The notes beneath the pieces are model-generated. The model was not told the DNA's origin. It searched no databases and saw only the letters and a program-made list of their open reading frames with translations. Both the position numbers and the translations under genes were made by a program. A stretch of DNA of 61,177 nt, the filler included, from Dugesia japonica (Eukaryota), in NCBI GenBank assembly GCA_001938525.1. It is 5 parts of 5 records of this genome, joined end to end, with 100 filler letters (N's around TTAATTAATTAA, not from the genome) between each part and the next. Parts side by side here need not be neighbours in the genome. Positions count along the whole stretch, not along the records: positions 14,981 to 26,358 come from MQRL01601678.1; 4 more parts are not named here. One strand, 5' to 3'. This document shows, one piece after another, positions 1 through 61,177 of this stretch. The first letter of the stretch is position 1, and the number at the start of each line of letters is the position of its first letter.

Positions 1-10338: not shown

Positions 10339-11793
10339 TTAAAAGACTGTTGGCTGGAGCTCATTAGCATAAAACCTACCAAGTATTTGATTTCCTTCTT
10401 GATCAGAGATTCCATAAGTTAATACTCCATCCCATGGTTGTGATGTATTATTTTCTCTATAGATTTTATAAATAGTATAAATATCTCTAGTCCAATTTAT
10501 TGTGTAACCTTTTTCAAATTTATCTTTAAATCTAAATATTCTAACTCGTTGACCAATTTTTAATTTGTTTTTATTTTTCCAGTTAACTGGAGTAACTAGA
10601 TTCTTGTTTGTTAGATTCCATTTAATTGTTTTCTTTTCTAATGATGAATTATCGTTAACTGGACTGCTGGCCAGTTCACTGGCTTGCTGGGGAGTAATAT
10701 TAATTGCACTGTGAACTGTATTATTGTAATCATCGGCTATAGATTGTAACAAATCAATATTCCACTTTTGATTACCCTGTTTAGTAAATAATTTAAACAA
10801 TCTTCTTTTGAATGTTCTAATTACTCGCTCTACAAAAACTGCTTTACCTCTCATTTCTGTTTCTAATAATGTAGAATAAAAATTAATATCATTCTCGATA
10901 CAAAACTCTTGAAAAACTTTATTATAAAATTCTCTTCCATGATCAACCCATAGATTATTAGGAATACGATTACTCTTTTCAATTAGATTTTCAAATCCAT
11001 CTTTTACTTCTTGACCAGTCTTGTTATTTAATCCTTCAATAAATATAAATCTAGTATATAAATCAATTACTATCAAGACTGTAGTCAGTTCTCTTCTAGC
11101 TGGAAAATTAGGAGATCCAATAAACATTAAATCAGCTGACCATGTTTCATCTTTAAAGAATAATTTAACTTTAAGAAACTTTTTAGCTTTTCTAAAAGGT
11201 TTATGAAGTTCATTAGCTTCTGTAGAAGTTGACTGTAAACCAGCTACTAGTCCTGATCCTGTCGTATTCACTCCAGCTCCTAGCATCACTTTACCCTTCA
11301 TTGCTAATTTAACTATTCCTCTTTGAATCTTTTCTGCTAGAGTTGGATCTTCTATATTATTTAAATCATGAATCATGTTTACATCTGCAACATGTCTATC
11401 TCTTATGTCTTCACTATTGTAAGCAACATCATGTTTTAAAGCAGCTTCATCTACTCTATTTATTGGTTCTTCACCTGGTTTCGGAAATAGATTACCATCA
11501 GCATCCTGCTCCAATCGAATGTCCAATCTTGTTCCTGGTCCAGTGTAATTATGACCAAATAAATGCCTTTCACCTGGATACTTTTCAGTGGTAAAAGGTT
11601 TTAATAAAGTAGAAGTTACTTTGGAAGATTGTAAGTCACCTCCAGTTACAGTTCCAGATTGCTGGGCAGTGGATTGTTGGTTGTTACCTTTACCATTGCC
11701 ATTGTTCTTTGAACATATTTTTCTATGTCTTGCTCTATTAGACTTTGCTAAATATCTATTACAATTTATACACAATTCTTTTTCTACTACCAT
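10339..11793 (-). CDS. Fusion of C2HC zinc finger, parvovirus-type phospholipase A2 and retroviral-like (rve) integrase
   Basis: PLA2: NYTGPG, VDEAALKHDVAY, HVAD. Integrase: ELHKP, WSADL, WVDHGREF, VERVIRTFK, YNNTVHSAI, GRFYANELQ. Confidence 0.92.
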   Translation of the reverse strand: MVVEKELCINCNRYLAKSNRARHRKICSKNNGNGKGNNQQSTAQQSGTVTGGDLQSSKVTSTLLKPFTTEKYPGERHLFGHNYTGPGTRLDIRLEQDADGNLFPKPGEEPINRVDEAALKHDVAYNSEDIRDRHVADVNMIHDLNNIEDPTLAEKIQRGIVKLAMKGKVMLGAGVNTTGSGLVAGLQSTSTEANELHKPFRKAKKFLKVKLFFKDETWSADLMFIGSPNFPARRELTTVLIVIDLYTRFIFIEGLNNKTGQEVKDGFENLIEKSNRIPNNLWVDHGREFYNKVFQEFCIENDINFYSTLLETEMRGKAVFVERVIRTFKRRLFKLFTKQGNQKWNIDLLQSIADDYNNTVHSAINITPQQASELASSPVNDNSSLEKKTIKWNLTNKNLVTPVNWKNKNKLKIGQRVRIFRFKDKFEKGYTINWTRDIYTIYKIYRENNTSQPWDGVLTYGISDQEGNQILGRFYANELQPTVF

Positions 11794-11831
11794 TTATTAA
11801 TAACATTATTTGGTGTTGCTACTTAGCGTTA

Positions 11832-13151
11832 CTATTTTAACTGGCTAGTAACAATTGGTACAGTTGTTCTAAGTCCTGCTAGCTGACCAGTTAGACTTGG
11901 TAAATTAAAATTCTTTACATCTTGACCTTTAATATTCTCTACAAACATTACTTTACCATTTGATATCTTTAATTCAACATGCTTCTCTAAAAGTATTAAC
12001 CAATATAAATTACCAGTCATTTCACTATCTTTAGTTATGTGGCATGTTAAATCTACATTGTTAACAGTCAACTTTTCATCTTGTGCAGAACAATCAAAAC
12101 AAAAGATTGGATAGAAGCTTGTCCAATCTTTAATACTTAATTGAGGTTTAGTAGAAAATGAATTACACATGTCAATATACATTTGATATGGAAACATTAC
12201 ATTATTATTAACTACATCAAATTCAACTCGAGCATTTGGATAGTAGACATTATTTAATTGTAATTTTATAGTCTTTAGGTAATAGTTGTAAGTCTTGTCT
12301 GGTTTAACTATAGACTGTTTTAATGTAAATAAATTATTATTCAACTTGTATGAATTAGTATTACACTTGTAACCAATAATAACAAATCTAGGTCTATATG
12401 GTAAATTACCCATCTTTATTGAAAAACTAGTACCAGATGATATAGAAGTATTTCTTATTTCTCTTTCCAAGAATGAAGATTGAATTGGTTTATTAGTTGA
12501 TAGTCTTTCTAAATAATGTAATTCCATCTTTGGTGCTAAAGTCCATTCAGGTATATGTAATTCAAGACAGTCTATTTGTATTTCTACTTTATCATCTGTA
12601 CTTCCAAAGAAAATCTTTTCATTCATTATTTCTCTATTACAATCCAATTGAATAAAGGTATTAAATAATAGTCTATTGTAATTTGATAAAAAGCCAAATA
12701 GATTCTTTAGAGGATAATAACCTTCATACTTGGTTAAATATAATTCTTGTCTCTTCTTTGAACTATCTTTTATTGAATCAGGAATCCATCCATAAGCTTG
12801 ATGAGACTTTTCACTAGCCTTGTCAATTAATATTAAATTAATCATTTTAGAAGCTACATCAGGAAAGGTTATTGATTCAATATAAGTAGATCCTAATTTT
12901 AATCTCATTTGTGAAAACAAAGCTGGAAAGAAATCATTCTCTAATGTAGTAGTTGGTTTTTCATTTTTAAAACTAATTCTGAAATACATTTTGGCATTTC
13001 CAATATCTAAAGGATTAGTATTTTGTAGTGATTGGAAAGTTACATCACCATTCTTGTTCAAATTAACCATTGACCCAGCTGTTGGAGAAATTTTCAATAA
13101 ATCACTTTTAGTTTGCACATGAATAAAATTTACGTTAAAGTCCAAGTCCAT
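11832..13151 (-). CDS. Major capsid protein (double jelly-roll, hexon-like)
   Basis: 439 aa, beta-rich; ALFSQMRLKLG..IE, YYPLKNLFGF, RPRFVIIG, LNNVYYP, YPIFCFDCS; position in the Polinton gene set. Confidence 0.87.
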   Translation of the reverse strand: MDLDFNVNFIHVQTKSDLLKISPTAGSMVNLNKNGDVTFQSLQNTNPLDIGNAKMYFRISFKNEKPTTTLENDFFPALFSQMRLKLGSTYIESITFPDVASKMINLILIDKASEKSHQAYGWIPDSIKDSSKKRQELYLTKYEGYYPLKNLFGFLSNYNRLLFNTFIQLDCNREIMNEKIFFGSTDDKVEIQIDCLELHIPEWTLAPKMELHYLERLSTNKPIQSSFLEREIRNTSISSGTSFSIKMGNLPYRPRFVIIGYKCNTNSYKLNNNLFTLKQSIVKPDKTYNYYLKTIKLQLNNVYYPNARVEFDVVNNNVMFPYQMYIDMCNSFSTKPQLSIKDWTSFYPIFCFDCSAQDEKLTVNNVDLTCHITKDSEMTGNLYWLILLEKHVELKISNGKVMFVENIKGQDVKNFNLPSLTGQLAGLRTTVPIVTSQLK

Positions 13152-13515
13152 TTGGTATAAAAATTATTTGGTTCAGCCAGTTGGCTTACTGCTACTAGCG
13201 TTGTCAAGAGGCTTGTCACTATTAGAAATTGCACCAAGGTGCTTGAAAAATTTAATTGCTTTCTCTTTTATTTTTCTTCAGTTAAAGTATATTATAATTG
13301 TAATAATTATCGATATTATTATTATTATAATGCTATATCGATAAAACTTTAATTCTACTCTTAAATCAATTATCATATTTTGGTAATTGATTTCATTATC
13401 TTCTTTTTTTTTTTAAAAGTTTTTCCATCCCCTCACTTATTTCACACAATATACTTGAATTACTTATTATTTCTTCTGTAATCATTTTCTATAGAAATTA
13501 TTTAAGAGTATTGTT

Positions 13516-13578
13516 TAAAGATTACAGTTTAAAGATTATAGTTTAAAGATTATATTTTAAAGATTATAGTTTAAAGAT
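13516..13578. repeat. 14-bp tandem repeat (TTAAAGATTATAGT-like, about 4.5 copies)
   Basis: ttaaagattacagt ttaaagattatagt ttaaagattatatt ttaaagattatagt ttaaagat. Confidence 0.8.
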
Positions 13579-13936
13579 CATTGTTCTTAATCTTGTTAAA
13601 AAAGTCTTCATCCTTCTTCAAACTTTTTATTAAATACTTTTTATTTTCATCTTTATACTTTTTAATAATTTCTTTGTATTGAATAGTTTTATTTCTGAGT
13701 TGTAATTTATGTAACTCTTGTAATTTATTTATTTCATCATTTAAATCATAAGTTACTTTTTTTCCTGTTTTAACATTTTCATATCCTTTTTTATAAACTT
13801 TGTAACTTATGAATAATTTTCTAATGACGTCTTCTTTTTCTTTTTCACTTTCCAATTTATTTAATAATTTTTCTAATTCTTCATATACCTCTTTTGCAAA
13901 TTGTCTATCCTCTCGAATTAATTTTAAGTCATCCAT
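13571..13936 (-). CDS. Polinton accessory hypothetical protein (Lys/Glu-rich, helical)
   Basis: 121-aa ORF preceded by TAAGAAATG, like other genes of the element. Confidence 0.55.
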   Translation of the reverse strand: MDDLKLIREDRQFAKEVYEELEKLLNKLESEKEKEDVIRKLFISYKVYKKGYENVKTGKKVTYDLNDEINKLQELHKLQLRNKTIQYKEIIKKYKDENKKYLIKSLKKDEDFFNKIKNNDL

Positions 13937-13952
13937 TTCTTAAGGAAACTTT

Positions 13953-14153
13953 TTAATTAAATTCATTTTCATTTATATTTAAAGTACTTCCATGTCTAAT
14001 TGAATTTCTATTATTATAAACATCTTTTAAAAAATTACTATTTTCTATTCCGTTATTATATATTGTTTTTGGAACAGAATTTATTAATTCTTCTTCTTCT
14101 TCATTATTATTATTTACTATAGGAGAAGCTGCCCCTCCTTTAACATTTTCCAT
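13953..14153 (-). CDS. Small Polinton hypothetical protein (MENVKGGAASP...), likely true start at 14153
   Basis: ATG overlaps the end of the upstream ORF; the longer predicted N-terminus is a low-complexity overlap. Confidence 0.35.
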   Translation of the reverse strand: MENVKGGAASPIVNNNNEEEEELINSVPKTIYNNGIENSNFLKDVYNNRNSIRHGSTLNINENEFN

Positions 14154-14673
14154 TTTTTTTATTTTGATTTCTATTAGGTAAAACTTTTGTTTCTTCTTCT
14201 TCTTCTTCTTCTTCAAAATAATGTTCTTTCTTATTATTATTAATATGTTCTTGTAAAAATTTATAATTGCAAGCATTGAATTTGGGGAATTGAGCTTTAT
14301 CATTCATTGCAGAGATTAATTTTAATTTTATGATCCTACTCTCTTTTATTCTTTCTTCTTCTTTGTCTATTACTTTTTTAGGTTTAAATTCCATTAATGA
14401 TGTTTTATTTTTTCTATAATAACACCCATCTTTATTAGGTAAAAATAATGAAGTTACATTATCATATTCAAATCTATTATTTTCAGTCTTTTTCTTTGGT
14501 TTTAAAGGTTTTACTATATTTTTTTTTCTTAATATTTTATTAAGTTCACTAATATTTACCCTTATTTTTTTAGAAATTTGTGTATTAGTTAAATTATAAT
14601 CTGTTTTTTTTGTATTTAAATAATCTTCAAGAATAATTTGTTCTAGTTCATTTAACACATTATATGCTGCCAT
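14140..14673 (-). CDS. Polinton accessory basic protein, possible N-terminal HTH
   Basis: LTNTQISKKIRVNISELNKIL resembles a helix-turn-helix; first gene inside the right TIR. Confidence 0.5.
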   Translation of the reverse strand: MAAYNVLNELEQIILEDYLNTKKTDYNLTNTQISKKIRVNISELNKILRKKNIVKPLKPKKKTENNRFEYDNVTSLFLPNKDGCYYRKNKTSLMEFKPKKVIDKEEERIKESRIIKLKLISAMNDKAQFPKFNACNYKFLQEHINNNKKEHYFEEEEEEEETKVLPNRNQNKKNGKC

Positions 14674-14806
14674 TTTCTATAGGAAAAAATTAGCGTTTAG
14701 TAAAAAAAAAAATTCTTCCCTCTTCTCTCTTCTTTTTTTTCTCTTCTCTCTTCTTTTTTTTCAAAATGATCCAAATCGAGCCAAATCGAGCCAAATTGAT
14801 CCAAAC

Positions 14807-14880
14807 TCAATCATCACAAGAAAAAAAAGCAATTACATCATTTGATGATAAACGATACATATTAGAAGATGGAATAACTA
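14807..14880 (+). repeat. Inner part of right terminal inverted repeat (matches 517-590)
   Basis: 74-nt perfect reverse complement running into the scaffold end; preceded by 10-bp ccaaatcgag-type repeats. Confidence 0.9.
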
Positions 14881-14980
14881 NNNNNNNNNNNNNNNNNNNN
14901 NNNNNNNNNNNNNNNNNNNNNNNNTTAATTAATTAANNNNNNNNNNNNNNNNNNNNNNNNNNNNNNNNNNNNNNNNNNNN
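14881..14980. other. Artificial scaffold spacer N44-TTAATTAATTAA-N44 (also 26359-26458, 37915-38014, 48928-49027)
   Basis: Four identical 100-nt spacers with a six-frame stop linker. Confidence 0.97.
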
Positions 14981-15834
14981 AAGCTAGTTAAAATTTACAT
15001 AAACTTTTCTGTAATAATGACTCTAATACTGACAATTGACTATATACAATCTACTAATTTTTCACTCAATTAATTGTACTTTGATTGTACTATCCATCAA
15101 ACCAAATAATTCAGTCAATCATTTGCATATGTTCCACTATAATATAATAAAATCCTTTGCAAATATAGGTTCAACAACACTCCTACCGGACAAAAAATCG
15201 GGTTTATCAAAGAAGAACGCGAAATGTAATCAGTATCACTTGAGATTCTAAGAAAAAATTCCACCGAAATGGTTATCTACAGAATGTCATATCAAAATAT
15301 CTAACGCAAAATGTGCTATGGAATGATAACAAAAAAATGAATAGAAAAGAAACAAATACATTAATTAATTAATTAAAAATTTATACTAACTTTCAAATTG
15401 AAAAAATAAAATCATTTTTTTTGAAAATTTTTTTGTAACTATAGTAAATTTTTAAAAAATATTTTTATATTATTTTCTATTTTTATCCATAAAAATAAAA
15501 ACTATTTCCATTATGAAAATATATAAAATTTCCATTTTCCTTAATGAAATAGGTATATATTTATGAAATTGGTGTATAAATTATTTGAATTTGTTAACAT
15601 TTTATTCGAATTTTTATATATCTTAATGAGATTAGTGTATGTCCTAATGAAATCGATATATTTGTATGAAATAGGTATTTATATTTTAATGAAATTAGTA
15701 AAATTAATGAAATTTAAAATCAGGAGATAAAATTTCAAAACTAAAATTTAAATCAAATTTTTTTTATTAATTTATTAACTTATGTGAAATAGATTATTAA
15801 ATTATATGAAACACCTTGTAAATATTATATTATT

Positions 15835-15880
15835 TAATAATAATAAATATTATATAATAATAATAATAGTAATAATAAGG

Positions 15881-15938
<58 letters not shown>

Positions 15939-15988
15939 NNNNNNNNNNNNNNNNNNNNNNNNNNNNNNNNNNNNNNNNNNNNNNNNNN

Positions 15989-16022
<34 letters not shown>
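15835..16022. repeat. (TAA)n microsatellite (others at about 33003-33046 and 38015-38080; (TATAT)n at about 49700-49915)
   Basis: Direct reading. Confidence 0.95.
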
Positions 16023-16024
<2 letters not shown>

Positions 16025-16415
16025 GTAGATGGATGTGTCAGCACTGAGCCACCTGCCACTCGATGGCAAAGTGGCTAACGATTTCATTGGTTGAATTGTG
16101 GCTAGAAAATGTTTTATTTTCGGTTCGAAATGGTCTCAAAATAGCTCGGGAAGTTAAAGTTTTTGGTTCAAATTTTCGGTCAATTTTTATTGTATGATCT
16201 TAAATTTGGTATTGATTGTCCTAGAATTGAAAAATGAACATTTTTTGTATAAGCTTTGCTATATGAAAAGGCTTGGTTCTCTGATAAAAGGTAAGTCAAC
16301 ACTGAGACAATTTGACTTAATTTTGAAATTTCTCAACCAAACAATTCAACCAATGAAATCGTTAGCAACTTTGCTGGGGGGGAAGGTGACTCAGTGATGA
16401 CACGTCCATCTACTT
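16023..16415. mobile_element. MITE-like element with about 75-bp imperfect TIRs
   Basis: aagtagatggatgtgtcagcactgagccacc..gctaacgatttcattggttgaattgt (16023-16099) vs its reverse complement at 16341-16415; no coding capacity. Confidence 0.8.
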
Positions 16416-17152
16416 AAAAAAAATAATAATATTTAATTAAATAACATTTAATAATAAAATAAAATAAATCAATAAAATTTAGACATTCGTAATTGTTGTA
16501 TTCAGACAAACAATTGGTTTCGGTTGAGTGAAATCATGAGAAAGTAAGGAGTAAGCAAATGTTTACTATTTCAATGGAGAAATAAAATGAAATTAGCAGA
16601 TTTTTTATGAATTTGTTTGAATAAATTACAGAGAAAGAAAATAGGGAATGAAAAGAAAAGATTAGTTTTATTAAGTAATTTTATTTTTATTTTGTTGTAT
16701 GAATGTAATTATTTTTAAAATTGATTTATAATTTATATACTTATTTACTTATTTTTATTTATAATACTTTGAAAAAATTAAGTATTTGATATAATATTTT
16801 TCAGATTAATTAAGTGGATATTTATATAAAAGAATTGTGATGTAATTCACTCGGATTTTTCGCGGTGATTACACAAATTGAATCTATTTGACCATTTTAA
16901 TAATATTGATAATTATTTAACTATAGCTTCAAATAGTATTGGTGAATATGGTTATTTTAATTAATTAATAATAATTCTTATATTATTATTTTAAACTATC
17001 CCAACATATACTTTCGTACAACATGTANNNNNNNNNNNNNNNNNNNNNNNNNNNNNNNNNNNNNNNNNNNNNNNNNNNNNNNNNNNNNNNNNNNNNNNNN
17101 NNNNNNNNNNNNNNNNNNNNNNNNNNNNNNNNNNNNNNNNNNNNNNNNNNNN

Positions 17153-19010
17153 GATGTCTTTTGATGTTATTCGTTGATTTATAAATGTTCCATTAGAGGA
17201 AACTATTAATCTTGGTTGTGAATAATGTGAAAAAATCTGACTGAGCATGATTTTTTAAGTGTGTTTGCTTTTAATGAACTATTGAGTTTTGTTATATCTA
17301 ATATACATTTTTGTCTAATGATATATGGCACAAACAAGTTGATGCTATGAGTTCATCTGTTGCTCTTACTTTAGATTTTTTGTTTATTTCAAATATGGAA
17401 GATAAAATTGATTTGTTTACTGAAAATAAAACATTCAATTGAGTTCTGACCTTGTTTATAAATATGAATGTAATTTGTGTAATGCCACATACATTCGAGA
17501 GACTTTCAGTCATCTCTATACAAGAATTCAGGAGCATAGTCGAGTTTGTAGTGGAAATAATATTGCTGAACATAACATTAATTGGGAATCAGTTGTTAGA
17601 ATAAATAGTTTTTAAATTTGGTACAGAAACTTTTAAGATTATTGAGAGAGAATTATGTATGAATAAATTATTATTAGATCAATCAACACAAAAATTAATG
17701 TTCAAAAAGGCTTTCTAGGTCTTTATTGAATGTTTTTATTTCATTTGATTTATTGAAAAGATTGCATAATTGATTACATAATCATAACTTTTAAAAGGAT
17801 TTTTCATTGTATATTGTATCTTAGGATGATACATATTCTGTCTAAAAATGTTGTACTAAAATATTTATTGAAATAGCGTTTAAGAGTTTGTATTGTTATT
17901 AATAGTATTATTATTGTTCAGATCACAATGATTATTATAATTGGACAACGCTGAAAAGATTTTTATAAAATCTTTTCTTTAATAAATTACAACTTTTTAA
18001 ATAAATTAAATAAAATAAAAAGGGAAATATTATTACAATAAAATTTACTTTAAAACTATCTTACCAAAAATTTATAAAAAGTATACTAAAATTGTAGACA
18101 AATGAAATTTACTTTTTTTTACAATTCAANNNNNNNNNNNNNNNNNNNNNNNNNNNNNNNNNNNNNNGATTCATAGATTTTAAATATGTGGGAAATTTTT
18201 TTAATTTGATATATATTATATTATATTATTTCATTAAAATAAAGAAAAAGCTTCGATCAAAATAAAATGTATTTGTAAAGAAATTAAAATTTTCGACAAT
18301 AGTCTTCAGGAACATGATGACTTATTGATTGATTCAATGCAATAGATCTTTGTTACTCAATTCTTTAGATTTTATCGAAATTTTATTNNNNNNNNNNNNN
18401 NNNNNNNNNNNNNNNNNNNNNNNNNNNNNNNNNNNNNNNNNNNNNNNNNNNNNNNNNNNNNNNNNNNNNNNNNNNNCATTTTTCGACCGGAAAGAGTCTT
18501 TCAGCTCTTATTCTTTCACCCTTTATTATTCCAATTTTCTTTCTGATGGTAGTATTACTACTCCAAGGTAAAATATGTCACTGTAAAATGGTTTCATATA
18601 CAACTGGGTAAGTTATAATTCACCAGATTTCTTTTGCATTAAGGTGTCCAGAAAAGGAATCTGAAAGTCGATTGACTTCTCTAAAGTGAATTTAATGTTA
18701 TCATTAATACTATTGACTAGTTCTAAAATATTTTCTAATGAAGAATTAGCAACAAAATAAATATCGTCTATATATTTGAACCAAAGATATATCTTCTTCT
18801 CAGCTTTGAGAAAATTTTTATTTTCAATGAAGTTCATAAAAATTATCGTTAAAATAGGAGACAAATTGTTACCCATTGCAAGACCACTTTTTTGTTTAAA
18901 AAGCTGTTCACCAATAAAAATGTTGTCAGAGAATAGACATAAATTGATAAAATAAATTATGAACTTCATTGAAAATAAAATTATTCTCAAAGCTGAGAAG
19001 AAGATATATC
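17153..19010 (-). mobile_element. Penelope-like retroelement fragments (RT core at 18613-18990; probable downstream domain at about 17153-17580)
   Basis: FKQKSGLAMGNNLSP, KYIDDI, NIKFTLE..IPFLD are Penelope-type RT motifs. Confidence 0.8.
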
Positions 19011-19482
19011 TTAAGTTTTAAAATTAAGTTTCAAAATTTACAAAAAAAATACAAAATTAAAATTTTTACCTATAATATAATAATTGTTAAAATAATTTCA
19101 AAATTCCTAATATTTTAAAATTATAATCAAATAAAATTTTAAAAAAATTTGAAAAATCACTAATATATAAAAATTTATAATAAAAAAAACTTTAAAAAAT
19201 CTCTAATATATGAAAATTTTATCAAAACACAACTGAAAATTAAATATATAAAAAATTTTCTATTTGATTAAAAACATTTAGAGAGTAAATTTAAAAATAA
19301 AAATTAATAATTAAAATAAACCAATAAAATTTCGATAAAATCTAAAGAATTGAGTAACAAAGATCTATTGCATTGAATCGATCAATAAGTCATCATGTTC
19401 CTGAAGACCATTGTCGATAATTTGAATTTCTTTACAAATACATTTTATTTTGATCGAAGCCTTTTCATTATTTCAATGAAAT
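18229..19482. repeat. About 155-bp inverted repeat pair (about 18229-18387 and 19323-19482) bracketing the Penelope RT fragment
   Basis: Near-identical reverse complements, e.g. cttcaggaacatgatgacttattga / tcaataagtcatcatgttcctgaag. Confidence 0.8.
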
Positions 19483-19906
19483 CTCAAATGCGATCAATGG
19501 TTAAGTCCTACAATTATTCTCACAATAATTGTAATTATAAATATTATATTAGGTTAAAATTTATTTTTTGAAACATTTAAATATGATTCCAAATAATATA
19601 TTAAAAGAAAATGACATTACAGATTATTAAAATAAGAAAACATTTTTAAAATGCAAATATATTTAAATAATTGTTATATATCATAATAGTTAAAAATATT
19701 CACTTTAAGAAATTATTTAGAAAAATAATTAAAATCTACGTAAAGTATATATAGTAAAATAAAATCAATATTTTTAAAATATTTTATTTTAAAAGTTTAA
19801 AAATGAAAATTAAAATTTTCAGATTATCTGTTTGAATACTATGGATTATTCTACATCTTTTTTACTTTCATCAAAAACTTGTGATAAAACATAAAACAGT
19901 GTACGG

Positions 19907-20046
19907 CAAAAATGGTGATTTTAAAATAGCGATCTTAAAAATGGCGACCACAAAATAGGAATCTTCAAAATAGCGACTACTTCAAAATAGCGGCTACTTC
20001 ATAATGGGGAACACTTCATAATGGCGACTAATTCAAATGGCGAATT
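19907..20046 (+). repeat. Degenerate 14-17-nt tandem array with AAAATGGCG-like core, upstream of the retroelement polyprotein
   Basis: aaaatggtga, aaaatagcga, aaaatggcga, aaaatagcgg, ataatggcga, caaatggcga. Confidence 0.7.
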
Positions 20047-20665
20047 TAATGAAAAATTAGAGGATATAGTACCGGAAAAATTGCAAGCTGAACATTTAAA
20101 TAATATATCACAAAGATATGATGAGCAAGCATCAGCAGGATCAGATCAAGGACTTATAAGAAGTTTAATCAAATTGGTACATGCTGATCTATATGATTGT
20201 ATAATAACTCAGAGTAGACCACTAATGATATTTGAAGATATGAAACTCATATTAAAAGAAGTAAGCAAATTGATAATAGCACATCCAGAAAGTGATGATT
20301 ATAAAGTAATAAAAACAATGATGAAGGAAAGAATAAATAAAAACAAAGGAGTTACAGCTATTTTGTATCTAATACTCAAGAATAGAGAACAATTAGTTGA
20401 GAGACCTGATAAAAACATTGTGGTCGTAGAGCAAATAGTTAATCAATTTTTTTACAAAGGAATTAACGCGTGGATCACTCAAGAAAGAGGTTGGGAAACG
20501 TTATATCCAACAAGTAATTGTAAACAGAAAATTCAGCAAACAGAACAGGAAGATGAAATAAAGAAACTCATTAATAAAGAGACAAAAAAATCAAATCGAC
20601 CACTAATGGGTACAATAATAACAATTATAACAATGTGTTTGGAATTAGCAAAAGGAGCAAATGCG
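20021..20665 (+). CDS. Bcl-2-like domain followed by a hydrophobic anchor/signal peptide (N-terminus of polyprotein)
   Basis: BH2-like NAWITQERGWETL; BH1-position ERINKNKGVTAILYL; N106-W151-W158 spacing (45, 7) equals human BCL2 N143-W188-W195. Confidence 0.6.
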
Positions 20666-22440
20666 ATGGTAGCATATGATTGTAACACTCCAAAATGGGG
20701 AAAAAAGTAATCATTATTAGATGTAGAAAATTTCCCAGAGGCGCACCTGACTAAAATAAAAATATCAAATCCAATAATCATGCATTTATATCAAGAATCT
20801 GATTTTGTACATGCAGACGCATATGAATGTAGTATAAAATTTGAAGAAGAAGTTTCATATTGTTATACCACGCAAAGTATACCACTAATACCAGCTCGGT
20901 CCCCAGACATAGTGGTAATAGATGCGAGTGATTGTGAGAAAGCGTTTAAAACAAAAACGTTGAAAGTACATGGTAATGAATTACAAGTAAGAGTTTGTGC
21001 GAAAGTAAAGCAAAAAGTGGACATTGTAGGATGGTCAACCGCGAGTGGATATTGTAGAGGGGAAATAATAAAATATCGGGGCAAATGAAATCTGACATCT
21101 TAGTTCGAAGGCAATATCATGTTGAACTAAAGAAAATAAAAGTAACATTTGATGCTGCTCCGGGAAAAATGATGACACATCCATTTTGTAGCTTAAAGTA
21201 CACAAGTTGTGATACCGGAGAATCGATGATGGTGTATAAAGTAAATCCATTTGAATGTACACTTACGAAATTAAGGACAGTTGGAATGAGAGAAGTTAGT
21301 GGAACTTTACCAACGGATAAGCCACCTAACATATAAGATGCAAAAAGGAAAGCAACAGTGATTGGGGAAAAGACAACACCAACAATATATATATCAAATT
21401 CAACACAAGAAGCATTAAGACGTATTGAAAAAGGAGTAGATATCAAGTGTAGAGTAGAAGTGACAGTAACAAATTATAATGGGTTATATCTATCAACAAA
21501 AGAAATAAAAGATGCCAGACCAGGGGTTGATAAACTGGATGTAAAATAGCTACATATTTTAATAATAAAATTGACTTTATCTATCATGAAATTTTAAGAC
21601 AAGTAGATAGAATATATTAAGAAACAATGATGAAAAATTGCAAAAATAAGCGAAAATTGCTAAGAGCAAAAATGGCAATGGAAGTAACAAATCCGGATTT
21701 AGTAGCAGCACTCTTGTTTGAAGAAAGAGGAACATTTGGAAGAATAGTGGGAGAAACTTTAGTGAGTTTTAAATGTAAACCAGTAACAGTTACGCTTACA
21801 GATCATGAGAAATGTACTAATGAATTACCAGTAATTTATAAAGGAGAGAAAGTATTTTTGCTTCCAATAACAAGAATTCTATCAGATAAACATTATCAAC
21901 CAAAAGTGATTNAAAAATGTAGTAATATTCTTGATACTATGTACAAAATAACTGAAGAGGTATGGATAACAGTGTCGGACAGAAAGACAGCACCAACTCC
22001 ACTGATGATGGAAATGATAAAGCTCAGTAGAACAACAGAAATGGAAAGGATTGATAATATGGAAAATCGTGGTATTTATACAATTAACGATATNNNNNNN
22101 NNNNNNNNNNNNNNNNNNNNNNNNNNNNNNNNNNNNNNNNNNNNNNNNNNNNNNNNNNNNNNNNNNNNNNNNNNNNNNNNNNNNNNNNNNNNNNNNNNNN
22201 NNNNNNNNNNNNNNNNNNNNNNNNNNNNNNNNNNNNNNNNNNNNNNNNNNGTAGATAGATTTTTGGGGGGATTGCAATGGTTTGGCAATATATTCTCATG
22301 TATTTTATTTGGGTGGTATGTCTTAACATTTTTAAAAATTAGCGGGTCATCAAATAATTTCTCTAAGACAACTACATGCAGTTTTCGGTTACACATGGAA
22401 ACTAAAACCATGTTGCTGTCCATTTATTGCAAAACACATG
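20666..22440 (+). pseudogene. Chuvirus-like (class III/gB-related) envelope glycoprotein, with 3 stops and 3 frameshifts
   Basis: AYDC..SLLDV, LYQ..C..YC, GYCRG, TYFNNKIDFIY, GETL..KCKPV.V....CTNELPV.Y.G..VFL.P.TRIL, GIYT, TM WFGNIFSCILFGWYVL, LHAVFGYTWKL. Confidence 0.82.
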
Positions 22441-22669
22441 ATTGTGCAAAGCCATAGTGAAAATATAAAGAATCTAGAAAAACATCGAGGCATATATACA
22501 GTAAACACAGATGATGAGCAAGAGTTAAATAAATTAACTAATGATAGATCATCAGATACAGAATATAAGCCATATAAACAAGAAAACATTGAGTTAAAAC
22601 AAATAAAAATAGATGATTCAACACAATATAGATGTCAAAAAAATTACTCAATATCAGTCATAAATTCAG

Positions 22670-23010
22670 AAAATAATAGACCAAAAACAGACATCATAAT
22701 AAATGGAATTAGTATACCTTCGTTAATAGATACAGGAGCAGTATGCTCAATAATAAAAGAATCATGGTTAAATAAAGCCCAAAGACAGAAAATGAAAAAC
22801 TATAAACCAGATGGTATAAAGTCATTTACAGGTCATATAATAAAAACAAAAAGGATAATTGAGTGTACGGTCACAATTGGACAAGAAATTGTTACTTATT
22901 TAGAGTTATGGAAAAGGGAACACAGAATTGTATTTTAGGTATGAATTTTCTGGCAAGATTAAAAGGTTATGTCATTGATCTACAAGATAGCATATTTAAA
23001 AGTGGTAACA
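22670..23010 (+). pseudogene. Retropepsin aspartic protease
   Basis: SLIDTGAVCSII; ILGMNFL after a frameshift. Confidence 0.88.
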
Positions 23011-23603
23011 TCATTACCAGTGCAAGATAAAGGTAATGTGATATGTGCAACAGACTNNNNNNNNNNNNNNNNNNNNNNNNNNNNNNNNNNNNNNNNNNNN
23101 NNNNNNNNNNNNNNNNNNNNNNNNNNNNNNNNNNNNNNNNNNNNNNNNNNNNNNNNNNNNNNNNNNNNNNNNNNNNNNNNNNNNNNNNNNNNNNNNNNNN
23201 NNNNNNNNNNNNNNNNNNNNNNNNNNNNNNNNNNNNNNNNNNNNNNNNNNNNNNNNNNNNNNNNNNNNNNNNNNNNNNNNNNNNNNNNNNNNNNNNNNNN
23301 NNNNNNNNNAAATTGTAGTGGAGGAACAACAAAATAGAGTGAATTTACAGAGGCAGAATAAACAAGTTCCGACTATGAAATCAGGGAAAAAGGGGTGTCA
23401 ATTAAATAATCATGAATTATTTGAACTTATACTGAAGAAACAAAAGAAAAATGAAAAACTAACTGACAAAGAACTAATAAAACAAAAACAAATAAAGTAC
23501 TATGAGAAAGCAAAAATAACAAAAAAAAATCTTACAATAAATCAGCAACAACAACTACAGAAACTGCTAGACAAATATGAGGATGCATTCGCTAAACATC
23601 AAT

Positions 23604-23810
23604 TTGAAACAGTTTAGACCATTTATATATGGAACTGAGATAATTATCCGAACAGATCATAAACCATTAGAGGGTTTGTGGAAAAACAAGGATGCATCCA
23701 GTAGGATATTGAAATGGGCAATGAAAATCCAAGATATGAGCATACGTATAATATACAAGCCAGGTAAAGCAAATTAAAATGCTGATGCATTATCAAGAAT
23801 TCCAGAAATA
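23604..23810 (+). pseudogene. RNase H C-terminal remnant (RT and RNase H N-terminus absent)
   Basis: KQFRPFIYG..IRTDHKPL..RILKW..IYKPGKAN*NADALSR. Confidence 0.85.
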
Positions 23811-23959
23811 AATATATTAGAAATGATGTCAATTGTTATAACTGGAACAAATTTGAAAACGTTTCTAGAAGAACAAAATAAAGATAAAAAAATACAAGAC
23901 ATTAAAAAGATGATGATTCGAGAAAAGAATACTAAATATAAAATGTATAAGAATTTTCT

Positions 23960-25080
23960 TATGTACAATAACTGATGGTTGTACCAGATTCTTTAAAACA
24001 ATTGTTACTGCTACAATATCCTGATGGAGCGCTCGGAGGACACTTATCCAGTAGAAAAACCAAGACTTCTACAAAAATATTATTGNNNNNNNNNNNNNNN
24101 NNNNNNNNNNNNNNNNNNNNNNNNNNNNNNNNNNNNNNNNNNNNNNNNNNNNNNNNNNNNNNNNNNNNNNNNNNNNNNNNNNNNNNNNNNNNNNNNNNNN
24201 NNNNNNNNNNNNNNNNNNNNNNNNNNNNNNNNNNNNNNNNNNNNNNNNNNNNNNNNNNNNNNNNNNNNNNNNNNNNNNNNNNNNNNNNNNNNNNNNNNNN
24301 NNNNGGAAGCGTTTCCTGCCAAAGATGAAACAGCAGATACAGTAGCAAGGTTATTAGTTGAGAAGATAATTTACAAATATGGAGCGCCAAGGAAGCTGTT
24401 ATCAGATAGAGGAAAGAGTTTCCTCAACAAAGTAATTCAACGAGTAACAAATATATTTGATATTAAGAAAATAAATACAACGGCTTATCATCCACAAACT
24501 GATGGGTTAGTTGAAAGATTTAACAGCACATTATGTAATAGATTGTGAATAAACATAAAAATGNNNNNNNNNNNNNNNNNNNNNNNNNNNNNNNNNNNNN
24601 NNNNNNNNNNNNNNNNNNNNNNNNNNNNNNNNNNNNNNNNNNATCTTATGTTTCTCAGAAAAAATCATATGCCAATAGATATAACATTTGAACCAATTGT
24701 GTCACAATATATGGACAATCCAGATTACGTGTCAAAAATGCAAGAAAGATTACAAGAGGTATATAAACAGGCAAATCTAAAAGTAAAGTTCAAACAGGAA
24801 CAATACAAATATTATTATGATCGAAATGTCATTGAACATAGTTTTCAAGTGGGGGATAATGTGAGAATAAAGACACCAATTACACAGAAGGGATTAACAA
24901 ATAAACTAGCAAGGCCTTACAAAGGTCCATATGAGGTAGTAAAGACAACCCCTACAAATCTGCATGTGATAAAAAACAAAAAAGATGATCCCATAATTGT
25001 GGCAGTTAACCGATGCAAAACAGCAGAAGCAGAAATTGAACCTAAAAAACAACACAAATATAATCTTCGATCAGGATCAC
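23960..25080 (+). pseudogene. Gypsy-type integrase
   Basis: GGHL, YGAPRKLLSDRGKSF, TTAYHPQTDGLVERFN, FQVGD.V, KL...YKGPYEV. Confidence 0.9.
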
Positions 25081-25094
25081 AAAATACACTACCA

Positions 25095-25898
25095 CTTTTT
25101 ACACTAACTTTAGTGACATTGTTGACAGTAGGTGTAGCTCAATTAGAGAAGATAAAATGTTCTAGTTATATAAAAACGATAATTTATTCAGATAGAATCA
25201 TACTCAGGGCACCTGATAATATAACGATCGCTGCAACGATAAAAGATAGACCAATCGCATACGTTAAAGATATATCGAGTGAATACACCGGAAAAAAGAA
25301 ATATGTCTTCATACCAATACCAATGAAATTTAACAAGGGGATAGTTCAGATAGAGATAAAAGAACTAGAGGCCAACACAAAATATAGAATTTGGATACAT
25401 TATCGGATAAAAGGAATCAGATCATTAGAACAACATATGTTTACTACATTATCGGAGAAACGAATTATACCACAAATAAGATTAATGACTACTCCCACAA
25501 AACAGGAAAAGTTGAGTACAACCAAATCACAAATAGAAACAACTATTCATCATAGTACACTAGTATATANNNNNNNNNNNNNNNNNNNNNNNNNNNNNNN
25601 NNNNNNNNNNNNNNNNNNNNNNNNNNNNNNNNNNNNNNNNAATAATAACACGAAATTAGATTACCAACAAATACGACACAAAATTCTACAGATGTGGGTT
25701 ACAACAACAATAAAACCATTTAACATAAAAATATTACATCATCCTTTTTCAATACTGGGAATGGCTGCATTACTCTTCCTCCTGGCTTTCATAGTCACAT
25801 TAATCCAAATGCATAAGCGATATAGGTGGAAGAGGCAGCGTTATCGTCGTCGCAATGCTCCACAAATTTCGAACTATGCCCAATGGACATTGGTCTGA
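25095..25898 (+). CDS. Type I membrane protein module fused after integrase: signal peptide, FN3-like domain, Thr-rich stalk, TM, basic tail
   Basis: LFTLTLVTLLTVGVA; IEIKELEANTKYRIWI (FN3 L.P.T.Y motif); ILGMAALLFLLAFIVTLI followed by HKRYRWKR. Confidence 0.65.
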   Translation, partial: LFTLTLVTLLTVGVAQLEKIKCSSYIKTIIYSDRIILRAPDNITIAATIKDRPIAYVKDISSEYTGKKKYVFIPIPMKFNKGIVQIEIKELEANTKYRIWIHYRIKGIRSLEQHMFTTLSEKRIIPQIRLMTTPTKQEKLSTTKSQIETTIHHSTLVYXXXXXXXXXXXXXXXXXXXXXXXXNNNTKLDYQQIRHKILQMWVTTTIKPFNIKILHHPFSILGMAALLFLLAFIVTLIQMHKRYRWKRQRYRRRNAPQISNYAQWTLV

Positions 25899-26282
25899 AC
25901 ACCCTATGTTAAACCTTCAAAAAATATTAAAGTTCTATATTACTATTTATATATATTTCTATTTACATAATAAGCTACTAGTACTTGTAGCAGTACATAG
26001 GACTAGCCAGTCCTTAAAATCAATGTTTAATTATTCTATTATGTCAGAGAAAACATTTCAGCAAAAGATATCAGAAATAATCAAAATCAATCAACATCTA
26101 ACTCTATAAAACAAACAATTTAAGCATCACCAATCAGTTACATATTATACAATGCAATCACAACAACAAAAAATTGAATATGCATGTATGCAAATTGAAT
26201 GTGCATACTGAAAAATCAGTATAAATACTGAATAGTTTGATGGTAAAGCTAAACTTTTAAATTGAGAAAACCTCTCTCTTTT

Positions 26283-26358
26283 AAATTAAATTCACTTTAG
26301 AGAAGTCAATCGACTTTCAAATTCCTTTTCTGGACACCTTAATCCAAAAGAAACCTGG
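26283..26358 (+). mobile_element. Penelope-like RT fragment, second copy in opposite orientation
   Basis: IKFTLEKSIDFQIPFLDTL; reverse complement of about 18623-18695. Confidence 0.7.
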
Positions 26359-27696
26359 NNNNNNNNNNNNNNNNNNNNNNNNNNNNNNNNNNNNNNNNNN
26401 NNTTAATTAATTAANNNNNNNNNNNNNNNNNNNNNNNNNNNNNNNNNNNNNNNNNNNNTAGTTTAAGTAGCAAGTCGAATATTTGTGAAATAATGATTAA
26501 AATTCTAAACTCTGAGTTTATATTGAAATTTGGTACATTTTGATTTATAAATAATTGAAAATACCATTTAAATTTCTCACACAAAATTTTTGTAAACACA
26601 AACGCTTAGTCTCCATTGTGTGTAATTATCGTTTCAACACAGCTTACACAATTTCTTATCAAAGGTCTTTAAAAAAAATTTATTATGCAGGATTTTTATC
26701 TTGAAAAATATCACTTAAGCATATTTTGAAGAAGATAGAGAAGTATGTGAAACTAATTACTCATAAACGTTTGACAGAATGAAAATAATTCCATGCACTA
26801 TTTTATGTATCATGAACAAATTCCAATATTTTTTGTTTTAAAATTTTTATTCAGAAAATACAAAATTGGTCTATTGATTTTATCTATGTCTAGGTAAATC
26901 ATCACACACAAGTTAAAAACACATTAAAGGTTCATTCTTGGGAAGTATTAACCAAACCGCCGCATTAACCAATACTTGCTACTATAGGTTATCATTTTTT
27001 TCATTCGATAGTACTCANTATATGAACAGCATTTAAAACCGAAAGAAGTGGAAANTTTGGTTTCCGAATTATTTCCCTCAAAACAAGAAAACTTCTGTGG
27101 GAACAATATTAACTAATCGTCTGAAAGATTTAGGGAAATTTGTAGCAAGCGATTGGCATTAATTTAAATAAAATACTTTTGACGTTTCTCTTGAAATTAT
27201 AGTGTTTTGTTTGATAAAATCAACATTATTTGTCATTGCACTTATTAAAGAGGAGCTAGCACATATCCCAAGTTTAATTAAAAATATTCATACTTATGGA
27301 AAAAATTTAAATATAAAATTTATAAAAACTTTAAAAATAGTTAATTGATTTTCAATTAAATATTTAATAAATTTCGCACTACAATTTCAATAGAATGTTG
27401 CATCTTACTAAACAACACAATATCATTATTTCTCATATGCATTGAAATATGATTATATCAATTGATGTGTGTCTCAGATAATTCATATTAAAACTTAATC
27501 AATACAGCAATTAAAATATGCAAATTTTTTGTATGTTAAAAAAACACCATTACGTGACGAAATCATTTTTTCTAGAACTACGATGATTACCTAATTTATT
27601 TGATTAAAAGTCAACTTTACAATCCCAATATTCTAAATACAATTTAAATAATACGTATTTTTTATGAATTAAAATTCTAAAAAAAAATATCTCAGT

Positions 27697-27907
27697 ACCT
27701 TCCAAATCTTTATATGTTTTTTGAAAACGTTCATTTTCAATCGGAGAAGCTTCAGACTTTGAAATTTCTGATTTCATTGTTTCTAGATTTGTTTTCATTT
27801 TAGTAGATTGGGATTTGAGATTGTAAAATATATTTATCGATTGATCAGGATTAACAACAGATTCATGAACCAGTTGATTGTTAAACAGAGTTATAATCAC
27901 CGCAAAT
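27697..27907 (-). CDS. Possible internal exon of an unidentified host gene
   Basis: Open frame bounded by tttcag acceptor and gtactgag donor; no recognisable domain. Confidence 0.3.
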
Positions 27908-28399
27908 CTGAAAATATATATTTTTTAAAACTGAATTAAAATAAACTTGGGAATATTTGTCAACTATTAATAAATCCTATAAATATTTATCATTATTAAT
28001 TACATAAATATGAAAATTTGATAACTAATAAAGTAATTTTCATACAGGTGTTTTTAATTTCATTTTTCATTTAATCATGCGATATTTATTTATTTTCGAT
28101 TAATATTTGAGAAACATTATTTCAATATATTTTCCAATCATTTATCGATTTCATTTTTATTTAAATTCCACGTTTAAGTATTTAAATTAAGTAAATCTTC
28201 AACATCGATAAATTTAATTTAAATCTTGAACATCATTTAGAATATAGTTCATGGTAAAAAAGGTAAGATTTACACAAAAAGTTTGGGATGAAATTTACAC
28301 AAAAATTAAATAAAATCAAACCTTTTAACAAATATTTTTGTTAAACAAATAAAAACACTTTTATTACTAAGTCAGTTAGATTTTATCAGATTTGAATGT

Positions 28400-28850
28400 T
28401 CTAGAATATTCTAAAATTTTCCGGAATTTGTAAGAACAGGTTTTTCATCCAAGATAATTTGTGGTAATTTTTTTTACGAGAAAGAGACTTGTTAAGTATT
28501 TCTAAATAAGAAAAACCATAATTATTGGTACTGTCAGTAAATCAGGAATATTTTTGTCATTGCAATTGTGGGAATACTAAAAATATTAGGTCTGAATTCT
28601 TATTCCATGAATCTAAATCCACAACCTGCAGGTACAAAGAGAAGCCAAGCAAATAGGTTATCATACTTTCAAACCAACATTTTGATAAAAAAAAAGTAAT
28701 TGAAAGAAATAAATCTAAAATTGTTGAATTTTATAACTCAACACAAGTTGGCCTAGATACTTTAGATGAATTTATGAGATTCGGAAATAACAAAAAATAA
28801 ACATTTAAATGGCCTCTGAGTATTTGATACAATATTTTTTTACATTGATT
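28400..28850 (+). pseudogene. piggyBac transposase relic
   Basis: KIVEFYNSTQVGLDTLDE and KWPL; degenerate DNFFT and IGTV motifs. Confidence 0.65.
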
Positions 28851-29420
28851 TGAGGACAGTAGTGTTTAGTTCTTGGTTGTTGTCCTCGACCTTTTCAAAA
28901 TCCATTAAAAGTATTGAACATTCATTAAGTTACTGCAAGCAAATGGATATAATAAGCAATTTTTAAATTCATTGATTTCGCAGACAATTGATAAAATATT
29001 GGTTGGTAATAATATTAATTTCGATAAAAAGACTGAAACTTTATTGAATACTCCTGATCCTGATAACACTTTATCAAACTGTTTGTTTTATCGATTCCTT
29101 ATTCTGAAGGTTTTAAAAAGTTTAAGAATTCGATTCTGAAAGCTGTAAGGATCTTCCTTTATTGAAAATTGTTTCTACTTCAGATAACATTGTACATAAT
29201 TGGAGAGACTGTCCGTCATCTCAGTATAAGGGTTCAAAAGCATAATCGTTTTGGTGGTGGTAGTATTATTGCTGAGCAAAAAAATAAATATAAAAGTAAT
29301 TGCAATGCGAATGTGGAAATTTCAAAATTTAAAATTTTCTCTAAGCAATTTAAATATTACTAGGAGAGTGTTGTATGAGGCGTTAATGGTTTGATTTCAT
29401 AATGCAAGCATTAATGTACA
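28851..29420 (+). pseudogene. Penelope-like 3' region with GIY-YIG endonuclease relic
   Basis: LLQANGYN; YIIGETVRHLSIRVQKH. Confidence 0.65.
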
Positions 29421-32400
29421 GGCAGCTATTTCGACTAAATCAATCAAACTTTTAAAATTTTTAGATATAAAATTATTTTTCAAATTTCTAAATCTTTATT
29501 TGTTTTCATATTTTTTAAAGGTTTTGTATTTTATTTTTTTTAAAATGAATTTCAAATTTTATTACTTCATAGGTTTTGAAAAAATTTTAGTATAATCTTA
29601 AGTTAAAAAATTTTTCGAAAAAAATCTTTATTTTAAAGGTAATATTAATTTTAATAAAATATTATTATGGTAATATTGTCTATTTATATTTTTTATAAAT
29701 CTCAAATTTTCGCAATATTAGAATATAACAATATTTTAATGTTAAACATCATCTTATTGTATTTATTCAATAGAGATTTTGTTGATTCATACAATACACC
29801 AACTCAATATGATCGATTATAATAGATATATGAACCTAGAATTTATTTGAACCATTTATAACACTAAATTCAGCACCTTACAAATGTCAATTTTTAATAT
29901 TTATTAGCTGCACTAATTGTTATTGATTCATAAATAGATTGAATATTAGATCAATTCATTTGTCTTTAAATAGCAAGTAGATTGGACTGTTATGCAAATT
30001 GTCATTTCTCTTGAGGTTTTATATGAATTTATATGAATAATAGGATGAGTTATAGCTTAAAATATATTTCTATGAATCAATTGATTATGTGTTTTTATTG
30101 ATTGATAATAGTAAATATAAGGACAAAATTTACAAGTGTAATCATATGATAAATATAATAAATGCAGATTTATAACTACCATTTATTTTATACTTTTATT
30201 TTTTTTTCTTAAAAATATTAGTACGTATTGTTTTGCGGTTATTTTATAATTATTTGTGATTTTTATATTATTCACTACAGATAAATAAAATAATGAAATT
30301 ATTATTATACTATTATTACTATTACTATTATTGTTATTATTAATTCATTTTCATTATTAGTATTATTATTTATTATTAATATTTTTGTAGAAATATTAAT
30401 ACATTGAATTATAAAGCATAAGTAATATATTCAATACAAGGTTTAGATAAATAACAAAAAATTAATTATACATAGATTAATTATACATTTATTAAGCTTC
30501 ATAGATTTCATTGTGCTTAAATTATGTTTTCTATAACAAAATCAATTTATTGACTTTTTTATTTGTTATTAAAGAATACCAATGGATATGTTACAGTCCC
30601 ATCTAATAGAAGACAAAAAGTTTGCTTCATGACAACAATTTCGGTCTTACAATGGATTAAGAAAGTTAACTTTTTTGCCATTTCAACTAATTTTTCTTGA
30701 AAATATTTTAATGTAAATTAAATTATTAAAAGATATGATAAAAGTATATTCAAATGTTTAAAAAAATTAATATTAAAAAAAAACACTTTGATTAACTGTT
30801 CAAAATGAATAAGAACATTTTTGATCTAAGCGCTTTGAAAATCTAGCAAGAAAAAATTTCTATTCTGTTATAACTGTAGACCAATTAGTTTATGGTTATT
30901 ATTTTCAAATGAAAAATAAAGACATTAAAAATTGTTGATTGCAAAATCTGATCTATTGTATTATAGATATNTATTGTATTATAGATATAAAAATTTTAAT
31001 AATTTGGTAATTTTAAATTTTACAAAAATTTGACTCTCAGAATATATTTTTGGTGTTATTTTTGTAAGCCTCATTATTTGTTATTCAACGAAATTAGAAG
31101 AAATATCTAATTTGATAATTATTTATCTAATAATTCCATTTTATATTCTCAAATAAAATTTAAAATATTTATTATAAGAAATATATAATCATTTGTATTT
31201 ATAAAAAATAAATCCATAGTAATTGAAAATTTGAACACAAAATCAGTAACTACCAAATGAATTTTTACAATTAATAAAATATTTATAATTTTACTAAAAA
31301 TAGAGCCTTGAAATACATTTTTCTGAAAACGTTTTGTTAATTATAACTTTCTAATATATAAATCTTAATAAAAATGTTTACAACTCTTACAATATTTTCT
31401 TTACAAATATGGAACATTAATTGTATTATTAGAATAATTTTGAATCTATCTCAATTGAGAAGCTCAGTTCTTAATTTTCCAATAAATTACCATAGTCACG
31501 AAAAAAAATTGATGATTCAGAATTTGAATCATTTAATATAATGTAGTAAAAAAAAATTAACCAACTAAATTATTTTCTTTTTGATAAGTTTCCTAACTTT
31601 TTTAATATCAGAACTAAAGTTAATTTATACGGATAATAATTCTAGATTGCTACTTCTATTTACTTTATAATTTTGTATAATTTTTTCAAAATAAAATATA
31701 GTGTTAATTTTTAAAAAAAGTGTATCAAATATGAAGCCAAAATAATAATTGTATCTTTTATGTAAATGAATAGATATTTTGATACACAACATTTAATAAT
31801 AAAGTACATCAAATTTATTATATGAGCAACAAAAATAAATTAATGTTTAATGAGCCATGCCATGATATAAATATTCTTTGTCTAGAACTATTTTTAATAC
31901 ATATGGGATTATTTTATAACAATCTTTATTGCAATTTTACATTATTAATAATAATATAAATATAATGTTACACATGAAAAAATCAAGTGAAATACACCAA
32001 CATTCTAGAAGAAACAGAAAAGGTTCTTGGACCAACACTCTTTGTACACATTCATTGTGGGAAGCACAGGATTCTGGTACAAGAAATCAGAAAAAATCAT
32101 TAGTTTTCAAAAGCACTGATGAGGACAGGGAAATCCTACAAATGTAGATTTGCTGAACTTAAGGATTCGTACAGAATTTAGAAGAACTTCAATGAATATG
32201 AAGAAAAAAATGAAACAATACATGGAAGCGAAAGAAAGGAAATAGAAAAGGTTAAAGGAATCAAGCTTGCATATGAACAATACTGTGGGAAACAATTGCA
32301 CCCTCGTGGTCATTGTGAGGTTACCAGAACCTGTTCCACTGTGTTGTGTAAATAAATATTAATAGGTAAATAGGGCTATATCCCTACCCGACGAGGAAAT

Positions 32401-35400
32401 ATTTTCCTCCGATTGATTTTTTAGATTCAGTGTGCCTATGACATCGTCGTTTTTGTGATTAAATGTGTACCGATAGCGCCATCAATTTTACTTGTTAAAA
32501 TTAAGTGAATTTAATGATTTCTTGTTTAAATCAAGCGAAATTAAAGATTTTTAAGTAATTAAGTTAATTTCCCCTGAACAATATTAAAATTAGTTGCTTC
32601 TCAGACAATGCTGACATTATAATATGGCTGTTAATGTTATAATACTCCTCCTCGCATGGAAAATTTGTTTGCAAGAACATTTTAAGTCAGTAAGTAAAAA
32701 TTAATAGTCAACATTTAAAAATTTAAAGCCAACAAGTTAAAATTATATTTTCCATCGTACTAAATTGTAACACATTACACTAAAATTATAATCTGTCATA
32801 CAAAAATAGAAACCAATACACAAAAACGTAACATATCACATAAAAAATTCTAAGTCAAAATCATAAAAAAGTAAAAATTTAATAGATTTAATGAAATAAT
32901 TCAAAAATTTACTAGAAGTTGATAAAAGTTTACAAAATTATATGTGATATTTCATTAACACTAATTTCATACTAATATAAAAATTCAATAAAATATTGAC
33001 TGATAATAATAATAGTAATAATAATTATAATTATAATAATTATAATNNNNNNNNNNNNNNNNNNNNNNNNNNNNNNNNNNNNNNNNNNNNNNNNNNNNNN
33101 NNNNNNNNNNNNNNNNNNNNNNNNNNNNNNNNNNNNNNNNNNNNNNNNNNNNNNNNNNNNNNNNNNNNNNNNNNNNNNNNNNNNNNNNNNNNNNNNNNNN
33201 NNNNNNNNNNNNNNNNNNNNNNNNNNNNNNNNNNNNNNNNNNNNNNNNNNNNNNNNNNNNNNNNNNGCTCAATTTTATTCAACAAATTTCAAAAATTGGA
33301 AATTTTATAGCTTTTAAAAATTTCAATTATTAATATATTAAAAACCCAGTGGTGTGTTTGTACGTGATGCTCAATATTATTCAAAATTTCAATAAATGTT
33401 TAGAAATATGGTTAAAATAATGTGGTTAGTGGGAAAATTAAACCGGACATGAGGTCAGTCGGAGAACAGGGAGAAATATAGCAGGCCGAAGGCACTGATG
33501 TCAAGAAAAATAAGATCTCTTGAGCAAGTCCTGAGCAAACGAACGAATAAGACAAAAATGAGATGCCTAAAAGATTGGTTATTGTTGGGAACCCTTTTAG
33601 CAGACCTAATTTGCATACCACATCGACGGTAAGTATGTATCTTTTAAATCGTTTCTTTTGTAAAAATATAATGATGCATAAAATTTATTTCAAAAAAAAT
33701 TCTGGAAATGATTTTTTTACGCGCATTTGTTGATCACGGGGCAGTTTGCCGCTCATCAAATACCTAACAATAATAATTCAATCAAGTCAATGTAAGGTAT
33801 TGAATTTATTATTTAGTAATCATGGAGAAACCAATCAAAACCTACAATAATCACACGAAGTTTTTTACCAAACTTATTTCAATTGTTGATACGTGAATAA
33901 ATATATTTATTATGATTGAAATTTTAACTATTTTTGTATTATTATTATTTATTATTATTATTATGATTATCGTTATTGTTAATATTATCCAGGTGAGCAG
34001 GTTTTTGTTCAAGAGAGAAGTTGATTGTCCAGGTGAATAGTTGAATATAATTTAAACATTGTCCGGGGACTAACTAATGTTAATATTGTTTGTGGTAAAT
34101 TCACTCAACTACTTAAAATTTATTTATTTNNNGTAACAAAACCATTAAAAAAAATCAAAACAAATCAGCCTTGAAAAAAAAAATTTCTTGTCAGTGGGGA
34201 TTGTTTAATGCACTTCTATCTACCTAATATTTAAAGAAAAAATTTTATTTTTCTCCCAACAAATTAGAAAACTTGAGTTTTATTTAAATTCTATTATCGA
34301 ATAATATTTCTATATTTATACAGTTTTAATTGAAGTAAATAAAAATATAAAAGCATCAGTACTTATTACGCATTATATCATCATAAAATTTTAATAGTAA
34401 AACTGAAATATGAAATACAAATGCAAAATATAAGTTTTTCATTTAATACGTTCATCGGCTGTAGTAGTTTAATTGAAATTTCAAGTTAATGTTATGAGTA
34501 TTTAAATATAATACTTTTAAATACATTTTAAAATTACGCATTTCATTAAAAATGTGAAAAATTACTGATAATGAATAGTCTATAACACAATTTCTACGAT
34601 GTTAACACAATTTTTACGATGTTAACACAATAATTAAAAATATATTATTTTTCTTATATAAAAATTATTTTTTCATTTCTTTCGCTTAATTTGGATTAGA
34701 TCTTATCAAATGAATAATCTACTGGCATCAAATGTAAACATATTTCAACTCAATATTTATTAGCAGGACTTGTAACATTGTTAAAATTGGAATATTTATA
34801 CAAAAATGAAATTAAACCTATCAATGATATCAAATGGAGTCAATGAATAATTTTTTCTTTGAATCAGAAATTTAAATATGTCAATTATTTGGTTTGTGTG
34901 AATGTAACTTGATATTTTACTTATTTAGTGTTATTTGCGGTTTAAATTCTTTAAAAGTTTAACAATTCTTGCTGTAAAGAATTTAATTTGTTAATGGAAA
35001 GGTTAATTGAATTTGTTTCTTACATTAAATTATCAAATGAAGAATAATATAAAAAATCTAATGAATAAAAATATCAATATTTTCTCATGTTTTTCTAGTA
35101 AATTATGTATTAAAACTATATGTCAAACTAAAGTCTAATCTCTAATTGAAATAATTCATAATAAATAGTGAAGTATTCATATTTTAAAATAATCTTATAA
35201 TTTCATAAATAATAAGTTAGATTAATTCAATGTCTACCATAATTGGACACGTATCCAAGAATCAGGGAATCAAAAATTTGCAAATTTTTGTCATTTAAAA
35301 TGCATCGATCTATTCTGATTATGTAAAGTTTCAACACAGAATCCTTGATTATTTTTGACATATTTAATCAAATAATTAATTTAGGCTGAAATTCTATAAA

Positions 35401-36012
35401 AAATAATAACGGGGAGCTGATTTTTATACATTTTAAAATGAATTTTTGAACATAAAATCACATGTAATCTTAAAAACTGTCGCACCACTTTGCAAATATT
35501 CTATTACATATTCTAATACAAATCTTACATCGTATAGTTACATGTTTACTTCTGTAATCTAATCGCCCATAATTACAAAATATTTAAATTTGAGTTTTTC
35601 GAAAAGAAATTCGAAATTAGGATATTCATAAACAGCTAATGAAGATTGTTACACGCAATTGAATTATTTTTGATTATTTTTACAAAAAAAATTATCAAAT
35701 GACACTAAACTTTTAAGCAACATTTTTTTCATACAACGCTATCACATTGCCATTTTTACAACTTTTACCATAATAAAAATCCAATACACTTTTCCTTATT
35801 TAATACACCAAGACCTCGATTTATGTTGTTAATTGAGACCCAGAAATAATGAGGCAAATCGGAATAATTTTTTTCTATATATTTACATAACTATTTTTGT
35901 TAATTGGTTATCATATATTTTTTTATTGTAGAATAATTTGTGCTTTTCAATTTATTTTGCTATTTTGTGAGTCACGAATTTTTTTATTCTTATTATATTG
36001 CTCTTCTATATA

Positions 36013-37402
36013 CAGGGTACGCCAGCAACATCCGGACAAAGCAAACTAATTATTCTAACACAAAATTTATTAAGAAAATGCAACAAGTAATAACAAATAA
36101 GGTTATATTTTAATTAATCAGATCGTTTAATGTTATTTCATTCAATGTAGCTACCCTTAGCAGCTATTACAGCCTCTATTCGCTCTCGGAAGTGCGAACA
36201 TGATCTCTTTACGTGCTCCCGGTTCAAATTTGTGAATGCTGCCTTAATAGCTACTTGTAGGGATGCAGCATTGGCATGTCTAGACTTATTAGCAACCCTT
36301 TCAATAACGGCCCAGACGTCTAGAGGATTTAAATCAGCACTATTTGGAGACCATATTTCCTTGTATGAGCTGGTGCACCATCCTGTTAAAATACGTATGA
36401 CCTTCCAAAAGCTACAGTTGTTATCCAATGATTTACTGTCAATATTAAAATCCGAAGATAAACTTACCAAATTATATTTTTTAAACTTTAAAGCAACATT
36501 TTTTTCATACAACGCTATCACATCGCCATTTTTATAACTTTTACCATAATATAGATTCAGTACACTTTTCCTTATTCAATACACCAAGACCTAGATTTAC
36601 GTTATTAATTGAGACCCAGATCCTTTGTAATTGTTTCTCCTTTTGAAAAGAAAAATGGTGGCATGCAATCACCTTTACTGGAAACAACGCTTAGAACATG
36701 TACACTTGTTGGGGATTTTGTACGACCTAAAAACGGGAACATCTTTTGTATTGTGGGCAAGCCACCAGTCGTTTCTTCTTTTCACCTTGGCATCTATGGT
36801 AAAAATATTATCGCCGGAAAAAAACTTTTGACGTCCACTAGATTTATGTTCTGATGAAGACAATAGCAATTTTGATAGGGAAATTATTTTGATCTTAGTG
36901 GCCTCAGACAGCATTTGCCGCATCTTCATTACATAGGATGTGTATACAAAGTCTTCTTCAGCAATTCGACGCATGGTGGACTTAATCACTTCTAATATGG
37001 TCACCAATTCTTCAAGTGATGTCCCAGGATCGTTCATAATTAGCTCTTCAGCTCTTTGGATAGCTTTCAGGGTTTTTGACTTCCTTTTTTTTGAACAAAT
37101 CTTTTTCTCCGGACTACTAGTATCTTCTCCGGACTTCTCCAAGTCACGATACCTTTTGGCAATGTCGTATACCGTTGTCCTGAGATAACCAAAAAACTTA
37201 ATAATTTCCGTGAGCGATCTTACTCAGCCCTTCAATTATTGCCACTCTTCGACAAAATTCTGCATTCATTTTGGTATTTGTATATAATTTTAAATAATAC
37301 ACGAGTAAGCATATTTAAACAAAGTTATATTAAATTTAGAATAATTAATTTATGTATTAGGATATCACAACAAACTTTGTCCGGATTTTGCTGGCGCACC
37401 GG
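36013..37402 (-). mobile_element. Tc1/mariner element (maT/DD37D-like) with about 28-bp TIRs, TA target duplication and a disrupted transposase
   Basis: TA-cagggtacgccagcaacatccggacaaag ... ctttgtccggattttgctggcgcaccgg-TA; YVF*QDGAPAHT, WSPNSADLNPLD, CSHFRERIEAVIAAKGSYIE. Confidence 0.9.
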
Positions 37403-38014
37403 TATATGTGGCATATGAACTTAAAAACTTAAACATTTTATATGTATAGAACAAAAAATGGGGTCCAGAAATAATTTTATTGAAATTATGTGGTAGATCC
37501 AGTTCGAAAAAAGAAGTAAAAAATAGCGTTTACAAGCTGAAAATTTTGTTTATATCTCTTAAGTATGGAAAAAATTCATCCAGAATAGCCGAAATGGTTA
37601 TAAGCGCCTGTACCTATTGACTAAAAGCTTTTCTCGACCAAAAATAGTTGTAGCTTTAAACAATATATATACCAAAAAAGCTGAATAAGTTTGAAATCAA
37701 ATTTCGGTTAGCACCTGGCACTAGCACTAAATAAATTTCGAATGAATTTTCATGTTTCAGAAAGGATGAGAACAGAATATACTCTGTTCTTCTTGGAGAG
37801 TTGTTTCAAATGCAAAAAAAGTGTAACCAAATAATTCGCAAAATATGAGATGAAATAACGCATTAAATATTTTTTAAATTTCAAAATAAATGCAAAAATA
37901 TATTTAAAAAATATNNNNNNNNNNNNNNNNNNNNNNNNNNNNNNNNNNNNNNNNNNNNTTAATTAATTAANNNNNNNNNNNNNNNNNNNNNNNNNNNNNN
38001 NNNNNNNNNNNNNN

Positions 38015-38081
<67 letters not shown>

Positions 38082-38879
38082 AATATGAATTGAATCAAAA
38101 AATTTATATTAATGAATCAAAAAATTTATATTAATGAATAAAGCTGTAATAATCCGAGTATACAATATTTTCTTTAATTATTTTCAACATTATAATATTT
38201 TATATTAATCAATTATAATATCTTAATAATAATGATAATAATAATTATAATAATAATAATAATAACAATCGGAATTGTTCCATTATACTATTTTATTTAA
38301 ATCTACTTTTCGTTATACAATAATAATTGTTCAATTTTTGTTTTAATACATCTAATAATCATAAATTTGATTCAATAATCCTAGATAATAATAATCTTTT
38401 AATTTAATTTCGTATTTGTCACTATGATTTCAATCATCATTTTCATATAAATATTTGAGATTCTCTTTTATATTTTACTTTCAATTATCATATAATTATT
38501 GTGAATTTCTCATATATTTCGATTTAGACCGAATTCGTTAGTCAGCGGGCCACATTAATACTATAACTCACTGTAACACTTTGTACTACTGTATACAATA
38601 CTATCATTAATAGTATTACTAATTAAACGTATTATATTATATTGTATTTGTTAGTTCAATCTTACAAAGATAATTTATTTTTGGATAAATTAATCATTTT
38701 CACCTACTTTTATTGGCTGAAATTCTTCATAATTATTTCTTTTTGTTATTCATATTATATGTTTAGGACATTTAATAGGCTAATTATTGGAAAGCATAGA
38801 AATATTATTCTAAAAGAAACAAAATAACCATTAAACCATTTATTCTAATAAATCTGCCAAACTTTATTTATTAAATTGT

Positions 38880-39815
38880 TTCATTCATACATTCGTCATT
38901 CTGACTACTCAGCTGACAGCGTTTTGCAATTACCAGAGAGTCAAAATTGGGCTTGATATCATGTGATACAACCAGTCGTAAGGTAGCCAGCAAATGTTAA
39001 TCAGTGATGCCCAATCGCAGAACACATTTGTTAATCCTAATTGATGAGAAGAATTGTTAGTTCAGATGCATGGTGATATCGGGAAGAAACACTAAACGAG
39101 ATATAAATGCTGAGTGAGCAAGCTTGGGAACATCTTTGTCCTCCATTGTCATGAGGACAAAGTGCCAAAAGAAAAAAGTTAATACTGTGGCAACAAAAGA
39201 GACAACAGTAAAATTATTCGCACATTGTCCATTTTAAAAGATGTATATATACACAAAGATTCGATGGAAGAAACATCTACAAAAAGACAATTTCAAGTGG
39301 GAGACGAAGTATTGATAAAACAAGAAACTAGAACAAAAGAGAATGGCCCATACAAGATCATGGATAAGGTACATGAGAGATGATATCGTATACGAAATGT
39401 AAATGGAAATGAGCTAGAAAGGAACGTAGAAAAGCTTAAAAAATTCTTTTAATCGAGGGGGATGTAAGGATTAAAAATTGGAAATTGCAATTTAAAGTTT
39501 GAAAATGAAAATGTTATAAGAGATTTCAAGAATTTTTTAAAATATTTAAAAACTTTGTTTAAATATTCAGCTTTTGAAAACATAGTTTTTGAAGATTTGA
39601 AGATTTGAAATTTCGTTCATAAATAAAATTTATTGACTTTTCAGAAATTTTTTCTGTAACTAAAAATGTGCAAGAATGAATTAAGCGAATTGAACTAAAC
39701 ATAAAATGGTAAAGGTATAAAACGGATGAATCAAGAAATGAAAACGATTAAACTGATAAGGTAAAATAACTGAATTTGTATGAGAGAAAAATAAGGATAA
39801 ATAAACCGAGCAACA
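38880..39815 (+). mobile_element. Gypsy relic: integrase C-terminus, polypurine tract and probable 3' LTR starting at TG 39463
   Basis: FQVGDEVLIK..GPYKI..RNVEKLK, then gagggggaTGTAAGG. Confidence 0.6.
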
Positions 39816-42204
39816 ATATTGGTACGGCGGAGACTGGTGGTAATCGGATCGTTTATTTTATTGTTAATGTTATTTGTTAAATCATATATATATATATATT
39901 ATAACTGATAAATTTTCAGAGTTAATAAATATTTCTATACACTATTTAAGTAATTTTTTATAAAGTAATTCGATTTAATTGATCCATCAAAATATTAAGG
40001 ATAAAATCATGTTTTACCTTAGTTTCCGTTTAATTAATTTTAATCGAATTAATATAGAATCACAATAATTATTTCCTTAATTCAATATTTTCACCAATTC
40101 ATTATTTTTCTAAAGTAATTGACTTAATTGTTTTACGATTTAAATTTATTAATTAAGTTTACTTAGTAATAACGAGAAAAGATTTGAATACCTTCGTTTC
40201 ATTACATAATTCAACATTAAAACTTTAGATATTATCTATTTATGTAACAATATCTGATTTCAAATTGTAAATATATTATAACTTAATCTTCGTGATTCGT
40301 TTGAAAAAAGGCACTCCTATACTACAAGAGTTTACATTGGCACGAAATAAAATTTTGTTAATAACAATAATCACTATGTTAATTAACTATAAAAAGTGAA
40401 TAAAATTTTTTTATGTTAATGATTTATAAAATGAGTAATGATTTATAAAATGAGTATGAGGTAATAAAGTTAAAAAAGTACGTGACTCAAAATCACTTAA
40501 AATCTTATCATAAAGAAACGCCTGAAAGCAGAAACGCGGTATCTTATATCTGGATTCGTAAAAGATCGCTCCAAATGGATGCACCGTTATATTTTACCTT
40601 TTGAATAGAATAACTTAATTAAATTTCATGCAGTAAATTGTGTAAAAGTTTTAAAGAGCTAATCAGTCTTATAATTGCAGATATGTCTAGAAATATATCA
40701 TTCAAGGAGGTAGTCCAATTGCTCGAAGGGTGATCCTTCTCCACATCACCACCCGATTGCATGCTAGTACTCTTTGGAGCAAAATTGGAATGGATTGAGA
40801 TCCTTGGTGGATAAGAAAGGACAAACTACGACTCAAAGAAATAGAAATCAAANNNNNNNNNNNNNNNNNNNNNNNNNNNAAAATCCGAGTAGAGCAACTA
40901 GAGAATCAACTAGCAGTGCAGGAACAAGATCTAGAATGGAAAATTGAGATTTTGTTGATTTTGTCTAATCATCTGCAAAGACCATAGACCATCATGGGTA
41001 ACGAAACTGTGTTCAGATTGAAGCTGCTGACGCACAATTAAACTGGGAAAAGCATGGAGGCCAGAATTGAGCAGCTAGTCTCTCACTCGTCCCATATTTG
41101 GATGATGTCAAAGAGCAAAAACCTCTAGTTTAATTGAACTGTGAATAAATATAGCTGTGCATGCCTCGTTACAACAAATGTTTGAAGTTAATTATAGCAA
41201 AATCATTCTTATAATTTAATATAACGCTCAATACAATCATAACATGCTTAAAACTTCGTATTGTTTAGAATAACATCGATAATTGGCAAACCGGATGGCC
41301 AAGAATAACTCAACGAGCAACAACTCTGTAGAGCTAAACTGAAGAAGTTACGGAAGGAGTTAAAGGAGGTGAAAAAAAGAGAATCGGATCGTGAAAAAGA
41401 AAATGATTGTTAAGAGAAAGACTAAGCGTGAGTCGCAGGCGCGAACTCTCTTTGATCAGTACCGATCGGATGCTCACTGAAATCATAAAGACTTATGCGG
41501 ATAAAAGTTTCGGAACTTGCCAACGTCGACTCTTTGGCATCAGTACAATGAAAACAAGATAACCAAATGGGATTGTGTAATTACTGAGGAGACAATTTTC
41601 AGTTCCCCGTGATCGTGTCATATAAATAAAATGTATTTAACCTTCGCAATTTGACCTTCATTATACTAAAAACCGAGGGATAGGAAAATAAGACAAAATG
41701 TTTTGAATTCATGAACTTCAACTAAAATCTGAGCAACACATACATCTATCGGGTTTATCAAAGACCTGATATTACGTAGTCCCGCAGGAACCACAGCGTA
41801 AATGATCAACTCTCGAAGTATTAACAAATTTCTGCAGGCTTCGGGTATCTACTCTTAGAAGAGATAAATCGTGGAAATGGAGAAACCAAATAACGAAAAA
41901 GAAAACATAGGAGAACATAAAAATGTTGAAATATTAAAAAATCATATATAACAATATATAAAAATCTTTTACATATGCACACATGCAAAAGCAGTTTGTT
42001 GTTAAGAACATTTCAATAATTCAATGATCAATTATCAATCCATCAATTCAATGTTGTGGACCCCAATATTATGGGTCGTATGATTATCATTCTGTGAAAA
42101 ACCTTTTATCGACATTTTATTAACATTGACAATATTTCATTGACATTACTTTTTATGTTTTGTGTATATTGATTGATTTGAATTTCCTTTTATTTAATTT
42201 CCAA

Positions 42205-42242
<38 letters not shown>

Positions 42243-45200
42243 GATTGTTGTTATTTTTATTATCATTATTGTATTAATACAATTATATTATAATTAATTA
42301 TTTTTTAATTAATTTGGTAAAAAAGTGGATCAATAAAATCCACTCAAAAAAAGACAATGATTATAAATGTTTTTATAATGATAATGAAAAATAATAATAA
42401 TATTTCGGACCATTAGATTGTTATTGTTTATAGTTGATTTGGTATTATTGTTGTTTTTATTATTATTATTATTTTTATTTTTCATAGAAGACTATATATA
42501 TATATNNNNNNNNNNNNNNNNNNNNNNNNNNNNNNNNNNNNNNNNNNNNNNNNNNCAATTATATTATAATTAATTATTTTTTAATTAATTTGGTAAAAAA
42601 GTGGATCAATAAAATCCACTCAAAAAAAGGCAATGATTTTAAATGTTTTTATAATGATAATGAAAAATAATAATAATATTTCGAACCATTAGATTGTTAT
42701 TGTTAATAGTTGATTTGGTATTATTGTTGTTTTTATTATTATTTTTATTTTTCATAGAAGACTATATATATATATTGAAGTGAAAAAGCGAGAGAAAAAA
42801 TTTGAGATTGATAATTTTTATCTACGGTAGTGACTACGGCTACTTGTAGAATTTTTATTTAATAAAAAAAAATTTTGAATTTACTTATTGGATTCTTGTA
42901 AAGTAATTCTTATTTCTATTATTATTTAAATAAAGATTTCAAAATAATTGGGGAAAATATTCATAAGGACCCATTACCGTATTGAAAGGAGTTTGCCTTT
43001 CGATATACTAACTTTTTTGTTAAAAAGGCCAATAGGTTATAAACAATATCAAAGGGATATAATTATCCATAACTGTTGGGTGTAATCGGTATAAGTTTTC
43101 CCCCTGAAATATTTATATGAGTTATTGAAGTAATCACTGTTACTTTCACAGATATAGAAAAAATAATTATTTGATTTTTATTGAATATTATATTTTTTTG
43201 TATATATAATTTTACAACCCAACAAAAACTTCGAAGTCCAACAATATATTATATTATTAATTCTATTTTTATTATTATCAACATTAGTAGATTGATAGTA
43301 GGTACTAAATCACCTTCCCACCGGCAATTTGGTTCAATTTTTTGGTTTAGAATTTTTGGAATTTAATTGATTGAAAATTTCAGTAGAAAATATTTTTGAT
43401 TTCGAATTTTATTGGTCGATTTTCGTCTCAGGAAGTTCGAATTTTGGTTTATAATTGTTTTGATCAGTTTTTATTGTATGGTTTCAAATTTGGTATGGCT
43501 GAACTCAGAATTAAATCCTCTATGTGGATATTACATTACTTTTCTTGAAAAATAATTGGTTTTCTCAGAAAATGAAGTAGCGCACTTAACCACTTTGACT
43601 TGGTTTATAAGTTTCTCAGCAAATTTGATTGTCGAAATACTACCTATTTGTATTATTAATACAAAATGTGAATTTTTTAAAAATACATTTATTTCAAAGT
43701 AATAATTTATTTTATTTAAGGTTATATTATATTAGTTATCTACAGCAATATCAACATATATACAAGTAATTAAAAGCAATAAAGAATATTTCTTTACTTT
43801 ACTGTAAAAATATATTATGTTTCAAAGTCACTTATTTTTCGTAATAATTTACCGAGTCTGATACTATGTTTATTATTATTGTAACGATCTACTTAGTTAT
43901 TTGTTTAAACGCTCTAACATTTTTCATTTGCGATTTCATTGAGATATAACCTTAATTTTTCCATTCGACCTTTCAATCATGTTTTAATCCCTTCAAAAAA
44001 TCATCATTCACTCATTTTTATCGGGAGCATCATCATCCAATTATTAGTGTTATCCGAAAGTCACTAGTATTTTGGTCGTTTATAATTCAAAGTTAATCAA
44101 CAAAAAATAAGATAAAACTAAAATTACTTTCTTAAATGCAATTGGATTACAACTTATAAATTAGCTTTGAACTGATCAATCTTTTTGTCAACTAAACTTG
44201 ACAGTAGTTTATTTCAATAATATCGACTTTCAATAGTAATAAAGATTGGATATTTCTACTCAACAAAAGATTTTATGGTTCAAATTTTAAAACTATTTCA
44301 GTAATAATGATACCTACTATTATTCAGTATCTGTATAATATTTATTTAGTTGATTTTAAGGGTATTTTAGATGTTGTGATTTAACTTGTGAATATGTTGA
44401 TACAAATATTATATAATGATATAATTAATAAAACTTCGCATTATAGATAACTGATATATGTATTCGACCTTATATTAATAAGTAATAAATAGCTTTTAAC
44501 AAACGGCTATTTAGAGTATATAAAGATACATAAAACTACATATAAGCAATTTCAATTTTAAAAGTATTTTCCAGCTTCGGGAAGACTTAACTATTTATAC
44601 TAATCGTGCATGTGTTGGCTTCGTGTTAGCCATTTATTATTTACATTATTGTTTATAAAATTTACATCACTTTTTCCAAAATTTAATGAAGATATTATTA
44701 AAATTTTACATAATAAAATAAACGGTTACAATTAAATTTAATTTTCATAAAAATATACAATTTGGAAACAAATTTTTTCATAAAATAAACAATCAGATTT
44801 GCGATTTTGACATTAGCAATTTGTAAAGTAAAAATTCAATTAACATAAAATAATAACGTATCAATAAAATTAATGATAAATAAAAATTTTGTNTTTGAAA
44901 GTAAAGTCACAATAATTTAGATTAAAATTCAAAATGGGAATTCACAGTAACATATTTAGTTTGGAACGAAATCAAAAATATCCTAATTGAGTTTTTAAAT
45001 GAATTTTCGATGAAATGAATTTCTGCATTGGTCTAATTTATTAATCGATCTGATTGAGTACGTTGGGTTCGAATTGTTTAATGTTTGTTATTTGTGTGCA
45101 TATATATGGTTTCTAAGAGGACTAGATCCCAACACACTCTTTAGTAGTCACTTTTGTTAATTTTTTTTATAATTTTACGACTGCTTATATAGTAGTTTTA

Positions 45201-46569
45201 CTCTTCGCTGATGTTATCGTATTACTGCCAATAATCATTGTTGAATACATTTGTGTAAATCATGTCATTTATTTATTAAATAATTGTCATGATTATAATC
45301 AATTGGATTTCTCGTTTGTTCGATAAGTCTGTTTACACCCCACATCAAATAATGGTTACAAGCCTATTGCGCTGGCTGAATAAAAATATGCTTAGAAGAA
45401 AGTATGGTATGGCAAGGTTTTCATTAAGACCTCCTCTGAATTCTCAAAACGACAAATTTTACTGAAAGGTAAATATCAAAATTAACATAACTATTGAAGA
45501 TCTACTGGTTGAATATGACCATTTTTAACNCTCTTTAATTTGCTGNGCTTNGGATCAAGGACATTTTCCACGGTACCGAAGAATAAAAAAACTGAATAAA
45601 AATGTTTTTAGCGTGGAAATGTGTTCCCAAATGTTTCAAGATACAGATGTGATGAAAGGTGAAGCATGGACATGACAAGTCACGATATAACTTTTGAACT
45701 TTCTTTTCCAGACGACTGGACTAAAACTATTTGAATATCTTTAGGAATTTCGGGAATGTCAATTAANNNNTTAACAATATTTTTCGGTACCTTTTCAAAG
45801 TTTAAATAACACTCTTTTTACACTGTTTCCACTAGTATTTGTTTGTGAAAATTATGGACACAATGTTGACGTAAATTATACGTACGTGTTTTGAACTCTA
45901 TGAATATATTTCCATTTGAAAATTTTTCCGTTGAAAATGGTTTTACGTTGGGTATATCCAGTGAAACGATTTAAAACACTAAAATTGATAAATCAAATTG
46001 ATAAGANNNAAATTGATAAGACAAATATGAAAAGAGGCTATAGACAATTTGAAATTGTTGAAAAATTCTTAATAAAATTATCCAATATTTAATTATTCCT
46101 CCCATACAAGACTTTATTTGAATTTCTAAAACACTTAGAATTTCATGTTCAACTTTCTACTTTTCGAAATATTCAATTTAATATTTCTTTATTAATCGTA
46201 TAAATAACGTGTCTCCATTTTGTTTTGTTCAATCGAGAAATAGAAGATAACATGCTTGTATTTCATTCCCAACCTCAATACAATAAAACGTTAATTAAAA
46301 TTATTCGTTCACTTTGTCTGTAAAGTTACACAAAGATTCAGTTATATTAATACTTAAAATATAAATACTATCAAATTAGATAAATTAAACAGAATAAATG
46401 TATATTGAACATNNNNNNNNNNNNNNNNNNNNNNNNNNNNNNNNNNNNNNNNNNNNNNNNNNNNNNNNNNNATTTATTCACAAAAATGTAATAAAATTTC
46501 TTACGGAAATATTAATTATTGTCTCTTTAAAACTTAATATTAAAATATAATCCAAATTAACATTTTTAT

Positions 46570-46948
46570 TTAATCAAAAAGACCGAAGCCCATGTCAGCT
46601 TCACTTTCAGATGAAGATTCTTTTTCAGCTTTAGCTTCTTCAGCTTTTGTAGCTTGGGCTGAAGCTGCAGCAGCTGGTGCAGCAGATGAAGGTGCAGCTG
46701 CTCCTCCAGCGGGGACTGAAGCTAATTTAGAAATACCGGCATTAATTAAACTTTCAATCGATTGTTCTTTGATTGAGTTGAAAAGCTAGAAAAATTAATA
46801 ATTCGGAAAAATTGAAATTATCGTTTACTTCAGTAACAGCTTTTTTGTCACATTCAACACCTACACTGCTTAAAACATTTTCAATATCAGCTGGTTTAGG
46901 TGTTTTACCAGTCAAAAGACATAACATATAGGCAGAAATATACCTCAT
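46570..46948 (-). CDS. RPLP2: 60S acidic ribosomal protein P2, 111 aa; exons 46829-46948 and 46570-46785, 43-nt intron
   Basis: [21 protein letters not shown]; GT..TAG intron 46786-46828 restores the frame; Ala-rich hinge and [12 protein letters not shown] terminus. Confidence 0.96.
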
Positions 46949-49029
46949 TTCAATAAAATAAAATTTTGAAAACTTTAAATNTTAATGATATTAGTTATTT
47001 AAACAAATACTAATTTAAAGATAAATTTAATTTTTAACCAAAATTGTAATTCCACCATATTTAAATTCATTTATTAAAATTTTGAATTTTAGGAAATTTT
47101 ACTAATATTATTCTTTATTTATTCTATTGTTTACATTAATTTATTCTGATAAATTTTAAAAAATGAGTTATTGATTTTATTTTCTTGGATAATGATTCAA
47201 TTACTTTTTAATGACTATAGTTAAAGTTAAAGGATTGAAAGCCAACAAGATTTTAAATTACCTTTCTTTTGTGAACATAATTTATTTTTTGACAAATTGC
47301 TAATATTTCTATAATATCTTTTTTAGAAATGAAATAATGATTATTGAGAAAATATATATTAGAAGCATACAGTAATTTTTCAACTATATTTAAAATCAAA
47401 ATAGTCTTAATCTTTTTTTCAAATTCATCATTTATTGTCTAAATTTTAATTAAACTAAAATGCAAAAAATATAGGCTATTTGGTTTTATCCTTTACTCTT
47501 AATGAAAAATGATTTAGGATTATTGTAATTGTGAAAATATGAAAATATTGTGTTAAAATATTATATTAAAATACTGCGATATCATATAAAATATTGTTCG
47601 TGTTAAATTCCCTTTTAAGTTGGGCACACATAATTCTTGCTTGGGCTTTTTTAATATTAAAGACTTTTACCGAATCGTTTCAAATTCTTTTAATAAACAT
47701 CTGCTTAATAATTTTCTCGTCGATNTGAGCTTTATCTACTGTCTGTTTTAATCCTCCAGCGAAGGTCCAATATTGTTCGTTTACCTGTTGTTTGCAGCTC
47801 ACCATTTTTATCAATTGTCACATTAAGAAATTTTTCTTTAAAGTTCTCTCGCTTCCTTCAATGATTTAATTTGTTGACAATTTCTTAATAAAACAAAAGT
47901 ATGATGTACTGGCTTCAACAGATTAACTGCTAAAATTTCTGCCACGTCTTCATAGTTCTAGTTGTACGCTTAAAACGAATTTCATGCGTCTCTAATCCTC
48001 TAATTCCTCATCATTTCCTCTAAATTTCTATTCATTAAAATTTTCCTTTACACGATTTGTTATATTTGCTCTTTTATCCTATGTTTGGAATTTTATCTTA
48101 ATAAAATAAAAGAAATAAATGAAGTTACTAATCGATAAATGAATATGACAAATCCTGAAGAAGATAAAATCGAAAATTTGTGGAAAAAACANNNNNNNNN
48201 NNNNNNNNNNNNNNNNNNNNNNNNNNNNNNNNNNNNNNNNNAAAATGATTTAGGATTATTGTAATTGTGAAAATATGAAAATATTGTGTTAAAATATTAT
48301 ATTAAAATACTGCGACATCATCTAAAATATTGTTCGTGTTAAATTCCCTTTTAAGTTGGGCACCCATAATTCTTGCTTGGGCTTTTATTGACTTTTAGAC
48401 TTTTACTGAATCGTTTCAAATTCTTTTAATAAACATCTGCTTAATAATTTTCTCGTCGATATGAGCTTTATCTACTGTCTGTTTTAATCCTCCAGCGAAG
48501 GTCCAATATTGTTCGTTTACCTGTTGTTTGCAGCTCACCATTTTTATCAATTGTCACATTAAGAAATTTTTCTTTAAAGTTCTCTCGCTTCCTTCAATGA
48601 TTTAATTTGTTGACAATTTCTTAATAAAACAAAAGTATGATGTACTGGCTTCAACAGATTAACTGCTAAAATTTCTGCCACGTCTTCATAGTTCTAGTTG
48701 TACGCTTAAAACGAATTTCATGCGTCTCTAATCCTCTAATTCCTCATCATTTCCTCTAAATTTCTATTCATTAAAATTTTCCTTTACACGATTTGTTATA
48801 TTTGCTCTTTTATCCTATGTTTGGAATTTTATCTTAATAAAATAAAAGAAATAAATGAAGTTACTAATCGATAAATGAATATGACAAATCCTGAAGAAGA
48901 TAAAATCGAAAATTTGTGGAAAAAACANNNNNNNNNNNNNNNNNNNNNNNNNNNNNNNNNNNNNNNNNNNNTTAATTAATTAANNNNNNNNNNNNNNNNN
49001 NNNNNNNNNNNNNNNNNNNNNNNNNNNAT

Positions 49030-49167
49030 GATTATGAATATTTTGATCGCATCAAATATCATAGATGCTCAGAAGCTGCAAAAGAATTTATTCAAAAATG
49101 TTTGGTTTATTCACCAGAGAAAAGAATTCAATTCAATGAAATACGCAACCAATCTTGGATGCAATAA
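49030..49167 (+). CDS. 3' end of a host Ser/Thr protein kinase (subdomain XI), truncated by the scaffold start
   Basis: CSEAAKEFIQKCLVYSPEKRIQFNEIRNQSWMQ*. Confidence 0.75.
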   Translation, partial: DYEYFDRIKYHRCSEAAKEFIQKCLVYSPEKRIQFNEIRNQSWMQ

Positions 49168-49939
49168 TTTAATATTTTAATTTATATTTTATATTTTTCA
49201 TAAATAATTATTGACTTTCAACTACAAAATCTTTAGTATTAGTGAGTAGTTGTAGTAGAAAATAGTTGTATTTAATAAAATATATATTTATGGTTAAAGA
49301 ATAAATTTTTATTGAAAAATATCAGCATTTTTATTAGTATGGGTTTTATTATTAGTTGAGTGTTCTTTTTAAATTACTTTATTCTTTTTATTATTTTTTA
49401 AACATTTCAGTTGTTAATTTTATTTCATTTATTCTTTCTCTAAATTTTAAATAACTTTCNNNNNNNNNNNNNNNNNNNNNNNNNNNNNNNNNNNNTAGTT
49501 TAAAGACTGTTGAAAATTTATTTAATTCATTTTTTGCTATTATTGTCCATCAAATTCTGCAAGCAGTTTATTCTAATTAATAAACTGGATGAACGAAATA
49601 CATTCATTAAACATTATGAATCCTACAAATTCTCTATAACCAATAGAGAAACGATATTGACGCCGGCTTACATTTTTATTAAAATTAATTATATTCCATA
49701 TTATATTATATTATATTATATTTTATATAATAAATATATTATATTATATTATATTATATTATATTNNNNNNNNNNNNNNNNNNNNNNNNNNNNNNNNNNN
49801 NNNNNNNNNNNNNNNNNNNNNNNNNNNNNNNNNNNNNNNNNNNNNNNNNNNNNNNNNNNNNNNNNNNNNNNNNTATATTATATTATATTATATTATATTA
49901 TATTATATTATATTTTATTATAAATTATATTTCCATATT

Positions 49940-52900
49940 TATGTAAACATTGTATTAATTGTAAAATGAAAGAAATAATTTTCTCGTTTTGAGGTATGAC
50001 AGGAAGCAAAAGTTAAACCAATGAAAATTTATTAAAATTATTTGTTTCTATTTTACCTTGTTTTATTAAATATATTTATAGTTATTAATTGTGAAATAAA
50101 TTGTGAATATGTCTTAAATGAATAGTTGTGAATTAGAAAATAAATTATCTAACATGGTTGTCGTGGTAAATACCGATTTAATTACAAATACGGGATTACT
50201 AAATGTGTTCTTTAAATGAGAAGATATCGAAAAATAATAACGCGCTGTGATCAAAGCGCAAAGAAGGGCAAAAGAAATTTTCTAATTTGCCTAAAAAACG
50301 CAAGAAATGTTAATCCCGAAACCAAGTTTCTTTGATGGTCTCAGTCAAGATGCCAAAGATTGGATGCACGCAACGAAAGATTTTGCGAAATTCAATCAAA
50401 TAGAACTTTTTTTCGTGTTAGATATGCTTCTAAGAAGTGATGCAAAACAGTTGTAGGAAGAATTTACCTGTTCAAATGATTCTGTTACTAATGAAAAGGT
50501 CATAAAATGTTTTATGAAAATGTTTTATAAATAAAAAAGCGATTTATGATAAAGTAAAGAAATTGTTTTCAATAAAACAGAGAACAGGCAAGAAGTACAG
50601 AAATTTTGAGATTCGAGTTTCAAAAAATGGTTACAGATGTGTTTCAAAAGAAATTAACAATAGAATAAATTGCAAGAGCATTTATTCTGCAAGGATTACA
50701 GAGTGAGAAACTACGTGAATCCATCAATGTCTGACGAAAGAAGAAGAAAATTTGCAACGAATTTAGAAAACTTGGTTCTGCATCGATAAGTTCGTGTCAT
50801 GAAACCAATATATAATCAACGTTCAGAAGAGAAGACACATTTTGAGCACCAAAGGAATTTAGGAGATATTAAATCTTCAGAAAATAGAAATCAATCTGAA
50901 AATTCAACTGCATATAAGAATCGAGAGAAACATTTTTCACAAGCGAGCAATAATGAGAATTTTTCTCATCAAGCCAATAGACCATAAAATGAAAATTATT
51001 GCAATGAAATGCTCGAATCAATGTGGGGATAAAGCTCCTCCACGTGATGAAATCTTACAACAGGGTGCATGCTTTTGTTGTGGTAATACGAGTCATAGAC
51101 GAAATGAATGTCGACTTAAGAATATATGCCTAATTTGTGGTAAAATTGTNATTATTTCAAAGATTGTTATTTGGTTACCAATGGCTATCTAAATGGAAGA
51201 ATATCATGTATGGAGAAGAGCAAAGTGTGAACGAGATGAATAATTTAGACGAAATCCAAGATATTAATGATAGCGAAATGGAAAAAACTCATTTGCTCAA
51301 TGCTTAACAGATGCTAAAAGTAGCATCCAAAAGTTAAAATATGAATTATCCACAGCACCGATATTGGCATTTTTTGATCCATCAAAAGAAATAATTCTAG
51401 ACACTGATGCAAGCTTTGGAGCTATTGGAGCTGTTTTAAGCCAAAACAATTACAGAGCCGATGAAAATTTCAAAGGTTTGATAGTTTAAAATTCTCACGA
51501 GAAAGGTGTGCCCTAAAAAGAATGTTTAGCTATTCATGAATTTGTTATTCATTTTAATCATTACTTTATTGGGAAAATGTTTAAATTAAGGAATGATCAT
51601 AAAGCTTTGACTTATATGAAGAAAACAAATAAACCAATTAATCCACAGTTTCAGACTTGGTTTGCTAATCTTTCTGGATTTAATTTTNATTTAGAATATC
51701 GGGAAAAAACGGATCACAGTCAAGAAAATATGAAACGCTGTGTAGTCAATGTTTAACTAATTACCATTATGGTAAAGGGAATAAATCTAAAGTTTGATTT
51801 ATAAACAGTTTAACCCTAAAAAGCACAACAGAGCCTACCAGTCTCTATTTGAAGTTAAATTGCTAATAGATTTATTAATATTTATCCATTTCCCCCAAAA
51901 TCTTTTTTATTTGTCTATTTTCATCATATAAGTATAATAATTGAAGCATTTGACAAAATTTAAATCGGTAACATATATTTAATTAAATTTCACTAGTAAA
52001 TAGCACAAACGCACAACAGTGCTCTATATGTTTAAGTGTGAAGTTCTGTTTAGATAATTACACGGTATACGAAGTGTAGGCTATTGCATTCAAATATATA
52101 AGTCTAAACAATAAGTGAGTGCATTGCAAGTAAAAATTAAAAAGTGTTTTGAATATAAGTTTGTTTGAATATCTGATAGGATTAATTATCGCAGCTCGCT
52201 TTATTTATAATTTTGGAAAATATTATATGCCTGGAGAAAATATTGTTGTAGATAAGCAGCTTATGCCTTGTCGCAGCTGATGTTCTTTTATTCAAAACAT
52301 TCCATCTAAGTCCGACAAATATGCAATACAAATTTAGTGGTTATGTGATTCCAAAACAGCCTATCCACTCGTCGGAATTCCATATACAGGAAAATTAGGC
52401 AACACCAGAGCGGTTGGACTTGGAAGAGAGGTCGTTGAAAAACTGTGCGCACCATATTTTGGAACCAATCGCAATGTAGCTATTGACAATTACTTTACAA
52501 GTAAAGAATTAGCACAAAATCTTTTGTCTAATGGTCGAACATTAGTAGGTACTCTGCGTAAAAAAATGCCTGTATTATATATGAATTTCAGCCTAACAAA
52601 AACCGAGAAGCACGTACAACTTTATTTGGATTTCAAAAAAATATTACTATTGCGTCGCATGTATCCAAGTCAGGTAAAGCAGTAATTCTTTTGTCAACAA
52701 TGTACCACGACGACAAAATGATCGAATAAAATGGTAAAGCTATGTAGGAAATTAATAATTATTATGACTTAACCAAAATCAATACATTTGATTAGCTTAT
52801 TCACGAATATATGGTAAAGAGAAAAACAAATCGTTAGCCATTAGCTTTTTTATGAATATGCTAGATGCCGCTAGAATAGCTGGATATGTGNNNNNNNNNN

Positions 52901-54705
52901 NNNNNNNNNNNNNNNNNNNNNAACAAAAATCCAACAGACAAAATTTATTCCTGCAAGCATTGGCCGAATCTCTAATTGAACCTCATGTAAAGAAGAGGCC
53001 AAATAATAAAAACCTACACCGATAGTCCAAAACTCTAATAAACAGCTATTTTGAAGCTTCAACTACTGAAAGTTCTTCTATTATAGCTTCAACTTCCAGT
53101 TCACATGAAAAACTCAGAGAAAAAAAACGGTGGCATTTGTGTCCATACGCAAAATCAAAAATGGAGACGCAGTGGTGCGACAATTCCCAGGAAAATGTAT
53201 GCAATCAACACTCTACAACAACAATAAATTGTTCGTCATGTTAAAAAAAATAAATATTAGTCTGTTAAACTATATGTATATGTAAGGGATTTTTTGTTAC
53301 TTGAAAGTCAATTTTTTTTATAAATAATTTTTGTTCCAAATTAATATAAATGAATTCCTTAATTATTTAAAAACTAATAATAAATTAATTGTGTTCAATT
53401 ACTATTAAAATGTGGTTTTTTCATAGCAATATTTCATAGAGACTCAGAGNNNNNNNNNNNNNCTAAAGTTAGTAAAATAGTTGTGATTTTTAGGGTTAAA
53501 TGAAAATGTATTTTATGACGAAAATATGGAAGAGTTACAAAACAAATGTGGAATACTGAGATCAATATTACGCTAGTTACACGGCTTGGATAGTGATGTA
53601 ACTACTGAAGTGAAGAAAAGCAAATATTTTACAAGTATAGATAAATTAAAATTATTTGGGAATATTGTGATTAAAGATGACCAAGAGAAGAAACTAATTG
53701 TTATTCCAGAAAATTACTTATCAAAATTAGTCAAATACATTGTCATTTGGGAAGCTAGAAGTTAGTTGAATTTATTCAAGAGGTACACTTCTGGCCTGAT
53801 ATGGGTAGAAACATTGAACACGAAATTCAAAAATGTGAAATATGTGCCAATAGAAAGGTTTACATTGGTCGAACAAAAGAATTATTGTTTACCTAGAGAG
53901 AAATTTTGACCACTAGAAAAACTTTTAATAGATGTGGCCTATTTTTTTGAGTATAAGTCTAATCAAAAGTAGTTGCTTGTTATTATCGATAGATTTATCA
54001 AACTAATTCGACTGATACTTCTTAGTAAAAAAGATGAAATAGCAATAACAGTTGCTATAAAGAACCAATAGATTTACCGATTTTGAAAACCAAAATCAAT
54101 CTTATTTAATCGAGGTGGAGTTTTTGAAAGTAGCAAAATAAATGAGTTGTGTGGAAGATTTGGAATTACACAAGAATTTACATCACTTTACCAAAATCAA
54201 GCCAACGGTTTAGCAGAGCGAGTAATTAGAACAGTCATAAATATTTAAGTCACTTAAATTAATAGTGATAAGAATAGATTTACTTAGGATAAATACATTC
54301 CAAGATTGAGTTTTCCATTAATGCAACATACCAAAGCGCTATAAAGAAATCTACATTTGAGGTTCTATATGGGCCAAAAGTGCTGTTACATCGATTGTCG
54401 AGAAATACACCTGTTAATCATGAACAAGTGGTTGATGAAACAAAAGTAGTACTGAAACGAGTTGCAGATGAATAAATAAAATACGAATCAGAAACAAGAG
54501 GTCACAGACAATTTGGAATTGGTGAAAATGTTCTTGTAAAAAAGGAACCTCCCAATATTAATAAAAGTAGAGACAGATATGAAGGCCCGTATACGATTAT
54601 TAAGTTTTTAAGTCCCCATCAAGTCTTACTGAATCTTCCAGATAAACCAAAGTCAAGACGAGTTGAATGGCTAAAACGAGTTTCAATTTATATGTAGAGG
54701 GAAGT
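49940..54705 (+). mobile_element. Decayed Ty3/gypsy LTR retrotransposon (gag, RNase H, integrase; PR-RT missing); 5' boundary approximate
   Basis: ..AACA-TGG PBS-like junction at 50154/50155; CFCCGNTSHRRNEC zinc knuckle; LDTDASFGAIGAVLSQ; FWPDM..CEIC; NGLAERVIRT; YEGPY; purine tract at about 54695. Confidence 0.85.
51814..53495 (+). mobile_element. piggyBac transposon nested in the gypsy element; internally deleted and decayed
   Basis: TTAA-CCCTAAAAAGCACAAC ... GTTGTGATTTTTAGGG-TTAA; IVVDKQL, IPSKSDKY, IDNYFTS, Cys-rich C-terminus. Confidence 0.92.
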
Positions 54706-57669
54706 TAGAAAATAGTGATTATTTAAACAGTCAATTTTGTTTGAATAATACAAATTACAGTATTGTTAAATAAATCCTTAATATTAATGACAAGTCTTTT
54801 TACTTTTATAATTAATGAAATTGGTTGTTATTGTTTTCAGTGAAACTGTGCTATCCTTTATCAATTCTTGAATCACAATATCTTGTTTAACAATTTGATT
54901 TCTTAGAGAGTCAATTTCTTAAGTCTCTTGTTTAAAGTATTTTAAATTAATTACATCTAGTTTATTATATCTAAGATCTTTAGTAACTCTATGAGAAGTA
55001 ATGGTATCATCATTCTCATTTAAAAATTTCTTATCATTGACAATTGATTTCATTTTCAATTTTGCTTGAACAAGTTCATTGTAATAGAATCTCTTATTTC
55101 TAAAGGTATTCCAAATCTATCAATAAAAAATTTCGATTCATTAGTTTAGAATAAAATATAATTTTTCCAGTTCATTTATTATTTCCAAAAACTTTCAACC
55201 ATTTTCTATCTTATATAAAAAGTAAATATATAATCTTCCACAATTTTTAGATCTTCATAGTTAAACTTGTTTCTTGTTGTAGATGTTAACAAAAGGTTCA
55301 CCTTCTCTAGAAGAAGGTAACCGAAATAAATCAAATTAGTATCTATAATACAAGGCTATTCTTTTTCGTTACTAATTTGATAATTTATTATCTTCATAGA
55401 ATTAGAATAATTGAACTCAAGTTTCTTGACTTCATTGACTTCATTATTCATCAAGACTGGTATTTTCAGATTTAAGAAATCTGATATAGAATACAAATCA
55501 AAATTGGTTAAAGTATTGATTCCAATTTTTTTTAAAGTCTAATATGTTATACTCAATAAGAGACATTTAGTGTAAACAAAGTTTTGGATATAATAAAATA
55601 TTTACCAAAAATAATTATAACCATCTGAATGAAAATTCTCATTAAAGAAATAATTTGCTAAATTTTTATAATCATATTTTATATCACGATGTATATTTTC
55701 AAATGTATCATTTGATATATAGCCATCATCATCAAAACTTAACGTATAAGCTTTGTTAGAGTTATTATTTCTTAAGTTAAGAGAATTCATTAAAAACCAA
55801 GTTCTGATAGAAAAATANNNNNNNNNNNNNNNNNNNNNNNNNNNNNNNNNNNNNNNNNNNNNNNNNNNNNNNNNNNNNNNNNNNNNNNNNNNNNNNNNNN
55901 NNNNNNNNNNNNNNNNNNNNNNNNNNNNNNNNNNNNNNNNNNNNNNNNNNNNNNNNNNNNNNNNNNNNNNNNNNNNNNNNNNNNNNTTTTTAAAACTAAT
56001 TTAAATTCTATATATTATATTTAAATTTGTAAATCTCACAAGCTTCATTAAAATTAAAATGTCAATACCAAAAATTCAAATTAATTAATAGCGAATCAAT
56101 TTTATTAGAAAAGATTTATTTTTCGATAATTAAATATTTTTGTTTATATTTTAAATATTTTTCTCTTGCTATAAATGATTCTTTTAAAACTTTATGACAT
56201 TAGATTTCATTAAATGTGAAAAACTATTATGGCTGGCTTTTACAGCAGAGGTTATTCTTACTAAATATTCCAAAATATCTTTGGGGTTCTACAAGCAATC
56301 TTGTTTCTAGAAATCTTGCCTCAAGACTTGTCCCAAGTTATCATCTTTTGATGAATCACTTTTTTGGTAATCAATAGGGAGAGAAAAAGAATATTGTTTT
56401 CTTGCAGACTCTTTTAATGTTGATCATATTGTTAGTTGGGTTTTGAAAACTCATCGAATTTTTAACATCAGAATTCAAATTCATTACAACGATTTATAAT
56501 TATAAAAAACTATAACAACACTAATTGAGTTTTACAGCAAATTAAATTCCTGTTTTAAATTGGGGATCGTTTCTTAAAATTATTTTAAAATCTATGTAAA
56601 GTCATTTGATTTTTTATAAAGATTTTTAAAATAAATTTTCAGTTTTTTTATAAAAATTTTAATTTTAAAATTTAAAACAATTACTGATTCGTCATTTAAT
56701 TTTTCATTTCAATTTAAATCTTTTTCAAAAAAGATTTCAAGAAAAACGATCACCAACCACACAAAGATTCAACTCGCTTAAAACATACTCACACATATAA
56801 TGTGATTATTTTTACATGATCATCATAAAGCCTTTTATTTTTCTCTAGGAGATTTTTGATTTTTGCAGCTAAAATTTGTTCTCTTTGTTTTGAAAAAATT
56901 CTCATTCTTTGAAGTGGAGCTTCGAGAAGTAAAGGTTGAGAAAAAAGTGGTTTGGCTTAAAGACTTTCAATTTGTTTTCGAAAATCTTTGTTTTTTTTCT
57001 CATTTACAATATTTAGTCTTTCTTGGTGAGTTTTCCAGTTATTTAAAACATTTCTAAAAGCTTATCTAAAATTTAATGTAAATAATCAAAAAACTTCAAC
57101 ATATTTCTAACTAGTTGGCTATTCGACTCTTGGTCCATACAAATAAACCTGTTGGCATCAAATTCATTAGAACCTTTCCCCAAAATCAAATTCATTACTT
57201 CTTGATTATAAGTAATTCTTGACTTGTCTTGAAACACAAAAAAGTTTTGATTATCGTGTTCCTTAAAATATATTATTGTTTTTAGATAAGTACCAATAAT
57301 AATCTTTATAAAATCATTATCTTTAATAATATTGGGGCTTATGCTATTTGAGGTTTCAAATTCCTCAAAAACATTATCATCAACACCAAAGCGGCTAAAT
57401 CAATTTATTGGAGAACCCTCGTTTTGTTTAGAAGGACAACTGCTTTTGAATCTGATAGAATGACTTCATCTCCTATGGCTTTAAAGATTTGTTTACATTT
57501 TTAACTGCTACTATTATGCGTTTTTGTTGAACTGAAAATTTCTCTTTTTATATTTCAGATTTTAAAAATTATCTTGAGCTTCTATCAAATCTCTAAGTAC
57601 AATTTTCTTGACTCCATCCAATCTTGTGAAGTATCTTCATTCATTTTACATAGATAGAATTTATTCTAA

Positions 57670-59714
57670 AGACAAGTCATATGGTCTAAGATATAACCAA
57701 TTTCCCTTAATCTATACAGCAACTCATTTTTTAAATTTATTTGTAGTACATAATGTATCTCCTTTTAAGGAATCGGAATTCTTGAGATATTTATGAATGA
57801 CACTTTCTTGATATGAATTTAGGTATATGGCTGAACCTTGTTTCTTAAAGTCAGCTTGTTTTTTTATTTGAAAATTTAAAAATTCAATATCTTTTTGTTT
57901 CCTTATAGTATTTTATGAACTNNNNNNNNNNNNNNNNNNNNCAGAAACTACTCCAGCTACTCCAAATAGATCAGCAATAATTCTTGGGATTAAATTCAAT
58001 AATGGTAATTTAGATCTTATTTTTGAAATCAGCTCTTGGGATTTCATTCTTAATTGTTTCTTTAGCTTTTTTTCCAATCCAATAATTCTTTCCATAAATA
58101 TTAATTTAAATAATTTTTATAGTAGAATTTAGAGGACCTATCATTTATTNAGCTATCAAATCTTTAGTTACAACTNACTCTTTAACATTTTCTACAAAGA
58201 AAATATTTTCTTTNGCAATCTTTAGCTCTACATGTTTTTCTTTTAGGATTATCCATCGTACTTGACCAGTAAATGCACTATCTTTAGTTATGTGCAAATT
58301 AACATCTACATTGTTTAAAGAAAGCTTTGCATCTTGAGCAAATACGTTAAAGCAAGATATTTGNNNNNNNNNNNNNNNNNNNNNNNNNNNNNNNNNNNNN
58401 NNNNNNNNNNNNNAATCCAATAATTCTTTCCATAAATATTAATTTAAATAATTTTTATAGTAGAATTTAGAGGACCTATCATTTATTCAGCTATCAAATC
58501 TTTAGTTACAACTAACTCTTTAACATTTTCTACAAAGAAAATATTTTCTTTGGCAATCTTTAGCTCTACATGTTTTTCTTTTAGGATTATCCATCGTACT
58601 TGACCAGTAAATGCACTATCTTTAGTTATGTGCAAATTAACATCTACATTGTTTAAAGAAAGCTTTGCATCTTGAGCAAATACGTTAAAGCAAGATATTT
58701 GATAGAGTATTTTTTATTGTGTTATATATAATTTTGGAACTGTCAAGAATTCTAGAAAGATTTATACATAAGCTTGGTAAAAGGATATTACTTCATTATT
58801 TCTTACATTTATTTCTATTCTGTTGATGGGATAGTACAAATGGATTAGTTAAATCTGTATATTTTTTATTACACTTATTGTTTTCACATTAATATTAGTA
58901 ATAAAAGTCAAAACTATCCTTTGATAATTTAAATGCATCTGGAATGAATCCTAGTTTATAAGCTAGAATAGTTTGTTTCAATGTTGATGCTTGCTTTTGA
59001 AGACAATGTATTCAAGAAAGTAACTGGTATTGGTTGGTTGTAAGAGATTCATTCTAGATACTCTTATTCATTTCTTGGATTCAATGACTACTCTGAAATA
59101 TGTAATTCAAGTCTCAATAACTTTAATTTAACATTGGAGTCCGATTTGCGAAAGAATAATTCTTTATCATTCAGTTTTCAATTACAATCTAATTGTAAAA
59201 ACACATTAAATACTGCAATAAATCAAACACCTTATTCCATGGAAAGTAACCTTTCATATTTTTAGCCCGTGTATATTTCGTTTCTTTTTAAATAACCCAT
59301 ATCATTTGCATCGCCTTTGTTTTCATCAGGAATCCATCCATACGCTTTTGTAAAGTTTTGAGAAGATTTGTTATAGAGAATTAGATTCAACATTAAAGAT
59401 GTTATTCTTGGTTCTTCAATATCTTCAATTATAGTTGATCCCAACTATCATCTCATGGAGCAAAAAAACTAGAGAACCAATTATTCTCNAGGGTTAATTT
59501 TTCATTGCTTCATCTACTTCAATTTTAATCTTGTAGTAGTACATAATATTGCTTTTCTAATAACCAATGAATTAGTAGATTGCAATGACTTGAATTGCAT
59601 TTTTCCTGATTGATTCAATTTACCTAATGTACCACTTGTGGAATTAATCTTGAGTAAATCAATCTTGTTTATGCTGTGTGAAAGTCTTGCATTGTTGTCA
59701 ATCTTCATTTTCAT
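57670..59714 (-). mobile_element. Second, heavily decayed Polinton related to the first: major capsid pseudogene (about 58480-59714) and pX-like pseudogene (about 57670-58095); may extend left to about 54780
   Basis: DLLKINSTSG, AYGWIPD, AQDAKLSLNNVD..HITKDS and EKHVELKI match ORF 11832..13151; LPLLNLIP..GVAG, GSAIYLNSYQESVIHKYLK and WLYLRPY match 8726..9394. Confidence 0.85.
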
Positions 59715-60699
59715 CAGAGATTTCTACTAATATTTTTAAATTGTTTAAAGTTTAATAAGTGAAAACATACTAAACTTATAATAAATTATTGTATTCTGAT
59801 TGGCTGCCTATAATATAAGTAAAATAGATTTATATGCATAAAAAACATACTAAAATTTTATAAGTGATTATATTATAGAACAATGGTTAGAAAAAATAAT
59901 ACAAACCAATCACACACATAGATACACATTTTTATTATAAATTAGATTAAAATCTTTTTAAACTTTAAACAGTATATTAGTAATATTGTAGAATTTTTAT
60001 AATCAATAATTTTACATAATTTTTATATACATTTATATTTTGAATTAATAAACTACTTTCAATATAAATAACTATTTTATTTAATTTTAAGTTGAAATTT
60101 ATTCAATGTATTTTTCCAGTTTTTCGCTAATTGTTTTAGCTATCATCTTTATCTAGAATTGAATCTTTCTTTCTTTTTACCATTTTATCCACCTTTGCTT
60201 CATTTAAATTTACATATTTCCATAAACGTTCTTCAAAACATTCAATTTTAATTTTCATATCAACAATAGTTTCCCTCGAGACTTCTAGAGTATATTTCTT
60301 TTGTAGTAATTTAGATAAAGATTTTGTTGGAAATAAACTATTCTCCCTTTGTAAATTGTTTTACTTCCACATTCTCTTTAAAAATTAAATTTACACGACT
60401 TTTATCTTTTGCGCACTAAATCCAATATACCTTCGTCCATTTTATAAATATACAAAGTGTTTAGGAAGGAATGCACTGGACTTTGTAGTTAGCCTGAATG
60501 AGTTATTATAAGCAAACAATGTCTTGTAAACATGGGTTTAATTATCAACCATTTACAAGATATTGAGGATCAGAAGAAGACAAAGACAAAAATTGTATTT
60601 ATAGGTATAAACAAAGAATTTACAACTGTTCAATAAGACCTCCTTCAACTTTTTCACAAATGTTTAAACGATTCAACAGCTCCTTCTGTCATTTGCTGT

Positions 60700-60900
60700 T
60701 TTCATTGTTGGATTTCAAAAATCCTCTCGATCAATTCCTCTTTATTTTCTGGTTTTCCAATTTCAGAAGCTTTGGATTTTATGTGGCCTTATATGAAGAA
60801 GTCTAATAAATTTAGATTTGGTGATCTTGGCGGCCACTGTACAGGTCCATTTACTTCAATCCAACGTCTTTGAAAGTGCACATCCAAATTATTTGTCACC
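60700..60900 (-). pseudogene. Tc1/mariner transposase C-terminal relic
   Basis: HFQRRWIEVNGPVQWPPRSPNLNLLDFFI*GHIKSK. Confidence 0.8.
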
Positions 60901-61177
60901 AAAACCACACGTATTAGTACGCCAAGATATACAATAGTCCTCTTTCAGACCAGAAAACCCTCCCCAGAATAAATCTAGTCCTGGTTCGGCCAGCTAAACG
61001 CTGTAAAAAAACCAAAAAGACAAATAGAAAGGGAAAAAAATTTAAAAAAATAAGAAACCACAAAAAAGACACTTAAAAATTTGGACATTAATCCAACCCT
61101 TCCATATCGGACTCACTGTCATAAACAATTCCGCATTGTTCATCAGAATTGTCTATTGCACCAGCTTGTCCGTTATG

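What the first reader, a model, noticed from the sequence alone, without database searches (positions are those of the whole stretch)
10339..11793. Phospholipase A2-integrase fusion with protease-type sites flanking the PLA2 domain
Seen: an intact Ca-loop YTGPG and DxxAxxHDxxY..D catalytic motif (aa about 72-174, nt about 11272-11580) fused to a full DDE integrase. The domain is bracketed by VTGG|D upstream and MLGA|G and TTGSG downstream. Known: parvovirus VP1u PLA2 mediates endosomal escape; adenain cleaves (M/L/I)xGG|x and (M/L/I)xGx|G; PLA2 genes are reported in adintoviruses. Inference: a virion-packaged polyprotein cleaved at maturation, coupling membrane escape to integrase delivery, which would imply integrase travels in the particle. 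Similar fusions likely exist in other invertebrate Polintons, so the mechanism is more novel than the architecture.
Basis: partly seen in the sequence, partly recalled or inferred. Interest (0 to 1): 0.7.

Follow-up and report, generated by a model that had tools for sequence, protein, structure and literature searches.

The report
Polinton lipase–integrase precursor protein
A virus-like element embedded in a eukaryotic genome makes its predicted membrane-breaking enzyme and its DNA-inserting enzyme as one protein with likely cut sites between them, an arrangement shared by many relatives that suggests, without yet proving, that the integrase is packed into the virus particle.

Summary
ORF 10339-11793(-) of an endogenous Polinton/adintovirus encodes a zinc-knuckle leader, a parvovirus-type PLA2 with intact catalytic motifs, and a DDE integrase lacking the HHCC and chromo domains. 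The fusion is an old, conserved lineage trait: among 70 non-redundant fused homologs (29-56% identity), PLA2 catalytic residues are kept in 66 and DDE in 70. Two of the three flanking motifs are conserved (GG|x 43/57; GxG or GG 61/67); TTGSG is not (7/53). The adenain P4 rule (M/L/I) fails (3/57, 7/67). Lysine is usual there, and unfused PLA2X proteins carry the same sites, so they are inherited, family-wide motifs (KxGG|x, KxGx|G).

New here: the pX half of PLA2X is a separate ORF in this element; PLA2-integrase fusions arose more than once; integrase is also fused to the protease or DUF5679 through GxG/GG junctions. Best reading: a virion precursor cut by the element's protease into PLA2 plus an integrase with a near-native N-terminus. 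Cleavage and packaging are inferred. Mavirus is the precedent (virion integrase, cleaved lipase, GG|X and GX|G sites). No description of the fusion turned up in the papers searched. Verdict: new variant of a known kind, interest 0.5.

The parts
10339..11793 (-). PLA2-integrase fusion ORF, 484 aa, uninterrupted
11713..11772 (-). Cx2C-x11-H-x3-C zinc knuckle in a basic, dispensable leader (aa 8-27; leader pI about 10)
   Evidence: sequence; beta-beta-alpha in model; no Pfam hit; CxxC in 11 of 70 homolog leaders
11635..11649 (-). Upstream putative protease site VTGG|D (aa 49-53)
   Evidence: GG|x in 43 of 57 homologs with residues there; in pLDDT<50 segment 31-54
11278..11637 (-). Parvovirus-type PLA2 domain (aa 53-172): YTGPG at 11533-11547, HD at 11428-11433, D137 at 11383-11385
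   Evidence: PF08398; PLA2X-family profile hits AAV VP1, E 4e-7; fold hits viral PLA2s; top VIA-align hit rice PLA2, Z 7.5, rmsd 3.5, 93 aligned; residues kept in 66 of 70
11272..11286 (-). Downstream putative protease site MLGA|G (aa 170-174; family form K-[LF]-G-x|G)
   Evidence: GxG or GG in 61 of 67 fused and GxG in 73 of 74 unfused PLA2X; helix ends at 172, 173-183 disordered
11251..11265 (-). TTGSG, second GxG in the variable linker; not conserved
   Evidence: 7 of 53 linkers hold a second site
10342..11226 (-). rve integrase: ELHKP helix, DDE core (D221, D284, E322), beta-rich C-terminal domain; no HHCC domain, no chromodomain
   Evidence: PF00665; foamy-virus intasome best PDB match, E 1e-15; MELD-virus and mavirus integrases in BFVD; DDE in 70 of 70
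8726..9394 (-). Separate pX-like core-protein ORF (the part that follows PLA2 in canonical PLA2X), with GG|IFP and three GxG sites; interrupted by an in-frame stop at 9296-9298
   Evidence: only window hit of an HMM of 74 PLA2X tails, E 9e-4; Adeno_PX E 0.2, below cut-off
6374..6883 (-). Adenain/Ulp1-type maturation protease, H/D/Q/C residues present
   Evidence: Peptidase_C5 E 7e-4 and C48 E 5e-4, just under cut-off; alignment
11832..13151 (-). [quoted passage not shown]
   Evidence: PF21738 E 3e-18
9441..10280 (-). A32-like packaging ATPase
   Evidence: PF04665 E 4e-8
6944..7738 (-). Probable penton (minor capsid protein)
   Evidence: inference from size, position and recalled resemblance; no Pfam hit
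7751..8713 (-). Probable core protein with basic stretch then STGQ|G
   Evidence: sequence; no homologs found; role is inference
476..4312 (-). Protein-primed PolB region in three in-frame ORFs (3704-4312 zinc finger, 1448-3667, 476-1423), i.e. interrupted by stop codons in this copy
   Evidence: PF03175 E 7e-18 on the middle piece; frames and stops
517..590 (.). Left arm of a 74-nt perfect inverted repeat, inside the PolB 3' end; probable part of the terminal inverted repeat (left end near 226, inferred)
14807..14880 (.). Right arm of the inverted repeat; runs into a scaffold gap at 14881

Best explanation
The ORF is a virion precursor polyprotein of a Polinton (Alpha-adintovirus-like) lineage. 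SHOWN by sequence comparison: a PLA2 and a DDE integrase are fused and both catalytically constrained across many relatives, and the PLA2 is bracketed by family-wide Gly motifs (usually KxGG|x and KxGx|G). INFERRED: the precursor is made late and packaged. During maturation the element's cysteine protease cuts at GG|D (removing a dispensable, often zinc-binding leader) and at Gx|G. This releases a roughly 13.5-kDa PLA2 that helps the particle breach the endosome, and a roughly 36-kDa integrase whose new N-terminus matches where unfused relatives start and which inserts the incoming genome without new gene expression. The pX-like segment that follows PLA2 in PLA2X is a separate ORF here, so the basic, DNA-binding integrase (pI about 9.5) or the zinc leader may be what loads the acidic PLA2 into the capsid, rather than the reverse.
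For: Fusion in 104 near-complete proteins (this one included) among 269 fetched, 71 after 80% dereplication. Three ESM Atlas clusters of 184, 111 and 72 members have this architecture, though the query's scores (0.82-0.84) are leads only. Both active sites conserved: 66/70 and 70/70. Sites conserved at 43/57 and 61/67 against a background of 5/472, while the leader (21% identity) and linker (6%; 0-86 aa, median 16) drift freely. Both sites border disordered segments. Nine homologs have no leader and start M-(0-3 aa)-D at the residue the cut would expose. 69 of 120 integrases without a detected PLA2 start within 35 aa of the ELHKP helix. The same motif joins PLA2 to pX, DUF5679 or protease, and integrase to protease or DUF5679. 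AAV5 VP1, from a virus with no such protease (recalled), keeps one Gly but not GxG at the matching place (weak alignment). Precedent: mavirus protease cuts GG|X and GY|G, and integrase MV02 plus cleaved MV13 hydrolase are found in virions (PMC6048507 passages).
Against: No cleavage, activity or packaging data exist; virions of Maverick-Polintons have not been observed (10.64898/2026.06.19.733378 passage). Only 41 of 70 homologs have both sites, and 6 of 67 lack the downstream pattern. P4-P2 of the downstream site lie inside the last predicted helix, and its first Gly is shared with AAV5, so it may be a helix cap. The adenain P4 rule is not met. Leaderless starts and short integrase starts are gene-caller choices, and several 'unfused' integrases are truncated fusions. 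The protease-integrase, protease-PLA2 and C-terminal PLA2 cases rest on one to three records each and could be rearranged endogenous copies. This copy's PolB and pX-like genes are interrupted.
Confidence: 0.6

Rival explanations
1. The protein works uncut. The Gly motifs are structural caps and hinges of the PLA2 domain inherited from PLA2X, and the fusion only co-packages or co-regulates two virion enzymes.
For: The downstream Gly ends a helix and is shared with AAV5. GS, GA and similar variants replace GxG in 6 of 67, and upstream GG is replaced in 14 of 57. The sites are not fusion-specific.
Against: The upstream GG lies in a disordered stretch, where conservation has no obvious structural reason. 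The second Gly is kept in 55 of 67 fused and 73 of 74 unfused proteins, and the same K-x-G pattern recurs at unrelated places in the pX tail (KxGG in 72 of 74).
Confidence: 0.22
2. The precursor is cut, but for expression economy only (one gene, two products). PLA2 is packaged while the integrase acts after de novo synthesis in the infected or host cell.
For: Compact genome with tightly packed genes. No packaging signal identified. Adenain can act outside particles (PMC4246237 passages).
Against: Clan-CE maturation proteases act mainly inside assembling particles. The recurring partners of the integrase (PLA2, protease) are predicted virion proteins. Mavirus packages its integrase.
Confidence: 0.12
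3. A neutral read-through of two neighbouring genes, or an artefact of decayed endogenous copies, with no functional coupling.
For: This copy has other broken genes. Degraded chimeras of the same gene exist (Lottia-type records). Fused and unfused rows intermix in parts of the integrase tree.
Against: A 23-row fused PLA2 clade (99/93) spans proteins only 29-56% identical with both active sites intact, which needs long-term selection on a continuous ORF.
Confidence: 0.06

Closest known systems
PLA2X of Alpha adintoviruses / group 2 Polintons (Starrett et al. 2021, PMC8502044; section 3.2 read, plus passages)
   Same: Parvovirus-like PLA2 in a Polinton virion module, proposed membrane-active; same flanking Gly motifs.
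   Different: PLA2X carries a C-terminal pX-like domain and no integrase. Here 0 of 104 fused proteins have the pX motif and the pX-like part is a separate ORF.
Mavirus virophage virion (Born et al. 2018, PMC6048507, passages; Duponchel and Fischer 2019, PMC6428243, passages)
   Same: rve integrase found in particles; a predicted lipase/hydrolase (MV13) found as two fragments around GK|G; protease cuts GG|X and GY|G.
   Different: Integrase and lipase are separate genes, the lipase is an alpha/beta hydrolase rather than PLA2, and mavirus is a protist virophage.
Parvovirus VP1u PLA2 (PF08398)
   Same: Ca-loop GPG and HDxxY...D motifs; sequence and fold similarity.
   Different: Tethered to capsid protein, not integrase; GxG absent at the matching place in AAV5.
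Adenovirus protease and core precursors pVI/pX (PMC4246237 passages; 10.1101/341131 passages)
   Same: Dual pattern: Gly at P2 with Gly at P1 or P1'.
   Different: P4 is M/I/L in adenovirus but mostly K in this family (39/67 fused, 69/73 unfused, 72/74 at the pX site); adenoviruses have no integrase.
Retroviral Gag-Pol (recalled)
   Same: Works like it if the model is right: integrase delivered as part of a precursor and freed by the viral protease at maturation.
   Different: Unrelated protease class, capsid and genome type; an analogy, not membership.

Membership tests
Polinton/Maverick (Polintoviricetes) | Protein-primed PolB | tested here: met
   PF03175 E 7e-18; gene interrupted by in-frame stops in this copy
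Polinton/Maverick (Polintoviricetes) | rve-type DDE integrase | tested here: met
Polinton/Maverick (Polintoviricetes) | Double jelly-roll MCP, A32 ATPase, cysteine protease | tested here: met
   PF21738 and PF04665 above cut-off; protease just under Pfam cut-off but H/D/Q/C align
Polinton/Maverick (Polintoviricetes) | Penton / minor capsid protein | tested here: inconclusive
   candidate 6944-7738 has no Pfam hit
Polinton/Maverick (Polintoviricetes) | Terminal inverted repeats and target-site duplication | tested here: inconclusive
   74-nt inverted arms found; right end falls in a scaffold gap, so no TSD is visible
Adintovirus as defined by Buck et al. 2024 (10.1101/2024.03.25.586562) | Integrase with C-terminal chromodomain | tested here: not met
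   no Chromo hit for P0001; 43 of 50 measured fused homologs also end right after the last strand; other fused homologs do have it
Adintovirus as defined by Buck et al. 2024 (10.1101/2024.03.25.586562) | OTU-like domain at PolB N-terminus; hexon reciprocal BLAST to reference | not tested
   no reference sequences held
PLA2X | Parvovirus-like PLA2 domain | tested here: met
PLA2X | pX-like domain C-terminal in the same protein | tested here: not met
   0 of 104 fused proteins; separate ORF at 8726-9394
Adenain substrate site | Gly at P2 with Gly at P1 or P1' | tested here: met
   43 of 57 upstream, 61 of 67 downstream
Adenain substrate site | M/L/I at P4 | tested here: not met
   3 of 57 and 7 of 67; met only by MLGA|G in this copy
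Adenain substrate site | Actual cleavage by the cognate protease | not testable with these tools
   needs biochemistry
Three-domain retroviral integrase | HHCC zinc-binding N-terminal domain | tested here: not met
   no Pfam hit; the model shows one helix and a loop before the core
Virion protein | Presence in particles | not testable with these tools
   needs particle proteomics

The most novel reading that the evidence does not exclude
Polintons load integrase into the capsid by a Gag-Pol-like trick: they repeatedly fuse it to virion proteins (PLA2, the maturation protease, DUF5679) through K-x-G-G / K-x-G-x-G junctions that the viral protease cuts. In the largest lineage this replaced the pX half of PLA2X, so entry enzyme and integrase are packaged in fixed 1:1 proportion. 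Selection on these junctions would be direct evidence that animal-type Polintons spread as particles that integrate on entry.
Probability: 0.45. Interest if true: 0.7.

Novelty: new variant of a known kind. Interest (0 to 1): 0.5.

Why it matters
Whether animal Polintons form infectious particles, and whether they integrate on entry with a packaged integrase, is an open question. A long-conserved fusion of a predicted entry enzyme to the integrase, joined by protease-type sites, argues indirectly for both and gives a cheap biochemical test that needs no virions. The analysis also yields a testable specificity for the Polinton protease (Lys at P4, adenain-like Gly pattern) that would let precursors be mapped across the family. 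The parts and a virion-borne integrase are already known, and databases already auto-name the architecture, which caps the surprise.

Tried and rejected
Homolog search for the 7751-8713 protein, to test its GxG site, found nothing. The cluster-member look-up could not be made, so host range is unchecked beyond source names: Nymphon striatum for a fused protein, Lottia gigantea for a degraded one, Caerostris for DUF5679-PLA2.

The 12 'PLA2-only' hits of the first two searches looked like fragments or decayed fusions and were not used as the unfused control; a separate search from P0132 supplied it. TTGSG as a conserved site and the strict adenain consensus were rejected. A single origin of all fusions was rejected on the PLA2 tree (AU p 0.0017) and on a 29-row integrase tree (p 0.010), but joining the main clade with the NTD-type fusions was not rejected on the integrase tree (p 0.071); the groups were chosen. 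The VIA-align Z of 7.5 is in the range the tool calls common for helical models, so it is supportive only. One search gave no alignment reaching the C-terminal site.

Literature: 10 searches, of which some aimed at the fusion; no passage describing it was seen. The Starrett supplement text (cut when stored) had 1 'PLA2' and 0 'fusion/fused/cleav' hits. Figure maps, bioRxiv supplements (notably the genome annotations of Buck et al. 2024), Repbase and subscription reviews were not visible and could mention it. No complex prediction was run (enzyme-substrate case).

Full report
OBSERVATION. The ORF at 10339-11793(-) is 484 aa and uninterrupted. Pfam finds the parvovirus-type PLA2 domain (aa 77-161, E 6e-8) and the rve integrase core (aa 216-305, E 1e-9). 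The AlphaFold model (102-row alignment, mean pLDDT 83.7) shows a small beta-beta-alpha leader, disorder at 31-54, a helical PLA2, disorder at 173-183, the integrase core and a beta-rich C-terminal domain. The whole model matches foamy-virus intasomes (E 1e-15) and MELD-virus and mavirus integrases. The PLA2 model alone matches entomopoxvirus and parvovirus PLA2s and, weakly, rice PLA2 (Z 7.5, rmsd 3.5, 93 residues). There is no HHCC domain or chromodomain.

CONTEXT. The gene lies in a Polinton of about 14.7 kb in an AT-rich, gapped eukaryotic scaffold. It is flanked by MCP (11832-13151), ATPase (9441-10280), protease (6374-6883) and PolB. PolB is in three in-frame ORFs separated by stops. Inverted arms at 517-590 and 14807-14880 are probably part of the terminal repeats; the right end falls in a gap. 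Between the ATPase and the 7751-8713 gene lies an ORF missed by a length filter (8726-9394, one in-frame stop). It is the only window hit of an HMM built from the C-terminal tails of 74 PLA2X proteins (E 9e-4), with a sub-threshold Adeno_PX match (E 0.2). So the two halves of PLA2X are separate here; none of 104 fused proteins carries the pX motif.

DISTRIBUTION AND CONSTRAINT. Of the 120 best hits, 90 carry both domains, as do 28 of 148 further hits. Keeping those with both domains nearly whole, in PLA2-integrase order, gave 104 (this protein included), or 71 at 80% identity, 29-56% identical to the query. Among the 70 homologs, G85/H121/D122/Y125/D137 are all kept in 66 and D-D-E in 70. The ESM Atlas holds clusters of 184, 111 and 72 members with this architecture, one automatically named for it (scores under 0.9, leads only).

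THE FLANKING SITES. Upstream, 57 of 70 rows have residues at the site: GG|D in 41, GG|x in 43, Gly at P2 in 55. Downstream, 67 of 70 have residues: GxG in 55 and GG|x in 6. Both sites are present in 41 of 70. Background is 5 of 472 windows. M/L/I at P4 occurs in only 3 and 7 rows; K is at downstream P4 in 39. A second site like TTGSG is in 7 of 53 linkers. As a control, a search with the PLA2 of P0132 among short proteins (best 120 of 380, 103 after dereplication) gave 74 PLA2X with a pX motif. Of these, 73 have the downstream GxG (K at P4 in 69), 37 of 38 with a long leader have an upstream GG/GxG (36 with short leaders not counted), and 72 have KxGG at the pX site. The sites are thus a family signature, best written KxGG|x or KxGx|G: the dual adenain pattern (examples) with Lys at P4. 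The scissile bonds are placed by analogy, not measured. Nine fused homologs begin M-(0-3 aa)-D without a leader, and 69 of 120 integrases without detected PLA2 begin within 35 aa of the ELHKP helix, so both predicted products resemble naturally occurring N-termini; gene-caller starts and truncated fusions weaken this. Against cleavage: P4-P2 of the downstream site are in the last helix, and AAV5 keeps one Gly there, though not GxG (E 0.005).

ORIGINS. On a PLA2 tree (51 rows, 108 columns), 23 of 27 fused rows, including this one, form a clade (99/93) next to DUF5679-PLA2 solos. P0132/P0270 and P0258/P0208 fall elsewhere, and one clade is rejected (AU p 0.0017; two long branches). On an integrase tree (63 rows), 27 fused rows need 12 changes, 7 forced by starred branches, though losses and truncations count as changes; AU p was 0.010 for all fused rows and 0.071 for the main plus NTD-type rows. 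Other junctions were seen: protease-integrase (P0150 and P0207, sisters, E 1e-7 and 5e-9 to the window protease; P0139 by motifs only), DUF5679-integrase (P0100, P0108), protease-PLA2 (P0364) and integrase-chromo-PLA2 (P0214), each with GG or GxG in the linker. These rest on few records.

MECHANISM. Most likely (0.6) a virion precursor cut by the element's protease into a leader (5.7 kDa), PLA2 (13.5 kDa, pI 5.7) and integrase (36 kDa, pI 9.5) (sizes), coupling endosome escape to delivery of an integrase ready to act. Fusion, constraint and site conservation are shown; cutting, activity and packaging are inferred. Rivals: an uncut protein with structural glycines (0.22), cutting without integrase packaging (0.12), a neutral read-through (0.06).

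LITERATURE (what was seen). PMC8502044: passages, section 3.2 and a supplement text search; defines PLA2X, no fusion seen. PMC6048507 and PMC6428243: passages; mavirus integrase in virions, GG|X and GY|G cuts, MV13 in two fragments. PMC4642659: passages; proposes Polinton lipases are packaged for entry. PMC5803895: passages; separate CAP/PLA2 and INT in Spodoptera Mavericks. 10.1101/341131: passages. 10.1101/2024.03.25.586562: passages and section 16. Passages only: PMC3671162, PMC11296320, PMC11131425, PMC10748475, PMC11161782, PMC4246237, 10.64898/2026.06.19.733378 and 10.64898/2026.10.13.758929. No description of a PLA2-integrase fusion was seen in these or in the listings; unseen supplements and figures could hold one. 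The Gag-Pol analogy, the typical AG(T) Polinton terminus and the penton label are recalled.

VERDICT. Real, conserved, and a new variant of known parts. Interest 0.5; 0.7 if the recurrent cleavable-fusion packaging model (probability about 0.45) is confirmed.

Noticed in passing
window 8726-9394 (-): Unannotated pX-like core ORF with a hydrophobic segment after GG and repeated GxG-[IL]YLNPY motifs; one in-frame stop. It is the missing half of PLA2X.
   Followed up: partly
window 476-4312 (-): PolB split by two in-frame stops with no frameshift; the N-terminal piece has two C2H2 fingers. An IQGS|G motif at aa 25-29 of the middle piece fits the GxG pattern.
   Followed up: partly
window 517-590 and 14807-14880: The inverted repeat overlaps the 3' end of the PolB coding region, so the terminal repeat seems to include coding sequence; the right end is lost in a scaffold gap.
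   Followed up: partly
window 412, 4386, 6930, 8406, 10316, 10579: Near-palindromic 12-mer of the type CCAGCTAGCTGG recurs, several copies near ORF ends (including just after the fusion gene); possible transcription-end signal.
   Followed up: no
window 20021-25898 (+): Fragmented Gypsy-like retroelement with a Monjiviricetes/Borna-type fusion glycoprotein (E 3e-25) upstream of protease, RNase H and integrase, preceded by an ORF with a weak Bcl-2 match (E 0.013).
   Followed up: no
proteins P0150, P0207, P0139, P0364, P0100, P0108, P0214: Protease-integrase, protease-PLA2, DUF5679-integrase and integrase-chromo-PLA2 fusions, each with GG/GxG in the linker.
   Followed up: partly
proteins P0271-P0284, P0318, P0384: DUF5679 occurs either before or after PLA2, separated by GG or GxG, as if it were a movable cleavable tag.
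   Followed up: no
window 13953-14303 and 7751-8713 (-): Other small ORFs of the element carry single VKGG|A and STGQ|G motifs; conservation could not be tested.
   Followed up: partly
window 18613-18969 (-): Short reverse-transcriptase fragment (RVT_1, E 3e-6) within a 160-nt inverted repeat pair (18228-18387 / 19323-19482, partly N).
   Followed up: no

Follow-up and report, generated by a model that had tools for sequence, protein, structure and literature searches.

Can an enveloped retroelement exist without Gag? This question is raised by the locus at positions 20021..25898 (+ strand) of a 61,177-nt stretch of Dugesia japonica DNA, referred to here as the window (its low G+C content, like the closest named relatives, fits a flatworm host). 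The initial annotation described a polyprotein with env in the Gag position and a layout for which it knew of no described family. An enveloped retroelement without Gag, if true, would be a new kind of replicon. Our analysis makes it highly probable that the element is a dead copy of a Burro-like Ty3/gypsy retrotransposon, with the reverse transcriptase (RT) missing and the 5′ end likely lost. In its intact relatives, a single reading frame comprises Gag, a Bcl-2-like domain, a gB-type Env and Pol and ends with a membrane protein whose predicted fold is FN3-like.

Domain order of the window copy and its relatives

The modules of the window copy follow each other on the + strand as Bcl-2-like domain, signal sequence, Env, transmembrane segment (TM), protease (PR), RNase H (RH), integrase (IN), second signal sequence, FN3-like domain and TM. 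Pfam searches of 13 unbroken pieces of the element, together with hydropathy, confirmed this order as first annotated. Likewise, a single polyprotein with Env ahead of Pol and two internal signal/TM modules is seen in unbroken relatives. P0003, P0012, P0152, P0155, L001 and L002 carry Env-TM-tail-PR-RT-RH-IN in the same order and in a single frame. In a tree of 46 Env rows, comprising the window and the best 45 of the 113 hits (out of 152) with at least 125 aligned residues, the window falls among polyproteins in a clade of 24 rows with support of 93/86. Locus scans gave no match in viral contigs, prokaryote genomes, plasmids or, with P0001 alone as query, metagenomes.

The Bcl-2-like helical domain (20240..20530) retains a BH2-like motif and has a degenerate BH1. 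Pfam Bcl-2 matched at 20288-20494 with E=0.015, under the curated cut-off; on re-testing, the region scored E=0.049, again below cut-off, and the same domain of P0005 reached E=0.00096. The domain is common to the window, L001, L002, P0001, P0005 and P0006, and the copy in L002 matches that of the window (E=4e-5 in a profile search of 16 sequences). The matches to a BCL2-like motif just ahead of Env are weak but consistent, all of them under the cut-off. Family profiles hit Bcl-xL/Bcl-2 in the PDB weakly (E 0.14-0.5), and searching the PDB with single helical-domain sequences returned unrelated weak matches only. An AlphaFold model of the region was unusable (pLDDT 37), the ESM Atlas gave no usable match to it, and a word-seeded protein search, a weak method, found none among 1531 candidates.

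A predicted internal signal sequence (20600..20662; hydrophobic segment 20600-20650) precedes Env, with a predicted signal peptidase site before a YDC motif. Most relatives also have a hydrophobic stretch ahead of YDC. The Env ectodomain (20663..22091) is interrupted by stops and frame changes and is colinear with that of the relatives. It belongs to the mononegavirus-like, gB-type (Monjiviricetes/chuvirus-like) fusion glycoproteins, as indicated by Pfam Monjiviricetes_fusion (PF24664) matches at 20711-21085 (E=1.7e-5) and, for one piece, at 21621-22091 (E=5e-26; 1e-83 for L002). The word-seeded search, weak as it is, produced a single match for the Env piece among 452 candidates; the identity of Env to P0001 is 52%. 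After a gap of 157 N, translation and hydropathy place the Env TM at 22251..22340 (hydrophobic segment 22290-22340). The cytoplasmic tail and linker (22336..22680; LHAVFG...), recognised by tblastn to the tails of relatives, share a frame with the aspartic protease (22681..22990; DTG at 22729; Pfam E=3e-5 over 22336-22935). A pre-RT linker (23312..23606), matched to motifs of relatives by eye, ends at the site of the missing RT and first RNase H half. It is followed by the C-terminal half of RNase H (23607..23800; Pfam RT_RNaseH positions 60-104, E=1e-9). The integrase (23972..25070) comprises the start of the zinc-binding region, the core (rve, E=9e-6) and a GPY-type C-terminal domain (E=3e-4), with two N gaps and one stop. 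Pol of the window copy reads PR, RH, IN with a GPY motif, in keeping with the PR-RT-RH-IN order and GPY/F-type integrase of Ty3/gypsy (Metaviridae) elements; the RT deleted here is present in the relatives.

Behind the integrase follow a predicted second internal signal sequence (hydrophobic segment 25086..25145), located at the same position in relatives, and a predicted FN3-like beta-sandwich domain (25146..25469). The remaining part (25470..25898) consists of a Ser/Thr-rich stalk, a C-terminal TM (25731-25817), a basic cytoplasmic tail and the stop.

Decay of the window copy and the missing Gag

The window copy is dead. It has at least five frame changes (near 21060-85, 21545-55, 22335, 22900 and 23970), in-frame stops at 20708, 21334, 21618, 23775 and 24546, five N gaps plus one single N, and no RT, which is heavier damage than the few lesions originally noted. 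Between the protease DTG and the RNase H motif lie 878 nt in the window versus 601-610 codons in seven of nine relatives (the motif was not found in the other two), and the pre-RT motif joins mid-RNase H within called bases near 23605. The annotated continuity from env into protease holds from the tail onward, where 22336-22935 is stop-free up to and beyond the DTGA. It does not hold for the TM (22251-22454), which lies in another frame, so that a frame change near 22335 interrupts the path from TM to protease. In relatives the whole TM-to-PR frame is intact.

At the 5′ edge, TRF detected a tandem array of 15-17-nt units (19908..20037; + strand), likely foreign to the element and marking the truncation point. 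Its motif occurs 15 times versus 5.0 expected, and 6 of the 15 matches are inside the array. As the ATG at 20021, taken by the initial annotation as the start of the frame, sits within this array, it is probably not the start of the element. The array and the missing RT together demonstrate that the window copy has lost parts. Neither an LTR pair nor a PBS or target-site duplication was found in the window or in L001 and L002; other repeats cover both ends of the window copy, and the L001 and L002 loci stop short of the 5′ end.

In agreement with the earlier observation, there is no CCHC knuckle in or upstream of the element. Capsid and Ubl profiles of relatives found nothing in 816 six-frame tiles of the window (best E 0.29; the capsid profile has low sensitivity). 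The only CCHC in the window, at position 51070, is part of a second gypsy element (50.2-54.7 kb). We rejected this element as the source of the missing Gag; it has its own RNase H and integrase and belongs to another family (RNase H 28-34% identical to relatives).

What speaks against a Gag-less element, and against env in the Gag position, is L002. Its unbroken ORF of 3703 aa encodes Gag, Ubl, the helical domain, Env, PR, RT, RH, IN, signal, FN3 motif and TM, so that Gag precedes the Bcl-2-like domain within one frame. The N-terminus is capsid-like (Ty3_capsid E=0.044; 27% identity to the P0004 Gag region across 156 aa, E=1e-13) and is accompanied by two CCHC knuckles (E=1e-13) and a ubiquitin-like domain (E=0.018). 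A CCHC upstream of Env occurs in 6 of 16 long relatives, L002 among them, and wherever Gag sequence is present (L002, P0004, P0009, P0012, P0013 and P0042) it is in frame with Env. Six further proteins (P0155, P0005, P0003, P0007, P0152 and L001) represent internal starts relative to longer frames. P0037 has no Gag in frame and an N-terminus without any match.

Loss of Gag from this copy had been considered from the outset. With Gag present in L002 and a tandem array at the 5′ edge of the window copy, loss from a single dead copy best explains the missing Gag, and only this copy is likely to lack the capsid gene. A real Gag-less lineage, in which the branch of the window, P0001 and perhaps P0006 begins at the Bcl-2-like domain and receives capsid in trans from Gag-bearing relatives, would fit the lack of the family capsid, CCHC and Ubl in the window. 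It would also fit P0001 and P0006, the nearest by Env, which begin with the Bcl-2-like domain or a short way ahead of it, with no Gag visible in either. The Met start of P0006 lies 49 residues ahead of the Bcl-2-like match, and the window frame extends just ~100 codons upstream of its own. Given the position of the ATG in the array, the internal starts of other seemingly Gag-less proteins and the union of Gag with the same helical domain in L002, we regard such a lineage as very unlikely. Moreover, the source of Smed_errantivirus_3 retained only elements with predicted GAG, ENV and POL (PMC13524379).

Gag might also be a separate upstream ORF in a subfamily organised as gag plus Bcl2-Env-Pol, linked by frameshift, splicing or a promoter of its own, and be lost here. 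Gene calls for P0003, P0005, P0006, P0152 and P0155 do begin between Gag and Env, and accessory domains of Burro move between ORF1 and separate ORFs (PMC6431247). Against this, decay or assembly error also accounts for short gene calls, and the six relatives with Gag sequence all have it in frame with Env, which leaves a separate ORF a slight chance. Least probable of all is that an env fragment was joined to an unrelated pol fragment in a chimera or mis-scaffold. In favour of this are the five N gaps inside the assembled element; against it, the junction of tail and protease lies in called bases within one frame, and the size of the Env gap fits the relatives (245 nt versus about 80 codons). 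Furthermore, Env agrees with the core and the C-terminus of the integrase on which relatives are close, and these have identical order: both Env and integrase rank P0003, P0012, P0152, P0155, L001 and L002 above P0037 and P0042. Loss of Gag from a decayed copy remains our reading.

Proposed workings of the intact family

For the intact family, we infer the following steps of processing and function; the window copy itself makes none of these products. Synthesis of Gag with its Ubl and Bcl-2-like modules would be cytosolic. Env would be directed into the ER lumen by the first internal signal, which would then be cut by signal peptidase, and the leftover stub might anchor the Gag/Bcl-2-like precursor in the membrane, similar to the tail anchor of Bcl-2. 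With the Env TM the chain would cross back into the cytosol, where PR-RT-RH-IN would follow, and the second signal and last TM would generate another type I membrane protein. Gag, RT and IN would then be released by the protease of the element. Production of Gag, Env and Pol would be 1:1:1, with all three membrane-bound initially, so that core assembly and budding could take place where the membrane is rich in Env. Env would serve in fusion, the FN3 protein likely in attachment or as an aid to cell contact, and the Bcl-2-like domain likely in damping host cell death or immune signalling.

The signal/FN3/TM cassette after the integrase is kept in relatives, and L001 has a second copy between two proteases. 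In a profile search against the PDB, all 12 sequences matched by the FN3-like domain were receptors or adhesion proteins with FN3 domains (best E=0.009). A model of the domain (pLDDT 53) had Dscam FNIII as best Foldseek match (E=0.0019, TM 0.56), and the ESM Atlas gave an FN3 lead of 0.85. Pfam fn3 matched none of six FN3-like stretches, and the word-seeded search, weak in this case too, found none among 7999 candidates with the FN3 alignment.

Retrotransposon envelopes are usually viewed as a single protein for binding and fusion, and herpes- and paramyxoviruses divide this labour between surface proteins. Quite tentatively, flatworm-type retroelements might be two-glycoprotein enveloped viruses. 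They would combine a gB-type fusogen with a second surface protein of FN3 type, cut from the end of Pol, borne on a portable signal/FN3/TM cassette and acting on its own in attachment or cell contact; at the membrane where budding takes place, signal stubs would hold Gag, integrase and the Bcl-2-like module. If true, an FN3 protein devoted to attachment would parallel the herpes- and paramyxovirus arrangement and offer a testable handle on the cell-to-cell movement of these very abundant planarian elements. The remaining specialist interest is at the level of the family, in the conserved second membrane protein past the integrase. For that question the window copy is a poor specimen, and intact L002-like elements are better suited.

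Comparison with known retroelements

The nematode non-canonical ERVs of Sacco et al. 2022, which reportedly have a continuous gag-env-pro-pol frame, resemble the window copy in carrying an RNA-virus Env before pol in a metavirus. By eye, nematode Env rows in a supplement of PMC13524379 look unlike the window Env. Troyka, described as Gag-Pol without envelope (PMC12440569), was rejected as kin. The Anakin elements share the chuvirus glycoprotein family PF24664 with the window; their Pol is of BEL/Pao and not of gypsy type (PMC7642597).

The supposedly undescribed layout has precedents. A single-frame arrangement of Bcl-2, Env and Pol is not new and has been in print since 2018-2019. GAG-ENV-POL elements, gB-type ones among them, are catalogued, with flatworm, nematode and bryozoan representatives (Chary and Hayashi, PMC13524379). 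One of them, the platyhelminth HSV/gB-type errantivirus Smed_errantivirus_3, has its Env upstream of Pol as in the window, and its Env domain I-II has many motifs in common, by eye, with 20760-21490. Unlike the window copy, these errantiviruses are intact and possess Gag. The main text and seven supplements of that study, figures aside, mention neither a Bcl-2 domain nor fibronectin, and the supplements do not mention FN3. The cassette after the integrase is named neither there nor in the text of the Burro section of PMC6431247. The second membrane protein, predicted to be FN3-like, is the one part for which we found no description in these texts, though published figures and supplements may already show it.

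Among the closest known systems are Burro / GYPSM1, giant gypsy-like LTR retrotransposons of planarians. Burro encodes Gag-Ubl-BCL2-Env-PR-RT-RH-IN in one ORF and was called the first case of an in-frame env between gag and pol (PMC6431247). The family of the window copy resembles them in a single ORF with a putative BCL2-like domain, a mononegavirus-like fusion glycoprotein and the PR-RT-RH-IN region, and L002 additionally shares Gag, two CCHC and Ubl (PMC6431247). Compared with Burro as described in that paper, the window copy lacks Gag, Ubl and RT, shows no LTR, is far more compact, and has one protease, with no MATH, BIR or ankyrin domain seen (PMC6431247). Burro in the strict sense, with more than 30 kb, long LTRs, an ORF near 4900 aa and MATH/BIR/ankyrin cargo, differs from the 5.9-kb remnant, in which Pfam found no such cargo. 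The window element is therefore classified as Burro-like, not as Burro.

The decayed element and its surroundings

The element lies on the plus strand between about position 20040 and a stop codon at 25896-25898, and the DNA around it is A+T-rich. Three-frame translation, combined with Pfam searches on the unbroken pieces, revealed a Bcl-2 match, a hydrophobic stretch, Env, a transmembrane segment, an aspartic protease, the C-terminal half of RNase H, the integrase core and the integrase C-terminal domain, followed by a second hydrophobic stretch, a beta-rich domain and a last transmembrane segment with a basic tail. The module order proposed in the initial annotation is thus real. Pfam matched a Monjiviricetes fusion glycoprotein on two pieces (E=1.7e-5 and 5e-26), while the Bcl-2 match was weak (E=0.015, under the cut-off). 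The stop-free run from Env into the protease, also proposed, holds for the Env tail and the protease, which share one frame at 22336-22935, and fails for the transmembrane segment, which lies in another frame.

The copy is broken by at least five frame changes, by five in-frame stops and by five N gaps. Its reverse transcriptase (RT) is missing: counting the N gap, 878 nt separate the protease from the RNase H motif, where seven of nine relatives have 601-610 codons. The join left by this loss lies in called bases near 23605. ATG 20021 falls within a tandem array (15-17-nt units, 19908-20037) and is probably not the start of the polyprotein. Neither a capsid nor a Ubl of the element's family was detectable across the window, and no LTR pair was found in it. 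The copy has plainly lost parts, and it is inactive.

Upstream of the element, A+T-rich DNA contains small inverted repeats and Penelope-like fragments. Penelope-like RT/GIY-YIG fragments, recognized by eye and as a repeat pair, occur on both sides, at 17154-17700 (+), 18480-18700 (-) and 26250-26358 (+), and the last of them possibly truncates the element on its 3' side. Between the element's stop and this fragment, a short broken frame (26041-26210, +) looks coiled-coil-like by eye and may be where an accessory ORF begins; Pfam gave no match for its first 22 residues. Elsewhere in the window, Pfam detected a Polinton/Maverick-like element on the minus strand (476-14800) with PolB, cysteine protease, packaging ATPase, integrase and double-jelly-roll capsid. 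Its integrase has a PLA2-like domain, and several of its ORFs lie end to end with single stops between some. A second, ordinary gypsy remnant (50200-54700, +) comprises Gag/CCHC at 51070, RNase H and integrase with no visible RT, and is interrupted at about 52050-53300 by what appears by eye to be a piggyBac-like transposase fragment. Paired 44-N runs with a 12-base spacer (14881-14980, 26359-26458, 37915-38014 and 48928-49027) resemble scaffold joins, so that adjacency across these four sites is not assured.

Position of Gag among the relatives

Searched in full with phmmer, the Env piece matched 390 proteins at E<=0.001. The best long relatives are single polyproteins in which protease comes after Env; those of sufficient length go on to RT, RNase H and integrase. 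In a survey of 14 long proteins and two loci, CCHC knuckles were found in frame upstream of Env in six of the 16 (proteins P0004, P0009, P0012, P0013 and P0042 and DNA locus L002). L002 is the clearest case of Gag ahead of Env in one frame. Its unbroken frame of 3703 aa begins with a capsid-like region, two CCHC knuckles, a ubiquitin-like region and the window's helical domain, and continues with signal, Env, transmembrane segment, two proteases, RT, RNase H, integrase, signal, FN3-like domains and transmembrane segment.

Of the remaining ten sequences, six start at stretches internal to longer frames: P0155, P0005, P0003, P0007, P0152 and locus L001 (E 2e-61 to 0.003), L001 starting at the edge of its contig. 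P0017 starts inside Env, and P0037 has an unrelated N-terminus. P0001 and P0006, the two nearest proteins, start close to or at the Bcl-2-like domain and so say nothing about a Gag ahead of them, which is the weak point of the Gag-bearing reading. In the Env tree, the window pairs with P0001 (100/97) inside a 24-row group (93/86) that includes five of the six Gag-bearing polyproteins. A chimera is argued against by the window's integrase, since integrase and Env give one and the same ranking of relatives. The element is very probably a genuine, though decayed, member of the Burro-like GAG-ENV-POL group; we regard a Gag-less lineage as highly improbable.

Several relatives have features of their own. 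Protease domains are multiplied in P0152 (up to 7 Pfam stretches, some of them beyond the integrase), P0009, P0003 and P0006; the window shows one. An accessory ORF with an RNase T/DEDD exonuclease domain follows the polyprotein in both loci (L001:10617-12107, L002:12085-13473), accompanied by small ORFs that look coiled-coil. Rotifer LTR elements are described as having DEDDy ORF3s (PMC5408684). Residues 110-300 of P0037, upstream of Env, resemble a DEDD-type nuclease by eye and not Gag; Pfam found no match there. P0012, a 2627-aa retroelement polyprotein, is an NCBI 'hypothetical protein' of a Flavobacteriaceae MAG and likely derives from animal DNA that was sorted into a bacterial bin.

Accessory modules and a proposed topology

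The helical domain is common to the window, L001, L002, P0001, P0005 and P0006. P0005 matched Pfam Bcl-2 (E=0.00096), and among the best 60 PDB sequences shown for the family profiles only Bcl-xL and Bcl-2 appeared (E 0.14-1.7 and 0.17-0.49). These matches are carried mainly by the BH2 motif; BH1 is degenerate, and modelling of the fold gave no usable structure. The domain is likely Bcl-2-like, its activity putative.

Two or more hydrophobic segments follow the integrase in all seven relatives with sequence there, and an FN3-type motif was matched in five of the seven. This motif also served to set the domain boundaries, so that the FN3 tests are not fully independent. A profile of six FN3-like stretches matched 12 PDB sequences (best E=0.009), each of them a receptor or adhesion protein that contains FN3. 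When the structure predicted for this domain in the window (pLDDT 53) was searched, FNIII domains ranked first (E=0.0019, TM 0.56), and the ESM Atlas pointed the same way (0.85, weak by its own scale). L001 has an extra signal/FN3-like/transmembrane cassette in open frame at 4740-5340, between the second and third protease and upstream of RT; hence the cassette is portable.

Domain order and a single open frame are directly visible in intact relatives. By analogy with membrane polyproteins in general, the topology would be set by four segments, signal and stop-transfer in alternation, placing Gag, the Bcl-2-like domain and Pol on the cytosolic side and Env and the FN3 domain on the lumenal side. 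Signal peptidase would free two type I membrane proteins and the element's own protease would cut the cytosolic parts, until which point the signal stubs would tether Gag/Bcl-2-like and integrase to the membrane. Budding would thus find Gag, Env and Pol in one place and in equimolar amounts. Env would serve fusion, the FN3 protein would probably serve cell binding, and the Bcl-2-like module would probably keep the producing cell alive.

Published elements of the same layout

The initial annotation knew of no described family with this layout; GAG-ENV-POL order is already in print (PMC6431247, PMC13524379). A literature search for an FN3 cassette of this kind turned up one unrelated paper, and fibronectin wording is absent from the text and 7 supplements of PMC13524379 and from the text of the Burro section of PMC6431247. 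The predicted second surface protein is the only remaining lead, better studied in intact elements. As described in that Burro section, the planarian Burro/GYPSM1 of Arkhipova and Yushenova has one 4873-aa ORF ordered Gag with two or three CCHC, MATH, Ubl, BCL2-like, Env, PR, dUTPase-like, RT, RH and IN. Its Env is related to mononegavirus fusion proteins, and the authors call it the first env to lie in frame between gag and pol (PMC6431247). Chary and Hayashi catalogue GAG-ENV-POL gB-type elements of nematodes, bryozoans and flatworms, citing Sacco et al. 2022 (PMC13524379). A flatworm is the probable host of the window's element, since the Env listed there for the flatworm element Smed_errantivirus_3 has, by eye, a long run of motifs in common with the window's Env: YQESDF, FKTK, VGWS, VRRQY, KMMTH, SCDTGES and TPTIY.

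Follow-up and report, generated by a model that had tools for sequence, protein, structure and literature searches.

A likely Bcl-2-derived domain ahead of the envelope glycoprotein in a decayed Burro-type Gypsy copy of Dugesia japonica

Burro elements and other envelope-bearing retroelements

Viral Bcl-2 proteins occur in large DNA viruses. Among LTR elements, planarian Burro Gypsy elements have been described in which a BCL2-like motif is followed by an in-frame mononegavirus-type env and then by the protease, all within one ORF of 4,873 amino acids (PMC6431247, which cites Grohme et al. for the motif). The occurrence of a BCL2-like motif ahead of the env of an LTR element is thus already published and not new, and the original prediction, which knew of no example in LTR elements, has to be corrected on this point. 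Burro1 is also reported to encode an anti-apoptotic RING/BIR protein (B-IAP) that protects stem cells (Lee et al. 2026, as cited in the available part of PMC13465017). B-IAP is likewise a host-derived anti-apoptotic module on the same kind of element, but it is a RING/BIR caspase inhibitor and not a Bcl-2-like domain. According to an excerpt of PMC8532177, BURRO1 is expressed and PIWI-controlled.

Platyhelminthes errantiviruses are GAG-ENV-POL elements with a gB-type env, and six such elements are listed from Schmidtea mediterranea (PMC13524379, available in part). The nearest of them to the element studied here is Smed_errantivirus_3, with which it shares env before pol and an env of the gB/chuvirus type. 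About 90 of about 180 env positions match, a hand count and not a computed value, and this env identity of only about 50% places the two in different families. In the rows listed there, Smed_errantivirus_3 shares 31-38% identity with four of its five siblings. Its locus of about 14.5 kb equals, by our own arithmetic, the size of the Burro ORF, and the main text of PMC13524379 contains no occurrence of 'bcl'. A functional parallel is offered by the Fsp leader of FIV (PMC10128041, seen in excerpt) and the SP of MMTV (from a likewise partial source), in which a cytosolic domain precedes the Env signal, stays behind after signal-peptidase cleavage and acts alone; the FIV Env signal peptide acts against tetherin. 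Both leaders stand at the N-terminus of an Env ORF of their own and show no homology to Bcl-2, in contrast to the leader described here, which lies inside Gag-Env-Pol.

The window, the whole 61,177-nt stretch of Dugesia japonica DNA that was analysed, holds a decayed Gypsy copy of the Burro type (GAG-ENV-POL) with, quite probably, a Bcl-2-derived domain in frame before env, which would be anchored at the ER in intact relatives. The element is very probably a Burro-type relic, as judged by the published description of these elements. As in Burro/GYPSM1, very large Gypsy-like LTR elements of planarians attributed to Jurka 2007 and Grohme et al. 2018 (described in PMC6431247), a BCL2-like motif stands directly before a mononegavirus-fusion-type env, followed by protease, RNase H and integrase, and there are many copies, with decayed fragments that carry stops and frameshifts. 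In contrast to Burro/GYPSM1, the window copy is devoid of Gag, BIR, MATH, ankyrin and ubiquitin-like parts, of RT and of recognisable LTRs. Since it is truncated at the 5' side, it is classed as a Burro-type relic and assigned to none of the named Burro families. The section on Burro in PMC6431247 does not discuss a signal sequence or topology.

Structure and decay of the copy in the window

Read from its 5' side, what remains of the element is the Bcl-2-like domain, then the charged linker and the hydrophobic stretch, then the class III glycoprotein, the protease, the RNase H tail and the integrase (Table 1), and the position of the dUTPase coincides with an N gap. The glycoprotein is interrupted by stops at 20708, 21334, 21547 and 21618, changes frame near 21061-21085 and 21543-21552, and contains an N gap (22094-22250) and a predicted transmembrane segment (22290-22346). 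The first of these stops lies 12 codons past the start of AYD. Only 929 nt separate the DTG of the protease from the DHKPL of RNase H, and the RT core is absent, no RT motif being found in the six frames of 22900-24100. Behind the integrase, the reading frame continues with a signal-like stretch, about 200 amino acids of polar sequence, a strong transmembrane segment and a basic tail. This extension, for which no significant Pfam match was obtained over 25089-25898, is likely a second lumenal domain. On the upstream side, no CCHC or BIR pattern was found in six frames of 14700-20050 (5.3 kb), and a search for LTRs between 14000 and 36000 revealed no long direct repeat among the families listed (20 of 38). 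These features indicate that the window copy is likely a 5'-truncated, decayed relic, likely without a functional product. Because of the many N gaps in the draft assembly, it could also be a chimera of several copies.

Table 1. Coordinates of the ORF, its motifs and the surrounding element parts in the window
Feature	Nucleotides	ORF residues	Strand	Remarks
229-aa ORF	20021-20710		+	Polyprotein remnant that spans the Bcl-2-like domain and reaches the first glycoprotein residues; premature stop 20708
Tandem array, 15-17-bp units	19908-20037			TRF rows 19908-19947, 19923-19992, 19951-20037
Bcl-2-like domain, Pfam-aligned core	20288-20494	90-158	+	PF00452 E=0.013, below cut-off
BH1-position segment with putative central hydrophobic helix ERINKNKGVTAILYL	20327-20371	103-117	+	
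BH2-like motif INAWITQERGWETL	20462-20503	148-161	+	Two Trp 7 aa apart
Charged linker	20504-20602		+	Lysine-rich just ahead of the hydrophobic segment
Hydrophobic stretch LMGTIITIITMCLELAKGANA	20603-20665	195-215	+	Putative internal signal sequence of the glycoprotein
AYDC, glycoprotein start		218-221	+	Two residues separate it from LMGTIITIITMCLELAKGANA
Class III (chuvirus/gB-type) envelope glycoprotein, broken	20666-22346		+	PF24664 E=1.7e-5 and 1.2e-25 (at 20711-22091)
Aspartic protease, DTG at 22729	22672-22902		+	PF00077 E=7e-5, PF13975 E=2.9e-5
Pre-RT region joined straight to RNase H tail	23042-23735		+	PF17917 positions 62-104, E=5.8e-9
Integrase core and C-terminal domain	23997-24968		+	PF00665 E=5.2e-5, PF18697 E=7e-4; with stop and N gaps
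In-frame extension after integrase	25089-25898		+	Two hydrophobic stretches, 25089-25145 and 25749-25805

The ATG of the ORF (20021) falls within the 17-bp tandem array at 19951-20037, and the array as a whole is probably outside the coding region of the element. Summed contig depth increases about 45-fold at 20048, from about 400 to about 17,800 (bins 19974-20047 versus 20048-20121); this value marks the edge of the repeated part and is not a copy number. The ATG at 20021 was therefore rejected as the start of the element, as it sits in the array and outside the high-depth part. A few RNA reads with loose ends touch the array. The element family is multi-copy, large and diverged: one DNA run (X1) gave 5,843 matched contigs, with 522 at 99% identity or above, 1,405 at 95-99%, 2,787 at 90-95% and 1,129 below 90%, and a run labelled as a second organism (X8) gave 1,007.

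The window contains further mobile elements and repeats. A Polinton/Maverick gene set occupies 476-14676 on the minus strand and comprises a protein-primed DNA polymerase B interrupted by a stop, C2H2 zinc fingers, an adenoviral-type protease, an A32 packaging ATPase, an integrase with a phospholipase A2-like domain and a double-jelly-roll capsid protein. This neighbouring Polinton was rejected as the source, because it lies on the opposite strand and more than 5 kb away, and because the window has no second match of the element. Inverted repeats of 160 nt, 96% complementary and 935 nt apart, delimit 18228-19482 and enclose a non-LTR-type RT fragment (18613-19017, minus strand; PF00078 E=2.4e-6); a 74-nt piece of this feature recurs in inverted orientation at 26285-26358. 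Nested inverted repeats with arms of 55 and 34 nt at 16003-16435 likely represent a MITE, and a piggyBac-like transposase fragment is located at 52338-52685 on the plus strand (PF13843 E=9.6e-12). Paired 44-nt N runs that flank a 12-nt spacer are present at 14881-14980, 26359-26458, 37915-38014 and 48928-49027 and are probably an artefact of contig joining; the spacer at 26359-26458 is a TTAA-type run.

The Bcl-2-like domain and its relatives

The BH1-position segment, the BH2-like motif, the hydrophobic stretch and AYDC are all present in the ORF (20021-20710) as originally described. The predicted spacings were also recovered, with 45 amino acids between N106 and W151 and 7 between W151 and W158. 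BCL2 has the same N-to-W and W-to-W spacings. Shuffling the ORF 100,000 times produced the pattern W[IL]x4GW in 15 cases, and the six frames of the window contain it once; these figures are generous, since the pattern was picked after the motif had been seen. NWGR is the BH1 signature of the Bcl-2 family. Its replacement by NKNK, which the original prediction had noted as a caveat, was borne out.

When 1.84 billion representatives were searched exhaustively with phmmer, a single match was returned, P0001, which is 25% identical over aa 92-229 (E=1.1e-6), and a second relative, P0002, was reached via P0001. Both are fragments without genomic context. When the Bcl-2 part alone was compared with P0001 by BLASTP, aa 92-159 were 20% identical (E=8e-6, a single comparison). 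Word-indexed homolog searches with the window ORF produced no match among 1,573 and 499 candidates of at most 2,000 amino acids; proteins above this length lay outside these searches, and whole polyproteins could therefore not appear. No related loci were found in metagenome contigs or viral contigs. P0001 and P0002 both keep the BH2 Trp pair, the acidic-then-basic linker, the hydrophobic stretch and YDC. They are open across the position of the stop at 20708 and read in frame into the glycoprotein, and P0002 matches the window glycoprotein in tblastn at 35-50% identity, spread over three frames. The layout is conserved across three sequences that are 25-62% identical, with YDC at 61, 62 and 62 amino acids past the second Trp in the window and the two relatives. 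In the relatives, the first 20 residues of the linker have a net charge of -6/-8 and the next 18 of +6/+9.

Conservation of the Trp pair had been proposed as a check of the Bcl-2 assignment, and both relatives retain it; the BH2 motif with its two Trp is present in all three sequences (W91/W98 in P0001 numbering, invariant). The BH1 region is covered by the window and P0001 only, and both lack its Trp and Gly. The corresponding residues of P0001 are DKSR, in which Lys takes the place of Trp, as it does in the window, and Arg is kept. The distance between BH1 and BH2 is 45 amino acids in the window and 44 in P0001.

In Pfam searches with the window ORF, PF00452 was the top of eight weak matches (aa 90-158, 16.4 bits, E=0.013). 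The trimmed window domain ranked PF00452 only third to fourth, with E-values of 0.07-0.09, behind unrelated families, and this decrease makes the window copy alone a borderline case, suggestive but not conclusive. P0001 matched PF00452 with 23.6 bits (E=7.7e-5), followed by PF24664; the curated cut-off of PF00452 is 31.4 bits, above the scores of both sequences. The domain possibly starts further upstream than the Pfam alignment, and may begin near aa 19-44. When a profile built from the two sequences was compared with the PDB, 59 of the 60 rows listed (78 matched) were Bcl-2-family chains, mostly redundant Bcl-xL entries, with a best E-value of 0.11. Single-sequence PDB searches found no Bcl-2 protein and only unrelated weak matches.

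AlphaFold models of the window domain and P0001 are all-helical but of low confidence (mean pLDDT 40.7 and 41.4, respectively). With the low-confidence P0001 model, Foldseek placed Bax and Bcl-xL at ranks 1-6, with probabilities up to 0.90 and E-values of 0.44-2.7, none of which is significant. For the low-confidence window model the list was headed by designed helical bundles, and Bcl-xL appeared only at ranks 8, 9 and 13 (E 1.4-1.9). The BFVD search with the window model yielded nothing significant, and the ESM Atlas gave no Bcl-2 protein and no usable match. A matrix or capsid fold, which would have spoken against the Bcl-2 assignment, was not matched in three fold searches of the low-confidence models. 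The domain was also rejected as the Gag or matrix of the element, because no such match was obtained and the published layout has Gag far upstream.

Like the cellular Bcl-2 family (PF00452) and the viral Bcl-2 proteins of large DNA viruses, the domain combines a BH2 W-x6-W motif with the BH1-BH2 spacing, and it has a putative central hydrophobic helix and a candidate C-terminal hydrophobic anchor. It differs in its score below the Pfam cut-off, in the degenerate NWGR and in being embedded in a polyprotein. In addition, its anchor is located 37 amino acids past BH2 and appears to be a cleavable glycoprotein signal and not a post-translational tail anchor. The predicted Bcl-2 homology is thus upheld by Pfam, the PDB profile and Foldseek, each of them weak. 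Because these approaches converge, although none is individually significant, the domain is called Bcl-2-like; because of its NWGR residues and its Pfam score it is not filed as a canonical member of the family. The likeness is weak but quite probably reflects a real Bcl-2 ancestry.

Predicted topology, possible functions and alternative readings

The hydrophobic stretch after the Bcl-2-like domain is kept in all three sequences, but it is short, and the glycoprotein profile begins on it. It has a core of about 15 amino acids, with basic residues before it and small residues ahead of YDC, and its 15-residue Kyte-Doolittle mean is 1.98 in the window and 2.06 and 2.17 in the relatives. Basic residues, a hydrophobic core and small residues at the cut are the pattern recognised by signal peptidase. 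Position 4 of the PF24664 profile aligns at aa 198 of the window ORF, and the profile likewise starts on the stretch of P0001. Since the profile starts there, the stretch is best read as the internal signal sequence of the glycoprotein, to which it apparently belongs, instead of being the remnant of a Bcl-2 tail. The proposal that a Bcl-2 tail anchor doubles as the glycoprotein signal peptide therefore survives in its second half, as the stretch plausibly opens the glycoprotein, while its first half probably needs correction. The suggestion that cleavage by signal peptidase would by itself release the domain does not hold: the domain lies inside a giant Gag-Env-Pol polyprotein of about 4,900 amino acids, and a second cut further upstream would be needed.

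For intact elements, the following topology is proposed, which we consider reasonably likely on the basis of these sequence features. The hydrophobic stretch would insert co-translationally, its basic side facing the cytosol, and the glycoprotein would be threaded into the ER lumen. Signal peptidase would cut on the lumenal side before the YDC motif, while the transmembrane segment of the glycoprotein at 22290-22346 would act as a stop-transfer sequence that brings protease, RT and integrase back to the cytosol. The Bcl-2-like domain would remain cytosolic, tethered to the ER membrane by the predicted signal sequence of the glycoprotein, and a second cut by the element protease or a host ubiquitin-like protease would part it from the upstream Gag/BIR/ubiquitin-like section. 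No paper on such a signal-anchor topology or on a test of the Bcl-2-like domain was found, although Grohme 2018 and Lee 2026 may cover them. The topology appears to be a reasonable addition to the published layout.

In this position, the domain might dampen apoptosis in cells that express the element, as a second arm beside the BIR/RING IAP and with a BH3 groove that is probably altered. Anti-apoptotic activity in intact elements is proposed because an IAP sits in the same kind of element; it is a tentative proposal that falls somewhat short of an even chance. The fuller version, in which the domain of intact Burro-type elements would be a working second anti-apoptotic arm that is cut free, held at the ER by the env signal and equipped with a non-canonical BH1 groove, is somewhat less likely still.

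Bcl-2-fold proteins of poxviruses act as innate-immune antagonists. The domain could be Bcl-2-derived but now non-apoptotic, a cytosolic leader of Env that works either as a matrix-like membrane adaptor or as an antagonist of innate immunity, in the manner of the poxvirus proteins or of the FIV Env signal peptide with tetherin, and such a leader function is nearly as likely as an anti-apoptotic role. It would fit the degenerate NWGR in two of two sequences, the lack of a canonical BH3 motif on inspection by eye and an anchor that resembles an ER signal sequence and lacks a basic C-terminal end, and long retroviral Env leaders have separate jobs in FIV and MMTV (PMC10128041 for FIV; both from partially available sources). 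On the other hand, BH2 is well kept, P0001 retains the BH1 Arg, and the same polyprotein carries a BIR that is reported to be anti-apoptotic (PMC6431247; available part of PMC13465017).

Much less probable is a coincidental resemblance, in which an unrelated helical domain would happen to contain a W-x6-W motif. Every score is individually weak or below threshold, as such a coincidence would predict, but Pfam, the PDB profile and Foldseek point to the same family, the more intact relative P0001 scores better, the BH1-to-BH2 spacing is kept (45 and 44 amino acids), and earlier authors assigned the same BCL2-like identity (PMC6431247).

The Bcl-2-like domain of the window copy also carries changes of its own. 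Nearly all other copies differ from it at 20330, 20344 and 20349 in BH1 and at 20486 in BH2, and these motifs of the window copy thus carry private changes; none of the 40 difference rows listed, of 232, falls in the two Trp codons. In two RNA runs, about a quarter of each of which was read, 0 of 51 and 0 of 6 reads were at least 95% alike, and the matched RNA reads therefore derive from other copies. It is highly improbable that the window copy has become a stand-alone host gene, in which the array-derived ATG and the stop at 20708 would delimit a 229-aa membrane-anchored Bcl-2-like protein. In favour of this reading, the Bcl-2-like part stays open over 229 codons, whereas four stops and two frame changes fall within about 1.4 kb of the glycoprotein that follows. 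With breaks at this density, however, such an open length is nothing unusual (other open remnants, with N gaps, reach 278 and 449 codons), the changes in BH1 and BH2 are those expected of neutral decay, and the RNA reads speak against it.

With the domain and its position already in print and the copy a relic, the window copy itself adds little, and the possible significance lies with the intact Burro-type elements. If their Bcl-2-like domain is active and anchored by the Env signal, these elements would block cell death at two points, at the caspases through the IAP and at the Bcl-2 step. Such a two-point block would resemble that of large DNA viruses and would bear on the persistence of the elements in planarian stem cells, and every round of envelope synthesis would also yield a membrane-bound death suppressor.
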